In this document: positions 1-59,253 of the stretch, one piece after another
Layout: every line of letters starts with the position of its first letter
Numbering within the stretch: the first letter of the stretch is position 1
NCBI GenBank assembly: GCA_964398445.1
Contig: CAYNMK010000001.1
Location: 1 to 59,253 of the forward strand
DNA: 59,253 bases
Direction of reading: 5' to 3'
Source of the DNA: an uncultured Candidatus Saccharibacteria bacterium
GTDB lineage: Bacteria > Patescibacteriota > Minisyncoccia > UBA6257 > UBA9933
Position numbers and translations under genes: made by a program
Notes under the pieces: model-generated
What the model was told of the DNA's origin: nothing
The model's database searches: none
The model's input: the letters and a program-made list of their open reading frames with translations, nothing else

Positions 1-101
1 CTGCTGAGATATTTTATCAGGAGACGGGCGTTGCACTATTTCCTTGAATGTAGCTTGTTATCCACTAGGTAAAAAAATTTCAATATGTTAATATAATAAA
101 T

Positions 102-527
102 ATGAATGATAATACTAAACAACAAAAACCAATATCGCCCCCGCCTCCTCCCCCTCTAAGAATTAACATTCGCACAATGCAATCCGACATTGAATCAATT
201 AAACAAAGTGGCGGCGAAGCTCCATCTCCACAAACTTTTACCCCAGAAGAATTCAAGCCAAAAACTTCTAAACAAAAAATTGAAAATTCTGAAGTCAAAA
301 TTTCTCTTAATGTTCCCAGTTATACCGGGCCAGAAAAACCAATTTTTAAACCATCACAAACGCCTTCACCAACAACTTCGCAAGTGCCAATACCACCGCT
401 ACCAACTGATCAAAAACAACCCAAGTCTTCATTTATAAAAATCATTCTTATAGCAATTGGAGTTATTGTTGGAATTGCTGGATTAGGACTTTTAGGTTAT
501 TATATAATCTTTCCTCTATTTTTCTAA
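102..527 (+). CDS. hypothetical proline-rich protein with C-terminal transmembrane anchor
   Basis: 141-aa ORF with a PPPPPP run, a P/T/S/K-rich middle and a single C-terminal hydrophobic helix (IILIAIGVIVGIAGLGLLGYYIIFPLFF). No family recognised. Confidence 0.45.
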   Translation: MNDNTKQQKPISPPPPPPLRINIRTMQSDIESIKQSGGEAPSPQTFTPEEFKPKTSKQKIENSEVKISLNVPSYTGPEKPIFKPSQTPSPTTSQVPIPPLPTDQKQPKSSFIKIILIAIGVIVGIAGLGLLGYYIIFPLFF

Positions 528-651
528 AAAACTAGATATCGGCATACTTATATTAAATATAAACGCCGGCAATACTAATAAATACGAATTCATATCCATT
601 AATTTCGTATATTAATACGAATTCATATTTAGCATTTCGCTAGAGCAAGCA

Positions 652-2190
652 ATGGCAAAAAACTTTTCAAAAACATTTTCTGCTGAACTTGAAGGCATTA
701 ACGCTAAATTAATTGAAGTGGAGGTTGATATTAATGTCGGCCTCCATTCTTTTAATATTGTTGGCTTAGCCGACAAAGCTCTTTCCGAGGCCAAAGAACG
801 AGTTAGTTCTGCGCTTAAAAATAGCGGCGTTAAGCCGCCAACCAAAGAAAATAGAAAAATTACAATTAATTTAGCGCCAGCGAATGTTAAAAAAACCGGT
901 TCTCAGTACGACTTAGCAATTGCTATTGGCTATCTTTTGTCAACTGAACAAATAAAAAAATTTGAAACAAAAGATAAACTTTTTATTGGAGAGCTGTCTT
1001 TGGATGGAACGCTTCGACCAATAAATGGCTGCCTAAGTATTGCTCAATTAGCAAAAAAATTAGGTTTTAAATATTTATTTTTACCAAAACAAAACGCAAT
1101 TGAGGCCGCTATTATAAAAAATATTAAAATTATTCCCATAAACAACTTAGAAGAAATAATAAATTATTTAGAAAATCGCAAATTAATTCCTTGTCAGCCA
1201 TTAACTAAATTTCAACCAAACCAAAAACCGCCTTTAATTGATATTTCAGAAATTAAAGGACAAGAAAATGCCAAAAGAGCTTTAATGGTAGCTGCAGCCG
1301 GCAATCACAATATCATAATGACAGGCCCACCAGGCGCCGGAAAAACAATGCTTGCCCAGGCGCTGATTTCGATTATTCCTTATCCATCACTTGAAGAAGC
1401 GATTGAAATCACGCAAATTTACAGCGCCGCTAACCAACTCGGAGAAAATAATTTTTTTGATTATCGGCCATTCCGCTCACCTCATCACACAGCATCGCCA
1501 ATGGCGATTATTGGTGGCGGCGTTAACCCAAGACCCGGAGAAATTAGCTTATCTCATCGTGGCGTTTTATTTCTTGATGAAATTCCAGAATTTCGCAAAG
1601 ACCTCCTGGAATCACTCCGTCAACCATTGGAAAGCGGGGTAATTTTTGTTTCCAGAGTTAAAAATATGCTTGTTTTCCCGGCTAAATTTTCATTAGTAGC
1701 GGCAATGAATCCTTGTCCCTGCGGTTATTTCGGCAGCTTAGAAAAAGAGTGTCGTTGTACTGCCAATGAGATATTCCGCTATCAAAAGAAAATATCTGGC
1801 CCGCTATTAGATAGAATTGATATTCAAATTAATGTCCCCCAAGTAAAAATAGAGCAACTAAGAGAACCAGCCCGCAAAAACAATGTTCAAGAAATCAAAA
1901 ATAAAATTAAAAAAGCCAGGGAAATCCAATTGGAACGGCTCAAAAAAATTAAACCAAAAATTTATACAAACTCTGAAATGAGTTCAAAACAAGTTGATGA
2001 ATTAATAAAGCTTGATAATTCAGCTGAAAATTTTTTAAAAAATACTTTAAAAAATTCTTTTGTGTCTGCAAGGGGTTATTACCGCATTCTAAAAACCGCC
2101 CAAACTATCGCTGATACAGAAGAATCAGAAAAAGTAAAAGACAGTCATCTATTAGAAGCATTCCAGTACCGAATCCGCGAAAAAGAATAA
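652..2190 (+). CDS. comM: YifB/ComM family Mg-chelatase-like ATPase
   Basis: 512 aa. Walker A GPPGAGKT, Walker B VLFLDE, Cys cluster CPCGYF..ECRC and a C-terminal Mg-chelatase-like tail. Length and order are typical of YifB/ComM. Confidence 0.85.
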   Translation: MAKNFSKTFSAELEGINAKLIEVEVDINVGLHSFNIVGLADKALSEAKERVSSALKNSGVKPPTKENRKITINLAPANVKKTGSQYDLAIAIGYLLSTEQIKKFETKDKLFIGELSLDGTLRPINGCLSIAQLAKKLGFKYLFLPKQNAIEAAIIKNIKIIPINNLEEIINYLENRKLIPCQPLTKFQPNQKPPLIDISEIKGQENAKRALMVAAAGNHNIIMTGPPGAGKTMLAQALISIIPYPSLEEAIEITQIYSAANQLGENNFFDYRPFRSPHHTASPMAIIGGGVNPRPGEISLSHRGVLFLDEIPEFRKDLLESLRQPLESGVIFVSRVKNMLVFPAKFSLVAAMNPCPCGYFGSLEKECRCTANEIFRYQKKISGPLLDRIDIQINVPQVKIEQLREPARKNNVQEIKNKIKKAREIQLERLKKIKPKIYTNSEMSSKQVDELIKLDNSAENFLKNTLKNSFVSARGYYRILKTAQTIADTEESEKVKDSHLLEAFQYRIREKE

Positions 2191-2247
2191 TCCATTTCCA
2201 ATTTAATATAACCTGATTACTTTAAATTTAAATTAGCTTATTATAAT

Positions 2248-3048
2248 ATGAAAAAATTAGGGCAGCATTTTTTAATAAAAAAAAATAAAATTACAAAAAT
2301 TATTGATGCCCTAAATATAAAAAACGATACAATAATTGAAATTGGACCAGGGCACGGAGAAATTACTAAAACATTAATTAATAAACTATTAAATAATCAA
2401 ATTACGAAATTAATTGCAGTTGAAAAAGATCAATTATTAGCTAAAAATTTAGAAGATAAAATTCAAAACTTAAAAATTAAAAATGTTAAAATTATAAAAG
2501 GCGACATATTGAAAATTCTGCCACAACTCCCTGAACCCTGTGGCTTAAATTCTAAATCCTATAAACTTGTCGGCAATATTCCCTATTATATTACGGGTCA
2601 TCTTTTACGAATTATTAGCAACCTAAAAAACAAACCTTTATTAATTATTTTAACAATTCAAAAAGAAGTAGCAGAACGAATTTGCGCTAAAGCGCCACGA
2701 ATGAATCTATTATCAGCCAGTGTCCAATTTTGGGCAAAGCCAAAAATAATTGGCTATATCTCAAAAAATAACTTTCGTCCGCAACCAAAAGTAGACAGCG
2801 CAATAATTAAATTAACCCCTAAATCCTTTAACTTAAATTCTAAATCTTATTACCATCTAATTAAAATCCTTTTTAAGCAACCACGGAAAATGATAATTAA
2901 CAATCTAACTGTGACAATGACTATTGCTATAACAAAAAACGAAATTATTGAAAAATTAAAAAAAATAAATATCAATCCGAACGACAGACCGCAAAATTTA
3001 AATATTGCCCAATTAATTAAACTATCTAAGCTCTTTAATTTACAATAA
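2248..3048 (+). CDS. rsmA: 16S rRNA (adenine1518/1519-N6)-dimethyltransferase RsmA/KsgA
   Basis: 266 aa. GQHFL motif at the N-terminus, SAM-binding EIGPGHGEIT and the GNIPYYIT motif. Confidence 0.85.
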   Translation: MKKLGQHFLIKKNKITKIIDALNIKNDTIIEIGPGHGEITKTLINKLLNNQITKLIAVEKDQLLAKNLEDKIQNLKIKNVKIIKGDILKILPQLPEPCGLNSKSYKLVGNIPYYITGHLLRIISNLKNKPLLIILTIQKEVAERICAKAPRMNLLSASVQFWAKPKIIGYISKNNFRPQPKVDSAIIKLTPKSFNLNSKSYYHLIKILFKQPRKMIINNLTVTMTIAITKNEIIEKLKKININPNDRPQNLNIAQLIKLSKLFNLQ

Positions 3049-3181
3049 TTATTCTTATAATTATTGTAATCTTTTAAATTACGCTGCTCATTTTATATCT
3101 GCCATTTCTTAATTCAAAGTTGCAATTTATAGGTATCCACACTATTATAAATACAATAAATGATATACAATAATAAATAAT

Positions 3182-4039
3182 ATGACGCTCTCAAAAATTA
3201 CAATAATAACTTTAATTATTGGCGCAGGGCTTTTGGGCTCTTACTGGATTATTCAAGATGCCAAACAAACTGCTGGTGAAACTGCAGGATTTTCTTTTGA
3301 ACAAAAAATTAATCTTGAAAATGCGCCTCTTAAGGCTATAAAAGAATCAATTCAAGAAATCCAAAAAATTATTAAAAATGAAAATTTAAATTCTTTAAGC
3401 TTAAACAACCAACTTCCTGAAAATTCTAATAATCTCACTGAAATAGTTGCCAAAGCCGTAGTTAGTGGAATTTTAGAAAAAAATAAGGGCGAATTAACTA
3501 TGACCGAACAAGGCGAGCCAAAACTTTTAATGCCCAATAAAGAAGCCTTGCTCCAAGAATTAACCAATCAACTTGCCAATTTAGACGCTGGTTTACTTAA
3601 TTTAAACCAACCGATTAACAGAGCTGATTTGAAAATATCCCAAGATAACTCTCTGGAAGCGCAAAATAAATATATTGAAGGAATTCGAATAATAACCCAA
3701 GTTCGCTTTGGAAACTTTCCAAAACAAAACATTTCGGACATTTTAGAAAAAACCATTAACACTGGCGACACCACTCAAGTAAAAAAATTATCCAAACTTT
3801 ATAGGTCCGTAATAGGAGATTATTTGGCGCTGGAGGTTCCTTTAAGATGGTTGAATTTTCATAAAAAAGTTTTAACTCATTTCCAAAACGCGGAAGTTAT
3901 TTATTCCACTTTGGCAAACTTTCAAAATGATCCGCTAAAATCTCTTTTGGCAATTGAAGCTTGGTATAAATTGCCACAATCTGCCCAAAAAATTCAAGAG
4001 GTTTTTAAAGCAAAAAGCCTAAAAATAGGATATAATTAA
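3182..4039 (+). CDS. hypothetical membrane-anchored protein, first gene of the T4SS-like block
   Basis: 285 aa with an N-terminal TM helix (ITIITLIIGAGLLGSYWII) followed by a hydrophilic helical domain. No family recognised. Confidence 0.5.
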   Translation: MTLSKITIITLIIGAGLLGSYWIIQDAKQTAGETAGFSFEQKINLENAPLKAIKESIQEIQKIIKNENLNSLSLNNQLPENSNNLTEIVAKAVVSGILEKNKGELTMTEQGEPKLLMPNKEALLQELTNQLANLDAGLLNLNQPINRADLKISQDNSLEAQNKYIEGIRIITQVRFGNFPKQNISDILEKTINTGDTTQVKKLSKLYRSVIGDYLALEVPLRWLNFHKKVLTHFQNAEVIYSTLANFQNDPLKSLLAIEAWYKLPQSAQKIQEVFKAKSLKIGYN

Positions 4040-4128
4040 AATACGATTAATATGAGAAAGAAGAGGATACTTCAGGCCAGACTCCGCAGACCCGACTAGA
4101 ATGCGATTAAATTTTATAAATATTAAAA

Positions 4129-5529
4129 ATGACTTATTTTTTAAAAAAATTTGTTTTAGTCCTCATTATAATTTCCTTAGTGTTTGGCGTTGGTTATTTT
4201 GGTAAAGTTCAAAAAGCTGAAGCAACGCTTCCAGTTATTGACGTTCCGCACATAGCTGAATCAATTATCAGCGAGGCAAAAACGGCATGGAGACACTTAA
4301 TAGATAACTGGAGAAAAATACTAAGAGATATAATTGTTAAACGAATTTTGGACGCAATGGTTGACGATATTGTAAAATGGATTCAGGGTGGTGGAGATCC
4401 GAAGTTTGTCACTGACTGGGGAGGATTTCTTGAAGATGCTTTCCAAGCCGGAGTTGGCGATGTAGCTAAAGAAGTAGGTCTTGCTGCACTTTGCGAACCG
4501 CTCAACATACCAACTCAAAGATTATTAACTCACGCCATCCCAAGGTTTTCTGAACGAATTAAATGCACTCTTGACGACATTGTTGTCAATGTAGAAGATT
4601 TTCATAATAACTTTGAAAGCGGAGGCTGGATTGCCTATGGAAAACTTTTACAGCCGCAGAATAATCATTTCGGTTTAAGCTTAATGATACGTGATGAAAA
4701 AATGTTTCGCGGCGCGAGAGAAAGGGAAGCGGCAAGATTAGAAGGCTTAGCTGGTGGCGGATTTCTTTCAGATAGAAAATGCACAGGAGGATTCGATGCT
4801 GATGGTAATTGTTTAGAATATACCATTGTTACTCCGGGCGACACTATTGGCGGACTCGCGGCTAAGGCCGTTGGCAAAGATATAAACTACATAATTAATG
4901 TAAAATCTTACACAGCAGCTATTACTAACGCTATTATTAATCGTATACTTAGTGAAGGCCTAGCCTTAATGGGGGATAGCGTCAGCCCTGGCGGCATTAC
5001 TTATGATCACAGAGATGTTGGCTATGCAGATGCAGGTCAGCAGGACTTAGAAAACCAAAAACAACAAATGAGACGCGAATACCAAAAATTCCTTAATGAA
5101 AAACAATATATTCTTAACGCAAAAAACCGGTCGCTTTCTTACGCAAGACGAACCCTTCAAATTCTTGAAGATGCCAGAGACAACCACCCGGCTTGCAGAC
5201 CAAGACATAATAGAATTCAATCTATTAAAATTGAAGTTGATCGCTTACATAACGAGACTACTAGGTTAAGAAACATTGTTTATGAACTTAATAATTTAAT
5301 AACTGAAGTTGACAATCTTTCCCATGATAATCTTGCCATAGAAATGTCAAGAATTTTTAACAACTATCAGCGATTCATAAATCAATACAATCTCCGTGGC
5401 ACTCATCGAGATATTATCACTGGCGACAAACGAGCCGCGGCCAATAGAGAAAAAGAGAATAAACGAAACAATCTTGAAGCTACTCAAGAATGGAAAGCCG
5501 ACTGCATTTTTCCTGACGATGATGATTAA
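4129..5529 (+). CDS. hypothetical secreted or membrane-anchored protein with C-terminal coiled coil (T4SS-like block)
   Basis: 466 aa. N-terminal signal/anchor (FVLVLIIISLVFGVGYFG..AEA), several Cys, Gly-rich central part, Q/R/N-rich heptad-like C-terminal third and an acidic DDDD end. Confidence 0.5.
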   Translation: MTYFLKKFVLVLIIISLVFGVGYFGKVQKAEATLPVIDVPHIAESIISEAKTAWRHLIDNWRKILRDIIVKRILDAMVDDIVKWIQGGGDPKFVTDWGGFLEDAFQAGVGDVAKEVGLAALCEPLNIPTQRLLTHAIPRFSERIKCTLDDIVVNVEDFHNNFESGGWIAYGKLLQPQNNHFGLSLMIRDEKMFRGAREREAARLEGLAGGGFLSDRKCTGGFDADGNCLEYTIVTPGDTIGGLAAKAVGKDINYIINVKSYTAAITNAIINRILSEGLALMGDSVSPGGITYDHRDVGYADAGQQDLENQKQQMRREYQKFLNEKQYILNAKNRSLSYARRTLQILEDARDNHPACRPRHNRIQSIKIEVDRLHNETTRLRNIVYELNNLITEVDNLSHDNLAIEMSRIFNNYQRFINQYNLRGTHRDIITGDKRAAANREKENKRNNLEATQEWKADCIFPDDDD

Positions 5530-5622
5530 AATTCCTAAAAACAACGCAATAGAAGTCCATAGGTATTTTAATAAACCATAAAACCAAGTGAAATAAAAAA
5601 TAATTTATAGAAAATCCTTGAA

Positions 5623-5810
5623 TTACGCTATCTGTTTTTTACCCATTGTCATTCTGAGCTACCCACCCTGTCATTCTGAGCTGCCCACCCTGTCATTCTG
5701 AGCCGAAGGCGAAGAATCTCTGTTATTGTCCATAGAGATTCTTCGGCGCTTACAGCGCCTCAGGATGACGAAGGAGGAATTGTCATTCTGAGGCACTTCG
5801 CTTCGCTCAG
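5623..5810. repeat. cluster of GTCATTCTGAG-type palindromic repeats
   Basis: Three abutting units (21, 22 and 22 nt), ..cccaYYSTGTCATTCTGAGC, at 5639-5659, 5660-5681 and 5682-5703. A long imperfect palindrome follows at 5693-5769: GTCATTCTGAG-gccgaaggc-GAAGAATCTCT ..loop.. AGAGATTCTTC-ggcgcttacagcgcc-CTCAGGATGAC. A fourth TGTCATTCTGAG lies at 5781-5792. Confidence 0.8.
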
Positions 5811-5855
5811 CACAGGCTCCGCGAAAAATTTGTTTTGAGTAAAATAAGATAAACT

Positions 5856-7421
5856 ATGGAACCCAAACGAAATAAAAAAAAATTCTTAATAGGAGTTATA
5901 ATTTTAGCGATAATTTTAGTTTTTGGGAGCGTTGAAATTACTAATGCTATCATACCTACTCTCGCAGTTACTGCCGCAAATGTAGCAGATGGCATATCTG
6001 ATATCGGAAATATAGCAACAAGCGCTGTTGTCAACGTTGCAAAGGCTACAGGAACAATACTTGGCGTAATAGCTGGAGTTTTTCTTGTAATTGCTGGCTA
6101 CCTAGTTCAACTTACTTTAAATATTAATTTCCAGCTTATGGAAAGCCCTGTGGTTTTAACTGGATGGCAAATAGTTTTAAACTTTGCCAATATGGGTTTT
6201 GTTTTGGCAATTATTGTAATCGCTTTTGCCACAATTTTGAGGATAGAAACATACGAAATGAAAAAAATCCTCTGGAAGCTTATTGTGGCAGCTCTTTTAG
6301 TTAATTTCAGTTTAGTTATTGCGGGCGCGTTTATTGACATATCTCATTTTTTAGCTATCTATTTCTTAACGCAAGGCGGTATTACAGATCCACTGGCTTG
6401 GTCAAGTGCTTTTGCTGGAATGTTTGAAGCTCAAGCGCTTTTAGCGACAGATGGCGGTCTTGAAGCTGCTGCAGCAGGGGTCGGAATGATTGCATCGGTA
6501 TTCTTTTCCGTATTTTTCACACTTTTAACTGTGTTAACGCTTTTGGCAGTAGCAATAATGTTATTAATTCGCTATGTTGTTTTAGGCATTCTTTTGATTA
6601 TATCTCCAATTGTCTGGCTATTGTGGATTTTCCCAGCAACTGAATCTATTTGGAAGAAATGGTGGACTAAATTTTTGGAATGGGTATTTTTTGCCCCAAT
6701 AATGATATTTTTTATATACTTAGCGCTTCACGCTATGCAAAATCAACCCGAAGTAATGAGAAGCCTATCCGAAGTTCCTATGGAATTTGAGGCTGCTGGC
6801 GAGGCCGTTGGCCTTACTTTTGGCTTCGATATAATTGGAAATATGATAATTGTCATAGGATTAGTGATTGGCGGCTTAATAGCGGCAAAATCTCTAAGCA
6901 TCACTCTTGCTGACGCAACTCTTAATGCAGCGCAGGGCGGAGGCAAAGCTTTCGGTAGCTGGGTTGGTAGAAAGGGAGTAAGAACTGCTGGTTGGTCTTT
7001 TGCTGGTCCAAGCCAAAGAACCCAACAATGGGCGAGACGAACAGACGGCGGAAAAATAAGAAAAATAATAGGTAAAACAGACATATTTGTTCGAGGAAGA
7101 CTTAATAAAATCCCAGTATTAAAAAATCTTGGGCAAGTATACAGAAGAAAAGACGAACATCAAAATATTGCCGCTTCTGTTTGGGGAGGAATGAAATCTG
7201 GTTCTGGATTATTTAAAGGAAAATCTGAAAAAAAAGAAAAAACTGAACAGGTATTGGGTCGTTTATATACCAAGAAATCCTCCTTACAGGGCGAACTTGA
7301 TTTATTACAAAGAATAGCTCCGGGCGCTTTAACCCCACCCCAAAGACAGCGACTCATTGATCTTCCAGTGGAAATATCAAAAGTAAATAACAAAATACAA
7401 GAATTAGAAGCGCAAACATAA
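5856..7421 (+). CDS. polytopic membrane protein, VirB6/TrbL-like candidate
   Basis: 521 aa. N-terminal anchor, then about 7-8 hydrophobic helices across aa 60-370, then a basic hydrophilic tail with a coiled-coil end. The architecture and its position in a VirB4 cluster fit VirB6/TrbL. This is not motif-proven. Confidence 0.5.
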   Translation: MEPKRNKKKFLIGVIILAIILVFGSVEITNAIIPTLAVTAANVADGISDIGNIATSAVVNVAKATGTILGVIAGVFLVIAGYLVQLTLNINFQLMESPVVLTGWQIVLNFANMGFVLAIIVIAFATILRIETYEMKKILWKLIVAALLVNFSLVIAGAFIDISHFLAIYFLTQGGITDPLAWSSAFAGMFEAQALLATDGGLEAAAAGVGMIASVFFSVFFTLLTVLTLLAVAIMLLIRYVVLGILLIISPIVWLLWIFPATESIWKKWWTKFLEWVFFAPIMIFFIYLALHAMQNQPEVMRSLSEVPMEFEAAGEAVGLTFGFDIIGNMIIVIGLVIGGLIAAKSLSITLADATLNAAQGGGKAFGSWVGRKGVRTAGWSFAGPSQRTQQWARRTDGGKIRKIIGKTDIFVRGRLNKIPVLKNLGQVYRRKDEHQNIAASVWGGMKSGSGLFKGKSEKKEKTEQVLGRLYTKKSSLQGELDLLQRIAPGALTPPQRQRLIDLPVEISKVNNKIQELEAQT

Positions 7422-7431
7422 TTATAATAAT

Positions 7432-8604
7432 ATGAACTATTCATTACTTACCGAACAACAACTTCAAAAACGACTTTATTCGTTGCCTGAAAAAATCAGG
7501 GATGTTTTAAATTCTGAAAACAATATAGAGTTTGTACGAAAAATTTGTCAAAATCATTACTTAAATAAAGAAAAAACTTTAATAGTTGAACAATTAACTG
7601 GATTAATTCTTTTAGGATTTGTGTTGCCAGACGAAATGAGCCAAGAAATTAGCGACAAACTACACATAGACAATAAACATTCAAATGATATTGTCAGCGA
7701 AATTAATCGAAAAATTTTTAAACCGATTAAAATAGAGATAGAAACAATATATAGCCCCCTAGCTGAAATTTCGCCAGAAAAACCTTTGCCCGCTCCGACT
7801 ATCACTAAAACCACCACAAACAAAGAAGACACAGCAATAAACGAAAAGATTGTTGACTTAAGGCCTGAATCTGTCCTTGTTAAAACTTCTATTGACGTTA
7901 AAATTCCCGAAATCAAATTATCAGATAAAGAAGAACCAAAAATATCAAAAGAAATTGAAATTTCTAAACCAAAAATTGAAGAAAAATCTGGGCAAACAGA
8001 AAAAACAGATAAAAGAGAAAAGCCAACGCCATCGCCAATAACAGCGCAACAGATAATAAAACAAGAAGAAAAAAATAAAATAACCGATGGCCCGAAAATT
8101 ATCCACGAAGAAAAAAAAATCTCGCCCTTGCTTAATACTAAAAAGAGTTCTTTAGGCGGATTATTTGGATTTCTTAAGAAAGAGAACAAGAAAGAGAAAA
8201 ATTTAATGCCAATAAAAGCGACCATAGAAACACCAACTGATATTAAAGAAATTCAACCTCCTAAAATTACTAAAACAGAAACTTCCAAGCTAAGAGTTGT
8301 TCATTATAGTGATTTGCAAACACCTTCGCCTTTCGGCAAAAACACTGAATCACACAAAATTGCGCAAAAAACAGAAATTGAACCCCTAAAAACTGAAAGG
8401 CCGAAACCACCAGAAAATTTACCGATTACTAAAGCAGAAGAAAAAGTTATCAGCTTAAAGCATAGGCCTGCTTCTGCTAAAATTTCTGTTGACACTAAAG
8501 CTCCCGAAAATAAGTTATCAGACAAAGAACCCGCCATTACTAAAACTACGACGAACAAAGAAGATGTTGTTGACCTAAGAACATTTCAAAGATTTAAACA
8601 ATAA
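7432..8604 (+). CDS. hypothetical protein with N-terminal globular domain and K/E/P/T-rich low-complexity region
   Basis: 390 aa with no TM helix. Contains an internal, circularly permuted repeat (ITKTTTNKED..VDLR and S[IV]D[VT]K[IA]PE[IN]KLSDKE). Confidence 0.5.
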   Translation: MNYSLLTEQQLQKRLYSLPEKIRDVLNSENNIEFVRKICQNHYLNKEKTLIVEQLTGLILLGFVLPDEMSQEISDKLHIDNKHSNDIVSEINRKIFKPIKIEIETIYSPLAEISPEKPLPAPTITKTTTNKEDTAINEKIVDLRPESVLVKTSIDVKIPEIKLSDKEEPKISKEIEISKPKIEEKSGQTEKTDKREKPTPSPITAQQIIKQEEKNKITDGPKIIHEEKKISPLLNTKKSSLGGLFGFLKKENKKEKNLMPIKATIETPTDIKEIQPPKITKTETSKLRVVHYSDLQTPSPFGKNTESHKIAQKTEIEPLKTERPKPPENLPITKAEEKVISLKHRPASAKISVDTKAPENKLSDKEPAITKTTTNKEDVVDLRTFQRFKQ

Positions 8605-8685
8605 AAGCAAATTTATGTAAAACAATGCGCGAATCTTCGCGAAATTTCGCGTTAATATTTACAACTTTCGCCGCTATAAACTTAG

Positions 8686-9234
8686 ATGAATTTCCAAGTC
8701 CCTCAATTTATAAACACAGAAAATAAACTCGTCGGGCCTTTAACTATAAAACAATTCTTATATTTAGCCGGCGCCTTCCTTATTAGCGTCGCTCTTTTTT
8801 ATATTATAGAAATATGGCTTTGGGTTTTATTTACGGTTTTTTTAGCTGCAACAGCGTTAGCCCTAGGCTTTATAAAATATAATGGACAATCATTGCCCAA
8901 AATCATTTGGCTAGCTATAGGATTTTTATGGAAACCGCGACTTTATATCTGGCAAAGAGAAATAATAGAAAAAGAAATTAAAATTCCAAAATTTCCAAAA
9001 ATACCACCCGCAGAAACAATTAATTCCAAAAGAGAAACATTAAAAAAGCTCGCCACTGAAACACCTAATATAAAAAAACTATGGCAAAATCTTTTAACCA
9101 CTAAAAATCCTATTCCAAAAAGAGAAAAAACCATTAAAACGCCTTTTTTGGGCAAAAAACCGAAAGAGAAATTCCAACTTTTTAGAAAAATTACCGGAGA
9201 AAAAGAAATTATCAAAAGAGTGGACTATAGGTGA
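8686..9234 (+). CDS. PrgI-like two-TM protein (VirB3 analogue)
   Basis: 182 aa. N-terminus MNFQVPQFI..E.KLVGPLTIKQFLYL followed by two TM helices, located just upstream of VirB4 as in Gram-positive conjugation loci. Confidence 0.6.
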   Translation: MNFQVPQFINTENKLVGPLTIKQFLYLAGAFLISVALFYIIEIWLWVLFTVFLAATALALGFIKYNGQSLPKIIWLAIGFLWKPRLYIWQREIIEKEIKIPKFPKIPPAETINSKRETLKKLATETPNIKKLWQNLLTTKNPIPKREKTIKTPFLGKKPKEKFQLFRKITGEKEIIKRVDYR

Positions 9235-9266
9235 GCCACTAATGGATTAGCCGCCAATACATCAAT

Positions 9267-9458
9267 ATGATAAATTCGCATAAAGAATACGCTCAATTTA
9301 TTTCTATTGCCTTTGGGTCTGGCGCAGAATTAAAAACTTAGCTATTATTATCAAAGAGATTAAAAATGATATCAAAAAAAGAACTCATTAAGTCAAAAGA
9401 ACTATTAAATGAGATAATGAAAATGTTAAATTCGTTATTGGCAAATTCAAGAAACTAA
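9267..9458 (+). pseudogene. 3' fragment of a four-helix-bundle (23S rRNA-IVS protein / Avd-like) gene with an in-frame TAG
   Basis: Hand translation gives MINSHKEYAQFISIAFGSGAELKT*LLLSKRLKMISKKELIKSKELLNEIMKMLNSLLANSRN*. This matches the C-terminal half of the family (..F..iA.GS..EL.TQL.l...l..i). TAG at 9339-9341 sits where Gln is expected. The N-terminal ~70 aa are absent. Confidence 0.6.
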
Positions 9459-9492
9459 CGCACTAGTGACTAATCGCTGGTGACTAATACCT

Positions 9493-10140
9493 ATGCCTAA
9501 ACAAAGCGCATCAACCCAACAATTTGTAGATATTGAAAATATTAGCAACGATGTAATTATTTTAAAAAACGGTTCTTTGCGTCGAGTTTTGATGGTGGCT
9601 GGAATTAATTTTGAGCTTAAATCTGAAGAAGAGCAAAATATTATTACTTATGCTTACCAGAATTTTTTAAACACATTAAATTTTTCCGTCCAATTTATAA
9701 TCCATTCCCGAAAATTAAATATTGATGGCTATCTTGAAAAATTAGCCGGACGCAAAAAGCAAGAAAACAATGAATTGATGAAAAATCAGATTTCCGAATA
9801 CATAGAATTTATCCGCTTATTTGTTGATCAAAATGCAATAATGACAAAAACTTTCTTTGCCATAGTTCCTTATGACCCAATTCAAATTCCTACTGGCGGT
9901 AAAAAAATTTTTGAAATATTTAAGCTAAAAGGAAAGACACAAACCACTCAAACAGAACGAAATTTAGAACAAAAAATTCAACAACTTAACCATAGAACCG
10001 ACCAAATAATAAATGGGCTTACGCAAATAGGCCTCCGCGTAGTTCCGCTTAACAATGAAGAATTGATTGAATTATTTTATAATCTTTATAATCCGGGCAC
10101 TACAGAAAAAGGGGGATTAAAAATTGCCAAAGAACAATAA
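9493..10140 (+). CDS. VirB4/TrsE-like protein, N-terminal part
   Basis: 215 aa, in the same frame as the next ORF and separated from it only by TAA plus 3 codons. The start (QQFVDIENISNDVIILKNGSLRRVLMVAGINF) resembles the N-terminal domain of Gram-positive-type VirB4. Confidence 0.6.
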   Translation: MPKQSASTQQFVDIENISNDVIILKNGSLRRVLMVAGINFELKSEEEQNIITYAYQNFLNTLNFSVQFIIHSRKLNIDGYLEKLAGRKKQENNELMKNQISEYIEFIRLFVDQNAIMTKTFFAIVPYDPIQIPTGGKKIFEIFKLKGKTQTTQTERNLEQKIQQLNHRTDQIINGLTQIGLRVVPLNNEELIELFYNLYNPGTTEKGGLKIAKEQ

Positions 10141-10149
10141 TATACCAAT

Positions 10150-11895
10150 ATGGAGAAAATAAAAATCCAACAATCTTATATGGCAGGCAAGAAAGACATT
10201 AAAGATATTATCGCGCCAACAGCAATAGAAATTAACCCGAATTACCTGAGATTAGGCAATAAATTTGCAAAAACAATTTTTATCTTTACTTATCCCCGAT
10301 ATCTGTCAACAGGCTGGTTTAATTCAATTATTAACCTTCCTAATCTTCTGGATATTTCCATTTTCGTTCACCCTGTTGAGACAAGCTTAGCATTAAAAAA
10401 TCTTCTTAAAAAAACCGCTCAAATTCAAGCCCAACTTTTAGAACGAGACGAAAAAGGATTAGTTAGAGACCCTATGCTAGAAACCGCTTTTCAAGACATT
10501 GAGGCATTACGCGACATACTTCAGCAATCTCAAGAGCGATTATTTAATGTCGGAGCTTATATTACTATTTATGGAGAAACACTTGAAGAATTAAATAAAT
10601 TAGAAGAAAGCATTAATTTCCTACTTGAAAGCCACTTAATTTACGCGAAACCAACAATTTTTCAACAACTCGAAGGAGTCCAGTCAACTCTGCCACTTGG
10701 GCAAGATAAACTTCTTTTTCATACGCCACTTAACTCTGGTCCAGTTTCTTCTTTTTTTCCATTTGCTTCTACTGATTTAACGTCAGACGAAGGAATACTT
10801 TACGGCATTAATCGCCATAATAATACTTTAGTAATTTTTGACCGTTTTTCTTTAGAAAACGCAAATCAAGTTGTATTCGCAAAAGCCGGGGCAGGCAAAA
10901 GCTACGCCACAAAAATCGAAATTCTTCGCTCTTTAATGATGGGAATAGATGTTTTAATTATTGACCCTGAAAAAGAATATCAAAAATTAGCAGAGTCAGT
11001 CGGCGGAAATTTCTTTAAAATTTCTTTAACTTCAGAAAATCAAATCAATCCTTTTGACATTCCAATTATTCCTGAAGACGAAGAACCCGCTGATATTTTT
11101 AAATCCCATATTCTTAATCTTGCGGGACTACTTAAATTAATGCTTGGCCAAATTACACTTGAAGAAGACGCGCTTTTAGACAGGGCAATTATAGAAACAT
11201 ACGCTTCGCGCGACATTACGCCCGAGAAAAAGGACCTTGCGGATATTCAACCTCCAATTATGGAAGATTTGCAAATTATTTTAGAAAATACCGACGGAGG
11301 ACAAGGGCTGGCCCAACGATTAGAAAAATATACCCGAGGCAGTTATGCCGGCTTCACTAACAAACCGACGAATATTGATATTAAAAACCGCTTAATTGTT
11401 TTTTCAATACGCGACCTAGAAGAACAACTTAGGCCGATTGCAATGTACATTGTTCTAAACTTTATTTGGAATCTTATCCGAGCTGAGCTTAAAAAACGAA
11501 TTATGATTATTGACGAAGCGTGGTGGATGATGAAATATCAGGACAGCGCCTCTTTCCTTTTCGCCCTGGCAAAACGTTGCCGAAAATATTACCTAGGCCT
11601 TACCACCATTACTCAAAATGTCGCTGATTTTCTTGAATCACCTTACGGCCGCCCAATTATTACTAATTCCTCTATTCAATTATTACTAAAGCAATCACCA
11701 GCGACCATAGATTTACTGGCAAAAACCTTTAATCTCACAGAAATGGAAAAACAATTATTATTAGAAGCTGCAATCGGCGAAGGATTATTTTTCGCCGGCT
11801 TAAAACATGTAGCAATTCAAATTGTTCCATCTTATTTTGAAGACAAAATCATTACCACAGACCCAGAACAGTTACTAGAGCAAAAAAAAGATTAG
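10150..11895 (+). CDS. virB4: VirB4/TrsE-like type IV secretion ATPase, ATPase part
   Basis: 581 aa. Walker A AKAGAGKSY and Walker B RIMIIDEAWWMM. The segment TYPRYLSTGWFNSIINL is typical of VirB4/CagE/TrbE-class proteins. Confidence 0.85.
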   Translation: MEKIKIQQSYMAGKKDIKDIIAPTAIEINPNYLRLGNKFAKTIFIFTYPRYLSTGWFNSIINLPNLLDISIFVHPVETSLALKNLLKKTAQIQAQLLERDEKGLVRDPMLETAFQDIEALRDILQQSQERLFNVGAYITIYGETLEELNKLEESINFLLESHLIYAKPTIFQQLEGVQSTLPLGQDKLLFHTPLNSGPVSSFFPFASTDLTSDEGILYGINRHNNTLVIFDRFSLENANQVVFAKAGAGKSYATKIEILRSLMMGIDVLIIDPEKEYQKLAESVGGNFFKISLTSENQINPFDIPIIPEDEEPADIFKSHILNLAGLLKLMLGQITLEEDALLDRAIIETYASRDITPEKKDLADIQPPIMEDLQIILENTDGGQGLAQRLEKYTRGSYAGFTNKPTNIDIKNRLIVFSIRDLEEQLRPIAMYIVLNFIWNLIRAELKKRIMIIDEAWWMMKYQDSASFLFALAKRCRKYYLGLTTITQNVADFLESPYGRPIITNSSIQLLLKQSPATIDLLAKTFNLTEMEKQLLLEAAIGEGLFFAGLKHVAIQIVPSYFEDKIITTDPEQLLEQKKD

Positions 11896-11957
11896 CCATT
11901 AAATCATTAGCCACCAATAATCACCGATGGCTAGCGATTAACAGTTAACAACTAAAA

Positions 11958-12332
11958 ATGGAAGAACAAAAAAAAATATCACTGCCCGAAATAATTCTAA
12001 TGATAATGATTGTCGGAGGAGCAGACTTATTTGATGCGATTACCACTTTAGTTGCGCTTGTTCCAATTATTGGCAAAGTTTTTGTTTTTACAAACATTTT
12101 TGTAGGCATCTTTGTTTTGCTAATTATTCAATTCTGGCTTATACTAAAAGGAGGAATTGGATTTAAAAAACAACTCGTTGTTTTAGTCGGCAATTTAATA
12201 GAACTTATTCCAGGATTAAATATCCTGCCAATTCGCACCCTAACTCTATTAATAGCAATTTATCTGATTAACCATCCAAAAATTATGAAAATCGCTAGTC
12301 GAACGCAAAAAACAATAAAAACAAAAGAATGA
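11958..12332 (+). CDS. small integral membrane protein (T4SS-like block)
   Basis: 124 aa with 3 hydrophobic helices. Its stop overlaps the next start (ATGA at 12329-12332). Confidence 0.5.
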   Translation: MEEQKKISLPEIILMIMIVGGADLFDAITTLVALVPIIGKVFVFTNIFVGIFVLLIIQFWLILKGGIGFKKQLVVLVGNLIELIPGLNILPIRTLTLLIAIYLINHPKIMKIASRTQKTIKTKE

Positions 12333-13033
12333 GTATTAATATTAAAAAACTTAAAAATCTTATTATTTTAATAGTCGCGTTTTTTCTTTTCTCTTTTCTT
12401 TTTGTCCCTTACTCTTTAGGGAGTTCCCCGCAATTCCTTGCCTCTTGGCAGACAAATAGCTATGCCCCTTCATGGTATCAAGGAAAAGTTTTTCCAACTT
12501 TCGGTTCTTTGATTGAAATAAATTTTGAGCTAATTGACAATAATAAAATTGTTGATCTTTCAAAAAATAAAATCCGCTGGCACATTAATAATAGATTAAT
12601 AAAAAATGAAACTGATGGATTGGGAATAAAATTTTTAAAATTCACCAACAATAATCTAATTGGAAGAAATATTGAGATAAAAATAACGATTGTGGATTAT
12701 GGCGATCAACCTTTATTTAAAATTATTCGCATTCCAGTGGTAGCCCCCAAAACTATAATTGACGCGCCGCATCCAAAACGAAAAATAGGCGTCGGAGAAA
12801 ATTTATTCCGAGCTTTGCCATTCTTTTTTAATATTAAAAATTTGGACAAACTTTCTTTTGAGTGGCAAGCTGATAAGCAAACTTCTAATATTACTGAAAA
12901 TCCGCAAGAACTTAATTTAAATATTGACGCCCGAACTCTACCTGGAACTACCATAAGGATTAGGGCAATAATTAAAAATATTGCCAACCAATTAGAATTT
13001 GCGAGTGAAAATATTAAAATAGAAATTAAATAA
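12329..13033 (+). CDS. hypothetical secreted or anchored protein (T4SS-like block)
   Basis: 234 aa with an N-terminal signal/anchor (LIILIVAFFLFSFLFVPYSLG). The remainder looks beta-rich. Translationally coupled to the preceding gene. Confidence 0.5.
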   Translation: MSINIKKLKNLIILIVAFFLFSFLFVPYSLGSSPQFLASWQTNSYAPSWYQGKVFPTFGSLIEINFELIDNNKIVDLSKNKIRWHINNRLIKNETDGLGIKFLKFTNNNLIGRNIEIKITIVDYGDQPLFKIIRIPVVAPKTIIDAPHPKRKIGVGENLFRALPFFFNIKNLDKLSFEWQADKQTSNITENPQELNLNIDARTLPGTTIRIRAIIKNIANQLEFASENIKIEIK

Positions 13034-13060
13034 AAACGAATTTACGAGGATAATAAAAAT

Positions 13061-13597
13061 ATGAAAAAAATAATTTTAAAAATTATTCTAATCATCGCTG
13101 TTATTGCTCCTATATCCCCCTTTCCTTTCTTTTCTTTTGATATAATTTCTGCCTCTACTATCAACTTTGAGCCTAGATATCCATGGCAGGAAGAAGGGGT
13201 AGAAACCCCGACCGAACTAATAAGAGTTATTTACATTTACGCCCTGGGCATTGTTAGCGTTGTTGCCCTAATGGTAATGATTTACGGAGGAATTCTATAC
13301 ACCGCTTCTGCGGGCAACACCTCAAAGCAACAAGAAGCCAAAAATTGGATAACAGGCGCTGTTTTAGGTTTAGCGCTTTTATTGGGCGCCTACTTAATAC
13401 TTTGGACAATTAATCCAGATTTAGTACGATTAAGAGATGCGCACTTTCCTGAGCTGGACGAATTTGAGGTCAGAGGGCCCGACGGTCATATTCCTTATCG
13501 AGGCGAAGGAGGTGGCATAATGCCCGAAGAGCGCCTTACTCCCGTTCCCGGAACGGGGATCCCCTTTAATCAAAACCCCCATCAAGCCCAACAATAA
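13061..13597 (+). CDS. VirB2/TrbC-like T4SS pilin candidate
   Basis: 178 aa. Signal peptide, then two hydrophobic helices (IYIYALGIVSVVALMVMIYGGILY and GAVLGLALLLGAYLILW) separated by a short polar loop, then a Gly/Pro-rich tail. This is pilin-like architecture. Confidence 0.5.
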   Translation: MKKIILKIILIIAVIAPISPFPFFSFDIISASTINFEPRYPWQEEGVETPTELIRVIYIYALGIVSVVALMVMIYGGILYTASAGNTSKQQEAKNWITGAVLGLALLLGAYLILWTINPDLVRLRDAHFPELDEFEVRGPDGHIPYRGEGGGIMPEERLTPVPGTGIPFNQNPHQAQQ

Positions 13598-13624
13598 CTT
13601 AAAAAATAACTAAAATCGCTAAAA

Positions 13625-14812
13625 ATGAAAAAAATATCTATTATTATCAGTATAATACTTGGCTTAATGGCTTTAACAGGTGGCATTTATTTTGCCTGGA
13701 AAAAATCCCAAGAAATTTTAATACCCCCGATATCTCCAGCAATTCAATTTCCAATAGTTCCGATAGCTCCAGAACCTCTAATCCCTGATCTGAAGATTGT
13801 CAGCGACCAACCGATTTTTGATTATTTTATCCTGTATAGCTTTGACAAAAATGAATCGCCAACCTTCATTAAAATTTTTTACATTACTCAAAGCGGCAAA
13901 ATATTCAAAGTTACAGAAGATGCTGAAAATGAACTTATTAGCTCGCAAATAAAAAATAATCTTCAACAAGTTAAATCTAGTAATAATGGCGAAAACATTT
14001 TAATAAAACACGGTGATTTAAATATGCCTCAATTTACTATTTTTAATACAATAGAAAAAACATGGGAATTACTTCCCCGTGGAATTACCGCGGCTGATTT
14101 TTCTCCAGACAATAAAAAAATCGCTTACTTAAAAAGTAATGGCAATAAAAGCGATTTAATCATAAAAAATATAGGCGAAGCAAAGACTACTAAAATTATT
14201 TCTCTTTTTCAAAAAGATTTTGACTTAAAATGGTTAACTGCTAAAAAAATTTTATTACTTCCAAAACCATCTTTTTTGATTAATGCCGACATCTGGGCAA
14301 TTAATATAAAGAATAAAACCCTAAACAAGGCAGCTTCTGGAAAAGGGTTAATGATTAATTGGTCGCCTGACGGCTCTATGGGAATAAAATTCTCTGTTGA
14401 TGAAAGAAGAAATCCTCACCTAGACTTAATAGATAGTAATAAAAGAATTCTTGCGAGTTTTGTTTTCTTAGCTCAAACCGATCACGGAGAACAAGTTCAA
14501 GCTGGCCTAAGACACATATTAACCCTGCCAAACAAATGTTCGTTTAATTTAAATTCAACAAAAATTTACTGCGCTGTCCCGCAGGCATATAACTCTATTG
14601 AAAGACCGAACTTACCGGATGACTATTTAAAACGAGCAGTTTATTTTGATGATTTTATCTATGAAATAGATATTATGCAAAACACTTTTAAAGCAATTCA
14701 CAACGATCCTAAATTAATTATTGACGCCTTCAATCTTTCAGTCCATAATACTCAACTTTTCTTTATTAACCGTTACGATGATATGCTTTACAAACTAAGG
14801 ATTAGCCACTAG
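13625..14812 (+). CDS. membrane-anchored protein with TolB/PD40-like beta-propeller repeats
   Basis: 395 aa with an N-terminal TM helix. Repeat signatures FSPDNKKIAYL and WSPDGSM are typical of PD40/WD40-like propellers. Confidence 0.5.
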   Translation: MKKISIIISIILGLMALTGGIYFAWKKSQEILIPPISPAIQFPIVPIAPEPLIPDLKIVSDQPIFDYFILYSFDKNESPTFIKIFYITQSGKIFKVTEDAENELISSQIKNNLQQVKSSNNGENILIKHGDLNMPQFTIFNTIEKTWELLPRGITAADFSPDNKKIAYLKSNGNKSDLIIKNIGEAKTTKIISLFQKDFDLKWLTAKKILLLPKPSFLINADIWAINIKNKTLNKAASGKGLMINWSPDGSMGIKFSVDERRNPHLDLIDSNKRILASFVFLAQTDHGEQVQAGLRHILTLPNKCSFNLNSTKIYCAVPQAYNSIERPNLPDDYLKRAVYFDDFIYEIDIMQNTFKAIHNDPKLIIDAFNLSVHNTQLFFINRYDDMLYKLRISH

Positions 14813-14820
14813 AGTGGCTA
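14803..14820. terminator. hairpin between convergent genes (weak terminator candidate)
   Basis: TAGCCAC-taga-GTGGCTA, a 7-bp stem with a 4-nt loop, overlapping the TAG stop at 14810-14812. No clear T-run follows. Confidence 0.3.
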
Positions 14821-14829
14821 GCAGCTTAA

Positions 14830-15258
14830 CTAAACCAGCTTAATCATTACTCTCCGCTCTTTATCCTGGCCAATGCTTTCAGTGGCTATGTCGGAACGAT
14901 TAACTAACTCTAAATGAATCAATCGGCGCTCATAAGAATTCATTGCTGGTAATGAAATATTTTCTTTGGTCATAATAACTTTTTTTGCCGTGGCCCGAGC
15001 TAATTCTAAAATTAAGCTTTCGCGCTCTAATCGATAATTATTTATATCAACAAAAACTATTCCAAAATCATTTTTTTTAGCAATTAATTTAACTAAATAA
15101 TCCAAGTCAGCCACAAAATGAGGTAAAAGTTTTTTAATATCTTCTTTTTCACTTAAAAAAACCAGAAAACGGCCACTCTCTTTGCTATAGCTAACCGAAA
15201 AATTACTAAAGCCCATTAATTCAATAAGTTTTTGAAGTTTATTTTGCAATATTTCCAT
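14830..15258 (-). CDS. jag: Jag/KhpB-type RNA-binding protein (KH + R3H)
   Basis: 142 aa with an R3H-type segment (SYERRLIHLEL), in the canonical position downstream of yidC. Confidence 0.75.
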   Translation of the reverse strand: MEILQNKLQKLIELMGFSNFSVSYSKESGRFLVFLSEKEDIKKLLPHFVADLDYLVKLIAKKNDFGIVFVDINNYRLERESLILELARATAKKVIMTKENISLPAMNSYERRLIHLELVNRSDIATESIGQDKERRVMIKLV

Positions 15259-15305
15259 TTTAGTTTAGCTAACAACCTACAACTAGCGACTTTAAATTTG
15301 TATCG

Positions 15306-16025
15306 TTAGTTATTAATCGTTAACGATTTATTAATTATTACTTGCTGAGCAACGGAAAACAACGTTGTTGTCAACCAATACAAAGCGACTGCTGACGGCA
15401 AATTAAACGCGAATAAAAAAATAAAAGTTAAAATCGGCCCTATAAACACCATATGCTCAGTCATTTTTTCAATAGGAGATAATGATTGAGAAAGATTACT
15501 TTTAATTTTTACAAACATTAATTTTCCTTGAAAATATTGGGCAATAACCGCCAAAATTATAATATAAATATTTCTAACACTTAAATCAATTAATCCTAAA
15601 AAATATAAACTTAATGAGTCTGGGCGCGAAATAAAAGAATATAAAATATCAAACGAATCAACTGAAAGTCCTTTCCAAAAAACTAAATACAACGCAATCA
15701 AAATCGGCATTTGAACAAGAATCAACAAAAATAACCCGGAAAGCGGATTAACCTTATGAAAGCGATAAAGATCAAACATTGCTTGCGCTTGTTTCTCTCG
15801 ATTACCTTTATGGTTGCGCTGAATTTCTTTTATTTTTGGCATTAAGCGCCTCATAATTGCTTGATCTTTAGCCCCCTTATGAAACAATGGAAATAAAATT
15901 AACCTAATTAAAATTGTTAGAATAATAATCGCGATACCAATGTCCTGAAAAGAAAAATTTTGATATAAAAAAATCAAAAGATTAAACAAAGGGCGATACA
16001 ATAATTCATGAAATATATTATACAT
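15306..16025 (-). CDS. yidC: membrane protein insertase YidC (short form)
   Basis: 239 aa with about 5 TM helices and a basic loop (RRLMPKIKEIQRNHKGNREKQ). Lies between rnpA and jag. Confidence 0.85.
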   Translation of the reverse strand: MYNIFHELLYRPLFNLLIFLYQNFSFQDIGIAIIILTILIRLILFPLFHKGAKDQAIMRRLMPKIKEIQRNHKGNREKQAQAMFDLYRFHKVNPLSGLFLLILVQMPILIALYLVFWKGLSVDSFDILYSFISRPDSLSLYFLGLIDLSVRNIYIIILAVIAQYFQGKLMFVKIKSNLSQSLSPIEKMTEHMVFIGPILTFIFLFAFNLPSAVALYWLTTTLFSVAQQVIINKSLTINN

Positions 16026-16054
16026 AAATAAAAATTTAAAATGTAAATATTATT

Positions 16055-16375
16055 TTACATTTTATTCAACATATTTTCAATTTCTCTCCCTATTTCTGCT
16101 TTTGTTAATTTATTTACAGATAACAACACAATAAATAAGATATCTTTGCCAGCCCCTAAATGATACTCTTTTAACCTAAAAAAATCAAAAATAATTCTTT
16201 TTATTTTATTGCGCTTAACCGCGCTTTTATTAACTTTGCCGCTTATAATTACTCCAATCCTGCTAAATAATAAATTATTTTTTTTGAATTTAAATATAAA
16301 ATAGTCGCCTTTAATAATATTGGAACGACTTTTAATAAACTCCTGAATCGGTAGACGATATTTTTTTGATAACAC
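16055..16375 (-). CDS. rnpA: ribonuclease P protein component
   Basis: 106-aa basic protein (LSKKYRL.., KRNKIKR) directly downstream of rpmH. Confidence 0.8.
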   Translation of the reverse strand: MLSKKYRLPIQEFIKSRSNIIKGDYFIFKFKKNNLLFSRIGVIISGKVNKSAVKRNKIKRIIFDFFRLKEYHLGAGKDILFIVLLSVNKLTKAEIGREIENMLNKM

Positions 16376-16501
16376 AATTAATATCGCGAGCCGAAGGCGA
16401 GCTAATATCTATTGCATATCTATGTATATCAATTCACGAAGATATAAATAAATACTTGCCCCTTCGGGACGATATTTGCTCAACCTAAAAGTTTCGCGAG
16501 A

Positions 16502-16636
16502 CTACACAGAAATCTTTTTTCTTCCCTTCTGCCTCCTTCTTCTTAAAATATTTTTTCCTCCAGGCAACTGAGATCTTTTTAAAAACCCATGTATTCGTTT
16601 TCTTTTTCTTTTCTTAGGCTGATAAGTAATAGACAA
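16502..16636 (-). CDS. rpmH: 50S ribosomal protein L34
   Basis: Not in the ORF track because it is under 60 aa. Hand translation of the minus strand gives (M/L)[43 protein letters not shown], which matches the L34 consensus. The start is apparently TTG at 16634-16636 and the stop is at 16502-16504. The exact start is uncertain. Confidence 0.85.
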
Positions 16637-16919
16637 AATAATTACAGTAATTATTGACAACAACTATTGATAAAAAATTACAATAACCATAAACACAATA
16701 ATTAAAGATTAATAACTATATTAGATTTTTATATAATAAAGTATTTTTTTAATTTAATCAATACATTGCAAAATTCAAAAAGTTTTCCACAGATAATTAA
16801 CATATTTAAAACATTTTTGGGTTTGACTAATTTCTATGTCCATATAAAATATAAGCATATTATAATTATTTATCTTCAATGATTAATATTAATAATATAA
16901 ATAAAAATTTTACTATAAT
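16637..16919. other. candidate oriC / dnaA upstream region
   Basis: 283-bp very AT-rich rpmH-dnaA spacer. One DnaA-box-like TTTTCCACA sits at 16783-16791, and the same 9-mer occurs again at 18293-18301 between dnaA and dnaN. 16860-16919 is almost pure A/T (possible DUE). Confidence 0.5.
16823..16850 (+). promoter_or_regulatory. candidate dnaA promoter
   Basis: TTGACT (16823-16828), 16-nt spacer, TAAAAT (16845-16850). Confidence 0.35.
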
Positions 16920-18284
16920 ATGGACTTAAATAAACTATGGCAAACAACTTTATCAGAGCTTGAGCTTCAAATTTCTCGTCCTAATTTTTTAACATGGTTA
17001 AAAAGTAGTCGATTAATTAAAAAAAACGACAATGGACGGGTGTTAATTGGTTTGGCTAACAATTTTACTAAAGAATGGGTAGAAAATAAATATCATAAAA
17101 CAATTTTAAATATTCTCCATTCATTAGATGAAACAATTAAAGGAGTTGAATATACAGTTTTAACAGGAATGCTCAACGGACAGGCGCTAAAGACTCATAT
17201 TGAACAAAAAAAAAATAATCAATTACACCCAAGTTTTCCTGAATTAAAAATAAACCCTGAAACCAATCTTCATCCTCGTTATAATTTAAATTCTTTCGTA
17301 GTTGGATCTTCTAATGAATTAGTTTACGCAGCTGCTTCAGCCGTGATTAAAGAAGTTGGGAAAAAATATAATCCATTTTTTATCTACGGAGGTGTTGGGT
17401 TGGGAAAAACCCACTTAATTCAAGCAATTGGAAATGAAATTCAACAACTTTATAAAAATAAAACAAAGGTAAAATATGTGCCGTCAGAAAAATTTGTTAA
17501 TGAAGTTATTTGGGGAATTCGCAATAAACGAATGGACGACATTAAAAAAAGATATCGCGATGTTGATGTTTTAATTATTGATGATATTCAATTTATCGGC
17601 GGCAAAGAAAGAAGCGAAGAAGAATTTTTTCACACCTTTAATGCCCTTTACGAAAATAATAAACAAATAATTATTTCTTCCGACAGATCGCCTGCCGCCA
17701 TTCCAACACTTGAAGAACGGCTGCGCTCGCGTTTTTTGGGCGGAATGATTGCCGATATTTCACCTCCTGACTATGAAATGAGAGTAGCAATTATAAAAAC
17801 CAAACTTCAAGAAAAAAATAGCACTCTTTCAGATGATCTTTGCGGATTAATCGCTAATAAAATTAGAAAAAATGTTCGCGAAATTGAAGGAATTATAAAT
17901 AAAATTATCTTTTATCAAGAAAATAAAAATATTAATTTAACACTAGATACAATTGAAGAAATTATAAACATATCTATTCAACAATCGGTTAAAAACATCA
18001 ACCCAAAACAAGTTATTGATGCAGTAGCTAAATTTTTTGAAACAACACCTATTGATTTAATCGCCCGCTCAAGAAAAAAAGAAATAGTTGAGCCACGTCA
18101 AATAACAATGTTCCTTTTAAGGGATATACTGGGTTTATCTTACCCATCTATTGGGGAAAAGATGGGGAAAAGAGACCATAGCACCGCAATTCATTCATGT
18201 GAAAAAATCTCGCAAAAAATCAATCAAAATCATAATTTAAACCAAAAAATTATCCTAATTAAGGAATTAATTTATAAACAATAA
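16920..18284 (+). CDS. dnaA: chromosomal replication initiator DnaA
   Basis: 454 aa. Walker A GGVGLGKTHL, Walker B LIIDDIQF, sensor region and C-terminal DNA-binding domain (GKRDHSTAIHS). Confidence 0.95.
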   Translation: MDLNKLWQTTLSELELQISRPNFLTWLKSSRLIKKNDNGRVLIGLANNFTKEWVENKYHKTILNILHSLDETIKGVEYTVLTGMLNGQALKTHIEQKKNNQLHPSFPELKINPETNLHPRYNLNSFVVGSSNELVYAAASAVIKEVGKKYNPFFIYGGVGLGKTHLIQAIGNEIQQLYKNKTKVKYVPSEKFVNEVIWGIRNKRMDDIKKRYRDVDVLIIDDIQFIGGKERSEEEFFHTFNALYENNKQIIISSDRSPAAIPTLEERLRSRFLGGMIADISPPDYEMRVAIIKTKLQEKNSTLSDDLCGLIANKIRKNVREIEGIINKIIFYQENKNINLTLDTIEEIINISIQQSVKNINPKQVIDAVAKFFETTPIDLIARSRKKEIVEPRQITMFLLRDILGLSYPSIGEKMGKRDHSTAIHSCEKISQKINQNHNLNQKIILIKELIYKQ

Positions 18285-18391
18285 ATCACAAATTTTCCAC
18301 ATAATATTAAATTAGTTTATTCATTATTAAGTTGTTAAATTATAGTTTTTTTTAACTTATCAACTTATTAACAATTACTATTAATACTACT

Positions 18392-19507
18392 ATGAAATTA
18401 ATAATACTTAGAAGTAACTTAAAAGAAGGATTGGGAATAATTAGTAAAATTGTAGGAGAAAATTTAAATCTACCAATTTTAAAAAATTTTTTAATAGAAA
18501 CTATTGATAATAAAATAAAATTATCATCTACTAATTTAGAGTTAGCCATTACTAATTTTATTTCAGGTAAAATAATTGAAAACGGCGGCTTAACAGTGCC
18601 AATTAATATTTTTATTTCAATAATTAATAATTTACAAACGGAAAGAATTAATTTAGAAATTAAAGATAATAATTTAATGATTCAAGCTGATAATTATCAA
18701 GCAAAAATTCAGGGAATTAAAAAAGAAGAATTTCCAATTATCCCGAAAATTAATAATAATCAAAATTTTTTAGAAATTTCAACTTCAATATTAAAACAGT
18801 CATTATTATCAATAATTAATGCTGCTCAATTTTCTAATATTCGACCGGAGCTTAATGGTATTTTTTTTGATTTTCAAATTAATTCTTTTAAATTAGCAAC
18901 AACAGATAGTTTTAGATTGGCGGAAAAAACAATTTTTAATAGTCAATTTAAAGCTAATTTTAATAAACAATTTAAGGTAATTATTCCGTTAAAAACTATT
19001 CAAGAAGTTGTCAGGGTAATGAAAGAAGATAATGACAAAACTTTAATTTATTTTGACCTTAATCAAGTTCTTTTTAAAAATAATGGATTAGAAATTATTT
19101 CCAGATTAATTAATGGAGATTTTCCAGATTATCAGGCAATCATCCCAAAATTAATTGAAACAGAAATAATTGTTAACAGGGAGCAGTTAATTAATGCCAT
19201 AAAACTTGCCAGCATTTTTATTGACAGGCTTAATGAGATAAAAATAATAATTAAGGATAAGGCAAAAAATATTGAAATTTATTCTTCAGGGCAAGAGGTT
19301 GGGGAAAATAAATATTTAATTCCAGCTAAAATTAATGGATCATCTTTGGATATTATTTTTAATTGGCGCTTTCTTTTGGACGGACTTAAAAATTTAACAT
19401 CTGAAGATGTTATTTTAGAATTAAATGGTAATAATAAATCAGCGGTAATTAAGTCGCCAAATGACATTTCTTATTTTTATATTTTGATGCCAATTAAGAG
19501 TAGTTAA
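18392..19507 (+). CDS. dnaN: DNA polymerase III beta sliding clamp
   Basis: 371 aa, downstream of dnaA, with a typical start (MKLIILRSNL.. L...V) and three-domain length. Confidence 0.9.
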   Translation: MKLIILRSNLKEGLGIISKIVGENLNLPILKNFLIETIDNKIKLSSTNLELAITNFISGKIIENGGLTVPINIFISIINNLQTERINLEIKDNNLMIQADNYQAKIQGIKKEEFPIIPKINNNQNFLEISTSILKQSLLSIINAAQFSNIRPELNGIFFDFQINSFKLATTDSFRLAEKTIFNSQFKANFNKQFKVIIPLKTIQEVVRVMKEDNDKTLIYFDLNQVLFKNNGLEIISRLINGDFPDYQAIIPKLIETEIIVNREQLINAIKLASIFIDRLNEIKIIIKDKAKNIEIYSSGQEVGENKYLIPAKINGSSLDIIFNWRFLLDGLKNLTSEDVILELNGNNKSAVIKSPNDISYFYILMPIKSS

Positions 19508-19529
19508 AAAAATTGCGCATACTTGATGT

Positions 19530-21710
19530 TTATGGAATAGATTCAATTAAGAAAGTATCTTCTTGCACATTGTTTATGTAATAAGTATTGTTTAATTTTA
19601 ATTTATTATATTGTTTAAAGTTTGGGATATTTTCTTTAGCCCATAATAAAATTGGTTTCTCCCAATTTTTAAATTGAGAATCTTTTTTGGGATTTTGTGG
19701 TTTTGGGCCCATTGGATTATTTCTATCTACATAGTAAAGAATGTTGTGAATTTTATGAAAAATTTCATTCTGGAATTTATAACTTACAATATATTCTCCA
19801 TTTAACATTGGCTTAGTTTGAAATATTGGTTTTGGTCTATTAAATAATTCAAATGGCTGGTTAATAAGCGCTTCGTTTAAAAAATTGTGCCAAATTGGAA
19901 CTGCGGCTAAAATACTTCCTGCTTGCGCCTCCATTGGTTGATTATTATTGTTGCCAACCCAGATTCCAACGGTTAAAGATGGTGTATAGCCAATGGCCCA
20001 TGCATCTCTATGGTCATCACTGGTCCCTGTTTTAATTGCCACTTCTCTATTGGGGAAAACAGTTAAATCAAAACTTCTTCCCTGAAAAAGCCCCCTTCTG
20101 GCTTCTTGGTCAGAAAGAATATCATTAATTAATTTAGCAAATTGAGGGTTAATTACTCTTGTTGATTGGGTTGTGTGTTTTTCTAATATCGTTCCTGTTG
20201 AGTCTTCTATTTTTAAAATTAAAGATTGCTGGCGCTTAATTCCTTCTTGGCTAAGAACTGAATAAGCGCCAACTATTTCAATTAGTTTTACTTCGCCGCC
20301 GCCTAAAGCCAAAGAAAGCCCATATCTATCAGGATCTTTTATGGTGGCAATTCCAAAGTCTTGAGCGATTTTTATAGTGTTATTAATGCCAGCAAGATAA
20401 AGCGCTTTTACTGCAGGAATATTAATTGACTGGGCTAATGATTGACGGAAATTTACTGGCCCGCGAAATTTATTATCAAAATTTCTTGGTCGATAGCTTT
20501 CGTCTGGATTATTAGTGGTGTTAAATTCGGTTGGCAAATCAAAAACAATAGTTTCTGGTGAATAACCTTTTTTAAAGGCTGCAATATATACAAATGGCTT
20601 AAATGCCGAACCCGGCTGTCTTAGTCCGTGACTAGCGACATTAAATTTCCCTTCATTTTCAATATCAAAATAATCACGGGAGCCAACTAGGGCAAGGATT
20701 TGCCCTGTGTTAGCGTCTTGCGCAACCAAAGCCGCGTTTTTTCCATTATATAATCTTTCATTTCTTTCAGCTCCTTCCCTGATGACTCGTTCTGCAATTT
20801 CTTGAAGCGACCAGTCTAGTGTTGTGGTTATCCTGAGTCCTCCTTTTTTTATTGTTTCTTTTCCGTATTTATTATTTAAATATTCTTTTACTTTTCTTAC
20901 AAAATGAGGCGCTTTTATTGAACCTAGATTTGGCGGCGCAAATACTACCTCTCTATTTTGATTGCGGATTTTTTCTTCTTTATCAATAAATCCTAGCTCA
21001 AACATTGTATTTAAAATATTATTTTTTCGACTTTTTAATTCATCGACGCGAGTGCCCCACGGAGAGTAATAAGATGGCGCTTGCGGAAGGGCGGCTAAAA
21101 TAACTGATTGGTATAATTTTAATTCTCTGGCGGGTTTATTAAAAAAAGCTTGACTCGCCGCTTCAATGCCGTAAAGATTAGAGCCATAAGTAATTTGATT
21201 TAAATAAAAACCAAGAATTTCATCTTTTGAATAAGTGTATTCTAACCAAAAAGCTAAAATTAATTCTTTAATTTTTCTATAAAATGTTCTTTCGGGAGTT
21301 AAAAAAGCATTTTTGGCTAATTGTTGTGTAATAGTTGAACCGCCTTGAACTATTCTTCCTTCGCGAATATTAACAAATAATGCCCTAATTATTGATCGCC
21401 AACTAAAAGCCGGATGAGTATAAAAATTTTGATCTTCAGTGGCAATTGTTGCTAGTTTTACATATTTTGGAATTTCCTCAAAAGGAATAATGGTTCTTTT
21501 TTCTTGACCGTGAACTTCATAAAGTAGTATTTCGCCTGTTCGATCATAAATTCTAGTTGATTGAGCGATTTGTAGGCCGACGAATTGTTCTGGACTTGGA
21601 AGTTCTTTGGCTATTTTGGCTAGCATTGTTAGTCCTGCAAGAAACAAGCTAAAAGCTATTAAAAAAAGTAAGCCGACAATTTTAAGTAATAATTTTTTAT
21701 TTTTTTTCAT
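19530..21710 (-). CDS. class A penicillin-binding protein (transglycosylase/transpeptidase)
   Basis: 726 aa. N-terminal TM helix, GT51 motifs (EDQNFYTHPAF, GGSTITQQL), and transpeptidase motifs SAFKP (SxxK) and KTGTS. Confidence 0.9.
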   Translation of the reverse strand: MKKNKKLLLKIVGLLFLIAFSLFLAGLTMLAKIAKELPSPEQFVGLQIAQSTRIYDRTGEILLYEVHGQEKRTIIPFEEIPKYVKLATIATEDQNFYTHPAFSWRSIIRALFVNIREGRIVQGGSTITQQLAKNAFLTPERTFYRKIKELILAFWLEYTYSKDEILGFYLNQITYGSNLYGIEAASQAFFNKPARELKLYQSVILAALPQAPSYYSPWGTRVDELKSRKNNILNTMFELGFIDKEEKIRNQNREVVFAPPNLGSIKAPHFVRKVKEYLNNKYGKETIKKGGLRITTTLDWSLQEIAERVIREGAERNERLYNGKNAALVAQDANTGQILALVGSRDYFDIENEGKFNVASHGLRQPGSAFKPFVYIAAFKKGYSPETIVFDLPTEFNTTNNPDESYRPRNFDNKFRGPVNFRQSLAQSINIPAVKALYLAGINNTIKIAQDFGIATIKDPDRYGLSLALGGGEVKLIEIVGAYSVLSQEGIKRQQSLILKIEDSTGTILEKHTTQSTRVINPQFAKLINDILSDQEARRGLFQGRSFDLTVFPNREVAIKTGTSDDHRDAWAIGYTPSLTVGIWVGNNNNQPMEAQAGSILAAVPIWHNFLNEALINQPFELFNRPKPIFQTKPMLNGEYIVSYKFQNEIFHKIHNILYYVDRNNPMGPKPQNPKKDSQFKNWEKPILLWAKENIPNFKQYNKLKLNNTYYINNVQEDTFLIESIP

Positions 21711-21762
21711 GGTATTACATATAATATGTTTTGAGTATTAAAATTTAGCTATTAATATTTAG

Positions 21763-22251
21763 TTATTTGGCGCTTAGAATTTGAAATTTATAATTATTAG
21801 CTGCTGTCAGGGCAATTGCTAGGGCATCGCTAACGTCATCTGGTCCGCTGATTTTATTAATTTTTAAAATTTTAGCTGTCATTTTGGCAACAGTTTTTTT
21901 GCTAGCTGAACCATATCCAGTAACATTTAATTTAATTTCTGATGGCGCGTATTCTAATAAAGATATTTTATGTTGGGCAGTAAGCAGTATTAATACCCCG
22001 CGCGACTGAGCCACTTCTAATCCTGTTTTTAGGTTTTTAGCGAAATAAATTTTTTCTAGGGCAATAATGTCAGGTTTATGTTTTTTAAGTAATCTTTTAA
22101 AAGATTTTTCTAATTCTAAAAGTCGTTCGCATTTATTTTTAGAAGTAATGTTTAAGAGGCCACTTTCAACAAAGAGAAATTGATTTTCTTTGTTTTTAAT
22201 TAATCCGTAGCCTATTTTGACGCTACCGGGGTCAATACCAAGAATTAACAT
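21763..22251 (-). CDS. ruvC: crossover junction endodeoxyribonuclease RuvC
   Basis: 162 aa with the ILGIDPGS..GYG N-terminal catalytic motif and a typical length. Confidence 0.85.
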   Translation of the reverse strand: MLILGIDPGSVKIGYGLIKNKENQFLFVESGLLNITSKNKCERLLELEKSFKRLLKKHKPDIIALEKIYFAKNLKTGLEVAQSRGVLILLTAQHKISLLEYAPSEIKLNVTGYGSASKKTVAKMTAKILKINKISGPDDVSDALAIALTAANNYKFQILSAK

Positions 22252-22458
22252 GATTATTTATCATAATAATAAATTATATTATATTAACATAATAACACAT
22301 ATTTTAATTATTTGCCAATTAAAATGATGATTTGCATTTTATTAGTTTAATAGGGTGGTGTATAATAAATTATAAGAAATTTGAGCATTGCCTATACTAT
22401 GGTTATAGAATTTAGGATTTAATAAAATAAGTTTTTTATAATATTTAAAGAATAATAT

Positions 22459-24123
22459 ATGACAAAAACCATTGAAGAAAAATTAATCCAAATGAAGCAA
22501 GAGGCTGAAGAAAGAGCGGCTCAACGTCAGGCTAAAAAAAGCGATTGTCAATATGTGAATTTGACTACTGTTTCAATTAATATTCAGACATTAGGGATAA
22601 TTTCTGAAGAAATAGCTAAAAAATCAAAAGTTGCGGTAATTAAAATTGAAAGAAAAAAAATAGCTTTAGCGGTTTTTGACCCGCGTACTTCCGATGTAAA
22701 AAATTTAATTAAGGATTTGGAGTTGCAAGGGTATCAAGTTTTAGTTTTTGTCGCTTCTTTAAGTGGATTAAAATATGTCTGGGATTTTTATAAATTTGTT
22801 TTTAAAGAACAGGGACAAATTACTGGTCGAATAGAAATAGAAGAAAAAAAATTAATCAGACTTAAAAGCGCTCTTATCTCATTAAAAAGCATACAGAGAT
22901 TACTTTTGGAAATAATTAAAAAAAATGCGAAAACAGCTGAAATTTTTGAAATTATTTTAGCTGGCGCCTTAGCTAATCGGGCTTCAGATATTCACTTTGA
23001 GCCGGAAGAGCATCAAATAAAATTGCGCTTAAGAATTGATGGTTTGCTTTATAATGTTTTTAGTGAGTTTAAAAAGGGTGATTATTTATATTTAATTTCA
23101 CGGATTAAGCTGTTGTCTCGGCTGAAATTAAATATTCACAATGAACCTCAAGACGGTCGTTTTACTATTGCTCTCTCTGGAGGGGACATTGAAATTAGAA
23201 CATCTATTCTTCCTTCGGAATTTGGCGAAACTATTGTTTTAAGAATTCTTGATCCAAAAGCTATTCAAGTGGGTCTTTCAGAGTTGGGTTTTAGAAAAGA
23301 TGATTTAGAAATTATTGAAAAAGAATTAAGCAGGCCCAACGGGATGATTCTTAATACTGGTCCAACTGGTTCTGGTAAAACCACTGCGTTGTATTCTTTT
23401 TTGAGGAGTATTCAAAAATCGGAAATTAAAACGATTACGATTGAAGATCCGATTGAATATCATCTTGAAGGGGTTGAGCAAACACAAGTTAATCCTGGCG
23501 TTGGCTATACATTTGCTAGTGGTTTGCGTTCTATTTTACGTCAAGACCCCGATATGATTTTGGTTGGTGAAATTCGTGACATAGAAACTGCTGAAATTGC
23601 TATGCATGCGGCTTTGACTGGTCATTTGGTTTTTTCTACTCTTCATACCAACCAGGCTTCTGGCGCCATTCCAAGATTAATTGATATAGGCGCTAAGCCG
23701 TCAATTATTGCGCCAGCTCTTAATTTAATTATTGCTCAACGGTTAATAAGGCGACTTTGCCAATATTGTAAGCTTCCTCAAAAAATTAATTTTGAGATAG
23801 AAAAAAAAATTAAGAATTTTATAAGGAAATTGCCAGCTCGAGTTTTTCAGGGTCAACATCAAGAGATTAAACTTTTTCAAGCTAATGGCTGCGAAAAATG
23901 CAATGGGCTTGGATATAAAGGAAGAATCGGGATTTTTGAACTTCTTTTGATTGATAAAGAGCTTGAAAAAGTCATAGCTATGGCGGTGGTTGGCGCTGAA
24001 ATTAAAAAAATTGCCATTGCCAACGATATGGTTACAATACAACAAGATGGAATTTTAAAAGCTATTTTAGGGTTAACTATGCTGGACGAAGTTGAAAGGA
24101 TTACAGGCCCGCTTGAATTTTAA
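22459..24123 (+). CDS. pilB: GspE/PilB-family secretion ATPase (type IV pilus assembly ATPase-like)
   Basis: 554 aa. Walker A GPTGSGKTT, Asp box ITIEDPIE, Walker B ILVGEIRD, His box LVFSTLHTN and tetracysteine CQYC..CEKC. Confidence 0.85.
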   Translation: MTKTIEEKLIQMKQEAEERAAQRQAKKSDCQYVNLTTVSINIQTLGIISEEIAKKSKVAVIKIERKKIALAVFDPRTSDVKNLIKDLELQGYQVLVFVASLSGLKYVWDFYKFVFKEQGQITGRIEIEEKKLIRLKSALISLKSIQRLLLEIIKKNAKTAEIFEIILAGALANRASDIHFEPEEHQIKLRLRIDGLLYNVFSEFKKGDYLYLISRIKLLSRLKLNIHNEPQDGRFTIALSGGDIEIRTSILPSEFGETIVLRILDPKAIQVGLSELGFRKDDLEIIEKELSRPNGMILNTGPTGSGKTTALYSFLRSIQKSEIKTITIEDPIEYHLEGVEQTQVNPGVGYTFASGLRSILRQDPDMILVGEIRDIETAEIAMHAALTGHLVFSTLHTNQASGAIPRLIDIGAKPSIIAPALNLIIAQRLIRRLCQYCKLPQKINFEIEKKIKNFIRKLPARVFQGQHQEIKLFQANGCEKCNGLGYKGRIGIFELLLIDKELEKVIAMAVVGAEIKKIAIANDMVTIQQDGILKAILGLTMLDEVERITGPLEF

Positions 24124-24178
24124 TAAATAAATTTTAAATATAAAAAAATACTGCTCTATGGGCACTGCAAAATACTAT

Positions 24179-24200
24179 TCTTCTTTAAATAAGAAGATTT
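24179..24200 (+). terminator. weak intrinsic terminator candidate after pilB
   Basis: TCTTCTT-taaat-AAGAAGA (24179-24197) followed by TTT. The stem is AT-rich. Confidence 0.3.
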
Positions 24201-24386
24201 AAAATTTTTCAAAGGAGTAGTCCAGTCGGAACCAGGCTGTCCATAATTAAAAAAATTCTATATTATTTTACCCATAGAGCAATAGTTTCTTATAGTGTAA
24301 TATTTACAAAAAATATTAACATAAAATAATTTATTTGTCAAATTTTATTTAAGAAAAATAATCAATGCCTTAATAAGGTAGTATAT

Positions 24387-25373
24387 ATGTTTAAAAAAAC
24401 AACAACAAAAAAAAATAACCAAGAAGATCAATCTGTAGACTTAATGCTTAGGCCAAATTCTTGGCAGGATTACATAGGGCAAGAACGGACAAAAAATGGG
24501 TTAAAAATTATTTTAACAGCTGCTAAAAAAAGAAATGAAGCAAGTGATCATTTGTTATTTTATGGCCAAACTGGATTAGGCAAGACTACTTTAGCTAATT
24601 TAATTGCTAAAGAAATGGGCGCTAATTTAAGGGTAACCTCTGGTCCAGTCTTGGAAAAAATTGGAGACATTGTGGCTATTCTTTCTAATTTAGAAAAAGG
24701 GGATATTCTTTTTATTGATGAGGCGCATCGGATTAATCGTATGATTGAAGAAGCGCTTTATCCCGCGATGGAGAGCAGGAAAATTAATATTATAATTGGC
24801 AAGGGGCCTGCTAGCAGGACAATTTGTTTAGACTTACCTCCTTTTACCTTAGTTGCCGCTACTACAAGGCCAAATCTTTTATCTTCTCCTTTGCGTTCTC
24901 GTTTTGGCGCCACTTTTCGTCTTGATTATTACGAAGTTAAAGATATAGAAATTATCATTAAACATTCAGCTCAGATTTTAGGAATAAAAATTGATTCAAT
25001 GGCAATTTTTATACTTGCTAGAGCTTCTCGTTTTACTCCAAGAATTGCCAATCGCCTACTTAAGCGCAGCAGAGATTTTGCTGAAATAAATGATTCAAAA
25101 TTTATTGATTCTGAAATTGCCAACAAAACGTTGAGTCTTTTAGAGATTGATGAATTGGGATTGGAGGCTACGGATCGCCAGCTTTTGGAAGTTGTCATTA
25201 AGAAATTTAATAATGGTCCGGTTGGAATAAATAATTTATCTGTTGCGCTGGGCGAGGATAGTGGAACAATTGAAGAGGTTCTTGAGCCATATTTAATAAA
25301 AATAGGAATGCTTCAAAGAACTTCAGGAGGCAGGGTTGTGACTGAAAAAGCCCGTAAGCATTTAAACATATAA
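24387..25373 (+). CDS. ruvB: Holliday junction branch migration helicase RuvB
   Basis: 328 aa. LRP..W..YIGQE, Walker A GQTGLGKTT and Walker B LFIDEAHR. Confidence 0.95.
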   Translation: MFKKTTTKKNNQEDQSVDLMLRPNSWQDYIGQERTKNGLKIILTAAKKRNEASDHLLFYGQTGLGKTTLANLIAKEMGANLRVTSGPVLEKIGDIVAILSNLEKGDILFIDEAHRINRMIEEALYPAMESRKINIIIGKGPASRTICLDLPPFTLVAATTRPNLLSSPLRSRFGATFRLDYYEVKDIEIIIKHSAQILGIKIDSMAIFILARASRFTPRIANRLLKRSRDFAEINDSKFIDSEIANKTLSLLEIDELGLEATDRQLLEVVIKKFNNGPVGINNLSVALGEDSGTIEEVLEPYLIKIGMLQRTSGGRVVTEKARKHLNI

Positions 25374-25383
25374 AAATTAGAAA

Positions 25384-25878
25384 ATGATTATAATTCAAGA
25401 ATTTCTTCCTAATCCTACTGGTAAAGATACTAAGGGCGAGTGGATAAAATTATTTAACAGTGGCAATAAAGAAGTTAATCTTGTTAATTGGCAAATAAAA
25501 GACGCCTCAGGAAAAACTTTTGTTTTTGATTCGTTTAATTTTGGGCCGAACGAATTTTTAATTCTTGATCATCAATCTACTAAAATATTTTTAAATAATA
25601 ATGGCGAAACTATATTTCTTTTTGATGAAAATAATAATTTAATTGATCAGTTGGGATTTTCCTGGATGGCTACTAATGATGAAATTATCACAAAAAATGC
25701 AATATTAAAAGGTTCGGATATTGGTTTAGTTCAAAATCAGGCTGAAATTTTTCCAATAATTAATCCCTCAAGTCAATCCGTATCTAATTTTGATTTTTTA
25801 TTAATTGGCTTGGCAATTTGTTTAGTTTTATCGTTTTTATTTATGGTAATTATTAAGCACGTAAGACATAAAGAGTGA
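25384..25878 (+). CDS. lamin-tail-domain (LTD) protein with C-terminal TM anchor
   Basis: 164 aa. LTD-type start IQEFLPNPTGKDTKGEWIKLFNSGNKEVNLVNWQIKD and a C-terminal helix (FDFLLIGLAICLVLSFLFMVII). Confidence 0.6.
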   Translation: MIIIQEFLPNPTGKDTKGEWIKLFNSGNKEVNLVNWQIKDASGKTFVFDSFNFGPNEFLILDHQSTKIFLNNNGETIFLFDENNNLIDQLGFSWMATNDEIITKNAILKGSDIGLVQNQAEIFPIINPSSQSVSNFDFLLIGLAICLVLSFLFMVIIKHVRHKE

Positions 25879-25891
25879 AAATTAAAAATAG

Positions 25892-26407
25892 ATGATTTTT
25901 TCGGTAATTTATAGTAAATTAATAATAATGAAAGTTCATTTTTTTTCGGATTCAGCTAATCAGACAAAGCGAATTGCCAAATATTTAACCTGGGAAATTC
26001 TAAAAAATAATTTTTGTAAATCACGCAAAACTGCTTTAGTTCTAGCTTTAGTTGGTGATTTGGGTTCTGGCAAAACGACTTTTACTCAGGGATTTTTAAG
26101 GGCTCAGAGAGTTAGCAAAAGAATTACTAGTCCTACATTTGTTATAATGAAAAGATTTGAGATTTGTGAAAATTCTGATTTAAATTTATGTAAATTTACA
26201 AACATTTATCATATTGATTGCTACCGAATTCATAAGTCAAGCGAGTTATTAAAATTAGGATTTAAAGAAATTATTAATAATTCTCAAAACATTATTTTAA
26301 TTGAATGGGCGGATAAAATAAAAAGGATATTATCTAAAAATATGGTTTATATAAAGTTTGGGCATGGAAATAAAATTAATCAACGCCTTATTGATGTAAA
26401 ATTCTAA
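25892..26407 (+). CDS. tsaE: tRNA t6A37 biosynthesis ATPase TsaE
   Basis: 171 aa. Walker A GDLGSGKTTF, SPTF motif and HIDCYR motif. An alternative start ATG at 25928 is possible. Confidence 0.8.
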   Translation: MIFSVIYSKLIIMKVHFFSDSANQTKRIAKYLTWEILKNNFCKSRKTALVLALVGDLGSGKTTFTQGFLRAQRVSKRITSPTFVIMKRFEICENSDLNLCKFTNIYHIDCYRIHKSSELLKLGFKEIINNSQNIILIEWADKIKRILSKNMVYIKFGHGNKINQRLIDVKF

Positions 26408-26454
26408 ACTAATTTTCAATTTTCAATAAATGCTTCAATTTTCAATCATTCAAA

Positions 26455-26524
26455 CTCGTTTGAAAATTGGTTCATTGGAAATTCAATGAAAATTAATAAT
26501 TGGAAATTGGAAATTGGAAATTTT
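26455..26524. repeat. GAAAATT/GGAAATT-rich repeat block (left of the exonuclease gene)
   Basis: cgtttgaaaattggttcattggaaattcaatgaaaattaataattggaaattggaaattggaaatt. It shares about 45 nt at about 85% identity with 27498-27549 and ends in 3 tandem GGAAATT units. Confidence 0.7.
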
Positions 26525-26561
26525 AATTTGTCATTTTGATTTTTAATTATTTTTAAATATT

Positions 26562-27434
26562 ATGAAAACATTATTACTCATTGACGCTAACGCCCTAATT
26601 CACCGTTGTTTTCATGCCTTGCCGCTATTTTCAACAAAAGACGGCAAACCAACGGGCGCTATTTACGGCTTATCAAATATTTTAATAAAGATTTTTAAAG
26701 GGCAAGAGTTTGATTTTATAGCAGCTTTTTTTGATAGGCCGGAGCCGACTTTTCGAAAAGAAGCATTTAAGGAATATAAGGCTCATCGGCCAAAAGCGCC
26801 CGATGATTTAATTTCTCAAATAATTGAAGCGCGTGAATTATTCAAAAGTTTTCAGATAAAGACATTTGAATTGCCGGGGTTTGAAGCGGATGACTTGATT
26901 GGAACTTCAGTCGAAAAATTAAAAAAACTTCCTGATTTAAAAATTATTATTTTAACCGGTGACTTAGATATTCTTCAGTTAATTGAAGATGGCAATGACA
27001 AGATTTTAGTTAAAACTTTTAAAAAAGGCATAAGTGATGTGATTATTTATGATGAAGCTGCCGTAAAAGAGCGTTACGGAATTAAGCCTAGTCAGCTTTC
27101 TGATTATAAGGGATTAGTTGGCGATTCTTCGGATAATATTCCTGGTGTGCCGGGAATTGGCCCAAAAACTGCGGCGCCGTTGATTTTTAAATATGGCAGT
27201 TTAGAAAATTTTTTAGAAAGAGGCGGGCGAGAAAAAGCTTATAAGAAGATTTTTGAGTTTCAAGATCAGGCATTGCTTTCGCGGAATTTGTCAATTATTC
27301 GGCGTGATGTCAACTTTGATATAAATATTATTGACTTAAGGTGCCCTAGCTTTCCCAAAAAAGAGATTGTTTCTTATTTTGAAAAGATGGGATTTAAGAG
27401 TTTGGCGGATAGAATTAATATTCTTGAAACATAA
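26562..27434 (+). CDS. 5'-3' exonuclease (Pol I N-terminal/FEN-like, stand-alone)
   Basis: 290 aa. LLLIDANALIHRCFHA and the H3TH motif GDSSDNIPGVPGIGPKTA. No polymerase domain follows. Confidence 0.85.
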   Translation: MKTLLLIDANALIHRCFHALPLFSTKDGKPTGAIYGLSNILIKIFKGQEFDFIAAFFDRPEPTFRKEAFKEYKAHRPKAPDDLISQIIEARELFKSFQIKTFELPGFEADDLIGTSVEKLKKLPDLKIIILTGDLDILQLIEDGNDKILVKTFKKGISDVIIYDEAAVKERYGIKPSQLSDYKGLVGDSSDNIPGVPGIGPKTAAPLIFKYGSLENFLERGGREKAYKKIFEFQDQALLSRNLSIIRRDVNFDINIIDLRCPSFPKKEIVSYFEKMGFKSLADRINILET

Positions 27435-27497
27435 AACATGAAACATGAAACATATTAAAAATTAACATAGACTTAATTTTTAATATTCAAGATTAAT

Positions 27498-27549
27498 CGT
27501 GTTTGAAAATTGATAATTGAAAATTCAATGAAAATTAGAAATTGAAAAC
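27498..27549. repeat. GAAAATT-rich repeat block (right of the exonuclease gene)
   Basis: cgtgtttgaaaattgataattgaaaattcaatgaaaattagaaattgaaaac, a direct repeat of 26455-26510. Four tandem (G/A)AAACAT heptamers at 27426-27453 lie just upstream. Confidence 0.7.
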
Positions 27550-27616
27550 TTACAATTAATTATATCCTAAATTTTGTATTGTATTAACATTTTATTAAGC
27601 TTACAATATGTAAGGT

Positions 27617-28954
27617 ATGCGATTTTTTCAACGCCAATTTAAAAAGTTTATTTTATATGCTGAATTGCCCGAAATGCGATTGTTTTGGATTTTTTTGCTA
27701 ATAGTTTTAATAATTCTTGGCATTATTTTTTTTTATTTGCCGCGAATCTGGTTTTTGGCGGGAGCTATCACTTTTTTTCTTTTGATAATTATTGTTTTTA
27801 TAATTAATCTTCGTTTGGCGCGGTTAAATTCAGAGATTAAACTTGAGCGCAATGAATTAGTAAGCATTATTTCTAATTTAAACATCGGTGTTATCGTTTA
27901 TGATCCGAATTTTAAAATTTTAATTTTTAATCGGGCTGCGGAGGAAATTTTTAGCATTAAATCAAAAGAAATTATCGGCAAAGCATTTAATTTAGAAGAA
28001 GGCAGAAGTTATCATTTTAAATTATTGTCGCAGATAATTTACCCTTCTTTGGCTCCCTTGGTAATTAAGCGTTCGGAAGTTGGCGCTTATCCTCAAATAG
28101 CGGATTTTTCTTTTGAAGAGCCAAGATTAGAATTAAGAATAACAACAAATAAAATTATTGATTTAAATGGGCGCTTGTTGGGTTTTGTAAAATTAATTAA
28201 CAACAGAACGCGAGAAGTAGAAATTATGCGCTCAAAAAGCGAATTTATTGCTTTGGCAGCCCATCAATTAAGAACCCCATCAACTGCGGCTCAATGGGCG
28301 ATAGAATCTTTATCTAAGGAATCTTTAACGCCAAGCCAAAAAGAGCTTACAGACATCAGTTTGGCGGCGATTGATGGTCTTTTAAAAATAATAAATAACT
28401 TATTAGACGTTTCTAAGATTGAGGCAGGTCGTTTTGGGTATCAATTTGAGAATATTAATATTATAAGTTTTTTTGAGGAAATTCTTAGCGAGTTATTGCC
28501 GTTGGCAAAGCAAGTTGGCATTAATCTTTATTTTCAAAAACCGGATGAACCGTCAATTATTGTTTTTATTGACCCGCAAAAATTAAAAATGGTTTTATAT
28601 AATCTTATTGACAACGCTATTAAATATAACGTATCTAATGGTGAAATAATTATCAAGCTTAAGCGTGTTAAGGGTCAACCTTATGTCCAGGCAAGCGTTA
28701 AAGATACTGGCATTGGCATTTCGTCTGCGCAGGTTAGTAAATTATTTACTAAATTTTTTCGCGCTGAAAATGCCATTAAAGCGGTTCCTGATGGCTTAGG
28801 GTTGGGTCTTTATGTTGTTAAAAATATAATTAAGCGCCACGGTGGCGAAATTTGGGCTGAATCCGAACTTAATCGGGGATCTATTTTTTATTTTACTATT
28901 CCTATTGATTTAAAATTAATTCCGCCAAAAGAAACAGTGCTGTATGAAGAGTGA
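27617..28954 (+). CDS. sensor histidine kinase (TM, PAS-like, HisKA, HATPase)
   Basis: 445 aa. Two N-terminal TM helices, H-box AAHQLRTP, N-box DNAIKYN, G1 DTGIGI and G2 GLGLGL. No response regulator is adjacent. Confidence 0.85.
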   Translation: MRFFQRQFKKFILYAELPEMRLFWIFLLIVLIILGIIFFYLPRIWFLAGAITFFLLIIIVFIINLRLARLNSEIKLERNELVSIISNLNIGVIVYDPNFKILIFNRAAEEIFSIKSKEIIGKAFNLEEGRSYHFKLLSQIIYPSLAPLVIKRSEVGAYPQIADFSFEEPRLELRITTNKIIDLNGRLLGFVKLINNRTREVEIMRSKSEFIALAAHQLRTPSTAAQWAIESLSKESLTPSQKELTDISLAAIDGLLKIINNLLDVSKIEAGRFGYQFENINIISFFEEILSELLPLAKQVGINLYFQKPDEPSIIVFIDPQKLKMVLYNLIDNAIKYNVSNGEIIIKLKRVKGQPYVQASVKDTGIGISSAQVSKLFTKFFRAENAIKAVPDGLGLGLYVVKNIIKRHGGEIWAESELNRGSIFYFTIPIDLKLIPPKETVLYEE

Positions 28955-29012
28955 AGTAATTACTAGCTATTATCCACTATTCAATTAGCAGGTTTTGGTT
29001 AATTATTAAACT

Positions 29013-30638
29013 ATGCGTAAATATATTTTTATAGTTGGCGGCGTAATGTCTGGGGTTGGCAAGGGTATTACCGCTGCCTCTATAGGAAAAATTATACAGT
29101 CGCGAGGATTTGAAGTAACAGCCGTCAAGATTGATCCTTATGTAAATGTTGACGCCGGAACAATGAATCCAATTGAACACGGCGAAGTCTTTGTTTTGGA
29201 CGACGGCATGGAATGTGATCAAGATATGGGGAATTATGAAAGATTTTTAGATAGAGATCTTTCAAGGGCTAATTATATGACCACGGGCAGTATTTATCAG
29301 GCAGTAATTGAAAAAGAAAGAAAGTTAGGTTATGGTGGGCGTTGTGTTGAGGTAGTGCCTCATATTCCCTTAGAAGTATTAAGTAAAATTGATAAAGCTG
29401 CGACTAAAAATAAGTCTCAAATTGTTATTGTTGAAATAGGTGGCACTGTTGGCGAATATCAAAATGTTTTATTTTTAGAAGCGATTAGAATATTAAAAAT
29501 TAAAAAACCACAAGATGTTCTTTTGTGCCTGGTAAGTTATTTGCCGCTTCAAAACGAAGGTGAATTAAAGACTAAGCCAACTCAATATGCAGTTCGTACT
29601 TTAAATTCGGCCGGTCTTCAGCCTGATATTATTATTGCCCGCGCAAAAGTTGGCTTGGATAAAAAACGAAAAGAAAAAATTGCTTTTAATTGTAGCATCA
29701 CAAATGAAAGCGTTATTTCGGCGCCAAATATTGAAAGTATTTATGAAGTGCCGATAAATTTTGAGAAAGATAAATTAAGCGAATTTATTTTAAATAAATT
29801 AAAATTGAAGCCGCGGAAAAAAAATTTATTGCGTTGGCAAAAATTTGTAAGAAATATCCGTCATTCTAAAGAGCGAGTGAAAATCGGTATTGTTGGAAAA
29901 TATTTTAACGCCGGAGAATTTGTTTTGACAGATTCTTATATTTCAGTGATTGAGGCTATTAAGCAATCTGCTTATTTTTTAGGCAGAAAACCAGAAATTT
30001 TTTGGCTTAATGCTGAAATTTATGAAAAAAAACATAGTAGTTTGTCAGAGCTAAGCGAGTGCCATGGTATTATTGTGCCTGGCGGTTTTGGTAGCAGAGG
30101 AATAGAAGGAAAGATAGCCGCTATTCGTTATTGTCGGGAAAATAAAATTCCTTTTTTAGGGCTTTGTTATGGAATGCAGTTGTCTGTAATTGAATTTGCT
30201 CGTTCAATTCTTAAATTAAAAAAAGCTCATACTACCGAGGTTAGTCCAGGAACAGCTCATCCTGTAATTAAAATTTTACAGGAACAAAAAAAGAATTTAT
30301 CTGAACAAAGTTATGGCGGAAGCATGCGATTAGGCGCTTATCCTGCTGTTATCAAAAAAGGAACAATTGCTTATCAAGTCTACAAACAACATTTAGTCTT
30401 TGAAAGACATAGGCATCGTTATGAAGTTAATCCTCAGTATATTGAAAAATTAGAAAAGAAGGGATTGATTTTTTCAGGTTTTTCTCCGGACAAAAGATTA
30501 ATGGAGATCTTAGAGTTGTCCCGCTCAATCCATCCGTTTTTTGTGGCCACTCAATTTCATCCGGAATTTAAATCAAGGCCTCTTAATCCGCACCCGTTAT
30601 TTAAGGAATTTATTAGAGTAGCTATTAAAAATGACTAA
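29013..30638 (+). CDS. pyrG: CTP synthase
   Basis: 541 aa. N-terminal GGVMSGVGKGI, glutaminase GLCYGMQ and HRHRYE motifs. Confidence 0.95.
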   Translation: MRKYIFIVGGVMSGVGKGITAASIGKIIQSRGFEVTAVKIDPYVNVDAGTMNPIEHGEVFVLDDGMECDQDMGNYERFLDRDLSRANYMTTGSIYQAVIEKERKLGYGGRCVEVVPHIPLEVLSKIDKAATKNKSQIVIVEIGGTVGEYQNVLFLEAIRILKIKKPQDVLLCLVSYLPLQNEGELKTKPTQYAVRTLNSAGLQPDIIIARAKVGLDKKRKEKIAFNCSITNESVISAPNIESIYEVPINFEKDKLSEFILNKLKLKPRKKNLLRWQKFVRNIRHSKERVKIGIVGKYFNAGEFVLTDSYISVIEAIKQSAYFLGRKPEIFWLNAEIYEKKHSSLSELSECHGIIVPGGFGSRGIEGKIAAIRYCRENKIPFLGLCYGMQLSVIEFARSILKLKKAHTTEVSPGTAHPVIKILQEQKKNLSEQSYGGSMRLGAYPAVIKKGTIAYQVYKQHLVFERHRHRYEVNPQYIEKLEKKGLIFSGFSPDKRLMEILELSRSIHPFFVATQFHPEFKSRPLNPHPLFKEFIRVAIKND

Positions 30639-30649
30639 TTTTTAAATGT

Positions 30650-31540
30650 ATGGTCATATATTTATATGGTGCTGATTCTTATCGGCGCCAAAAAAAAACA
30701 AAAGAGCTTGTTGCTGATTATAATAAAAAATACCCAATTTCGGATTTAGGGCATTTTAATTTTTCTGTTCAAGATGAGGATAAAAAAAGGGAATTTATAA
30801 AATTGCAAGAATTTTTTTCAACACCTTCGCTTTTTGTAAATAAAAAATTAGGAATTTTGGAAAATGCTTTTTTTAAAATAAGCGCTTATTCTGCGGCTCA
30901 GCGCAAAGAATTAAAAGCATTTTTTAAAGCGCAAATCCCTTTGCAAGACTCAGTATTAATTATTTCTGAAGAGAATAAACCACCAACTGGTTTTGATTTT
31001 TTAATTAATGAAAAAGCATTATCTACTGAACTCAAGTTTCAGGAATTTAAAAGACTGGAATATGATCAATTAAAATATTTTATTAAGAAAGAAGCAGGTA
31101 AATATGAGCTTAATTTATCTTGCCAGGCAATTAATTTATTAGCTGAGAGCTTTAATAGTGATAGCTGGGGATTAGTTAATGAGATTAAAAAATTATCTTT
31201 AATTAGGGCGGATATTATTGACATAGATAAAATTAAAGAAGTTAGTGATTATGTTAGGCCATTAGTTGATGGCAAAAACATTTTTTATTCTATAATAAGC
31301 ATTATTAATAGTCAGCCATTTTCTCTAAATGGGCAAGATTATCGGGCTTTGATAGGCAAAATTAAAAATTTGGAAATTTTATTTTTACAACAAGAAGAGT
31401 CGGCGAAAATTTTTAATATTTTAGCCAGTCAGGCTCAATCGTTAAAATTAGCTCAAAAAATAGCTGACTATGATTCATTGATTAAGTTTGGCAGATTGAA
31501 TTATGAAGAAGCGTTGCTAGATTTAATTATTAATTACTGA
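30650..31540 (+). CDS. holA: DNA polymerase III delta subunit-like protein
   Basis: 296 aa. The start IYLYGADSYRRQKK and the helical C-terminal part resemble short HolA proteins. Called from general resemblance only. Confidence 0.5.
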   Translation: MVIYLYGADSYRRQKKTKELVADYNKKYPISDLGHFNFSVQDEDKKREFIKLQEFFSTPSLFVNKKLGILENAFFKISAYSAAQRKELKAFFKAQIPLQDSVLIISEENKPPTGFDFLINEKALSTELKFQEFKRLEYDQLKYFIKKEAGKYELNLSCQAINLLAESFNSDSWGLVNEIKKLSLIRADIIDIDKIKEVSDYVRPLVDGKNIFYSIISIINSQPFSLNGQDYRALIGKIKNLEILFLQQEESAKIFNILASQAQSLKLAQKIADYDSLIKFGRLNYEEALLDLIINY

Positions 31541-31600
31541 CTTTTTTGTTAATATCTAATTCAAGCGCTTTGGGCGGATAATAATATATGAGCTCATGCT

Positions 31601-31629
31601 TTGACATTTTATATTTTATAGTATATAAT
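31601..31629 (+). promoter_or_regulatory. consensus sigma-70-type promoter
   Basis: TTGACA (31601-31606), exactly 17 nt, TATAAT (31624-31629). A strong SD, AGGAGGAGG (31681-31689), lies 3 nt before ATG 31693. Confidence 0.6.
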
Positions 31630-31692
31630 AAATTTTAGAGGTGAGTGTTGTAAGTATTTAACCTTAAGTTCTTTAAAAAAAGGAGGAGGAAA

Positions 31693-32124
31693 ATGAAAAA
31701 GTTCACACTTTTAACAGTAGTATTGGTATTTCTTGTTGGTGGGTGCACGGTTGCTCACCATCAAGGGGCTGTAGCGGGATTGCTATTAGGCGGCATCGCA
31801 GGGGCGCTTCTTGATGGCAATAACCCATGGCGCGGTGGCGTGATTGGAGGGGCTCTTGGCGCAGTAGCAGGAGCCACACTTACCGATATTTCAGTTCGCG
31901 GCTCAAGAGAAGCCGCAAGATTGGGAAGGCCGGTTGAATACAGAACAAAAGATGGACGTGGTGTTTTCCGAGCAGAACCTATAAGTGATTTTTATCGCCC
32001 CGATAAACATACTAAGTGCCGGAAGGTTCGCGAGAGAACCTGGGAAGATGGTCGGCTTATCAAAGATGTTGTGAGAGAGATATGCGAGGGCGAAAAATTT
32101 GAAAGGAGGTATATAACCCCCTAA
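31693..32124 (+). CDS. glycine-zipper lipoprotein (17-kDa surface-antigen-like)
   Basis: 143 aa. Signal peptide with Cys (LVFLVGGC), glycine zipper GAVAGLLLGGIAGALLDG..GGVIGGALGAVAGA, and a Cys-containing C-terminal domain (CRKVRERTWEDGRLI..VREIC). G+C is 56% over 31741-31980 by hand count. Confidence 0.65.
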   Translation: MKKFTLLTVVLVFLVGGCTVAHHQGAVAGLLLGGIAGALLDGNNPWRGGVIGGALGAVAGATLTDISVRGSREAARLGRPVEYRTKDGRGVFRAEPISDFYRPDKHTKCRKVRERTWEDGRLIKDVVREICEGEKFERRYITP

Positions 32125-32131
32125 GCCTCAA

Positions 32132-32162
32132 GGGGGCGTAACAAAAAGTTATGCCCCCTTTT
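32132..32162. terminator. strong bidirectional intrinsic terminator
   Basis: GGGGGCGTAAC-aaaaa-GTTATGCCCCC (11-bp stem, one G-U) followed by TTTT. Lies between the convergent lipoprotein gene and rpsT. Confidence 0.7.
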
Positions 32163-32185
32163 AAATAGATTAATTCGGAGATTTT

Positions 32186-32446
32186 TTATTTGGTAATTTT
32201 TAATTTTTTAGCCAATCTAGACTTAAGTCGACTGGCTTTATTTTTTTTAATAAGATTTACTTTGGCAGATTTATCAAGTTTTTTATAAACTTCTGGTAAA
32301 TATTTTTTAGCTCGTTCTATATTAATTTCCAATAATTTTTTATATTGCTTAATAACCGTCTTAAGACTAATTTTTCGTTTGATATTTATTCGATGACGAC
32401 GAATACTTTGTCGCAATGCTTTTTTAACTGACTTAGTAACAGGCAT
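32186..32446 (-). CDS. rpsT: 30S ribosomal protein S20
   Basis: 86-aa very basic helical protein with the typical start MPVTKSVKKALRQS.RR. Confidence 0.85.
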   Translation of the reverse strand: MPVTKSVKKALRQSIRRHRINIKRKISLKTVIKQYKKLLEINIERAKKYLPEVYKKLDKSAKVNLIKKNKASRLKSRLAKKLKITK

Positions 32447-32572
32447 AATATTAAAAATTTTTAATTTTTAGAACTTAAATAACTTACGATTTAGGATATA
32501 ATATGTAGTTTTTAATGTCAAATAATATCACATAATTGCGTCTCTTTTTATTTTGAATTATAATTAATTATA

Positions 32573-33454
32573 ATGAAATTGTCTATTGGCATAATTGGTT
32601 TGCCGAATATCGGCAAGTCAACTCTTTTTAAAATTTTAACAGGAATAGAGGTTAAAATTGCTAATTATCCTTTTGCTACTGTTAATCCCAATGTCGGGGT
32701 GGTGGCGGCAACGGACGAGCGATTAGAAAAAATTGCCAAAATTATTGGTTCAAAAAAAATTTTGCCGGCTGTTTTTGAATTTGTGGATATTGCAGGACTG
32801 GTTAAAGGCGCTCATCAGGGGCAGGGCTTAGGTAATCAATTTTTAGCCCGCATTAGAGAAGTTGACGCCATTATTCATCTTGTCAGGATTTTTAAGGATA
32901 AAAATATTGTTTATTTTGAGACTCCCTTAGGAGACTCGGGTCAGCAGGCAGTTTATGATTTTGAAACGGTTTTAGCGGAATTAAAATTAAAAGATAAGGA
33001 ATCTAAGGAAGTGGTAAATTTATTGAGTTCTAAGTTGCAATTAGTTATTTTAAATGGCAACCCCGAAGAGGCAACAAAAGAACTTATTGATAAAATTAAT
33101 AAATTGAAGATTCCTTATTTAATTAAGGATTTAAAAAGCGCAAAAGAAGAGAAGTTTTTAGGCTTAAGTGAGATTTTTAGTTTTTTTCGTGAATTTCTAG
33201 ATTTAATTATTTTTTATACGGCTAATGAAAATGAGGCTCGGTCATGGTTTGTTAGGCGTGGAATTAAAGCATCGCAAGCAGTTGGGGTTGTTCATGCTGA
33301 TTTTGAAAAAAAATTTATTAAAGCAGAGGTTATTCAATTTGAAAAATTAACTTTAGCTGGTTCCTGGAATAGCGCCAAACAAAAGGGGTTGCTTCATTTA
33401 GAGGGCAAAGATTATCTTATTCAAGATGGCGATGTAGTATTGGTAAAGATATAA
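32573..33454 (+). CDS. ychF: ribosome-binding ATPase YchF (short form)
   Basis: 293 aa. G1 GLPNIGKSTLF, YPFATVNPNVGVV, DIAGLV and a TGS-like end (GKDYLIQDGDVVLVKI). Shorter than the usual ~360 aa. Confidence 0.85.
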   Translation: MKLSIGIIGLPNIGKSTLFKILTGIEVKIANYPFATVNPNVGVVAATDERLEKIAKIIGSKKILPAVFEFVDIAGLVKGAHQGQGLGNQFLARIREVDAIIHLVRIFKDKNIVYFETPLGDSGQQAVYDFETVLAELKLKDKESKEVVNLLSSKLQLVILNGNPEEATKELIDKINKLKIPYLIKDLKSAKEEKFLGLSEIFSFFREFLDLIIFYTANENEARSWFVRRGIKASQAVGVVHADFEKKFIKAEVIQFEKLTLAGSWNSAKQKGLLHLEGKDYLIQDGDVVLVKI

Positions 33455-33547
33455 ATTTCTAATCTTTTGCAAAGCTCAGAATGATAAAATAAGGCAGTAT
33501 AATTTAGGGATTTACTTTTGAATCATTTTTTATTATTATTAAAAGTA

Positions 33548-34939
33548 ATGGCTAAAAGAAAGGTAAAAATGGTGGATATTGTAAGGTCAAATCAATCAGC
33601 GCATTCGGTTGATTCAACTGATTCAACTGATTCAACTGATTTAACTGATTCAACTTGGAAAACGCAATTTTTAACAAAAAATAAGAAACATCACAAAGAT
33701 CCAGATAAGGATGATGCATTAAAAATATTAAATAAAAAAATAGAACGTTTTGAGGGCGAGGGAGTTGATGTCTTTAATAATGCAGGCATTAGACGTAAAA
33801 AAAATTTTAAAATATTATTTGGTTTAATTTTAGCGCTGGCTTTAGTTAGTTCGGCGGTTTACGCAGCTGTTGTTTTTTTGCCTCGGGCGGAAATTAAAAT
33901 TATTGTAGAAAAATTAAATTGGGAATATTATGACTTTATTATCGCTGATAAAAATATAAGCGAAATTGATTTGATTGAAAAGAAAATTCCAGCGCAAGTG
34001 TTTTCAAAAAAGAAAAATAATAATCTTTTATTTCCTGCAACCGGTATTCAACAGGTTAATCGCAGGGCAACAGGTAAAATTGTAATTTATAATGCCCATA
34101 GCTCTTCTTCTCAGTTATTGGTAGCGAATACTCGGTTTTTGACGCCAGATGGAAAAACTTTTCGTTTAAATAATAGGATTGTTGTGCCCGGGGCTAAAAT
34201 AATTGAAGGCAAAATTGTGCCTTCTAGTATTGAAGCAAAAGTAACAGCTGATAGATTAGGCGAAGAATCTAATATTGGGCCGATTAAACGTTTTTCAATT
34301 CCTGGGTTTAGAGGTTTAAAAAAATATCATAGATTCCACGGGGAGTCAAAGGAGCCGATGACAGGCGGATTTATTGGAGAAGTAGCAGCGCCAACCGCTC
34401 AAGACATTAAAAAAGCTAAAGAAAAAAATAGGCAAATTATTCAGCAAGTTCTTGTTTCTTTTATTGATTCTCAAATACCTGTGGATTTTGAAGTTATTGA
34501 AGAATCTAAACAGTTTAAAATTATAAAAGAAGTGGTTAATGAAAAAACTGACATTGATGGCAATTTTTCGGTTTTTAGTGAGGCTGAATCTTTAGTAATC
34601 GCCTTTTTAAAGGAAGACACAATGGATTTAATGGTTGCTTTGTCTAAAAAAGATTTAAGACAGGGATTTGAATTAAAAGAATATCAATTAAATTATGGAA
34701 TTGGACAGATTGATTTTAATAAGGGTCAAATGCTTTTTCCGGTTGATTTTCAAGGAGTTTTTTGGCAACCGATAAATTTGGAAGAATTTCGTGAATTAAT
34801 AAAAAATAAAAAAGAGCCAGGACTTAGGGATATGATTTTTGCTTTGCCCGGCGCGGAAAGAGCGGTTGTTTCTTTTTGGCCGTTTTGGGTTAATCAGGTG
34901 ACGAATAATATTGATAGAATACTAGTTATATTAGAGTAA
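33548..34939 (+). CDS. hypothetical membrane-anchored protein with N-terminal (D-S-T)n repeat
   Basis: The track ORF starts at TTG 33518; ATG 33548 (MAKRK..) is preferred. One TM helix (ILFGLILALALVSSAVYAAVVFL) and a large extracytoplasmic part. No family recognised. Confidence 0.5.
   Translation: MAKRKVKMVDIVRSNQSAHSVDSTDSTDSTDLTDSTWKTQFLTKNKKHHKDPDKDDALKILNKKIERFEGEGVDVFNNAGIRRKKNFKILFGLILALALVSSAVYAAVVFLPRAEIKIIVEKLNWEYYDFIIADKNISEIDLIEKKIPAQVFSKKKNNNLLFPATGIQQVNRRATGKIVIYNAHSSSSQLLVANTRFLTPDGKTFRLNNRIVVPGAKIIEGKIVPSSIEAKVTADRLGEESNIGPIKRFSIPGFRGLKKYHRFHGESKEPMTGGFIGEVAAPTAQDIKKAKEKNRQIIQQVLVSFIDSQIPVDFEVIEESKQFKIIKEVVNEKTDIDGNFSVFSEAESLVIAFLKEDTMDLMVALSKKDLRQGFELKEYQLNYGIGQIDFNKGQMLFPVDFQGVFWQPINLEEFRELIKNKKEPGLRDMIFALPGAERAVVSFWPFWVNQVTNNIDRILVILE
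33611..33655 (+). repeat. 5 tandem copies of a 9-bp unit (GATTCAACT) inside a CDS
   Basis: gattcaact x3, gatttaact, gattcaact. Encodes DSTDSTDSTDLTDST. Confidence 0.9.
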
Positions 34940-35040
34940 GTTTGCATAAATTCATATCCATATTAGACTTTGAAAACTTAATATGTGTCAATTTAACATC
35001 ACAAAGGGTCTTATCGGGCATAAAACAATGGAGAATCATA

Positions 35041-35124
35041 AGAATTTCTTTTTACAGATATTACGAGATTCTTCTCCGCCAGTTGGCAACTCAGAATGAC
35101 AATGGGCAAAAACAGGTAGCGTAA
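35041..35124 (-). repeat. partial copy of the GTCATTCTGAG-type repeat
   Basis: The reverse complement of 35090-35124 (ttacgctacctgtttttgcccattgtcattctgag) matches 5623-5658 at 33 of 36 positions. GAGATTCTTC lies at 35065-35074. Confidence 0.8.
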
Positions 35125-35366
35125 ATTTAAAAAAATCACCCATACAATACATTGTCAGTAATCTGATGCCTCAAAAGTCCAATATATTATGGATATTTAA
35201 GTTTGACAATTTAGCGTAAATTTGATAAAAATAAATAGGTAATGCGTAAAAAATCTGAGCATTGTTTGTAATGCTATTTATTGTCAAGATATTCTTTTTG
35301 TTGTCGCTAGATTTTTTTGAAAAATAGTTACGAATCTCAGGGTAGTTTAATAAATAAAAAATTTTT

Positions 35367-36392
35367 ATGAATTTTAGCAAAGCTATTAACAATTTAATAA
35401 ATGATTTGCCTTCTCGACAAAGAGAGATCATAAAAGAAAGATTTGGATTAGGCATCAGCAGGAAGATAACCTTAGCGGCCATAGGAGAAAAATATGGCCT
35501 TACCAGAGAGCGAATAAGACAAATAGAAAAAGAAGCTTTGAAAGTAATTGCTGAAAAAATTAAATTTGGCTTAATAGCCAAAATTTTAGTTGTGGTGAAT
35601 AATCAGTTTAAAAAATTTGGCAATGCGCGCCGGGAAGATTTTTTAGTTAAAGATTTTCAAAAAATATTGAAAGATAAGAATTTAACAATTATGCAAATAA
35701 AATTTATTTTTAAAGCTGTTGGCCATCCTTTTTATCAACTTGAAGATAAAAATTTTTATGGCTTTTGGTATAAAGATAAAAAGATGTTAAATAAAATTAA
35801 TAATTTTATCAATAATTTGGCACAATTTTTTAGTAATAAAAAAGAAGACTTAATTATTGATAAAAAATTTAACGAACTTTTTGTTGAAGCAATTAAACCG
35901 CATTCTTTGCAAAGAGTCATTGCTTTAAATTACGTCTCAGTTTCTAAAAAATTCAGTGTCAATAGTTACGGTGACTTTGGATTAAGTTGTTGGGAAGAAA
36001 TTAATCCCAAAACAATGAAAGCTAAAGCCTATTTAGTGGCAAGGAAATATAAAAAACCGGCTCATTTCAAGCAAATCTCAAAAGAGATTAATAAGGTTAA
36101 TTTTGATAAACGAATTGCTTTATCTCAAACTATTCATAATGAATTAATCAAGGACAAGAGATTTGTTTTGGTGGGTCGAGGAATGTACGCTCTTAAGGAA
36201 TTTGGCTTTATGCCAGGAAATACCAAAGAAATTATCGCGCAGCTGTTAAAAAGCAAGGGACCACTTTCATCTTCGGAGGTCATAAATTTAACTCTTAAAC
36301 AGAGGGTTATTAAAAAGGGAACTGTTTTAATTAATCTTCAAAATAAAAAGCGTTTTAAACGGCTGGTGAATGGGAAATATCATATAGCGTAA
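35367..36392 (+). CDS. sigma-70 region-4-like HTH plus HARE-HTH domain protein
   Basis: 341 aa. The N-terminus RQREIIKERFGLG..ITLAAIGEKYGLTRERIRQIEKEAL is a region-4-type HTH. The C-terminal part (AHFKQISKEI..IHNELIKDKRFVLVGRGMYALKEFG) fits HARE-HTH. No sigma region 2 is present. Confidence 0.55.
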   Translation: MNFSKAINNLINDLPSRQREIIKERFGLGISRKITLAAIGEKYGLTRERIRQIEKEALKVIAEKIKFGLIAKILVVVNNQFKKFGNARREDFLVKDFQKILKDKNLTIMQIKFIFKAVGHPFYQLEDKNFYGFWYKDKKMLNKINNFINNLAQFFSNKKEDLIIDKKFNELFVEAIKPHSLQRVIALNYVSVSKKFSVNSYGDFGLSCWEEINPKTMKAKAYLVARKYKKPAHFKQISKEINKVNFDKRIALSQTIHNELIKDKRFVLVGRGMYALKEFGFMPGNTKEIIAQLLKSKGPLSSSEVINLTLKQRVIKKGTVLINLQNKKRFKRLVNGKYHIA

Positions 36393-36458
36393 TAAAAATG
36401 TAAATATCAAAAATATTAATATCTAAAATTATTTTGATTTTTATCTTTTGCATTTTGT

Positions 36459-37820
36459 ATGTTTCAGCCCTTTCTTGATTTTTTTCCTATTATTTTAGAA
36501 TTTTTTAAGGTAAATTTTATAATTTTCCAATGGCTGGGAATTTTTATTTTATTAATAATATTAATTAAAGCATTTAAAGCAACTTTGCTTTTTTATAATC
36601 AATCTGTTTTTAAACAGGGAATTGAATGGACTTTTTTAGAAATTAAAATTCCAAGAGAAGTTCAAAGGACGCCAATGGCAATGGAGCAGTTTTTTGTGAA
36701 TATTCATGCGCTAAAGAATGCTCCAGGTAATTTTTTTGAAAAATATATTGACGGAGAGGTGCCAATGTGGTGGAGCTTAGAAATAACAAGTTTTGGCGGA
36801 GAGGTTCATTTTTACATCAGAACTCCTAAAAAGCATAAGAAAATTGTTGAATCTGGTCTTTATGCTCAGTACCCTTATATAGAGATATCTGAAGTAAGGG
36901 ATTATATGGATGCATTTCCTAAAGAAACTAGTGAGATTTATCAAAAAGGGGGCGATATTTTTGGCGGTGAATTTATTTTAACTAAAGATGATTTTTATCC
37001 AATTACTACTTATGAGTATTTTGAAAAAGTTAAAGGAGAGCTGGCTTTTGACCCTATATCTACGCTTTTAGAAGTATTATCTAATATTGGCAAAGAAGAA
37101 ACGGTTTTTATTCAAATCCTTATTCGCCCAGTTGGATCTGAATGGCATCAAGCTGGAAAGAAGTTTATAGCTGAATTAAGTAGCGGGAAAAAAAAGAAGA
37201 AAAGCGGAAATTCTTTGATTAATATTGTAAGAAATATACTTATGGCGCCCGTTCAAATTCCTGAATGGGGCGAAAAAAGTGAAGATAAAAAAGGAGAAGA
37301 TTCAGCTAACAAATTAACATCTGAAGAAAAAAAGATTATTGAAGTAATTGATGAAAAAATTTCTAAACCTAGCTTTGATATAATAATTCGCTATATTTAT
37401 TCTGCGCCAAATTCTATTTTTAGCGCTAATTTCATCTCAAAAGGTATTTTGGGGGCCATAAATCAATATTCTTCGCAATCCCTTAATTCTTTTAAGGGCA
37501 ATGCTATGTCTGAGACTAGGGGTCGTTGGATTTATTTTCCTTATTTTTTCATAAAGCAAAAAATTGAGGTTAGAAAACAGCGAATTTTGTATAATTACCG
37601 CAACAGAAAGATGCCTGAAGAATTAAAATTAGGCGAAATTTATGCTTCGCATTATTTAGATTCCAATGTTAAGTCAAAGAGTTTTGTTTTAAATGTTGCA
37701 GAATTAGCTACTATTTATCATGTTCCAGCTGAAGAAGTTTTAACTGCTCCACATACCAAGAGGGCGGAAAGCAAAACAATAGGCCCGCCAGCTGGCTTGC
37801 CGATTTTTGCGGAAGAATAA
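36459..37820 (+). CDS. hypothetical membrane protein (first gene of the ATPase module)
   Basis: 453 aa. Two N-terminal hydrophobic segments, then a soluble domain (LEIKIPREVQRTP..WWSLEITSFGGEVHFYIRTP) and a K-rich linker. No family recognised. Confidence 0.5.
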   Translation: MFQPFLDFFPIILEFFKVNFIIFQWLGIFILLIILIKAFKATLLFYNQSVFKQGIEWTFLEIKIPREVQRTPMAMEQFFVNIHALKNAPGNFFEKYIDGEVPMWWSLEITSFGGEVHFYIRTPKKHKKIVESGLYAQYPYIEISEVRDYMDAFPKETSEIYQKGGDIFGGEFILTKDDFYPITTYEYFEKVKGELAFDPISTLLEVLSNIGKEETVFIQILIRPVGSEWHQAGKKFIAELSSGKKKKKSGNSLINIVRNILMAPVQIPEWGEKSEDKKGEDSANKLTSEEKKIIEVIDEKISKPSFDIIIRYIYSAPNSIFSANFISKGILGAINQYSSQSLNSFKGNAMSETRGRWIYFPYFFIKQKIEVRKQRILYNYRNRKMPEELKLGEIYASHYLDSNVKSKSFVLNVAELATIYHVPAEEVLTAPHTKRAESKTIGPPAGLPIFAEE

Positions 37821-37839
37821 AAATTTTTAAATTTTAAAC

Positions 37840-38313
37840 ATGACTGAATTTTTTTTTATTTTAAGAATTATTATAATTATTTTATTGGTCGGCCTTTTTA
37901 TTGGTATATTATTTTTACTTATAAAATCATTTTATTTTAGGCCTAAGTTGAGGATTTTTCAGGCACTTAATTTTTTAAAAGCGCCCAAGGTTTCTAATGA
38001 AGAATTTATTCGTGAAAAATGGGGAAAATTATTAGGAAAAATAAAATCTGGCGATGAACAAACTCTGCGTTTGGCAATTATTGAGGCCGATAATTTGGTT
38101 GACGCAATTTTAATTAAGCGTGGCTATCAGGGGGAAAGCATGGGAAAACGTTTAAAATCAATTAATTTTGACGAAACAAACCTCAACGATTTATGGAGGG
38201 CGCATAAAATTAGGAACAGAATAGCTCATGAGTCAGAATTTCACATCACAGAGATTGAGTCCAGAAAAATAATAGGCATTTATCATAAGGCGTTAAAGGA
38301 TTTAATGGCTTAA
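37840..38313 (+). CDS. small membrane-anchored protein with HEPN-like RNxxxH motif
   Basis: 157 aa. N-terminal TM helix (FFFILRIIIIILLVGLFIGILFLLI), then a helical domain ending in LWRAHKIRNRIAHES (R-N-x-x-x-H). Confidence 0.4.
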   Translation: MTEFFFILRIIIIILLVGLFIGILFLLIKSFYFRPKLRIFQALNFLKAPKVSNEEFIREKWGKLLGKIKSGDEQTLRLAIIEADNLVDAILIKRGYQGESMGKRLKSINFDETNLNDLWRAHKIRNRIAHESEFHITEIESRKIIGIYHKALKDLMA

Positions 38314-38389
38314 GAATTAAGACTAATTAACACATTAAGCTGATATTAGTTTTTAGGTTTTGTGTAGTTTTTATGAACAAATTGAAGCA

Positions 38390-39757
38390 ATGAAAGAAAA
38401 TAAAGTTAAAATAATTAAATACGCTCCTCCTCCGCCTGATTTGCCTATTTATGGCCAGGTAAGTCCAGACGAATTTTCTTTTTTTGGAAGGACTAATTAT
38501 GAAACCGATTTGGAGTCAAAAAAATTTATATTTGGCGTTAAACGAAAAGATCGGCGTCGCCATTTTTATATTGTTGGTAAGTCAGGTACCGGAAAGTCAA
38601 AACTTTTAGAATTATTTATTAGGCAGGATATTATTTGCGGGCATGGAGTTTGTTTGATGGATTCGCATGGTGATGTTGTTGCTGATATTCTTGATTTTGT
38701 GCCTGAGAACAGAATAAAAGATGTAATTTTAATTGACCCATCGGATGCCCAGTGGCCAGCGTCTTTTAATCCATTATTTAATATTGCCCCTGAATTAAGG
38801 CATCGGACTGCTCAAGGATTGACAGAAATAATGGAAAAGCAGTTTGGCGCCAACTGGACGCCGCGATTGGAATATATTTTTAGATTTATATCTTTGGCTT
38901 TGTTGGATTACCCCCGCGCCACAATACAAGGAATGATTTTAATGCTTACAGACCATAATTATCGCCAAAAAGTTATTAAATATATTGAAGATGAGGCAAT
39001 TAAGCGTTTTTGGGCTATTGAATTTGTTAGTTGGTCCGAAAGGTTTGATGCCGAAGCCATTATTCCTTTGCTTAATAAGTTAGGGAAGTTTTTTTCTAAT
39101 CCTTTATTGCGTTATATTTTTAGTCAAAAAGAAGGCAAGGTTAATATTGAAAAAATAATAAATGAAAAAAAAATTCTTTTGATTAATTTATCAAAAGGAA
39201 AATTAGATGAAGAAAGTTTTAATTTTTTTAGTTCAATCTTTATTTTTAAAATTCATCAGGCTGGAGTGGGGAGAGCTAGTATGCCCAAAGAAGAGAAAAA
39301 AGATTTTTATCTTTATATTGATGAGTTTTACGATATTACCACTGACGCCTTTGTCAATATTTTAACTGAAACTAAAAAATATGGCATTGCGCTTACAATT
39401 ACGCATCAATATAGAGCCCAGTTTTCGTCGCAGATTATGGCGATTATTTTAAATAATGTAGCTAATATGGTTATTTTTAGGCTTGGCGGCGAAGACGCTA
39501 AGTTTTTTGAAAAAGAAATGGCTCCTGTTTTTAAGGATAGGGATATGATTAATTTAGGGATGCAAGAATTTTATATCAAAATGATTATTAATGGTGAAGC
39601 CTATGATCCTTTTTCAGCTAAGACCTTGAATATTTTGCCAGCTGTCCATCCTTCCTATAGGGATAAAATTATTAAACATAATCACCAAGTTTATTGTATG
39701 TCATTAGAAGAGGTAAAAAGAGAAATTGCCGAAGAAGAGGGACTAATTATTGCATAA
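38390..39757 (+). CDS. VirD4/TraD-like (FtsK/HerA-superfamily) P-loop ATPase without TM segment
   Basis: The track ORF starts at TTG 38360; ATG 38390 (MKENKVK) is preferred. Walker A IVGKSGTGKSKL, Walker B LYIDEFYD, and KYGIALTITHQYRAQF resembling the TraG/TraD C-terminal NTPase region. Confidence 0.6.
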   Translation: MKENKVKIIKYAPPPPDLPIYGQVSPDEFSFFGRTNYETDLESKKFIFGVKRKDRRRHFYIVGKSGTGKSKLLELFIRQDIICGHGVCLMDSHGDVVADILDFVPENRIKDVILIDPSDAQWPASFNPLFNIAPELRHRTAQGLTEIMEKQFGANWTPRLEYIFRFISLALLDYPRATIQGMILMLTDHNYRQKVIKYIEDEAIKRFWAIEFVSWSERFDAEAIIPLLNKLGKFFSNPLLRYIFSQKEGKVNIEKIINEKKILLINLSKGKLDEESFNFFSSIFIFKIHQAGVGRASMPKEEKKDFYLYIDEFYDITTDAFVNILTETKKYGIALTITHQYRAQFSSQIMAIILNNVANMVIFRLGGEDAKFFEKEMAPVFKDRDMINLGMQEFYIKMIINGEAYDPFSAKTLNILPAVHPSYRDKIIKHNHQVYCMSLEEVKREIAEEEGLIIA

Positions 39758-39841
39758 TTTGCAAGAAATCCGAGTATTGTTTACAATATTATTATCTGAC
39801 AGATATTTTTTGTTAAAGATTTTTATAAGTTAAACAATTTT

Positions 39842-40537
39842 ATGCAAAAAGGCGCGCTAATTAGCTTAACTATCGTTTTACTTTTTATTGTATTTTTTAC
39901 GGATTTTTTTATTAAGAAAAATTTTTTAAATAAGCCGATTGATTTTTTAAAATCTGTTTTAGTTTGCGGTGATCTTTATCAAAAAAATTTGTTTCTTAAA
40001 AAAGAAAATAAAGACCTAAAGGCTCAGGCGCGGTTGATAGAAATAAGAGGGGGCAAAAAAGAAGAAGGAGAAAAATTAACAGCTAAAATTTTTTCTACTG
40101 ATCCGTTTAATATTAAAAATATTCTTACTTTAAATGTTGGAAAAAAACATGGTATAAAAGAAGGAATGACAGTTACTGTGAGTGAAAATATTTTACTTGG
40201 TAAAATTACAGAGGTTTTTGAAAATAAAAGTTTGGCTCAAACAATGTTTGATCCACGATGGCAAATGTCGGTGAGAATTGGTAAAAATAAAGTTAATGGT
40301 TTTTTGTCTGCGGGCGCTGAGCCCGGGGTTGTATCATTGAAAGAAGGTGATCTGATTCAAATTGGCGATATTGTTTATTCGGCAGATTCGGATTTTCCTT
40401 ATGGTTTGAAAATTGGTGAAATTTCAAAAATTAGGCGAACAGGGGGAGGACTTTTTAAAGAAGCGATTTTAACGATGCCTTATATTATTAATGATTTAAG
40501 AGAGGCGTATGTTTATATGGGTTCGCATATATATTAA
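39842..40537 (+). CDS. mreC: rod shape-determining protein MreC-like
   Basis: 231 aa. N-terminal TM helix, coiled coil (LKKENKDLKAQ) and a beta-rich C-terminus (GDIVYSADSDFPYGLKIGEISKI). Confidence 0.65.
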   Translation: MQKGALISLTIVLLFIVFFTDFFIKKNFLNKPIDFLKSVLVCGDLYQKNLFLKKENKDLKAQARLIEIRGGKKEEGEKLTAKIFSTDPFNIKNILTLNVGKKHGIKEGMTVTVSENILLGKITEVFENKSLAQTMFDPRWQMSVRIGKNKVNGFLSAGAEPGVVSLKEGDLIQIGDIVYSADSDFPYGLKIGEISKIRRTGGGLFKEAILTMPYIINDLREAYVYMGSHIY

Positions 40538-40600
40538 ATTATTAAAAAATAATAACCGCAGAACTTTTAAGATGCATTAATTGCAAGATACATATGTGCA

Positions 40601-40629
40601 TTGACAAAAAAAATATAAAATTATAAAAT
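40601..40629 (+). promoter_or_regulatory. candidate promoter of the UPF0182 gene
   Basis: TTGACA (40601-40606), 17 nt, TAAAAT (40624-40629). The ATG at 40642 implies a very short leader. Confidence 0.4.
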
Positions 40630-40641
40630 ATATAAGATAAA

Positions 40642-43389
40642 ATGTATAAAAAAATTGCTATTTTTAGTATTTATGGATTAATAATACTCGCGTTATTTTT
40701 AGTGCCTACTGCCATTGGGTTGCTTGTTGATTGGTATTGGTTTAAAGAAATCGGGCATAGCGATATTTTCACTACCATTTTAAGCGCTAAGGTATTATTA
40801 GGCGTGGGCGTTGGTCTTGTTAGCTTTATTATTATTTATAAAAGTTTTTGGATTGCTAAGCGAATACTTGGCCCAAGCTTGATTGCTGTTCGTTTTAGTT
40901 CTAATCAGAGCAATGCCCAAGAAGTTCAAATAGGAAAATATCTTAATAAATTAATTTTGCCAGTTTCTCTTGTTATTGGCTTTCTAACAGGGCTTGTTGG
41001 GTCAGGCAAATGGGAGGCTGTTCTTAAATATTTTTACGCTGTACCTTTTAATGTGTATGACCCGATATTTGGTCGTGATATTTCTTTTTATATTTTCAGT
41101 TTGCCTTTTATTGAATTTTTAATTGGTTTAGGTTTTTGGATTATTATCGTTTCTCTGCTTGGCGTAATTGCAATTTATAGTACTGGGGGGGCTTTGGCAT
41201 TTAAGCAGGTAACAACAGGCGCTAATACAGTTAAAAAGCTGTTTGTAGAAAAAATGGCTAAAATTCACCTCTCAAGTCTTATTGGATTTTTATTTATTTT
41301 AACAGCTCTTCAGATTTACGCTATTAGAATTCCTTCTTTACTTTATAATACCACTGGATTATTTACAGGGGCAGGTTACACAGATATTAACGCAGTCTTA
41401 CCATTTTTAAAAATACTTATTGTTGTTGCTATTGTTGCAGCTGTTCTAGTCCTTATAAATGCGTTTAAATCAAATAATCGCTTTGCGTTTATAGCTTTTG
41501 GCTCTTATTTTTTAACATCTTTAATAGGAGGCTGGGCTTATCCGGCTATTATTCAAAAATTAGTAGTTTTACCAAATGAATTAGCAAGAGAAACTCCTTT
41601 TATTGAGCATCATATCGCAGGCACAAAAGCCGCCTTTGGTTTAGACAGGGTGATAGAGCGTAGTTTAACTGGGGAAGCAGTGCTTACAATAGATGATATA
41701 AATAATAATCAATTAACTGTTCAAAACATACGGCTTTGGGATAGCGGGCCATTATTAGACACTTTTGGTCAGCTTCAGGAAATTCGTACTTATTATGACT
41801 TTGTTTCAATTGATACTGATCGTTATTATATTAACGGAGAATTACGTCAGGTTTTACTCTCCCCGAGAGAACTTAATTCAGCTAGTTTACCTCAGCGTAC
41901 CTTTATTAATGAACGATTAACTTTTACTCATGGATTTGGCTTGACATTAAGTCCGGTTAACGAAGTTGCGCAAGGAGGTTTGCCAAATCTTTTTGTTAAA
42001 AATCTTCCGCCCCACACTGACATAGAGTCACTTGTAATAACTCGTCCTGAAATATATTTCGGAGAATTAGTAAACGACTGGGTAGTGGTGAATACGAAAA
42101 ACAAAGAGTTTAATTATCCTTCTGGTGAAGAAAATGTCTTTAAAAGATACGCAGGAGAGGGTGGAGTCCAAATAAGTTCAACTTTTAGGAGGATTTTATT
42201 TGCTTTGCACTTTAGGTCAATGAAACTTTTTTTGTCTGATGATATTACTAGTGATTCGCGAATAATGTATAATCGAAATATTACAGAAAGAGTGGAGCGA
42301 GCGCTGCCATTCTTGAGCTTTGATAATGATCCATATATGGTTATTACTGAAAAAGGTGAGCTAAAGTGGATATATGACGCTTATACTACTTCAGATCGTT
42401 TTCCGTATTCTGAGCTTGTGGCTAATATATTTAGCCCATTTCCTGATAGTCGCATTAATTATATTAGGAATTCGGTTAAAGTTGTAATTGATGCTTACGA
42501 TGGCAAAATGAGATTTTATATCAGTGACCCAGAGGATCCGATTATTAAAACTTATGCTAAAATTTTTCAAAATGCATTTTTGCCGATAAGTGAAATGTGT
42601 GCCAATCTTAGGAAGCACATTAGATATCCTCAGGATTTGTTTGCTTATCAAACAGCCCTTTATACTATTTATCATATGGATGAAGCGCGAATTTTTTATA
42701 ACAAAGAAGACCAATGGGAAATTCCATCAATTATGGGTGGAGCTGCGACTGATCAAATGATGAGGCATATGATTATGAAATTGCCAGGAGAGAAAAGAGA
42801 GGAATTTATTTTAATGATTCCGTTTACTCCGCGAGGCAAAGACAATATGTCAGCATGGATGGTAGCTCGTAATGACGGAGAGCATTACGGCGAGTTAATT
42901 GTTTATCGTTTTCCAAAGCAAAAATTGATTTTTGGACCTAATCAAGTTATGAATCGTATTAATCAGGATGCCGATATTTCTCGTCAACTTTCTCTTTGGG
43001 ATCAAGGGGGTTCTGAGGTGATTAGGGGAAGTCTTTTGGCAATTCCTATTGAAGAGTCGCTTATTTATGTTCAACCGATTTATTTGAGAGCTGTAGGGGG
43101 CAGAATACCAGAGCTTAAAAGAGTAATTGTGGCTTATGGGAATCGCATTTCTATGAAAGAGACATTGGATATGGCGTTAGTAGATGTATTTGGTGGGCAG
43201 GTTATGGCAATTGAAGAAAGAGAAGTTAAAGAAATTAAAAAAATCACCCCAATTGAATCTTTTGATCAGAGCGACTTAATTAAACGGGCTAAAAATTATT
43301 TTAGCCGCGCTATGCAAGCCCGGCAACAAGGCGATTGGGCTTTATACGGAGAAAAGATTAAAAAATTAGGAGAAATATTATCTCCATAA
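40642..43389 (+). CDS. UPF0182 family large membrane protein
   Basis: 915 aa. About 7 N-terminal TM helices plus a large soluble domain with conserved segments (YRFPKQKLIFGPNQV, SLWDQGGSEVIRGSLLAIPIEESLIYVQPIYL). Confidence 0.8.
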   Translation: MYKKIAIFSIYGLIILALFLVPTAIGLLVDWYWFKEIGHSDIFTTILSAKVLLGVGVGLVSFIIIYKSFWIAKRILGPSLIAVRFSSNQSNAQEVQIGKYLNKLILPVSLVIGFLTGLVGSGKWEAVLKYFYAVPFNVYDPIFGRDISFYIFSLPFIEFLIGLGFWIIIVSLLGVIAIYSTGGALAFKQVTTGANTVKKLFVEKMAKIHLSSLIGFLFILTALQIYAIRIPSLLYNTTGLFTGAGYTDINAVLPFLKILIVVAIVAAVLVLINAFKSNNRFAFIAFGSYFLTSLIGGWAYPAIIQKLVVLPNELARETPFIEHHIAGTKAAFGLDRVIERSLTGEAVLTIDDINNNQLTVQNIRLWDSGPLLDTFGQLQEIRTYYDFVSIDTDRYYINGELRQVLLSPRELNSASLPQRTFINERLTFTHGFGLTLSPVNEVAQGGLPNLFVKNLPPHTDIESLVITRPEIYFGELVNDWVVVNTKNKEFNYPSGEENVFKRYAGEGGVQISSTFRRILFALHFRSMKLFLSDDITSDSRIMYNRNITERVERALPFLSFDNDPYMVITEKGELKWIYDAYTTSDRFPYSELVANIFSPFPDSRINYIRNSVKVVIDAYDGKMRFYISDPEDPIIKTYAKIFQNAFLPISEMCANLRKHIRYPQDLFAYQTALYTIYHMDEARIFYNKEDQWEIPSIMGGAATDQMMRHMIMKLPGEKREEFILMIPFTPRGKDNMSAWMVARNDGEHYGELIVYRFPKQKLIFGPNQVMNRINQDADISRQLSLWDQGGSEVIRGSLLAIPIEESLIYVQPIYLRAVGGRIPELKRVIVAYGNRISMKETLDMALVDVFGGQVMAIEEREVKEIKKITPIESFDQSDLIKRAKNYFSRAMQARQQGDWALYGEKIKKLGEILSP

Positions 43390-43392
43390 AAT

Positions 43393-43417
43393 AAAAGGAG
43401 GGTCAAGCCCTCCTTTT
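43393..43417. terminator. bidirectional intrinsic terminator
   Basis: AAAAGGAGGG-tcaag-CCCTCCTTTT, a 10-bp stem with an A-run and T-run on either side, between convergent genes. Confidence 0.7.
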
Positions 43418-43434
43418 ATAGATCCTTCTTTTAT

Positions 43435-44187
43435 TTAATCCTTTTCAGCAACTTTTTTAATCAAACCCATCATTTCCGCTGGGAAAATAATAGTGTTTCC
43501 TTTTTCTTTCGCCGCTTCAGCTACTGTTTCCAAATAACGGAAAATAATAGGGCTGGTGCCGAGAATTTCGCCGGCTTCTTTTAATTTTTGAGCTGCTTGT
43601 TGCTCCCCTTCAGCTAAGATTATTTTAGCTCTTCTTACTCGTTCGGCTTCAGCTTGCTTTGCTATAGCTCTTTGCATAGCTTCCGGAACTTCAACGTGCT
43701 TAATCTCCACCGCTGAGACCTTAATGCCCCAAGGGTCAGTGGCTATGTCAATAATCGTATGTAATTTAGCGTTAATTTTGTCGCGTTCAGCTAGAATTTC
43801 GTCAAAGGCTGCTTCGCCTGCCACTCCTCTTAACGATGTTTGAGCAATTTGCGAAGTTGCTTTCATAAAATTTTCCACCTCAACAATAGAACGAATTGGG
43901 TCGGAAACTTTAAAATACAAAACAGCGTCAATTCTAATTGGGATATTATCGCGCGTAATGACGTCTTGAGCTGGCACATCAAGAGTAATCACCCGTAAAT
44001 CCACTCTTACCATTTTTTCAATAATTGGAATAAGTAGAAATAATCCTGGGCCACGTGTATTAACTAATCTGCCTAAACGAAAAATTACTCCTCTCTCATA
44101 TTCGCGGGCGATTTTTATGGCTGAAAAAGCAATAATAACTAGTACTATAATGATGCCCCCTAAAGAGCTAAATATAAATTCTATCAT
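43435..44187 (-). CDS. SPFH/band-7 (stomatin-like) protein
   Basis: 250 aa. N-terminal TM helix, the SPFH core (YERGVIFRLGR..) and an Ala/Glu-rich coiled coil. Confidence 0.85.
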   Translation of the reverse strand: MIEFIFSSLGGIIIVLVIIAFSAIKIAREYERGVIFRLGRLVNTRGPGLFLLIPIIEKMVRVDLRVITLDVPAQDVITRDNIPIRIDAVLYFKVSDPIRSIVEVENFMKATSQIAQTSLRGVAGEAAFDEILAERDKINAKLHTIIDIATDPWGIKVSAVEIKHVEVPEAMQRAIAKQAEAERVRRAKIILAEGEQQAAQKLKEAGEILGTSPIIFRYLETVAEAAKEKGNTIIFPAEMMGLIKKVAEKD

Positions 44188-44262
44188 ATTTTATTAGTTT
44201 AATTGTAAGAAATTTAAACGTTAATAACGTTAGTAATTCCTGTAATTTAACTTAATTTTAAT

Positions 44263-45618
44263 TTAATTTTTAATTTTATCGACCTTTGTAATTAATTTTA
44301 CGATTACAACGTTTCCTTGAACTTTAATAATTTCAACTTTTTTTCCGATTGGTATATCAGCTTCGTCTAAAATATTTTTTGCGGTCCAATCTTCTCGTTC
44401 GATTTTTATTTTGCCAAAAGGATTTAACGGTTTAATAACAATTGCTGTTTCTCCTATGAGAGATTCTGGTCCAGTTTTGATTTTCATTTGTAAAGTTTTA
44501 GCTGACCATTTGCTGACTAATATGAAAAAAACTGAAACTGCAAAAGCTGCTCCAAGTATTAACCAAAAAATAACTTGAGTCAATGGGTTTGACAAAAATG
44601 GTTCTTCTGAAAAAGTTATAATTCCAAAAAGAAATGCCATTGTTCCTCCTATACCTAAAACGCCGAAGCCAGGCGACAGAAAAGCTTCTAAAAGAATTAG
44701 ACTAACCCCTAATATTAAAAATATTATCCCTAGCGTTGAAATAGTTATGGCTCCCATTCCCCATAATCCTAGAAGAAGAAAAATTACGGCAAATGCCCCG
44801 ATTTCTATTTCACCAGTGCGAAATACAAAAAATAATCCTAAGGCGCCTAAAGAAAGTAAGAGCGGCACTAGATGAGGCAAAGAAATAAAAGAAAGAAAAT
44901 GTTCTAGGGAATTTGGTTTTTCATTTTTTACAAAAGCATTATAAATATCAAGCTGGACTAAAAGCTCATCAAAAGATGATGCGGTAAAATCAATAACTTC
45001 GTGTTCAAGTGCTTCTTTGCCGCTTAACGATAAATTTTCTTGAACGAATTTTCCTGCGACTTCGGAATTGCGATTGCGCGCTTCGGCAATTGATTTTATC
45101 CATTGGCTTGTTGCCTTGATAATTTTCTCATCTGGTTGGGCTGCGCCTCCAAAACCTAAGGCGCGTGGTTGAGCCGCACCAATAGAAGCGTTTGGGTGGC
45201 TAACTGCGATTTCCGCAGACAAAAGAATAAAAGTGCCTGCCGAAAAAGCCCAACCGCCGCTTTTATGGACAAACACGACTGTTGTTATTTCGCTCTCTAT
45301 TAAGAGGCGGCTGATTTCTTGGGTGGCCTTTAAGAGTCCGCCGGGCGTATCAATTTGTATAATAAAAAAATTAAACCCGTCTGTTTCTGCTTTTCTAAGG
45401 GTGCGTTCAATAAATTGAACTGTACCAGCTCTAATCTCTTCTTCAACATTGACTACCAAAACTTTAGGTATTTCTTTTTGGCTGTTGTTTTGTTTTTCAG
45501 GGTTTATTGATTCAAGCGCTGATAAATGGGTTGATTGAGCGTTAATTTGGTTTGCGAAAAAAAATATATTTATCCCCAAAAAAATAACTAATAAAAATAA
45601 AAAAGGTTTTAAATTCAT
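44263..45618 (-). CDS. NfeD-like membrane-bound ClpP-class serine protease
   Basis: 451 aa. Signal peptide, ClpP-like domain (IDTPGGL.., SAGTFILLS), 4-5 TM helices and a C-terminal OB-like domain. The pairing with the SPFH gene is classic. Confidence 0.8.
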   Translation of the reverse strand: MNLKPFLFLLVIFLGINIFFFANQINAQSTHLSALESINPEKQNNSQKEIPKVLVVNVEEEIRAGTVQFIERTLRKAETDGFNFFIIQIDTPGGLLKATQEISRLLIESEITTVVFVHKSGGWAFSAGTFILLSAEIAVSHPNASIGAAQPRALGFGGAAQPDEKIIKATSQWIKSIAEARNRNSEVAGKFVQENLSLSGKEALEHEVIDFTASSFDELLVQLDIYNAFVKNEKPNSLEHFLSFISLPHLVPLLLSLGALGLFFVFRTGEIEIGAFAVIFLLLGLWGMGAITISTLGIIFLILGVSLILLEAFLSPGFGVLGIGGTMAFLFGIITFSEEPFLSNPLTQVIFWLILGAAFAVSVFFILVSKWSAKTLQMKIKTGPESLIGETAIVIKPLNPFGKIKIEREDWTAKNILDEADIPIGKKVEIIKVQGNVVIVKLITKVDKIKN

Positions 45619-45666
45619 ATTCTTTTAATTATAAATATCTTTGAATTGCATTACTCATTTTATGCC

Positions 45667-45743
45667 TGTCATCCTGAGGAGGAAGTTTGAAGAATCTTAT
45701 TTTTAACAGATATTATGAGATTTTTCACAAAACTCAGAATGAT
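45667..45743. repeat. copy of the GTCATYCTGAG palindromic repeat
   Basis: GTCATCCTGAG..GAAGAATCT..loop..CTCAGAATGAT. The outer arms are inverted complements (45667-45677 and 45733-45743). Confidence 0.6.
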
Positions 45744-45890
45744 AGAATGAAGGTATTTCATAATTCATAGATAGTATTATAAATAATGTTCAAATTTATA
45801 ATAAATAAAAATATTATTTATATTGTAATTCAATTGTAATTCAATTACAATGCCGTTGAGCGTGGTTGAGCCTTGTTTAATTTTTATTAT

Positions 45891-46463
45891 ATGACTGAAT
45901 ATTTCACTGAAGCTATAGTGCTTGATAAAAAAGAATTAGGTGATTTTGATAGTTTAATTTATTTATATACTAAAGATTTAGGATTAGTAAAGGCTAAGGC
46001 AAAAAGTATTCGCAAAATCACCTCTAAGTTGGCTGGTCATTTAGAGCCGATGAATTTTGTAAGGGTAAAATTAATCGAGAAAAATGGTTTTCGGGTAGTT
46101 GATGCTTTGGCGCCAAGGCAAAGAAAAAAATCTAAGATATCAATTGAAAATTTTTCTAAATCATTAGCATTGCTTCAATTTGTTAAAGAAACAACATTTG
46201 AACTTCAATCGGATATTTATTTTTGGCGGGAAATAAAAAAAGCTTTAGTTAGCGATTTTAATGAGAAAATTAATTATTTTACGTATGAGCATATATGCGA
46301 GGTTTATCGTAATTTATTAAAAATTTTGGGTTTTAACCCAAAATTTGCTAGTTGTCATTGTTGCGGCGATAAAGTAGTAAATTATTTTTATAAAATTGAT
46401 CAAATATTTTTTTGTTTAAAATGCGGTGGTAAAATTCCTAAAGATGAGGTAATATTAATTTAA
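45891..46463 (+). CDS. recO: DNA repair protein RecO
   Basis: The track ORF starts at TTG 45873; ATG 45891 is preferred. OB-fold start (TEAIVLDKKELGDFDSLIYLYTKDLGLVKAKAKSIRK) and a C-terminal Cys4 zinc motif (CHCCG..CLKCG). Confidence 0.75.
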   Translation: MTEYFTEAIVLDKKELGDFDSLIYLYTKDLGLVKAKAKSIRKITSKLAGHLEPMNFVRVKLIEKNGFRVVDALAPRQRKKSKISIENFSKSLALLQFVKETTFELQSDIYFWREIKKALVSDFNEKINYFTYEHICEVYRNLLKILGFNPKFASCHCCGDKVVNYFYKIDQIFFCLKCGGKIPKDEVILI

Positions 46464-46581
46464 ATAATCGCTAAATAGACGACAAATAACACGCTAAACC
46501 ATGCTAAACTTTTTTAGTTTCGTGTATGTTTCGTGTAGGCTGCGAAGCGGCACAAGTTTCGTGTTGGTTTTGCGCAAGTTT

Positions 46582-48468
46582 ATGGCATTAGAAGAATTAG
46601 AAAAAAAACTTTATCAACGCAATTCGCAAGCTGATAAAAATAAAGTTATTCCCGAAAAAGAAGGTCAAGCTAAAAAGAATCTAACTTCTTTTTCAAAAAA
46701 AGAATGGACCGAAGAAGGGTTAAAAACGCAAACAAATGAGCGATCAACAACGATTGTTTCAATGTTTAGCCATTATGGCAAAATTTTATTTTGGATTTTA
46801 TTGGCTGTATTTTTAGTAGTTAGCGGAATAGCTGGCTTTTATCTTTATAAATTTTTTACTGTTAAAGATATTAATCTCTCTGTAGGGGCGCCTCAAGAGG
46901 TCTTAATTGGTGTTCCTTTTGATTTAACGGTTAATTTTAGCAATAATTCTAATAATATTCTTCAGAATGCGATACTTTCAATAAGTTTGCCAATTGATTC
47001 AACCTTAACAGGTGATAATTTTGATAGGCGTGTTATTAGTAAAAACTTAGGTGATTTAGATATTGGCGTCGGTATTCGTGAAGAATTTTCAATTATTATC
47101 GTGGGCGAAGAGCGAACAATTAAACAGTTTGATGTATCTATGTCATATGCCTTAGAAGCTACATTAAAAACGCGTTTTGAAGAAGCTAAAAGCGTTGAAG
47201 TAATTGTCCGAGAGTCGGGAATTAAATTAGATTTAATAACTCCTCAAAGGGTTTTTAATAACGAAAAGTTTGATATAGAAATTCATTTTCAGAATGTATC
47301 AAATATAGATTTTTCTGGACTTGAATTAGAATTAACTTATCCGCCAAATTTTATTTTTAAAAAAGCAAGTATTCAACCCATAATTGGCAATAGGATTTGG
47401 AATTTAGGCAAGTTAAAGGAAAATTCTAAGGGAAACTTAATTATAAGCGGTAGTATTATTGGGCCGGAATTATCATTTTTTGAAATTAAAAGTTCTTTAG
47501 ATGTGGCTTTTTTAGGTCAAAAGTATTTAATTAATGAAAAATCTGCCAGTTTAAATATTGCCCCTTCTCCTCTTTCATTAGTGATTAGCGTTAATAACTA
47601 TGTTGATTATTTGGCTTCTCCTGGCGGATCCTTAAGATATGTTATTAATTATAGTAATGACACTGATATTGGATTAAAAGATGTTGTTATTAACGCGCAA
47701 TTAATTGGTGAAATGTTTGATTTTTTAACATTGGAAACTCAAGCTTTTTTTAATTCTTTAGACAAAACTCTTGTTTGGAATGTTGCCAATACTCCGGAAT
47801 TGCGATTTTTGAAGCCAGGCGCTTCGGGTTTTTTGGAATTTACAATAAAATTAAAACCTGATTATCCGATAAAAAGATTGTCGGATAGAAATTTTATTCT
47901 AAAAGTTCAGGCTGAAATTAATTCTCCTACAGTTCCGCATCAGGTGGTTGCTGACAGAACAGTTAGCGTGGCGAGTATTGAGACTAAAGTAATTGGCAAA
48001 ATTGCTATTGACGCTTATGCTTCTTTTGAAGAAGGAAATTGGCCGCCTAAGGCAAATGAGTCAACCAATCTTACTGTCCATTGGATAATTACTAATTTTT
48101 CAAATGATGTTTACGATATTGAAGTTAGGTCATTTTTGCAGTCTGGTATTACTTGGGTAGGCAAAGTAGAGAGCAATATTGAAAATCAGCCGTTTCATAA
48201 CGAAAGAACAGGAGAAATAATTTGGAAAATTGAAAGAATTCCGGCAACTAAAGGAATTATTGATGAGCCAATTAAAGCAACTTTTCAAATTAAAGCTGTG
48301 CCAAGCATTATTCAGGTTGGTTCTTATATGCCATTAATAAATAAAACATCTATTGTGGTAGTTGATGGATTTGTGAATTTGGAATTAAGAAATTTTGATA
48401 AATTCTTGTCTACTCAATTAATAGATGACCTTAAAATTGGTTCTGCCAGAGGAGAGGTGGTGCCATAA
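46582..48468 (+). CDS. hypothetical large membrane-anchored surface protein (repeated beta-sandwich-like segments)
   Basis: The track ORF starts at 46501; ATG 46582 (MALEELEKKLY) is preferred. One TM helix (ILFWILLAVFLVVSGIAGFYLY), then about 540 aa of beta-rich sequence with recurring patterns reminiscent of DUF11/CARDB-like folds. Unverified. Confidence 0.45.
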   Translation: MALEELEKKLYQRNSQADKNKVIPEKEGQAKKNLTSFSKKEWTEEGLKTQTNERSTTIVSMFSHYGKILFWILLAVFLVVSGIAGFYLYKFFTVKDINLSVGAPQEVLIGVPFDLTVNFSNNSNNILQNAILSISLPIDSTLTGDNFDRRVISKNLGDLDIGVGIREEFSIIIVGEERTIKQFDVSMSYALEATLKTRFEEAKSVEVIVRESGIKLDLITPQRVFNNEKFDIEIHFQNVSNIDFSGLELELTYPPNFIFKKASIQPIIGNRIWNLGKLKENSKGNLIISGSIIGPELSFFEIKSSLDVAFLGQKYLINEKSASLNIAPSPLSLVISVNNYVDYLASPGGSLRYVINYSNDTDIGLKDVVINAQLIGEMFDFLTLETQAFFNSLDKTLVWNVANTPELRFLKPGASGFLEFTIKLKPDYPIKRLSDRNFILKVQAEINSPTVPHQVVADRTVSVASIETKVIGKIAIDAYASFEEGNWPPKANESTNLTVHWIITNFSNDVYDIEVRSFLQSGITWVGKVESNIENQPFHNERTGEIIWKIERIPATKGIIDEPIKATFQIKAVPSIIQVGSYMPLINKTSIVVVDGFVNLELRNFDKFLSTQLIDDLKIGSARGEVVP

Positions 48469-48517
48469 AAATGTAAAAATTAAAAATCAAAATAAAAAAT
48501 TACATTTTAAATAAAAT

Positions 48518-49936
48518 ATGAATAATAATTTTTTAGGAAAACAGTCTGACTTAATGGAAAAAGTGGTTAGCTTGAGTAAGCGGCGGGGATTTATTTATCC
48601 TGGTTCGGAAATTTACGGTGGATTAAAAGGCACATGGGATTATGGTCCGCTTGGCTCTGAGCTTAAGTTTAATATTAAACAAGAATGGTGGAAAACAATA
48701 GTTAGGGACAGAGATGATATTGTTGGAATGAGCGCTTCTATACTGATGAATCCCAGAGTCTGGGAAGCGTCTGGCCATATTGACGGTTTTAGCGACCCTT
48801 TAATAGAATGTAAAATTTGCCATCAAAGATTTAAAGCGGACCAAAAAGATATGGTTGCGGAACATGAAAAATGGCATAAGGAAAAAAAAGAAAAAATAGA
48901 TTGGACCGAAGAAAAAAAATTCAATTTAATGGTTGAGGCAAAACTAGGAGTGGTTGAAGGAGAAAAAAACACTACTTATTTAAGAGGCGAAATAACGCAA
49001 GGAGTTCATGTGAATTTTAAAAATATTTTAAACAGCTCGCGCCTTAAAATTCCTTTTGGCGTGGCGCAGATTGGCAAAGCGTTCCGCAATGAAATTACGC
49101 CTGGTAATTTTACTTACAGGTCAATTGAATTTGAGCAAATGGAGCTTCAGTATTATATTAAACAGGATAAAAAAGAAGGAAAGAAATGGTTTGAATACTG
49201 GAAAGCCGAAAGAATGAAATGGTATAAAAATCTGGGAATAAAAAAAGAAAATTTAAGATTCAGGGAGCACGAGCCGAATGAGCTGGTGCATTACGCGAAA
49301 GCGGCATGGGACATTGAATATAATGCGCCATTTGGCTGGAAAGAATGCGAAGGCATACATCATCGCGGCGACTGGGATTTATCGCGGCATCAGAAATTTT
49401 CTAATCAAGATATGTCTTATTTTGATGAAGAAACAAAAGAAAGATACATTCCGCGGGTAATTGAAACATCAGGCGGAGTTGATAGGGCGGCATTATTTTT
49501 TTTAATAGACGCTTATTCAGAGGAAAAAGACCCCGCAAAAAATGGGGCAAGCAGAATAATTTTAAAGTTAAATTCTAAGCTCGCGCCATATAAGGCAGCT
49601 GTGTTTCCGCTTTTGGCAAACAAGCCGGAATTAGTTAAAAAAGCTCGCGAAGTTTATAAAATATTAAAATTTAATAATCAAAATTCAGCAGCTGGCAGTT
49701 TTAATGTTGCGTGGGATGAGCGCGGGAATATAGGCAAGCGTTATTATTCGCAGGATGAGATTGGAACTGTTTTGTCAGTTACCATAGATTTTCAAACATT
49801 AGAAGACAAAACAATAACATTAAGAGACAGAGATACAGCAAAACAAATAAGAGTTTCAATTTTGGAATTGCCAGAAATAGTTTATAAGATTATTAATGGA
49901 GGAGAATTTTTAAGTTTCGGGAAATTAGTTAAATAA
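48518..49936 (+). CDS. glyQS: glycine--tRNA ligase (class II, alpha2 type)
   Basis: 472 aa. RRGFIYPGSEIYGGL..TWDYGPLG, the FRNEI motif and an anticodon-binding C-terminus. Confidence 0.9.
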   Translation: MNNNFLGKQSDLMEKVVSLSKRRGFIYPGSEIYGGLKGTWDYGPLGSELKFNIKQEWWKTIVRDRDDIVGMSASILMNPRVWEASGHIDGFSDPLIECKICHQRFKADQKDMVAEHEKWHKEKKEKIDWTEEKKFNLMVEAKLGVVEGEKNTTYLRGEITQGVHVNFKNILNSSRLKIPFGVAQIGKAFRNEITPGNFTYRSIEFEQMELQYYIKQDKKEGKKWFEYWKAERMKWYKNLGIKKENLRFREHEPNELVHYAKAAWDIEYNAPFGWKECEGIHHRGDWDLSRHQKFSNQDMSYFDEETKERYIPRVIETSGGVDRAALFFLIDAYSEEKDPAKNGASRIILKLNSKLAPYKAAVFPLLANKPELVKKAREVYKILKFNNQNSAAGSFNVAWDERGNIGKRYYSQDEIGTVLSVTIDFQTLEDKTITLRDRDTAKQIRVSILELPEIVYKIINGGEFLSFGKLVK

Positions 49937-50002
49937 TTTACAGTAATTTTTTTGTTGGTTTTTACGTTTTTAAAAATTTTTATAAAATTAAATATAAGAA
50001 AT

Positions 50003-50207
50003 CGTAGCGTTGTTTACACTTTTCGCGCCTGAATATTCCGAACGCGTCCTGAGCGTTACCCCAAAGTTCGCAGCCATTTTTTCCAGGAGCGTAGCGTCCC
50101 TTTATGGCTGGGAAAAATGGTGTTAAGCGAACGAGGCTGGTAGCGAAGGCAAGAGAAGAATTGTTCAGGTGGGGAAAGTTCAAAGACACACTGTAAACAA
50201 CGCTCGG
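50003..50207 (+). ncRNA. structured RNA candidate with 6S-like rod / central-bubble architecture
   Basis: 48% G+C (96/200, hand count over 50001-50200) in a roughly 30% background. Closing stem 50006-50018/50192-50204 (13 bp). Second stem 50019-50033/50164-50178 (14 of 15 paired). About 30 nt unpaired on each side (50034-50065, 50133-50163). Terminal arm 50066-50071/50127-50132 plus 50074-50086/50108-50120. All three wobble pairs are G-U on the plus strand. A T5 run lies at 50210-50214 and a -10-like TATAAG at 49993-49998. Confidence 0.45.
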
Positions 50208-50263
50208 GATTTTTATAAAAATTAAAATTTAAAATATAAATAGGAATTTTAATAACAAAAACT

Positions 50264-51166
50264 ATGCTAAAACTTAATTTAAAACAATTAATAAAAGTGG
50301 CCGTTGTTGGCGAAGTGGCTAGTCCGCTTTTAAGGCAGGATTATCAGGTGAGTCATGAAGGTAGTCCATTTAATTTGCCTAGTATCGGCGGCATTACTTA
50401 TAATGTAAAAATTGGTGACTTAGTAATGGGTTGGGCCGGAGATCATATTGAGCCAGGCGTAAGCACTTACAATAAAGAAAGTAGAGGCAGTGGAGATTTT
50501 AGAAATTCAAGTGAAAACATCGGATATAATGTTCTTTCTTCCATTGGTAATGTCGCCACCCTTATTACGGGCAAAGCAAAAAATAAAAAAGGAATAATAA
50601 CTGGAACACATGGCGGCGCAGAGCATGTTTTAATGGATTTTTCGGACGATATTCTTAAAAAACTTGTTTATGGGGACAAGGTTCAAGTTGTGGCATTTGG
50701 TTTGGGATTGTCAATTCTTGATTGCTTAGAGATTAAAATTTTTAATTTAGATCCGGGTCTTTTGCTAAAAATTAAACCAAAATTTAATCACGAAAAGAAA
50801 TTGGAATTTCCAGTGGTCGCAAAAATCCCTCCTTATTTAATGGGCTCTGGATTAGGGCACGGTTCAGTTGTAAGCGGTGATTACGACATCACAATGGCTG
50901 ATGAAAAAATTACCAAAAAATTAGGATTAGATAAATTAAGATTTGGAGATATTGTGGCTATTGAAGATACGGATAATACTTTTGGTAGAACCTTTAGGCC
51001 AGATGCGGTTACTATTGGCGTGGTTGTTCATTCGGATTGTGTTTTAGCTGGCCATGGTCCTGGCGTTACTACAATTTTAACCTCAAGGCAGGGCAAAATT
51101 AAACCAATAATCGATAAGAACGCTAATATTGGTTATTATTTAAAACTCGGCCGTTGGAGGAAATAA
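50264..51166 (+). CDS. conserved hypothetical protein (possibly DUF4438-like, unverified)
   Basis: 300-aa soluble, Gly-rich, beta-rich protein with no motif I can name confidently. Lies immediately downstream of the structured RNA candidate. Confidence 0.45.
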   Translation: MLKLNLKQLIKVAVVGEVASPLLRQDYQVSHEGSPFNLPSIGGITYNVKIGDLVMGWAGDHIEPGVSTYNKESRGSGDFRNSSENIGYNVLSSIGNVATLITGKAKNKKGIITGTHGGAEHVLMDFSDDILKKLVYGDKVQVVAFGLGLSILDCLEIKIFNLDPGLLLKIKPKFNHEKKLEFPVVAKIPPYLMGSGLGHGSVVSGDYDITMADEKITKKLGLDKLRFGDIVAIEDTDNTFGRTFRPDAVTIGVVVHSDCVLAGHGPGVTTILTSRQGKIKPIIDKNANIGYYLKLGRWRK

Positions 51167-51343
51167 TATTTACTTAAAAGCAGGGCTATTAAACAGATAC
51201 ATAAGATAATAATATAAATATGCGCAGAAGCATTTTTTTAAAATAAAAATTATTGCCTTAAGTTTTGTTTTATGTTTTAATATTTATATTAATCTTCAAG
51301 TTCATATAAGAAGTTTATTATTTATTTAATTTCTTTAGTTAAT

Positions 51344-52615
51344 ATGGGTGAAATTCAAAAAATAACTTTAGATAATGGTTTAAGGATGATTTTAGCGCCA
51401 CAGGCGCAAAATTTAGCGGCTACGGTTTTGGTTTTAGTTGAAACTGGCACAAAATATGAAATTAAAAAAATCAATGGACTTTCTCATTTTCTTGAGCATA
51501 TGTGTTTCAAGGGAACAAAAAAAAGGCCAAAACCCATTGACATTAGTTCGGAATTAGAAAGCATTGGCGCCGAATATAATGCTTTTACCGGGATGGAATA
51601 TACTGGCTATTATGCGAAGGCTCAGTCAAGACATTTTGATAAAATTTTAGATGTGATTTCTGATATGTATCTTAATCCAATTTTTAAACCAGCAGAAATT
51701 GATAAAGAACGAGGAGTGATTATTGAAGAAATAAATATGTATGAGGATTTACCTATGCGTCAAGTTGGAATTTTATTTATGAATTTATTGTATGGTGATC
51801 AGCCGGCTGGGTGGGATACGCTTGGGGAAAAAGAAATAATTCAAAAATTAACCAAAAAAGATTTTTTAAAATATCGAAAAGAACACTATGTTGCCAATGG
51901 CACTGTTATTATTGTAAGCGGTAATTTTAATGAAAAAAAAGTTGTTAAACAAATTCAAAGCGCTTTTAAGGGAATTATTTCTGAAAAAAAATTTGGCAAA
52001 ATAAAAGTTAAGGAATCGCAAAGTAATCCGGCAGTTTTATTGAAATTTAAACAAACTGATCAAACGCATTTAATTTTAGGAGTCAGGGCTTTTGATATTT
52101 TTGACGAACGTAGATATGTCTTACAGATTTTATCAGGAATTTTAGGCAGCGGAATGAGTTCGCGGCTTTTTCAAAAAATTAGAGGGAAAATGGGAGCAGC
52201 TTATTATGTGAGGGCCGGAATTGACCTTTTTACAGACCACGGTTACTTAGATGTTTCAGCAGGAATTGATAAGAATAAAATTGAACAGGTTATTGAAGCG
52301 ATTCTTAAAGAATTTAAATTTTTAATTAAAAAGCCTGTGGGCAATAAAGAGCTTCAGCGGGTTAAAGATAATTTAATCGGTAATTTAATCCTTGGATTAG
52401 AAACCTCTGACGCAATAGCTTCTTTTTATGGGGATCAAGAAATTATTGCTAAACAAATAATTTCTCCGGAAGAATTGATAAAAAAAATTCAGTCTGTTAA
52501 AGCTGAAGAAATTATGGCGACGGCTAAGAGAATTTTTCAAAATAATAGATTAAATCTTGCAATCATAGGGCCATTTGAAAATAAGGAAAAATTTGAAGAG
52601 TTACTTAAATTATAA
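51344..52615 (+). CDS. M16 family zinc metallopeptidase (pitrilysin-like)
   Basis: 423 aa with the inverted zinc motif HFLEH followed by a downstream Glu (EYNAFT region). Confidence 0.85.
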   Translation: MGEIQKITLDNGLRMILAPQAQNLAATVLVLVETGTKYEIKKINGLSHFLEHMCFKGTKKRPKPIDISSELESIGAEYNAFTGMEYTGYYAKAQSRHFDKILDVISDMYLNPIFKPAEIDKERGVIIEEINMYEDLPMRQVGILFMNLLYGDQPAGWDTLGEKEIIQKLTKKDFLKYRKEHYVANGTVIIVSGNFNEKKVVKQIQSAFKGIISEKKFGKIKVKESQSNPAVLLKFKQTDQTHLILGVRAFDIFDERRYVLQILSGILGSGMSSRLFQKIRGKMGAAYYVRAGIDLFTDHGYLDVSAGIDKNKIEQVIEAILKEFKFLIKKPVGNKELQRVKDNLIGNLILGLETSDAIASFYGDQEIIAKQIISPEELIKKIQSVKAEEIMATAKRIFQNNRLNLAIIGPFENKEKFEELLKL

Positions 52616-52706
52616 TATGATATCCTAAACAAGGATGATATATAAAAAATCTCGAATGTTGTTTATAATAATATTAAGGATGTTTATATATAAATAGACT
52701 AAGAAT

Positions 52707-53711
52707 ATGAATAATTTTGAAATTACATGGGCATCGCTTTGGCGAATTTTCTTTATGTTGCTTTTGGTGATTACTTTTGTGTTGGCAAAAGAAGCGATAG
52801 TTATTCTTTTCTTAGCGCTGATTATTTCTTCGGCTATTGATTCACCGATTAATTATTTAGAGCGTAAAAAAATTCCAAGGATTTTAGGAACATTGATAAT
52901 TTTTTTAATTGGTTTTTCAATTTTATTTTTGATTTTATATGCTATCGCGCCAATTATTTTTTTTGAATTAAAAGACCTTATAAAGAGTTTTGGCGGATTA
53001 GAAATACCGATATTTGAAAATCTTGGCGTGCCTCAGATACTTGAACAGCTTGAAAAAGGGTTTAGTGATTTTGCTGAAGCTTTACTAGTTGGTGGCGCCT
53101 CTGTTTTTGGCATAATTACTTCAATTTTCGGTGGCGTTGTTTTTGTATTAACTGCTTTTGTTTTGTCTTTTTATCTTGCGGCAAGTAGGAATGGAGTAGA
53201 AAAATTTTTAAAAGTGATTTTGCCGAATGCTTATGAAAGGCGCGTTATTAGTGTCTATGTTAAGGCTAAAACAAGGATGGGTCTCTGGCTTCAGGGGCAA
53301 ATTTTTTTAAGTGTAATTGTTGGAACAATAACCGCTTTGGGATTGTGGATTTTAGGAGTTGACCACAGTTTGTTATTAGGGGTTTTAGCGGGCGTTTTTG
53401 AAATAGTTCCTTTTGTTGGCCCGATTTTTGCCGGTCTTTTAGCGTTTATGGTAGCTATTACCACTTCTTTAGAGCTGGGCATTTATGTGCTTATATTTTT
53501 TATAATAGTTCAGCAATTAGAAAGTCATATTTTAGTTCCATTTGTTATGAAACGAACAGTTGAGCTTCATCCTGTAATTGTTGTTATTTCTTTAGTGGCA
53601 GGATCTCAGATAGCTGGTTTTATAGGAATAATTTTAGCAATTCCAGCGGCAGTGATTTTGCAGGAAATTGTTGAAGACTGGTCAGAGCGCAAACAGCATA
53701 AATTAATTTAA
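52707..53711 (+). CDS. AI-2E family transporter (PerM-like permease)
   Basis: 334 aa with about 8 TM helices and the conserved segment LLGVLAGVFEIVPFVGPIFAG. Confidence 0.8.
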   Translation: MNNFEITWASLWRIFFMLLLVITFVLAKEAIVILFLALIISSAIDSPINYLERKKIPRILGTLIIFLIGFSILFLILYAIAPIIFFELKDLIKSFGGLEIPIFENLGVPQILEQLEKGFSDFAEALLVGGASVFGIITSIFGGVVFVLTAFVLSFYLAASRNGVEKFLKVILPNAYERRVISVYVKAKTRMGLWLQGQIFLSVIVGTITALGLWILGVDHSLLLGVLAGVFEIVPFVGPIFAGLLAFMVAITTSLELGIYVLIFFIIVQQLESHILVPFVMKRTVELHPVIVVISLVAGSQIAGFIGIILAIPAAVILQEIVEDWSERKQHKLI

Positions 53712-53716
53712 GTTTA

Positions 53717-55198
53717 ATGTTTAAAAAGTTTTACCTTACAACGGCTATTGCCTATGTTAATGCCCCGCCGCACTTGGGGCATGTTTTGCAGTTTGTTAGG
53801 ACAGATGTTTTGGCGCGTTATTATCGTTTAAAAGGAAATGATGTATTTTTTTTGACTGGGACTGATGAATATGGTTCAAAACTTTTTAAAGCAGCAAAGA
53901 AGCAAAATATTTCTCCTAAAAAATTAGCTGATAAAAATGCGGCTAAATTTAAAGAAATTCACAAATTATTAAATGTTTCTTATAATGAATTTATTAGAAC
54001 TACTGATAAAAAAAAGCATTGGCCAGGCGTGCATTTTATCTGGAATAAATTAAAAGAAAAGGGCGATTTATATCAAGCTAAATATAGCGGTTATTATTGT
54101 GGCGGATGCGAAGCGTATTTGACTAAAAAGGACTTGGTTGACGGGGAATGCGTTTATCATAATAAGGCGCCAGAGTTTTTAGATGAAGAAAATTATTTTT
54201 TTAGATTATCTAAATATTCTGCTAAACTTTTGAAGATAATTAAAAATAATGAAATTGAAATTATTCCGGCTTCGCGAAAAAAAGAAGCATTGAATATTAT
54301 TAATAGCGAACTTAAGGATGTGAGTTTTTCTCGTCCAAAGGCAACTTTGCCATGGGGCATTACGGTCCCTGGAGATGATCAGCAGATAATTTATGTTTGG
54401 TGCGATGCTTTAATAAATTATATTTCAGCCCTTGGCTACGGAAGCAAAGATTTGAAAAAATTTAAAAAATATTGGCCAGCTGATATACATATTTTAGGTA
54501 AAGATAATTTAAAATTTCATGCTATATATTGGCCTGCCATATTATTGTCAGCTGGTTTACCATTGCCAAAAAAAATATATATTCATGGTTTTATTGTTTC
54601 TGATGGGCAAAAAATGTCAAAAAGTTTAGGAAATGTTGTTGATCCATTTAAATTAATTCAAAGATACGGGGCAGATGCTGTTAGGTATTTTCTTTTGCGT
54701 GAAATTCCAGCTTATGAAGATGGCGATTTTACTGAACAGAAATTTAGAGAGCGCTATAATGGAGAGCTTGCCAATGGCTTGGGGAATTTTGCAGCTCGTG
54801 TTTTAACGCTTGCTACGCGTGATTTGAAATCACTTACTTGCCGACAACTTGAGTCGCAGGCGATGACATTTAAAGTAGAAAAAATAATTTTTCAAAAAAT
54901 AAAACAAACTCAAAAAGCGGTTGCTCAAAAATTATTAGAATTTAAATTTAATGAAGCTTTAGCAGTAATCTGGAATTTAATAAGTTTTGGCGACAAATAT
55001 GTGAACCAAAATAAGCCATGGGAAAAAGGCGATAAAAATAGAGAAGTCAAAAACAAAAAGACAATTACTAATTTGATGCTTATTTTAAGTAATGTAGCTG
55101 AACTTTTAAAGCCTTTTCTTCCAGAAACTTCTGAAAAAATTTCTCAAAACATTAAACGGCAAGGCAAAAAATGTCCAATTTTATTTCCAAAAATTTAA
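53717..55198 (+). CDS. metG: methionine--tRNA ligase (short form)
   Basis: 493 aa. HIGH-type motif PPHLGH, zinc knuckle CGGCEAY..C and the KMSKS motif. No C-terminal tRNA-binding appendix. Confidence 0.95.
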   Translation: MFKKFYLTTAIAYVNAPPHLGHVLQFVRTDVLARYYRLKGNDVFFLTGTDEYGSKLFKAAKKQNISPKKLADKNAAKFKEIHKLLNVSYNEFIRTTDKKKHWPGVHFIWNKLKEKGDLYQAKYSGYYCGGCEAYLTKKDLVDGECVYHNKAPEFLDEENYFFRLSKYSAKLLKIIKNNEIEIIPASRKKEALNIINSELKDVSFSRPKATLPWGITVPGDDQQIIYVWCDALINYISALGYGSKDLKKFKKYWPADIHILGKDNLKFHAIYWPAILLSAGLPLPKKIYIHGFIVSDGQKMSKSLGNVVDPFKLIQRYGADAVRYFLLREIPAYEDGDFTEQKFRERYNGELANGLGNFAARVLTLATRDLKSLTCRQLESQAMTFKVEKIIFQKIKQTQKAVAQKLLEFKFNEALAVIWNLISFGDKYVNQNKPWEKGDKNREVKNKKTITNLMLILSNVAELLKPFLPETSEKISQNIKRQGKKCPILFPKI

Positions 55199-55261
55199 TT
55201 TAAACATTTTATATATTAGACCTACTGTGTAATACCTTTTTATTCTTACTATTAAAGAAAT

Positions 55262-57961
55262 ATGGAAGAACAAGCTCAAAATACCATAAGTAAAAAACCC
55301 AAACGAACTTTTTGGAAGTTTATTTTTGTATTTTTGGGAATAATGACTTTTATTTTGGTTGGTTATCCTTTGGCAAAAGACGCTTATTTTGATTATAAAG
55401 CCAATCAGACACTTAAAGATTATCAGGAATTTGAAAGACAATACGGCACAATTGTAAAATCATGGGATGCAGACAAGTCTTTTTTTGCCCAAGTCGGGGG
55501 AACTGTTGGCAACGCCGTTTTTTTGGTCGATGGTTTTTTTACTGGTTTATTTGACAATGATAAACAGGACTTAAAATTTGCCGGACAAGTTAGTTTGAAT
55601 GAAAAGGAGAATATAAACTTAGCGCCAGTTGGTTATGCTTTATTTAATGAGACAAAAGAAAAAGAGCAGGCACGACATAGGGTAGGCGTGAATATTGCAG
55701 AAAAGACAGAAGATAAAAAAATAATAAGAATATACAGAGAAGAACAACCTGTGGAAATTCAATCTTATAAAGAAGAGCATATTAAGATTGATAATCAAGA
55801 TTTAGATAAAAAACAAGAAAAAGAGCAACAACAAGAAATCCCTGAATTAATCCTTGAATTAATCCCCGAGTTAATTTATAAAAAATGCAGCTTTGTGATG
55901 GGAGACGAACAAACGCCGTCTCATAAAGGAGTTATTATTAACGAGGTTGCCTGGATGGGTGGGTCAAAGACTTTTAATTTAAAGTCGAGCGATGAATGGA
56001 TTGAGTTAAAAAATACTTCTAACAGCGATATTGATTTAAGCGGCTGGCAGGTTTTGGATGTTGATGAGCAGATTAAAGTAATTTTTGGAAAGCAAGACAA
56101 AAGAGCTGTTATTAATGCTAAAATTTCAGCAAACGGCTTTTTTCTTTTAGAAAGAACAGATGACGATTCTGTGCTAGACATTATTGCGGATTTTGTCTAT
56201 GTTGGCGCGCTTTCAAATAATGGTAAAACTAGGCCCGAAGGTTTGCGTCTTTTTAATAGTCAATGTGATTTAATTGATGAAGTTTTAACGGGATCAAATT
56301 GGCCAGCAGGTGATAATTCTCAAAAACGAACAATGGAGCGGTCTGGTGATTTATCATGGCATACTTACAATGGCATAGTTAAAAATGGTATTTTTGGTAC
56401 GCCAAAAGCGAAAAATTCTCAACCGTTAGCAGTTGTTTTCGCAGGTAGTAGCGGAGGCGATGAAAACGACCGCAAAGGAGTGGTCAGCAGTGGAGGAGAC
56501 GGAAATACGCCGATTAATAATCCGCAACCAATAATAAGTGATCAACAGCAATCTTTGGTAAAACTTTTTATTTCTGAAGTTCAGATTAGAGGCAATACGG
56601 TAAATGATGAATTTATTGAACTTTATAATCCTAATTCCGAACCGATTAATTTAACTGGTTGGTCGATTAAGAAAAAAACCAAAAGCGGCAAAGAATATTT
56701 ACTTTTAGCAAGTAGTCGTCTTGACGGGAAAAGTATTTCAGCTAAAAGTTATTTTTTGGCTGTTAATGAAGGGGGTTACCAAGGAGAAATAATACCTGAT
56801 GTAGGTTGGGCAAAATCAAATACTATTGCCAAAAATAATACTATTCTTCTTTACGATGTTAATCAGAATATTATTGATAAAGTTGGATTTGGTGGGGCTC
56901 AGGACTTTGAAACCAATCCGACATCAAATCCGGGAAGCAATCAAAGCATCTCTCGTCAGCTAGAAACTGACACTGATAATAATGCGCAGGACTTTATTTT
57001 ATCAAATCCAACTCCAAAAAATTCTACTTTTAGGGATGGATTTTTAACCCCAGCAATTTTAGTTGAAGATAAACAAGAGTTAGTTAATCAATCGCCAACG
57101 GCTTTTTTTGATTTTTCACCTCAAAGCCCAGAAATTAATCAGGAAATAATTTTTAATGCCGCTTCTTCAACTGATGATGGCAATATTGTTTTATATAATT
57201 GGGATTTTGGCGATGGCCAAAACGTGGCAACAACGCAAGCTGTTGTTGTTCATTCTTATTCAACTGCTGGAGATTATTTAGTTAAATTGGTTGTTTTTGA
57301 TGACAATAATGTTAGCTCTACTATTAGTTTAACTATTGAGGTTGTGTCTTTCGCGCCAATTATGTTACTGACTCAATCAGAAACTAATCACATCGTGATT
57401 AGTGAAATTCAAGTGGCAGGCGTTGACGCAGGCGATGAATTTATTGAACTTTATAATCCTACCGAAGCATTGATTGATGTGTCAAATTGGTCTATTCAGT
57501 ATGTGAGCGGAAGAGTAGAGAGTGTTTCTGCCTTAACAGTGTCAAAGAAAAATTTTGTAAATGGCAATGCATTGTCTGCGAATGGATTTTTTTTAATTGC
57601 CCGAGCTAAAAATTCGGATGGCACAAATGGTTACACTGGTAGTGTGTTGCCGGATATGACACATCGTTCATTTAGTTTGTCAGGGGCATTAGCAGGCGCA
57701 AAGATATTTTTGGTGTCAAATCAGGAAAAAATTGAGAATGAAAATGATTCTGATATTGTTGATATGGTAGATTATTCGTTTGTTGTACCTAAAGCGTTTA
57801 CAAGTTTGGAACGAAAAGCATGGCAAAACGGTAATTGTGTTTCAGCTCAAAGTGAGGGCGAGTTTTTAGGAAATAGTTGCAATAACAATAATAATAATGA
57901 TTTTAAAATTCGCCAAATATCTAATCCGCAAAATTCAAACAGCTTGCCAGAGCCGCGCTAA
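55262..57961 (+). CDS. large membrane-anchored surface protein with three lamin-tail domains and a PKD domain
   Basis: 899 aa with an N-terminal TM helix. LTD signatures: VIINEVAWMG..DEWIELKNTSNSDIDLSGWQV, LFISEVQIRGNTVNDEFIELYNPNSEPINLTGWSI and IVISEIQVAGVDAGDEFIELYNPTEALIDVSNWSI. PKD signature: YNWDFGDGQ..HSYSTAGDYLVKLVVFDDNN. Confidence 0.65.
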   Translation: MEEQAQNTISKKPKRTFWKFIFVFLGIMTFILVGYPLAKDAYFDYKANQTLKDYQEFERQYGTIVKSWDADKSFFAQVGGTVGNAVFLVDGFFTGLFDNDKQDLKFAGQVSLNEKENINLAPVGYALFNETKEKEQARHRVGVNIAEKTEDKKIIRIYREEQPVEIQSYKEEHIKIDNQDLDKKQEKEQQQEIPELILELIPELIYKKCSFVMGDEQTPSHKGVIINEVAWMGGSKTFNLKSSDEWIELKNTSNSDIDLSGWQVLDVDEQIKVIFGKQDKRAVINAKISANGFFLLERTDDDSVLDIIADFVYVGALSNNGKTRPEGLRLFNSQCDLIDEVLTGSNWPAGDNSQKRTMERSGDLSWHTYNGIVKNGIFGTPKAKNSQPLAVVFAGSSGGDENDRKGVVSSGGDGNTPINNPQPIISDQQQSLVKLFISEVQIRGNTVNDEFIELYNPNSEPINLTGWSIKKKTKSGKEYLLLASSRLDGKSISAKSYFLAVNEGGYQGEIIPDVGWAKSNTIAKNNTILLYDVNQNIIDKVGFGGAQDFETNPTSNPGSNQSISRQLETDTDNNAQDFILSNPTPKNSTFRDGFLTPAILVEDKQELVNQSPTAFFDFSPQSPEINQEIIFNAASSTDDGNIVLYNWDFGDGQNVATTQAVVVHSYSTAGDYLVKLVVFDDNNVSSTISLTIEVVSFAPIMLLTQSETNHIVISEIQVAGVDAGDEFIELYNPTEALIDVSNWSIQYVSGRVESVSALTVSKKNFVNGNALSANGFFLIARAKNSDGTNGYTGSVLPDMTHRSFSLSGALAGAKIFLVSNQEKIENENDSDIVDMVDYSFVVPKAFTSLERKAWQNGNCVSAQSEGEFLGNSCNNNNNNDFKIRQISNPQNSNSLPEPR

Positions 57962-58053
57962 ACGTTGGTATTAATCTCGTTATGGTTTGATAAAATTGCC
58001 GTATTTTTTCAACAACAATAATAATTTGTGTTAAAATGACTGAGAATTAAAAA

Positions 58054-59097
58054 ATGGAAATATTTTTTTTAATTATTATTTTATTAGTTTTATTAGGCGG
58101 ATTAGCGCTGATTTTTTGGTTTTTGAAAACCCGTTTGACACCCCCGAAAGCTGATAGTCAGTCTCTTTTAATGCTGCAAGAGCAATTAAAAGAAATCAGA
58201 GGAACTCTTGACGCGAAAATAGGAGAGTCAACAAAAGTCATCAGGGAGCAATTTGGAGAAAGTGCCAAAATTATCAGGGATGTTACTGAACGGTTAGTTA
58301 AGCTTGACGAAACTAATAAACAAGTTGTAAATTTTGCGGACCAGCTTCAAAATCTTCAGGATATTTTAAAAAATCCAAAACAGCGTGGAGTGCTGGGAGA
58401 GTATTATCTGGAAACTGTTTTAAAAAATGTTTTACCGCCGGGTATTTTTCAGATGCAATATGAATTTAAAGATGGTTCAATAGTTGATGCGGCAATTTTT
58501 ATTAAAGACAAAATTATACCGGTTGATTCAAAGTTTAGCTTGGAAAATTACAATCGAATTTTAGAGTCAAAAGACAAAACAGAACAGAAGCGATTAGAGT
58601 CCGCTTTTCGTGAAGATTTAAAAAAACGCATTGACGAAACCGCTAAATATATAAAACCTGAGGAAGAAACAATGGAATTTGCTTTTATGTTTATTCCAGC
58701 TGAAGCGGTTTATTATGATTTATTGATTAACAAAATTGGCGCGGTAAAATCTAGCACTCGTGATTTAATTCAATACGCCGCAGGCGAAAAAAAAGTAATG
58801 ATTGTTTCGCCAACTACTTTTTTGGCTTATTTGCAAACTGTTCTTCAAGGATTAAATGCTATGCGAATTGAAGAATCAGCTAAAGAAATCCGTAAACGAG
58901 TAGAGGGATTAGGGCGACATCTTTCCAGTTACGAGGCGTATATGAAAAAACTTGGGACTCATTTAGGCACTACCGTAAATATGTATAATTATGCTTATAA
59001 AGAACTTAGTAAAATTGATAAGGATGTTTTAAAAATTAGCGGTGAGGCGATAGAAATTAAACCAGTATCCTTAGATAAGCCAAGAGATGAAGAATAG
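58054..59097 (+). CDS. rmuC: DNA recombination protein RmuC
   Basis: 347 aa. N-terminal TM helix, coiled coil and an RmuC-type nuclease-like core (RGVLGEYYLE.., PVDSKFSLENY, FMFIPAEAVY). Confidence 0.85.
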   Translation: MEIFFLIIILLVLLGGLALIFWFLKTRLTPPKADSQSLLMLQEQLKEIRGTLDAKIGESTKVIREQFGESAKIIRDVTERLVKLDETNKQVVNFADQLQNLQDILKNPKQRGVLGEYYLETVLKNVLPPGIFQMQYEFKDGSIVDAAIFIKDKIIPVDSKFSLENYNRILESKDKTEQKRLESAFREDLKKRIDETAKYIKPEEETMEFAFMFIPAEAVYYDLLINKIGAVKSSTRDLIQYAAGEKKVMIVSPTTFLAYLQTVLQGLNAMRIEESAKEIRKRVEGLGRHLSSYEAYMKKLGTHLGTTVNMYNYAYKELSKIDKDVLKISGEAIEIKPVSLDKPRDEE

Positions 59098-59253
59098 GGG
59101 GCTTATTGTATGCATTGTTATAATCTGCCAGCGTACCTGTTTTTCATATTCTTTTTTAATGCTTTGGGTGGGCAGTATCATATGAATTAGCAGTGTATTA
59201 CTGAATTCACCCCTCAATTAGGACACTCTTATTATTTTCTAATAATACTCCAT

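Follow-up and report, generated by a model that had tools for sequence, protein, structure and literature searches.

A probable chromosomal type IV secretion system of the Patescibacteria type between rsmA and jag in a Wolfebacteria-like genome

Relaxase-less type IV secretion system (T4SS) clusters beside the replication origin of most Patescibacteria have already been described, between 2023 and 2025. Quinonero-Coronel et al. (2025) recognized a Patescibacteria clade of VirB4, with separate genes for TrsD, PrgI, VirB6 and a VirB2-like pilin; the relaxase is missing, the coupling protein (T4CP) is distant, and in Paceibacteria the system adjoins dnaA, dnaN, rnpA, ksgA and rpmH (PMC12102498). 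In a cultured Saccharibacterium, Wang et al. (2023) found the system, pilins included, to be essential for epibiotic growth; this locus also lacks a recognisable relaxase or coupling protein (PMC10633639). A review credits Patescibacteria systems with the potential to elaborate conjugative pili (PMC12857230), and a 2026 preprint describes tubular structures at the parasite-host interface, which its authors say may be T4SS pili, and also reports that host RNA is acquired.

We analysed a stretch of 59,253 nucleotides (the window), in which positions 3182-14812 hold eleven ORFs on the + strand, all intact (g1 to g11), between rsmA and jag-yidC-rnpA-rpmH-dnaA-dnaN. This block is very likely a chromosomal T4SS of the Patescibacteria type in a Wolfebacteria-like (Paceibacteria) genome, of MPF_FATA descent, vertically inherited and deprived of its DNA-processing half. 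Our modest addition to the described systems lies in the accessory genes: g2 with its g1 fusions, the double Ig-like g9 and the TolB-like g11. The features are as follows.

3182..4039, + strand: g1, 285 aa, N-terminal membrane anchor (one TM segment, residues 1-19).
4129..5529, + strand: g2, 466 aa, anchored or secreted, with an N-terminal TM segment.
5530..5855, no strand: spacer with a REP/MITE-like repeat, four copies of TGTCATTCTGAG and two hairpins.
5856..7421, + strand: g3, putative divergent member of the VirB6/TrbL family, a polytopic membrane protein (seven predicted TM segments; orthologs).
7432..8604, + strand: g4, 390 aa, no TM segment, in the slot between VirB6 and PrgI.
8686..9234, + strand: g5, PrgI/VirB3-like membrane protein (PF12666, 42.1 bits; gathering score 27).
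9235..9492, + strand: remnant of a decayed 23S_rRNA_IVP (four-helix-bundle) gene, between prgI and trsD.
9493..10140, + strand: g6, TrsD-like, a detached VirB4 N-terminal domain (NCBIfam TrsD/TraD, 41.5 bits, E 1.2e-10).
10150..11895, + strand: g7, VirB4 ATPase of the MPF_FATA / CD1110 type (NF045971, 375.6 bits; cutoff 325).
11958..12332, + strand: g8, 124 aa, multi-pass membrane protein with three to four hydrophobic segments.
12329..13033, + strand: g9, TM helix and two tandem Ig/FnIII-like beta-sandwich domains (AlphaFold, Foldseek).
13061..13597, + strand: g10, VirB2/TrbC-like T4SS pilin (PF18895, 34.6 bits; gathering score 26.6).
13625..14812, + strand: g11, N-terminally anchored TolB/PD40-like beta-propeller (ortholog profile; TM segment at 6-24).
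38360..39757, + strand: VirD4/T4CP-like P-loop ATPase (PF10412 TrwB_AAD_bind, 30.1 bits).

The first-pass annotation had described eleven co-oriented, packed genes with one ATGA overlap. The ORFs lie where it had placed them and the overlap is real: it spans 12329-12332, the g8/g9 junction, and couples the two genes translationally. From g1 to g11, the spacers measure 89, 326, 10, 81, 258, 9, 62, -4, 27 and 27 nt. Promoter and terminator scans of the block gave no operon signal beyond chance. The flanking housekeeping genes (rsmA; jag-yidC-rnpA-rpmH) are also as first annotated; oriC itself we infer to lie beside the block. Cumulative GC skew changes direction near 17-19 kb, and the E. coli consensus of the DnaA box is not enriched.

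Two of the spacers carry insertions that stand outside the machine. The motif TGTCATTCTGAG, repeated at 5530..5855, occurs eight times in the window with one mismatch allowed, against 0.11 expected. Between prgI and trsD, positions 9282-9488 are 86% identical to L002:10059-10265 of a related locus, where the counterpart is an intact 118-aa ORF (133.8 bits on PF05635); the middle part of the window’s copy is deleted.

The profile searches proposed in the first-pass annotation place its PrgI (g5), VirB4 (g7, on the CD1110 model) and pilin (g10, on T4SS_pilin) calls above curated thresholds. Presence among relatives was counted in loci with enough flank, 46 upstream and 44 for the others; g5 is found in all 46. 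The VirB4 product g7, the predicted motor of the system, also scores 87 bits on PF19044. Both motifs already noted in it are present, Walker A (AKAGAGKSY) at residues 244-252 and Walker B (IIDEAWW) at residues 453-459, and both are invariant among 20 orthologs. It is 72-88% identical to proteins of Wolfebacteria and other Patescibacteria, and VirB4 identity across 80 species is 59-88%. Identity with plasmid VirB4 proteins reaches at most 34.5%, the nearest being those of Firmicutes and Actinobacteria, which points to a monoderm ancestry.

The gene directly upstream, g6, had been left unidentified; it matches the N-terminal part of NCBIfam VirB4 models. In four loci (L031, L010, L071 and L006), g6 and VirB4 are fused in one ORF of ~790 aa. 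Since trsD and virB4 lie in different frames in 56 of 74 split loci, the g6/g7 split is genuine. The VirB6/TrbL call for the polytopic protein g3 is upheld through its orthologs: g3 itself has no Pfam match, and four of 25 syntenic orthologs match PF04610 (TrbL/VirB6), with a best E of 1.3e-7. The ortholog of locus L049 scores 26.5 bits (gathering score 25.9), and its matching region aligns with g3 residues 216-338. This supports g3, found in 41 of 46 loci, as a probable VirB6/TrbL-like channel subunit of the translocon.

Besides a signal peptide, the pilin candidate g10 has two hydrophobic helices and a tail rich in Pro and Gly; hydrophobic segments lie at 4-22, 56-74 and 96-114. No paralog was found within the window. 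The pointer to pilus formation by g10 is its pilin HMM match.

Four products (g1, g2, g4 and g8) remain without a family or fold assignment, fewer than the six or more first reckoned. Among them, g2 carries a conserved Cys-containing domain at ~80-290 (WIQGGGxPxFVTDW..LCxPF..CTL..GGW..PQNN..GFLS) followed by a C-terminal helical bundle. It has no Pfam or PDB match, ortholog profiles included. Its AlphaFold model has a mean pLDDT of 66.7, being confident only in the helical part (~300-460) and poor in the conserved domain, and Foldseek returned nothing with E below 0.1. The g2 profile matches 5648 cluster representatives (E<=1e-3), of which 2593 still match at E<=1e-30, some g2 orthologs bear CHB_HEX_C, Fn3 or PKD surface domains, and g2 is found in 27 of the 46 loci. 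We take it as a large, unannotated family, predicted to be extracellular and sometimes fused to g1. The latter has no match in Pfam or NCBIfam, and tblastn recovers it from only 8 of 80 loci; it is functionally linked to g2. In two loci (L020 and L022), g1-like and g2-like parts share a single ORF, followed by a PKD domain.

The g4 product combines an N-terminal domain of ~110 aa, which is conserved, with a low-complexity tail rich in K, E, P and T; it has no Pfam or PDB match, ortholog set included. The small g8 has none in Pfam, NCBIfam or PDB, and profile comparison gave no similarity to PrgF or PrgG of pCF10; its motif E-x-IP-x(5)-LP-x-RT is conserved in 13 orthologs.

For g9, the AlphaFold model (mean pLDDT 92.4) finds its best Foldseek matches in the CbhA Fn3 modules (3pdd, E 1.2e-7), Hoc and SiiE. 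An assignment as VirB8 was rejected: the fold is Ig-like, with no NTF2 fold. Possibly an extracellular spacer or adhesin-like protein, g9 was detected more often among the closer loci (14 of 16) than overall (21 of 44). The PD40-propeller call for g11 stands, its ortholog profile matching TolB structures in the PDB (E 4.4e-13); the single sequence has no Pfam match and a weak one to TIGR02800 (E 7.6e-4). Its cysteine pair C305/C316 is conserved, and g11 is found in 33 of 44 loci. Together, the TM anchors, the Ig-like fold of g9, the propeller of g11 and the surface domains of g2 orthologs argue for surface exposure of the accessory proteins.

The absences first noted are borne out across the 59 kb. 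Pfam scans of ORFs >=110 aa over the whole window brought up neither a relaxase or integrase nor a VirB11 or VirB1-type hydrolase. Four pCF10 proteins used as tblastn queries (relaxase, integrase, PrgK and PcfC) had no match in the window either, and no tRNA gene was found there. We identified no VirB8-like or VirB1-like component. The coupling-ATPase-like gene 24 kb away does exist, with weak scores, but starts at 38360 rather than 38390. On the VirD4-like CD1115 model NF045973 its product reaches 49.9 bits, far under the cutoff of 250; it has a Walker A motif (GKSGTGKS) at residue 73 and no TM segment, and two uncharacterised TM-anchored proteins are encoded upstream, at 36459-38313. This ATPase is at most a candidate member of the system. 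In described systems, the T4CP usually lies far from virB4, and it is not essential in S. epibionticum (PMC12102498).

A synteny comparison, likewise proposed beforehand, covered 80 species-level relatives from many Paceibacteria families, and 79 of them are collinear in the order rsmA-T4SS-jag-yidC-dnaA; dnaA and yidC lie <=10 kb from the block in 42 of 44 loci. VirB4 identity co-varies with that of DnaA, DnaN and YidC (r = 0.93-0.95). Because of this collinearity, the tracking of core genes by VirB4 and the lack of mobility genes, we regard the block as vertically inherited and not as an ICE. With the HMM calls passing as well, the first-pass view, that of an episymbiont's T4SS-like apparatus domesticated and fixed in the chromosome, is supported.

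An ordinary ICE, or the transfer region of one, would require its relaxase, integrase and attachment sites to lie outside the window or to be too divergent for recognition. The families of VirB4, PrgI, TrsD and the pilin were indeed first defined on conjugative elements, a weak VirD4-like ATPase is at hand 24 kb away, and very divergent relaxases are not excludable according to the authors of the published survey, who nevertheless counted only 109 relaxases in 3035 genomes, 15 of these near virB4 (PMC12102498). Given the absence of relaxase, integrase, tRNA and flanking repeats in the 59 kb, the shared insertion point and gene order, and divergence in step with core genes, we hold such an element to be highly improbable. 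Hardly credible at all is a decaying, non-functional remnant of an ancient conjugative element, which might account for VirB4 in two ORFs, for the two gaps with junk (repeat element, pseudogene) and for the missing VirB1, VirB8, T4CP and relaxase. The block has eleven intact ORFs; VirB4 is well conserved over the 80 species with invariant catalytic motifs, and its split is the conserved native state, mostly in different frames. Retention of 11.6 kb in a strongly reduced genome implies selection, and the Saccharibacteria homolog is essential (PMC10633639).

VirB4, VirB6 and PrgI might also do no more than assemble VirB2-like pili for host attachment, with no cargo passing through the channel. 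The pilin gene, several surface-exposed Ig-like and propeller proteins, the lack of a coupling protein beside the block, and the conjugative-pilus potential noted for these systems (PMC12857230) are all compatible with a pilus or adhesin. We think it unlikely: type IV pili already serve attachment and motility in these genomes (PilB is encoded at 22459-24123 of the window; literature), a strictly conserved VirB6-type channel subunit exceeds the needs of known pilus-only functions, and essentiality in Saccharibacteria is independent of type IV pili (PMC12857230, PMC10633639).

We thus return to a vertically inherited T4SS, for which we propose the following mechanism. By homology, the VirB6-like g3 and the PrgI/VirB3-like g5 would form a translocon in the cytoplasmic membrane, g5 anchoring VirB4; the two-polypeptide ATPase (g6 and g7) would dock on this translocon and power it. 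From established T4SS knowledge, VirB4 may also pull the VirB2-like g10 from the membrane into an extracellular pilus or tube. The products of g1/g2, g9 and g11 might bridge or reshape the wall and attach the apparatus to the host cell, in place of VirB8, VirB1 and adhesin components, none of which was found. The whole would act as a non-conjugative, contact-dependent conduit between episymbiont and host, a function extrapolated from another class, Saccharimonadia. As to cargo, we tentatively consider ComB- or Ced-like uptake of host macromolecules (nucleic acids), with which two things agree: no coupling protein is adjacent, and the phylum lacks nucleotide synthesis; export of effector proteins is possible though rather doubtful, and another cargo or direction would account for the remainder.

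Among known systems, the Patescibacteria-clade T4SS has the same set of VirB4, separate TrsD, PrgI/VirB3, VirB6 and PF18895 pilin, the same lack of a relaxase, a far T4CP homolog and the same dnaA-dnaN-rnpA-ksgA-rpmH neighbourhood. It differs in that here no NTF2 (VirB8-like) protein, peptidase or lysozyme stands beside virB4; the main text of PMC12102498 does not name the accessory genes specific to Paceibacteria (g1/g2 family, g9 and g11). S. epibionticum ML1 (SEML1_0006-0019) has the same core order, VirB6, X, PrgI, likely TrsD and VirB4, with SEML1_0011 and 0012 filling the slot of g4 between VirB6 and PrgI; its pilins form a 6-gene array, in contrast to the single gene here.

With MPF_FATA systems (pCF10 Prg/Pcf; pGO1/pSK41 Trs), the block shares PrgI directly upstream of a CD1110-type VirB4, a VirB6-type polytopic protein further upstream and the lack of outer-membrane core parts; TrsD as a separate small gene recalls the pGO1 subclass. 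Profile comparison supported no link between g3 and PrgH. Unlike these systems, the block has no detectable relaxase, adjacent T4CP, PrgK-type hydrolase, PrgL/VirB8 or PrgB adhesin, and it has a VirB2-like pilin, absent from Gram-positive systems (literature); its VirB4 is distant from plasmid ones, and it is chromosomal and vertically inherited.

H. pylori ComB and archaeal Ced resemble the block as VirB4-type, ATPase-driven, non-conjugative chromosomal systems, ComB being linked to DNA uptake and Ced to DNA import. Neither is known to carry a relaxase. ComB is a diderm system, with VirB2-4 and VirB6-10. VirB4 here gives weak NCBIfam matches to CedB (38.7 bits) and CedD, whose cutoffs are 700 and 600 bits. 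We know of no demonstration of uptake by any Patescibacteria T4SS. ML1 has a separate ComEC-based competence, which is dispensable (PMC12857230).

Finally, g10 matches the Mycoplasma ICE pilin-like family Mbov_0395 (NF045849; 28 bits, E 1.2e-6, under the cutoff of 40), and g6 with g7 match the Mbov_0397 VirB4 family (285 bits, under the cutoff of 590). Mycoplasma ICEs, unlike the block, are mobile; they carry their own DDE recombinase. Mycoplasma, likewise a wall-poor monoderm lineage, also combines a VirB2-like protein with a VirB4 of the FATA type.

Eleven co-oriented open reading frames, all called on the + strand, occupy positions 3182 to 14812 of the window. The spacers from g1 to g11 measure, in order, 89, 326, 10, 81, 258, 9, 62, −4, 27 and 27 nt, and the ATGA start/stop overlap reported earlier at 12329-12332 is indeed present in the sequence.

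Genes of the block and its flanks (window coordinates)
2248-3048: rsmA/ksgA (PF00398), flanking the block on one side
3182-4039, +: g1, accessory protein
4129-5529, +: g2, accessory protein
5856-7421, +: g3, putative VirB6/TrbL-type protein
7432-8604, +: g4, accessory protein
8686-9234, +: g5, PrgI family
9493-10140, +: g6, TrsD-like protein
10150-11895, +: g7, VirB4-like ATPase
11958-12332, +: g8, accessory protein
12329-13033, +: g9, accessory protein
13061-13597, +: g10, VirB2-like pilin
13625-14812, +: g11, putative TolB-like protein
jag (R3H), yidC, rnpA and rpmH: convergent run flanking the block on its other side
16920-18284: dnaA, then dnaN

The start of dnaA lies 2.1 kb from the end of g11. 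The cumulative GC skew is lowest around 17-19 kb in the window, as expected of an origin at that place. The E. coli DnaA-box consensus TTATCCACA, with one mismatch allowed, shows no enrichment over the whole window (14 matches against 15 expected), and for this reason the position of oriC beside the block is inferred from GC skew and gene order only; dnaA is flanked by copies of TTTTCCACA only, at 16783 and 18293. Within the window we found no tRNA genes, no Rfam matches and no duplicated parts, pilin paralogs included. In a promoter and terminator scan, promoter-like matches in the block stay within chance, and the excess of terminators there is modest and marks no operon boundaries.

The block holds a type IV secretion system (T4SS) core. 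Protein g7 falls in the CD1110 family of VirB4-like ATPases (NF045971, 375.6 bits for a cutoff of 325); its Walker A (residues 244-252) and Walker B (453-459) motifs are both invariant in 20 orthologs. It is thus an intact-Walker VirB4 of the monoderm (CD1110/FATA) type, as in the Patescibacteria clade of T4SS. Its best matches are Patescibacteria proteins at 72-88% identity, and it shares 59-87% identity with the VirB4 proteins of 80 related loci, retrieved by a scan of species-representative genomes. Among at least 5000 plasmid VirB4 proteins the nearest reaches at most 34.5%, the hosts being Firmicutes and Actinobacteria. These similarity values, which are not a tree, point strongly to a place for g7 within the monophyletic Patescibacteria VirB4 clade.

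The gene at 9493-10140, left unnamed in the first-pass annotation, can now be assigned. Its product g6 scores 41.5 bits with TrsD/TraD and also aligns with VirB4 models over their N-terminal parts; on the CD1110 profile it covers approximately positions 1-180, and g7 covers 181-733. These matches identify g6 as the N-terminal domain of VirB4, encoded apart from the rest. A TrsD-like gene stands beside virB4 in 78 of the 80 loci, separate in 74 of these 78 and fused to it in four, as single ORFs of about 770-790 aa:

L031:9380-11752, TrsD-VirB4 fusion
L010:788-3160, TrsD-VirB4 fusion
L071:9368-11674, TrsD-VirB4 fusion
L006:746-3106, TrsD-VirB4 fusion

Those of L031 and L010, the two scanned against Pfam, carry N-terminal TraC_F_IV and P-loop domains. 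The fusions, from four related genomes, directly confirm that TrsD corresponds to the VirB4 N-terminal domain. We considered a frameshift or read-through of a single virB4 gene and rejected it: in the window g6 and g7 are in frame with each other (TAA, 9 nt, ATG), yet the frames differ in 56 of the 74 split loci. Together with the four true fusions, this indicates that the split of VirB4 is native.

The remaining core parts agree with the first-pass calls. Upstream of g6 and g7, g5 belongs to the PrgI family (PF12666, 42.1 bits, gathering score 27), placing a PrgI/VirB3 protein near virB4. The pilin candidate g10 matches VirB2-like T4SS pilins (PF18895, 34.6 bits, gathering score 26.6), with a predicted signal peptide and two hydrophobic helices. 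The polytopic g3 has seven predicted TM segments and no direct Pfam match, and its VirB6/TrbL identity holds through orthology only: TrbL/VirB6 (PF04610) is matched by 4 of 25 syntenic orthologs, one of them above the gathering score, in a region aligning to g3 residues 216-338. Comparison of the g3 profile with PrgH of pCF10, the Gram-positive conjugation system that served as a source of queries, gave below 2% probability, an uninformative value given the weak single-sequence template.

Two matches to NCBIfam families of a Mycoplasma ICE were also seen: g10 matches the pilin-like family Mbov_0395 (E 1.2e-6, under its cutoff), and g6 and g7 match the Mbov_0397 VirB4 family. On this sequence similarity, VirB2-like proteins may already be present in some monoderm FATA-type systems; this matters for the published proposal that diderm systems were the source from which the pilin was co-opted.

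The first-pass annotation had read the block as a chromosomally fixed, relaxase-less apparatus, and its distribution agrees. The 80 loci come from Wolfebacteria, Harrison-, Jorgensen-, Terry-, Azam-, Nomura-, Giovannoni-, Kaiser-, Zambryski- and Taylorbacteria, among others, and 79 of them are collinear with the window. Where at least 8 kb of flank was available, PrgI and TrsD were present in 46/46 loci, g3 in 41/46 and rsmA in 36/46; on the other side, dnaA and yidC were found in 42/44, g11 in 33/44 and the pilin in 31/44. VirB4 identity correlates with that of DnaA, DnaN and YidC (r = 0.93-0.95). From this collinearity, the flank counts and the correlation, the comparative sequence data indicate that the block is vertically inherited at a fixed site.

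An integrative and conjugative element (ICE) is one rival reading. A functional MPF_FATA conjugation system or ICE should carry a relaxase, and none is found in the window. Pfam searches of all ORFs of at least 110 aa across it returned no relaxase, integrase, VirB11 or VirB1-type hydrolase; housekeeping genes were found instead. Tblastn with the pCF10 relaxase (PcfG), integrase, T4CP, PrgK and PrgL found nothing in the window or in the 80 related loci, VirB4 being the only component detected. The window has neither an integrase nor a tRNA gene, the block diverges in step with core genes, and the distribution is not patchy, site and order being fixed in 79 of 80 loci. As for a VirB1-type hydrolase and a VirB8-like (NTF2) protein, the block contains no hydrolase domains, and g9, the candidate for the latter, has an Ig/Fn3 fold. 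We regard an ICE as very improbable. A decaying remnant, at odds with the invariant ATPase motifs, is given practically no weight. The absence of a relaxase from the window and the chromosomal position near dnaA follow the Paceibacteria pattern.

The only coupling-protein-like gene in the window lies 24 kb from the block, at 38360-39757. It encodes a TM-less P-loop ATPase scoring 30 bits with TrwB_AAD_bind and 49.9 bits with the VirD4-like CD1115 model, whose cutoff is 250. It is directly preceded by genes for two proteins of unknown family, 453 aa and 157 aa long, each with an N-terminal membrane anchor (36459-39757 for all three); these may form one module with the ATPase and supply its membrane anchor.

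Many loci whose VirB4 is of the Paceibacteria type (59-76% identity) and whose synteny is unchanged, L005, L006, L009, L010 and L013 among them, are labelled uncultured Candidatus Saccharibacteria, and a related protein of 75% identity (P0112) is labelled Spirochaetota. These labels are probably generic or wrong taxonomy, or they mark mis-binned contigs.

Two of the spacers hold inserted sequence. The unusually long 258-nt spacer between prgI and trsD (9235-9492) contains a decayed 23S_rRNA_IVP gene (four-helix-bundle, PF05635) that has lost its middle part. Window 9282-9488 and L002:10059-10265 share 86% identity, and the L002 stretch belongs to an intact gene for 118 aa (L002:10089-10445, − strand). 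In L002 the gene occupies another place in the block, on the opposite strand from g11 and between it and jag; it looks like a small selfish gene moving around this locus. The 326-nt g2-g3 spacer is filled by a REP/MITE-like repeat built on TGTCATTCTGAG (5618-5830); it includes three 22-nt units in tandem, one more copy and two hairpins. The window holds 8 copies of TGTCATTCTGAG, with one mismatch allowed, against 0.11 expected. Further sites of this type lie near 33475, 35090, 45667 and 45733, and at L019:2562-2800.

Around the core stand the accessory proteins. The first two genes of the block are linked functionally: in L020:2378-4555 and L022:2384-4519, g1-like and g2-like sequences are fused into one ORF of about 720 aa ending in a PKD domain, a Rosetta-stone link. 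Protein g2 combines a conserved Cys-containing domain with a C-terminal helical bundle, the only confident part of an otherwise poor AlphaFold model (pLDDT 66.7). A Pfam scan of orthologs, a profile search of the PDB and Foldseek, the last with zero matches, revealed no relative, and NCBIfam has none either; like the AlphaFold model, these searches gave no assignment and speak neither for nor against a lytic transglycosylase or VirB5 identity. The family is large all the same, with 5648 cluster representatives at E<=1e-3 and 2593 at E<=1e-30 in a profile search; among members of the distant clusters there are almost no names, and some family members carry the surface domains PKD, Fn3 or CHB_HEX_C.

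For g9, a confident AlphaFold model (pLDDT 92.4) has a TM helix and, after it, two Ig/FnIII-like sandwiches, and Foldseek matches it to Fn3 modules, Hoc and the SiiE adhesin; the modelled fold is of the surface spacer or adhesin type. The idea that g9 is the missing VirB8 was rejected, the sandwiches not being NTF2. The propeller call for g11 is upheld by its ortholog profile, which matches TolB structures (E 4.4e-13), its own sequence giving no Pfam match; by this profile evidence it is an N-terminally anchored PD40/TolB-like β-propeller. It is not a TolB ortholog (TIGR02800, 18.5 bits for a cutoff of 343), and no tol or pal genes occur in the window. Protein g4 has no TM segment; its first 110 aa or so form a conserved domain, its tail is of low complexity, and g8 is a predicted 124-aa multi-pass membrane protein. 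Ortholog profiles of both found no match in the PDB, nor did that of g4 in Pfam; g8 compared with pCF10 PrgF and PrgG gave below 2% probability, again uninformative with so weak a single-sequence template.

By homology, VirB6-like g3 and PrgI/VirB3-like g5 form a cytoplasmic-membrane translocon, served by the two-piece VirB4 motor of g6 and g7 and the VirB2-like pilin g10. If established T4SS biology applies, VirB4 would drive channel assembly and pilin extraction to raise a pilus or tube. The anchored extracellular g1/g2, g9 and g11 would bridge the wall and contact the host. One could go further and see in g1/g2, g9 and g11 a Paceibacteria-specific extracellular docking module replacing the VirB8, VirB1 and adhesin of Gram-positive T4SS, helical g2 being a VirB5-like pilus-tip or host-recognition subunit. 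We hold this to be rather unlikely; if true, it would define an outer T4SS half of a new structural type.

The phylum is without nucleotide synthesis, and ComB and Ced are T4CP-less systems that import DNA. For these reasons, and since the present system has no coupling protein attached either, we lean slightly, and at somewhat less than even confidence, towards import of host macromolecules over effector export. Export of effectors, which a 2024 PNAS perspective mentions beside nucleotide acquisition while calling the role of Patescibacteria T4SS completely unknown, is a serious possibility of lesser weight. A pilus for adhesion only would suit the adhesin-type fold of g9; we think it quite improbable. 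Tubular structures that may be T4SS pili, according to the authors of a 2026 preprint, are described there along with host RNA uptake.

Other host-interaction candidates occur in the window: a PilB-type T2SSE ATPase (type IV pilus motor, 22459-24123), a small Lamin-tail-domain protein (25384-25878) and a protein of 899 aa that combines LTD and PKD domains (55262-57961).

Patescibacteria, which live attached to other microbes, may account for at least a quarter of bacterial diversity, and their conserved T4SS is a leading candidate route for obtaining host building blocks or manipulating hosts. The conserved accessory proteins co-occurring with the core (the g1/g2 family, g4, g8, Ig-like g9 and TolB-like g11) are concrete targets for structural and genetic work.

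The reading of a domesticated chromosomal T4SS-like apparatus is correct, but it was already in print (PMC12102498, PMC10633639). A survey of 3035 Patescibacteria genomes (Quinonero-Coronel et al. 2025, PMC12102498) recovered a monophyletic Patescibacteria clade of VirB4 inside MPF_FATA. The component most often associated with it was TrsD; PrgI/VirB3, VirB6 and PF18895 VirB2-like pilins lay near virB4, most T4CP homologs lay far from it, and there were almost no relaxases; in Paceibacteria and Microgenomatia the position is beside dnaA, dnaN, rnpA, ksgA and rpmH. The main text of this survey makes no mention of the TolB-like nature of g11. A 2025 FEMS nomenclature review enters the Patescibacteria systems as a new T4SS group. 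By Tn-seq, the S. epibionticum T4SS SEML1_0006-0019, pilins included, is essential for epibiotic growth, and it has no recognisable relaxase or coupling protein (Wang et al. [quoted passage not shown] Since the kind of system, the absent relaxase and the near-origin position are already known, the window is an added member rather than a discovery: a clean, complete and well-annotated example from the Wolfebacteria lineage. Minor additions are the g1/g2 link, the size of the g2 family, the g9 fold, the TolB-like g11 and the four TrsD-VirB4 fusion lineages. The core order of the S. epibionticum locus, VirB6, X, PrgI, likely TrsD and VirB4, is the same as in the window.

Follow-up and report, generated by a model that had tools for sequence, protein, structure and literature searches.

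A coupling motor appears to be encoded as two genes, A and C, with the gene for a membrane HEPN protein, B, lying between them, in the genome of an uncultured Candidatus Saccharibacteria bacterium, an ultra-small member of the CPR/Patescibacteria. This arrangement is chromosomal, conserved and previously undescribed. The preferred reading, which is given a probability of about one half, is that A and C are the two halves of a single monoderm-type type IV coupling protein (T4CP), whose outlet would likely be a T4SS, with B acting on RNA or in gating and a further upstream gene, S, acting as regulator. The window, meaning the whole stretch of DNA analysed, comprises 59,253 nucleotides of contig CAYNMK010000001.1, and its relevant features are collected in Table 1.

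Table 1. Coordinates of the module genes, of conserved segments within them and of the VirB4 block in the window
Feature	Position	Strand	Description
S	35367-36392	+	341 aa; conserved gene 1 of the module; N-terminal sigma-70 region 4, central HARE-HTH
A	36459-37820	+	453 aa; DUF8128 (PF26449); N-terminal membrane anchor and large cytoplasmic alpha/beta region
A C-terminal tail	37695-37817	+	..ELATIYHVP..TAPHTKRAESK..GPPAGLPIF..; conserved
B	37840-38313	+	157 aa; single-pass membrane protein, predicted cytoplasmic HEPN-fold domain at residues ~53-157
B HEPN signature	38203-38229	+	H122-K-I-R125-N126-R-I-A-H130; R-x4-H, canonical N after R
C	38360-39757	+	465 aa from TTG; predicted soluble TrwB/VirD4-family P-loop ATPase, corresponding to the nucleotide-binding half of a T4CP
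C N-terminal extension	38411-38458	+	IIKYAPPPPDLPIYGQ; carries PP-x-x-LPI-[FY], as does the A tail
PrgI/VirB3	8686-9234		VirB4-block member
TrsD/TraC-N-like ORF	9493-10140		VirB4-block member
VirB4	10150-11895		VirB4-block member
T4SS pilin	13061-13597		VirB4-block member

A conserved four-gene module

The open reading frames A, B and C are all real genes of the plus strand and form a tightly packed operon, as a preliminary description of this DNA, largely supported overall, had proposed; both the gene order and the short gaps are conserved across related loci. In the window, 19 nt separate A from B, and the spacing between B and C is 46 nt if C begins at its TTG codon or 76 nt if it begins at ATG 38390. 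Homologues start at an equivalent M(K/S)E..IIKYAPPPP, which favours the ATG.

Synteny of the trio in relatives had been set as a test of its coherence, and 37 of the 49 A-centred metagenome loci with enough flanking DNA hold A-B-C. Six of the 49 (∼12% of modules) hold A and C without B. The trio named earlier gains a fourth conserved gene, S, which immediately precedes A in nearly every A-centred locus with room (70 S-A junctions, median gap ∼86 nt); the same order is also seen in loci L003, L085, L086 and L087. Gaps within the trio are shorter still, with a median of 6 nt between A and B (≤30 nt in 58/72) and 12 nt between B and C (≤30 nt in 39/61), and in related loci the start and stop codons of the module frequently overlap. 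Since the A-B-C order recurs in dozens of independent loci with short gaps, it reflects more than chance. The S protein matches the Pfam families Sigma70_r4 (E 6.5e-14, residues 11-60) and HARE-HTH (E 1.2e-5, residues 216-279), domains that make it a likely DNA-binding regulator or adaptor of the module.

The ATPase C and its membrane partner A

All of the C motifs quoted in the preliminary description are present: a Walker A motif, GKSGTGKS, at residues 73-80, YLYIDEF at 317-323 (Walker B 317-322) and ITHQYRAQF. The Pfam family PF10412 (TrwB_AAD_bind) matches residues 64-376 with 30.1 bits (gathering threshold 20.5), and the match spans the Walker A-B interval (profile positions 13-311 of 387); PF02534 scores 16.2, below its cut-off of 20.1. 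The best NCBIfam match is the VirD4-like CD1115 family (conju_CD1115, E 2e-13), at 50 bits far below the cut-off of 250, and TraD families are matched too. TrwB is found in the PDB at the sequence level with an E-value of 0.002. No hydrophobic or TM segment was found in the sequence of C or in those of 44 of 56 C1 homologues. The proposal of a VirD4/TraD-type ATPase without TM helices thus agrees with the PF10412 score and the lack of a TM segment, and C is classed, from its sequence, as a predicted TMD-less ATPase of the T4CP class (VirD4/TrwB) with intact Walker motifs.

The two upstream genes had been expected to supply TM segments, and both do. A is hydrophobic at about residues 5-47, with a positive-inside bias, and B has one TM helix at about residues 1-35 with an N-out/C-in topology. 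A, together with 118 of 119 other homologues among the matches listed, carries a precomputed Pfam assignment to PF26449 (DUF8128), a family of 3,233 clusters at 50% identity (E≤1e-3) that is mentioned nowhere in the literature searched. Its AF2 model (pLDDT 82, pTM 0.78) has TrwK/VirB4 as top Foldseek matches in the PDB (E 4.5e-4, probability 0.99), at TM-scores of 0.25-0.34 and with a VAO-type oxidase as the fourth match. Profile comparison of A with the CPR VirB4 family by hhalign gave no support at that level (probability 0.12).

A and C also share a short motif. PP-x-x-LPI-[FY] occurs in 100 of 120 A C-termini (family consensus counts) and, as part of an N-terminal extension, in 47/56 C1 proteins and 0/18 C2 paralogues. 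The A tail is colinear with the linker 'ELAALAHLP...PPARIP' of an Embleya T4CP and appears to correspond to the segment that, in fused T4CPs, joins the two halves just ahead of the ATPase domain.

Fused and adjacent relatives of A and C

The preliminary description had raised the possibility that the trio is a coupling unit split into parts. Independent support comes from conjugative-type clusters of Bacillota and Actinomycetota, where DUF8128 is fused to C-type ATPases or encoded directly upstream of them. On Priestia plasmid pFDU301A, one ORF joins a TM segment, DUF8128 (E 5e-24) and the Walker A part of a C-type ATPase (E 1e-26). The Embleya plasmid T4CP (WP_331738717.1, 812 aa), which sits in a PrgI/VirB4-like/relaxase-like cluster, has colinear DUF8128 matches ahead of its ATPase (HMM E 2e-6; hhalign E 6.6e-4 over 298 columns, at a weak probability of 27%). 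Its ATPase half is 29% identical to C (tblastn E 5e-42), and the protein matches the C-family HMM with an E-value of 1e-80. On the B. subtilis plasmid CP121709, a 272-aa DUF8128-like ORF (hhalign probability 96.5%, E 8e-10) is immediately followed by the gene for a 412-aa ATPase that lacks a TMD (WGD66105.1/WGD66104.1), near relaxase-like and VirB4-like genes. Because DUF8128 is fused or adjacent to the ATPase in Priestia, Embleya and Bacillus, A and C are interpreted as a split coupling protein, and the A family is predicted to be the N-terminal half of coupling proteins from monoderm conjugative elements.

B, a predicted membrane HEPN protein

In 90% of 140 B-family members, more lysine and arginine residues follow the TM helix than precede it, which places the B domain in the cytoplasm. 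The AF2 model of B (pLDDT 88) was compared with the PDB by Foldseek, and 12 of the 13 best matches are HEPN or HEPN-MNT-type entries, led by 2hsb, 1ufb, 1ylm, 5yep/6m6w (HepT), 7ae6 and 1wol. Probabilities of the HEPN matches are mostly 0.85-1.0, with three at 0.41-0.63; target-normalised TM-scores of the best reach 0.48-0.61, at E-values of only 0.07-0.8. At the sequence level, no PDB match was found for B and no Pfam HEPN family threshold was reached, the matches being sub-threshold only (e.g., pEK499_p136, E 0.029). Sub-threshold matches of B-family members nevertheless converge on HEPN families (HEPN_Swt1 in 8/32, best E 0.0029). Falling below every Pfam HEPN threshold, B would be at most a new family within the HEPN superfamily.

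The HEPN reading had been made from the R, N and H residues, whose conservation in homologues was to decide it. All 32 sequences in an alignment of Paceibacteria-type and Saccharibacteria lineages have H122, R125, N126 and H130, and H-x2-R-N-x3-H is retained in 58 of 63 module-linked B copies, which were collected without reference to the motif; it has decayed in the other 5. The reading is thereby supported by conservation as well as by the fold of the predicted model. The motif match itself also stood, but the motif does not end the protein: the segment LWRAHKIRNRIAHES occupies residues 118-132, and a further helix (138-156) lies C-terminal to it. B is thus modelled as a membrane-anchored, RNase-like protein of HEPN fold that may have RNase activity. 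Such activity cannot be obligatory for the module, as B is absent from ∼12% of modules and the motif has decayed in 5/63 copies.

Genomic context and a possible mechanism

The distant VirB4 block to which the trio had been tentatively connected is real, and comprises the PrgI/VirB3, TrsD/TraC-N-like, VirB4 and pilin genes. It is oriC-proximal, and the module lies ∼25 kb from it across oriC. The block contains no T4CP and no relaxase, and no relaxase family was matched among the window ORFs scanned. The module itself is set among housekeeping genes (SecDF, EF-P, MreC), at a fixed location and with a GC content similar to its surroundings.

Passages of a survey of 3,035 CPR genomes (Quinonero-Coronel et al., 2025, PMC12102498) describe CPR T4SSs as MPF-FATA-derived, with the T4CP homologue usually encoded elsewhere: only 148 of 5,713 T4CP homologues lie near virB4. 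T4CP homologues occur in 2,918 genomes and VirB4 in 2,417, so that, on these figures, at least ∼500 genomes keep a T4CP homologue without VirB4. The same passages report that in S. epibionticum the t4cp homologue is non-essential and the T4SS genes are essential.

Gene structure, family memberships, the HEPN fold and motif, synteny and the fusion or adjacency of DUF8128 and ATPase are the observations from which we infer how the parts might act together. A would contribute the anchor in the membrane together with an N-terminal cytoplasmic domain, C the TrwB/VirD4-like motor domain, and A would dock C on the cytoplasmic face of the membrane. The docked C could then oligomerise and spend ATP on recruiting or pushing a macromolecular substrate. 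Its most likely outlet would be the relaxase-less T4SS beside oriC, 25 kb away, which is without a T4CP of its own and presumably has its origin in monoderm conjugation machinery of the same kind. B, forming a HEPN dimer next to the motor, would most likely bind or cleave RNA, or otherwise gate the motor, and S would probably regulate or adapt the unit through DNA binding.

Alternative readings

It is possible, though doubtful, that the split T4CP no longer serves a T4SS and that, with B and S, it was exapted as a self-contained CPR membrane module, for example for nucleic-acid handling, import or export and for RNA processing at the membrane. Such an exaptation, raised by the authors of PMC12102498 themselves in the passages concerned, would agree with the wider distribution of T4CP homologues than of VirB4 and their rarity near virB4 in those figures. 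The S. epibionticum result and the genomes with T4CP homologues but no VirB4 together point to a role that does not depend wholly on the T4SS, within what those passages cover. The CPR-specific partners B and S, not found at the plasmid loci examined, would have been gained, and the housekeeping setting of the module fits as well. However, according to the same source, both systems are present in most CPR genomes and T4CP genes often lie away from virB4 in bona fide systems too. Moreover, the module holds no channel component, unless B oligomerises into one.

Less probable, and on balance unlikely, is that A and C are the functional pair and B a passenger, i.e., a general CPR membrane HEPN such as a housekeeping RNA-processing or tRNA-related factor, whose gene landed in the operon in one lineage as its relatives did in gatCA(B). 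B is indeed not specific to the module. The family occurs in at least 549 species genomes (one motif scan), and a sister group unrelated to T4CPs stands directly after gatC-gatA in other CPR lineages, as seen in 67 of the best ∼80 loci; in a Saccharimonadales genome, B overlaps gatA and gatB. The existence of A-C modules without B and the degenerate motif of some module-linked copies would also suit a passenger. Yet the tree separates module-linked from gatA-linked B, with 2 context changes among 133 sequences, and the two groups differ at conserved positions. B also holds the exact slot between A and C down to ∼38% A identity, often with overlapping stop and start codons, a position whose maintenance indicates selection for co-expression. 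None of the six plasmid loci examined contained a B-family gene.

HEPN domains often serve as effectors in defence. The earlier suggestion of a defence-like module, in which a HEPN RNase effector would be controlled by the ATPase as in abortive-infection or toxin-antitoxin systems, is very improbable and was not upheld: C does match the PADLOC model mad8 (E 6.6e-13) and, weakly, HerA models, and S resembles the sigma part of MzaA, but the C matches are generic P-loop similarity at a level equal to that of T4CP families, B has no PADLOC match and is paired with neither an MNT nor an antitoxin, the module has been conserved vertically in its housekeeping location with the GC of its surroundings, and no A or B relatives were found in 2.9 million viral contigs. 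A HEPN-MNT toxin was likewise rejected for B, since its gene is flanked by those for DUF8128 and the ATPase, and in the sister group by gatA, with no adjacent minimal nucleotidyltransferase.

Implications

Nearly all Patescibacteria carry VirD4-like ATPases far from an essential, relaxase-less T4SS. One of two paralogues of these ATPases would now be explained as a split coupling protein, with the uncharacterised DUF8128 as the missing half, and a large DUF (its 3,233 clusters included) would be assigned a role. The orphan ATPases thereby acquire defined partners in DUF8128, a membrane HEPN and a sigma-r4/HARE-HTH protein. A CPR-wide membrane HEPN family is also uncovered, and its two homes, the T4CP operon and the gatCAB operon, indicate RNA-linked functions at the membrane.

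More speculatively, and rather unlikely as matters stand, S-A-B-C could be a self-contained, CPR-specific membrane machine in which a DUF8128-anchored VirD4-type motor and a membrane HEPN move or process RNA or DNA. If so, the HEPN would either be an RNase or form an oligomeric conduit as Csx28 does, and the machine would serve host-dependent, nucleotide-auxotrophic cells at their membrane, while the sister HEPN encoded with gatCAB would perform a similar task on tRNA.

Comparison with known systems

Canonical HEPN RNases (HepT/DUF86 toxins, AF_0298, TT1696-type) share with B a helical bundle and an equivalently placed R-N-x3-H. B differs from them in its N-terminal TM anchor, the absence of an MNT partner, its housekeeping distribution and the lack of an above-threshold Pfam HEPN match. 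Csx28, an accessory protein of type VI-B2 CRISPR systems, shares the architecture and size of B, with one N-terminal TM helix and a cytoplasmic four-helix HEPN-like domain in 177 aa, compared with the 157 aa of B (bioRxiv 10.1101/2021.11.02.466367). The HEPN motif of Csx28 is divergent and non-catalytic, and the protein assembles into an octameric pore and partners Cas13b, whereas B keeps the canonical RN-x3-H. A Csx28-like role for B as a Cas13b partner was considered and rejected, as no Cas gene turned up in the Pfam-annotated ORFs of the window and the 50 best PDB fold matches of B do not include Csx28.

The DUF8128-type T4CPs of Embleya, B. subtilis CP121709 and Priestia pFDU301A have the same two modules in the same order, fused or adjacent. 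They are plasmid-borne and sit beside relaxase-like and VirB4-like genes, while the CPR genes are chromosomal, relaxase-less and interrupted by B; neither a B-like HEPN gene nor S was found at the plasmid loci examined. T4CPs without a TMD, which rely on a membrane protein encoded separately, have been recognised as a subclass (PMC7434980). In pIP501, the gene for the soluble VirD4-like ATPase TraJ directly follows that of a putative membrane anchor, TraI, much like A and C (PMC7434980), and the TraJ homologue on pRE25 is annotated as CD1115, the family best matched by C. The pIP501 genes differ from the CPR module in belonging to a conjugative tra operon that includes a relaxase, and in having no HEPN gene between them. 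The TraI homologue of pRE25 (143 aa) has no DUF8128 match and was rejected as a homologue of A, being an analogue only.

Among Patescibacteria, the closest counterparts are the orphan VirD4-like T4CPs described in passages of Quinonero-Coronel et al. (2025, PMC12102498). HEPN is not mentioned in the searched text of that paper, and its passages on T4CPs do not discuss partners. C belongs with these chromosomal, virB4-distant and relaxase-less proteins, and the oriC-proximal T4SS block of the window likewise fits the description given there.

The module and its conservation

The preliminary description had placed a membrane protein (A), a HEPN-like protein (B) and a soluble VirD4/TraD-like ATPase (C) in one operon, and its coordinates, motifs and gene order hold up. 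A and B are separated by 19 nt, and B and C by 46 nt; with the ATG at 38390 as the start of C, which its homologues suggest, the second gap is 76 nt. The transmembrane (TM) segments are indeed supplied by the upstream genes, as both A and B have an N-terminal TM region. Ahead of A lies S, a protein whose HARE-HTH part is a domain of RNA polymerase delta and whose region-4 part is similar to that of MzaA, a sigma factor from the MZA defence system. S is kept upstream of DUF8128, the family of A, family-wide, often following secD-secF. The window has a low GC content, about 32%, and comes from a Patescibacteria/CPR chromosome; no tRNA genes were found in the window, and promoter and terminator scans of this AT-rich DNA gave nothing informative.

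Features of the window
Feature	Position	Remark
Seven ORFs lacking a Pfam match	3182-8604, 11958-13033, 13625-14812	T4SS block
PrgI/VirB3	8686-9234	T4SS block
TrsD/TraC-N-like ORF	9493-10140	T4SS block
VirB4	10150-11895	T4SS block
T4SS pilin	13061-13597	T4SS block
Lamin-tail-domain protein	25384-25878	
ORF, 473 aa	33518-34939	One TM; no significant Pfam or NCBIfam match, weak GlxA beta-barrel match only
S	35367-36392 (+)	Sigma-70 region 4 joined to HARE-HTH
A	36459-37820	DUF8128; N-terminal TM region
B	37840-38313	HEPN-type; N-terminal TM region
C	38360-39757	T4CP-family ATPase; no TM region
ORF, 655 aa	46501-48468	No significant Pfam or NCBIfam match
Lamin-tail-domain protein, 899 aa	55262-57961	Also PKD domains; probably a surface protein

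The synteny of the trio in relatives was followed in metagenome loci sampled through A, independently of the B motif. Among the 49 of 80 loci with enough downstream DNA, 37 carry A-B-C, six A-C without B, two A-B without a nearby C, and four A alone. S lies directly ahead of A in almost all A-centred loci, the intergenic gaps of the module are tiny or negative, and insertions between its genes are occasional and tolerated. In three loci (L011, L013, L098) a protein of 549 aa, rich in cysteine and in CxxC motifs, is encoded between B and C, and another (L003) holds a 595-aa protein without Pfam matches between A and B. No relatives of A or B occur among 2.9 million viral contigs, and B-like genes are absent from plasmid loci bearing pairs of DUF8128 and a type IV coupling protein (T4CP); the HEPN insertion therefore appears to be CPR-specific. 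The conserved S-A-B-C operon is new with respect to the literature searched.

DUF8128 and a proposed split coupling protein

Judged by its Pfam, NCBIfam and PDB sequence matches, C is an ATPase of the T4CP family, divergent and lacking a membrane domain, which bears out its earlier reading as a soluble VirD4-like enzyme. Walker A (residues 73-80) and Walker B (317-322) are intact and a hydrophobic segment is absent. Pfam TrwB_AAD_bind is matched above its gathering score, DUF87/HerA and TraG-D_C more weakly; in NCBIfam the best matches are to TraD families and to the VirD4-like CD1115 family, each far under its equivalog cut-off, and TrwB was the sole meaningful match in a PDB sequence search.

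For protein A the precomputed Pfam assignment is PF26449 (DUF8128), a family of 3,233 clusters at 50% identity whose name was not found in the literature searched. Its AlphaFold model (pLDDT 82) comprises a TM anchor and a multi-domain alpha/beta cytoplasmic region, with TrwK/VirB4 of R388 as best PDB matches at low TM-scores. A profile search against PDB sequences gave no match, and a comparison of the A and CPR VirB4 families by hhalign detected no profile-level similarity (probability 0.12), leaving Foldseek as the one source of the idea that A is a VirB4 N-terminal domain. Weak Abi_2/AbiD matches were dismissed as spurious owing to their location on a beta-strand region of A.

The best 150 matches of an A-profile search for fusions among 1.84 billion representative proteins were stand-alone orthologues of 400-530 aa; DUF8128-ATPase fusions were found through plasmid tblastn and a DUF8128 HMM built in this analysis. 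A tblastn search of PLSDB with C returned relatives in Actinomycetota, Bacillota and archaea. In Priestia megaterium, an ORF matching the HMM joins a TM segment, DUF8128 and the first part of a C-type ATPase in a single reading frame; the gene is disrupted, since the remaining ATPase lies in downstream ORFs. This fused gene on plasmid pFDU301A (L170, 4890-8549) lies in at least three ORFs where the record is unannotated; decay to a pseudogene or a series of sequencing errors is the probable cause. An 812-aa T4CP of Embleya, flanked by VirB4-like and relaxase-like genes, matches the HMM in its N-terminal half, and hhalign finds it colinear with DUF8128 over 298 columns (E 6.6e-4, probability 27%), covering the linker motifs 'ELA..H.P' and 'PP..(L/I)P'. 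On Bacillus subtilis plasmids, a 272-aa DUF8128-matching ORF (hhalign probability 96.5%, E 8e-10) sits directly upstream of a 412-aa ATPase lacking a transmembrane domain, the pair adjoining relaxase-like and VirB4-like genes.

Together, the Priestia, Embleya and Bacillus cases and the hhalign results argue that a class of monoderm T4CPs has DUF8128 as its N-terminal part. They lend weight to the suggestion of a split coupling unit, and we put the probability that A and C are a monoderm-type T4CP split in two at roughly 0.5. The recognition of DUF8128 as the putative detached N-terminal half of a T4CP is new relative to the literature searched.

A and C also share a motif, PP-x-x-LPI-[FY], present in the C-terminal tail of A (GPPAGLPIF, 37695-37817) and in the extension at the N-terminus of C (APPPPDLPIYG, 38411-38458). 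Of 120 A tails 100 have it, as do 47 of 56 N-termini of C (C1) and none of 18 copies of C2, a second T4CP-like paralogue, and the fused Embleya T4CP has an equivalent 'PPARIP' in the linker ahead of its ATPase. The motif could be a relic of fission or a common docking peptide. C2, which lacks the N-terminal extension of C, is frequent near the module in relatives and was not found in the 59-kb window. Examples lie a few kb or less from the module (L003 10626-12290 (-), L087 12653-14650, L108, L135, L166); C2 measures about 550-800 aa and in some cases ends in a zinc finger. Within a split coupling protein, A would dock the C motor at the membrane, and B may act on RNA or regulate that motor.

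A membrane-tethered HEPN family

Protein B represents a new HEPN family that is tethered to the membrane and has the canonical R-N-x3-H motif, as its alignment, fold matches, converging Pfam matches and topology indicate. Its 119 detectable homologues, where named, all belong to Patescibacteria lineages. In an alignment of 32 sequences, from Paceibacteria-type to Saccharibacteria, D84, G98, A121, H122, R125, N126, R127 and H130 are invariant. The AlphaFold model (pLDDT 88) has a helical domain behind a long TM helix, and of the 13 PDB entries that match it best, 12 are of HEPN or HEPN-MNT type (AF_0298, TT1696, YutE, HepT, ST0689 and others), with probabilities mostly of 0.85-1.0 and weak E-values; the HEPN assignment of the preliminary description is thereby upheld. 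Pfam matches of family members are each sub-threshold, yet converge on HEPN families; no curated HEPN model matched B at threshold, and a profile search against PDB sequences found nothing. By the positive-inside rule, the HEPN domain is cytoplasmic in 90% of 140 members.

Five module-linked copies next to A (L119, L126, L147, L162, L165) have lost the catalytic H130 (..RLR[KRN]ELT[NS]TP) or the motif as a whole (AH[NE]YYLKLE). Catalysis is thus not needed in every copy of the module, which suggests a non-catalytic role for B in some lineages.

B has a second home. A motif-based scan with one genome per species found relatives in 549 genomes, its pattern (W-x-AHK[IV]RNR) leaving out module-linked copies with AHR..RN. 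These missed copies had made the link of B to A and C seem limited to the window's own clade, which the A-centred sampling refuted. In many CPR lineages, the membrane HEPN protein sits inside the tRNA-dependent amidotransferase operon: it directly follows gatC-gatA in 67 of about 80 best loci (within L016-L084), often with ligA upstream, and in a Saccharimonadales genome (GCA_049651625.1; L001 8001-8423) it lies between gatA and gatB, its start and stop codons overlapping both. A neighbour-joining tree of 133 sequences sets module-linked and gatA-linked B apart with two context changes, and R127 separates the groups, being conserved only in the gatA-linked one. Neither gatA nor gatC was found in the window or the module loci, where they were sought to see whether both groups share one genome. 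A membrane HEPN family spread across the CPR, with two genomic contexts that are both conserved, is new relative to the literature searched.

Relation to secretion systems

The T4SS block of the window (3182-14812) is proximal to oriC, which lies near 17 kb, where the GC-skew changes sign among rnpA, yidC and jag (-) and dnaA and dnaN (+). The block adjoins ksgA, rnpA and dnaA, an arrangement described for Paceibacteria. More than 100 CPR homologues share at least 72% identity with its VirB4, and neither a relaxase nor a T4CP was found in the block. A published CPR survey counts 5,713 VirD4-like homologues in 2,918 of 3,035 genomes, or some two per genome, in line with a C1 and a C2 in each. 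Just 148 of them are close to virB4, and VirB4 occurs in 2,417 genomes (PMC12102498). The same survey records that in S. epibionticum the T4CP homologue is non-essential and the T4SS essential (PMC12102498). Given the block and these survey data, the module and the MPF-FATA-like CPR T4SS plausibly descend from a common ancestor, and the survey numbers leave room for a role that may be independent of the T4SS. The proposal of a defence-like module is not supported, as the neighbours are housekeeping genes (YchF, S itself, MreC, UPF0182, SPFH/NfeD, RecO, tRNA synthetases), GC shows no anomaly, and the viral contigs searched lack relatives of A and B.

Among characterized systems, TraI of pIP501/pRE25 was tried as a DUF8128 homologue and gave no match. 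The pIP501-type TraI/TraJ pair is a functional analogue of A and C, although TraI is not a DUF8128 protein.

Follow-up and report, generated by a model that had tools for sequence, protein, structure and literature searches.

The GC-rich folded stretch that separates glyQS from a DUF4438 gene in the window, the whole 59,253-nt stretch of DNA that was analysed, is probably a composite non-autonomous transposable element: a MITE with IS481-type ends that carries a captured structured module. It has terminal repeats and a target duplication, it encodes no transposase and has no coding capacity, its copies are dispersed in the host genome, and an autonomous partner with the same ends is found in metagenomes. 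The earlier note had read the stretch as a 6S-like RNA or, as a second choice, as a cis-regulatory leader or orphan riboswitch of the gene that follows it. The element is reassigned here because of its repeat structure, its terminal repeats, its target duplication and its cognate transposase, and not because of an Rfam match. The host genome (G000) comprises 562,548 bp in 46 contigs and is 99.5% complete. The features of the window and the copies detected in the whole host genome by BLAST and covariance model R1 are collected in Table 1.

Table 1. Features of the element and its surroundings in the window, and copies of the element in the host genome (contig:position)
Feature	Position	Strand	Remarks
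Upstream gene (glyQS), glycyl-tRNA synthetase-like class II aaRS	48518..49936	+	
Spurious 69-aa ORF inside the repeat	49980..50189	-	
Left target-site duplication AAAATTAAA	49984..49992	.	Family rule 7 bp (AATTAAA); 9 bases match here
Whole MITE copy, 225 nt	49993..50217	+	CM R1 placement 49992-50218, 233.6 bits
5' terminal inverted repeat TATAAGAAATCGTAGCGTTGTTTACAC	49993..50019	+	IS end on the transposase stop-codon side
Closing stem of inner module, 5' strand	50018..50039	+	Lineage-specific sequence, always paired
Internal loop, 5' side GAACGCGTCCTGAG	50040..50053	+	Motif GAACG...CCGAGCG conserved across families
Conserved structured core	50046..50158	+	Helices P6, P7, P8; CM R2 126.8 bits
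Core motifs	within 50046..50158	+	CCCGAAG, GGAGCG, CGUUAA-(P7)-CGAGG, GCAAGAGA; terminal loop variable in size
Closing stem, 3' strand	50158..50179	+	
Unpaired 3' bulge TCAAAGACACAC	50180..50191	+	
3' terminal inverted repeat CTGTAAACAACGCTCGGGATTTTTATA	50191..50217	+	
Right target-site duplication AAAATTAAA	50218..50226	.	
Downstream gene, DUF4438 protein	50264..51166	+	46 nt beyond the element
Full-length copy (window copy)	C1:49992-50218		
Full-length copy	C19:10723-10966		
Full-length copy	C33:3377-3624		
Full-length copy	C2:10287-10530		
Full-length copy	C4:7529-7771		
Truncated copy	C20:3049-3262		94% identical to the window copy
Truncated copy	C19:4678-4906		
Truncated copy	C2:21247-~21410		
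Internally deleted mini	C2:19168-19236		
Internally deleted mini	C20:2332-2405		
3' end fragment	C3:9908-9952		

The stretch stands out by its composition and by its fold. The G+C content of 50000-50199 is 0.48, with flanks of 0.22-0.37 and a background of about 30%. Folding of 49993-50214 gives -85.4 kcal/mol for the + strand (z = -6.46), with none of 200 dinucleotide shuffles as good, and -63.1 kcal/mol for the - strand (z = -2.87). The claim of a GC-rich folded stretch is thus confirmed, the long rod of the + strand being far better than that of the - strand. The 13-bp closing stem that had been described (AGCGUUGUUUACA/UGUAAACAACGCU) and the second long stem are both present in the predicted rod, and the terminal arm appears as a 6-bp plus a 14-bp helix. 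The unpaired strands that face each other had been put at about 30 nt; they are about 14 and 12 nt long (50040-50053, 50146-50157). A weak 3-bp helix may split this two-sided loop, and the IS repeats extend the stem of the rod. Three wobble pairs had been counted, and the consensus structure on the + strand contains nine G-U pairs and one A-C mismatch. The T5 run and the upstream TATAAG are both there, but they are no terminator and promoter: these are the two tips of the terminal inverted repeat; sister copies read TGTAAG...CTTACA where the window copy has TATAAG and the T5 run. No terminator was found at the window element in a consensus scan. The earlier note was right to regard the 69-aa minus-strand ORF as spurious. 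It shows no codon-position bias (39, 37 and 41 variable columns at codon positions 1, 2 and 3), its frame is lost among the copies, and it has no Pfam match.

The element ends in 27-nt inverted repeats of the form TGTAAGA-N7-GCGTTGTTTACA. All the full-length copies of the host genome start with T(G/A)(T/C)AAGAAT-N4-AGCGTTGTTTACA and end with its reverse complement. When metagenomes were scanned with the pattern TGTAAGA-N7-GCGTTGTTTACA, at least 120 loci were found, and among the matches listed inverted pairs of the repeat enclose 19 units of 871-943 bp and 22 units of 89-557 bp. Six of the seven long units examined are intact, and each encodes a single protein of 268-279 aa with an HTH and an rve-type DDE domain (motifs DDFSRE...SDNG.EY...TNGKAER); the seventh (L129) has a 169-aa ORF only. 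The stop codon of the transposase sits within one terminal repeat of the long units. The best family for this transposase is IS481 (NF033577, 171.5 bits, E = 2.7e-50, below the curated cut-off of 224 bits), followed by IS3 with 64.6 bits, and its Pfam matches are rve and rve_3. An exact 7-bp AT-rich duplication flanks 10 of 36 same-ended elements, long and short alike. In the host genome a clean target duplication is seen at the window copy alone (AAAATTAAA on both sides), older copies having at most 5 of 7 matches. The shared IS ends, the target duplications and the short derivatives that have no transposase therefore identify the element as a MITE.

The insertion itself is documented by relatives that have no element at the corresponding place. 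G001, a member of the same genus, has a DUF4438 orthologue that is 85% identical and begins about 20 nt after glyQS, with no element between them, and no element was found in the whole G001 genome (84% complete). G002, also of the same genus, has a dnaG-rpoD spacer of 88 nt where the host genome has a 243-nt copy. The host genome contains five full-length copies, three truncated ones, two internally deleted ones and one end fragment, with identities of 72-94%. Most copies contain an extra small hairpin, GACAUUCU-GAAA-GAAUGUC, which is missing from the window copy and from the copy on C20, and most other copies, as well as those of G049 and G018, read YCUGAGGA at the 3' bulge.

The insertion, the repeats, the target duplication and a cognate insertion sequence were all observed, and how the element came to be where it is can be proposed by analogy with the IS481/IS3 family, from which its transposition chemistry is inferred. 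The two 27-nt terminal repeats are those that bound a small IS481-family insertion sequence of Patescibacteria, about 0.9 kb long. The transposase of this insertion sequence, acting in trans, would bind the repeats, paste the element into AT-rich intergenic DNA and duplicate 7 bp of the target. A second hairpin element that spreads independently was probably captured by the MITE, or inserted into it, and then amplified with it in the host genome. That this module spreads independently is proposed because it is found elsewhere without IS ends and is present or absent between close relatives. No cognate transposase was found in the host assembly by tblastn, and since there is none the copies are probably stranded and decaying. 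At the glyQS-DUF4438 locus the element most likely does nothing specific; if the two genes are co-transcribed, it would add a very stable hairpin to their transcript.

The assembly does contain one IS481-like gene. C10:18450-19430 (L028 1075-2055) encodes a 326-aa IS481-family transposase (NF033577, 192.5 bits) and ends 10 nt before the end of the contig. It was considered as the cognate enzyme and rejected, as it is only 24% identical to the cognate transposase and has other ends; it is the sole gene of its kind in the assembly. G066 has a partial cognate transposase together with minis that carry the same terminal repeats, and is the sole such genome within the family. A mis-spaced version of the repeat pattern matched two sites in G288, which also belongs to the order; they are identical and repeat-like (TAAAATTTCATAGCGTTGTTTACA) and lie in inverted orientation 37 kb apart (C12:4529-4552 on the - strand and 41711-41734 on the + strand). 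A search of the literature for IS481 or MITEs in the candidate phyla radiation or Patescibacteria found nothing relevant.

The element shares with IS481-family (IS3-superfamily DDE) MITEs the 27-nt terminal repeats of the type TGT...ACA, identical to those of full-length insertion sequences, as well as the short AT-rich target duplication, the non-coding interior, the multiple copies, the truncated and deleted derivatives and the empty sites in relatives. It differs from them in its interior, which is a separate conserved structured module and not the remnant of a deleted insertion sequence. The cognate insertion sequence is also unusual in being very small (about 0.9 kb, with a protein of 268-279 aa that falls below the NCBIfam IS481 cut-off) and in having no transposase in the host assembly. 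Correia/CREE of Neisseria, ERIC/IRU of enterobacteria and RUP of pneumococcus are short, intergenic, imperfect palindromes that occur in many copies, are often adjacent to genes and are co-transcribed with them. From what is generally known of these repeats, the element resembles them as a multi-copy intergenic palindrome that is able to supply the ends of genes, as the C4 copy does for the stop of dnaG. In contrast to them it is longer (225-250 nt) and has an asymmetric, loop-rich core that is conserved across families and also occurs outside the repeat ends. In the C4 copy, which is situated between dnaG and rpoD, the 5' terminal repeat (C4:7529-7540; L015 ~1501-1512) contains both the last codon of dnaG (TTG) and its TAA stop, and the sequence there reads …AATAAT TTG TAA GAAT…; the dnaG of G002 ends differently and has no element there.

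The interior of the element is not derived from the insertion sequence. It is a core of about 115 nt set on a variable closing stem, the whole module being about 170 nt. Most of the short elements bounded by these repeats are IS-like over no more than about 30-40 nt on either side, and their interiors are mutually unrelated, GC-rich and strongly self-complementary. The core was absent from 100 other loci with the same ends when these were searched by BLAST and covariance models. At least seven other genomes, from five families of the order, have the core without these ends, with one or two copies in each. Within the same family it is carried by G002 (one copy) and G049 (two copies, about 90% alike), and in other families by G181, G075, G104, G078 (two copies) and, weakly, G106, all of these from other families being found with the core-only model R2 (114 positions). 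Across the order, 6 of the 151 sampled genomes carry it, the host genome included. In its own family the element or its ends are present in 5 of 51 genomes, again including the host; two carry the core and two have only the IS-type ends. A scan of genome contigs with a strict core pattern found it in one MAG only.

In G002 the core lies between pilMN and pth, and the host genome has a spacer of 14 nt at the same place, from which it follows that the module is also gained or lost between congeners without IS ends. Two nested A/T-rich inverted repeats, ATAAAAATCTTTTT … AAAAAGATTTTTAT, enclose this G002 copy (L010 1440-1790), which together with them occupies the entire gap from the stop codon of pilMN to that of pth, two genes that converge here.

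All the members are built on the same plan. The closing stem measures 17-22 bp in each of them, and its sequence differs from lineage to lineage, and even between the two G078 copies, with the pairing kept. The two-sided loop has GAACG...CCGAGCG on its 5' side and GCAAGAGA on its 3' side in all members, and the helices P6, P7 and P8 are found throughout with conserved CCCGAAG, GGAGCG and CGUUAA-(P7)-CGAGG. The terminal loop of the core tolerates inserts of 5-48 nt.

Two alignments bear on the selection of this fold. In alignment A4, which has 11 rows (eight copies from the host genome, one from G002 and two from G049), 88.7% of the structure cells are paired, compared with 40-51% in slid controls, and in alignment A5, made of nine distinct cores from outside the host genome, 82.9% are paired, compared with 41-51%; these figures lean towards the model because the alignments were fitted to it. 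Changes on both sides occur in 48 of 85 pairs in A4 and in 20 of 32 pairs in A5. The closing stem (helix 3) has changes on both sides in 15 of its 21 pairs. In P7 compensatory changes convert GUUCGC/GCGAAC into GCGUCU/AGACGC and into GCGCGU/ACGCGC. The sense strand has an excess of G-U pairs over A-C mismatches, with ratios of 9:1 in the window copy, 7:1 in G002 and 6:0 in the first G049 copy, which are the best copies of their three lineages, and of 21:9 across the cores from outside the host genome. The ratios are 12:12 and 17:12 in decayed copies. In 11 of 14 members the sense strand is the more stable one, with a margin of 3.8 kcal/mol or more. The two strands are within about 1 kcal/mol of each other in G078b and G106a, and the copy at C19:10723-10966 (C19a) favours the antisense strand by 8.0 kcal/mol. 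The observations on the strand amount to moderate evidence. The covariation that the earlier note had proposed to look for is thus present, and the compensatory changes support a conserved and strand-biased fold.

Does the core do anything as a single strand? Its well-kept pairing, its conserved loops, the G-U excess and the greater stability of the sense strand suggest that it does, as the interior is unusually well kept for a plain MITE. One reading that may be taken from this is that the core is a functional structured RNA of the + strand, such as a 6S-shaped decoy or some other RNA that binds protein, and that selfish DNA spreads it, the MITE being its vehicle in the host genome. We consider this possible but rather unlikely. 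It would account for the covariation in P6, P7, P8 and the closing stems across at least five families, for the conservation of the unpaired motifs CGUUAA..CGAGG, GGAGCG and GCAAGAGA, and for the one-strand G-U excess and lower folding energy. The closing stem, the 14/12-nt loop, the bulged terminal arm and the length of about 190 nt give the module a 6S-like outline. In G075, G078a and G078b the upstream gene has a hairpin like that of an intrinsic terminator and the element comes after it, a position that would suit an independent transcription unit. However, the core has no Rfam match, and its distribution is patchy, most genomes of its own family having none. Its orientation to neighbouring genes is mixed, the G049 copies being antisense to both flanking genes, and the fold has been lost in several copies of the host genome, such as C4 (z = -0.7) and C19a, which folds better on the antisense strand. 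Paired changes in the two arms are also possible in foldback DNA elements. The fuller proposal, that the core and its fast-changing but paired closing stem constitute a new functional structured RNA family of Patescibacteria, perhaps a 6S-shaped decoy of polymerase or another protein, propagated by selfish DNA and amplified here by the MITE, is in our view unlikely.

A strand-asymmetric fold with conserved loop sequences would also be expected if the element worked as single-stranded DNA, its fold serving a rolling-circle or ssDNA-transposing element as a strand-specific signal for replication or recombination. Rolling-circle plasmids have single-strand origins in the form of imperfect rods of roughly 200 nt with a conserved loop motif of the TAGCGT type, and the terminal region of the element reads GCGTAGCGTCC, which may be likened to this motif as a lead, although no model match backs it as a single-strand-origin loop. 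This reading is very unlikely: no similarity to plasmid or phage collections was found, genes for Rep, Y1 or HUH proteins were not seen in the neighbourhood of any copy, and transposition of the IS481/IS3 type goes via double-stranded intermediates.

That the stretch is the 6S RNA gene of the genome is most improbable. Its outline may be likened to that of 6S RNA: it forms a rod, about 190-225 nt long, in which a closing stem leads through an internal loop open on both sides to a terminal arm with bulges. The rod shape and length noted earlier would fit, and the + strand does fold better. The likeness does not extend to a match with RF00013 or to a single conserved gene. No 6S match was found at E <= 10 within 49900-50300, and RF00013 found nothing in the whole host genome or in seven related loci. 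In addition, 8-11 copies, truncated and broken ones among them, are present in a genome of 0.56 Mb, IS ends and a target duplication delimit the element, and it is absent from the orthologous site of the congener G001 and from the rest of that genome, which is 84% complete. Unlike 6S RNA, the element is multi-copy, mobile and patchy and has no conserved neighbour. The statement that the stretch matches no known riboswitch is borne out by Rfam, and no other family claimed it either.

That the element controls the DUF4438 gene in cis, as a leader or as an orphan riboswitch, is suggested by its position 46 nt upstream of that gene on the same strand. This has scarcely any chance of being right, since the G001 orthologue does without the element, other copies precede unrelated genes or lie antisense to their neighbours, and neither an expression platform nor a terminator is present. 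The genes that follow the copies encode a DUF4438 protein, an S41 (Ctp) peptidase, a Mur ligase (MurE-like), RpoD, PNPase and membrane proteins; they are unrelated, and the element is therefore not a leader for one regulon. It was also considered that the element might supply an outward promoter, with all the intact copies co-oriented upstream of genes. This was dropped, as seven copies are co-oriented with the neighbouring gene and four are antisense to it, which is not significant.

Some other resemblances to RNA families are at the level of chance. A group I intron (RF00028) scored 18.4 bits against a cut-off of 50; its GUUCAAAGAC is not conserved among the copies and the site is intergenic. 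A match to HSUR in the permissive scan of 49900-50300 was weaker still and also at chance level. In the C19:10723-10966 copy the 3' strand of the closing stem (GAGGAAAGUCCGAGGAC) is identical over 12 nt to GAGGAAAGUCCG, which we take to be conserved in bacterial RNase P RNA. The likeness is probably a coincidence, since the sequence is different in the remaining copies and RNase P models give no match. No Rfam family reached its gathering score anywhere in positions 1-59253 of the window, hence there is not even a tRNA in these 59 kb, and the seven related loci had no Rfam match.

The MITE as such is ordinary mobile DNA. About ten copies of it in an otherwise streamlined genome of 0.56 Mb indicate that ultra-small bacteria tolerate transposon bursts. 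Its cargo is a covarying, strand-biased module with conserved loops that is common to several families and is carried there on different ends. If the core is transcribed and functional, it would represent a new class of RNA carried about by selfish DNA; otherwise the element would be a clear case of foldback repeats that mimic an RNA gene, and it would call for caution in the discovery of RNA genes in candidate phyla.

Further hairpins are found beside and inside these elements. A second GC-rich palindromic repeat (…GCAACGCTTCGCGTAGCGATGCGGGCAGGAACGACAAG…) adjoins two of the copies in the host genome, on C33 (~3650-3710) and on C3 (~9990-10060). Several metagenome MITEs that have the ends of the window element (L116, L117, G066b) are filled inside with similar GTCATTGCGAG…CTCGCAATGAC hairpins. 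These hairpins suggest that small hairpin elements have nested in one another repeatedly.
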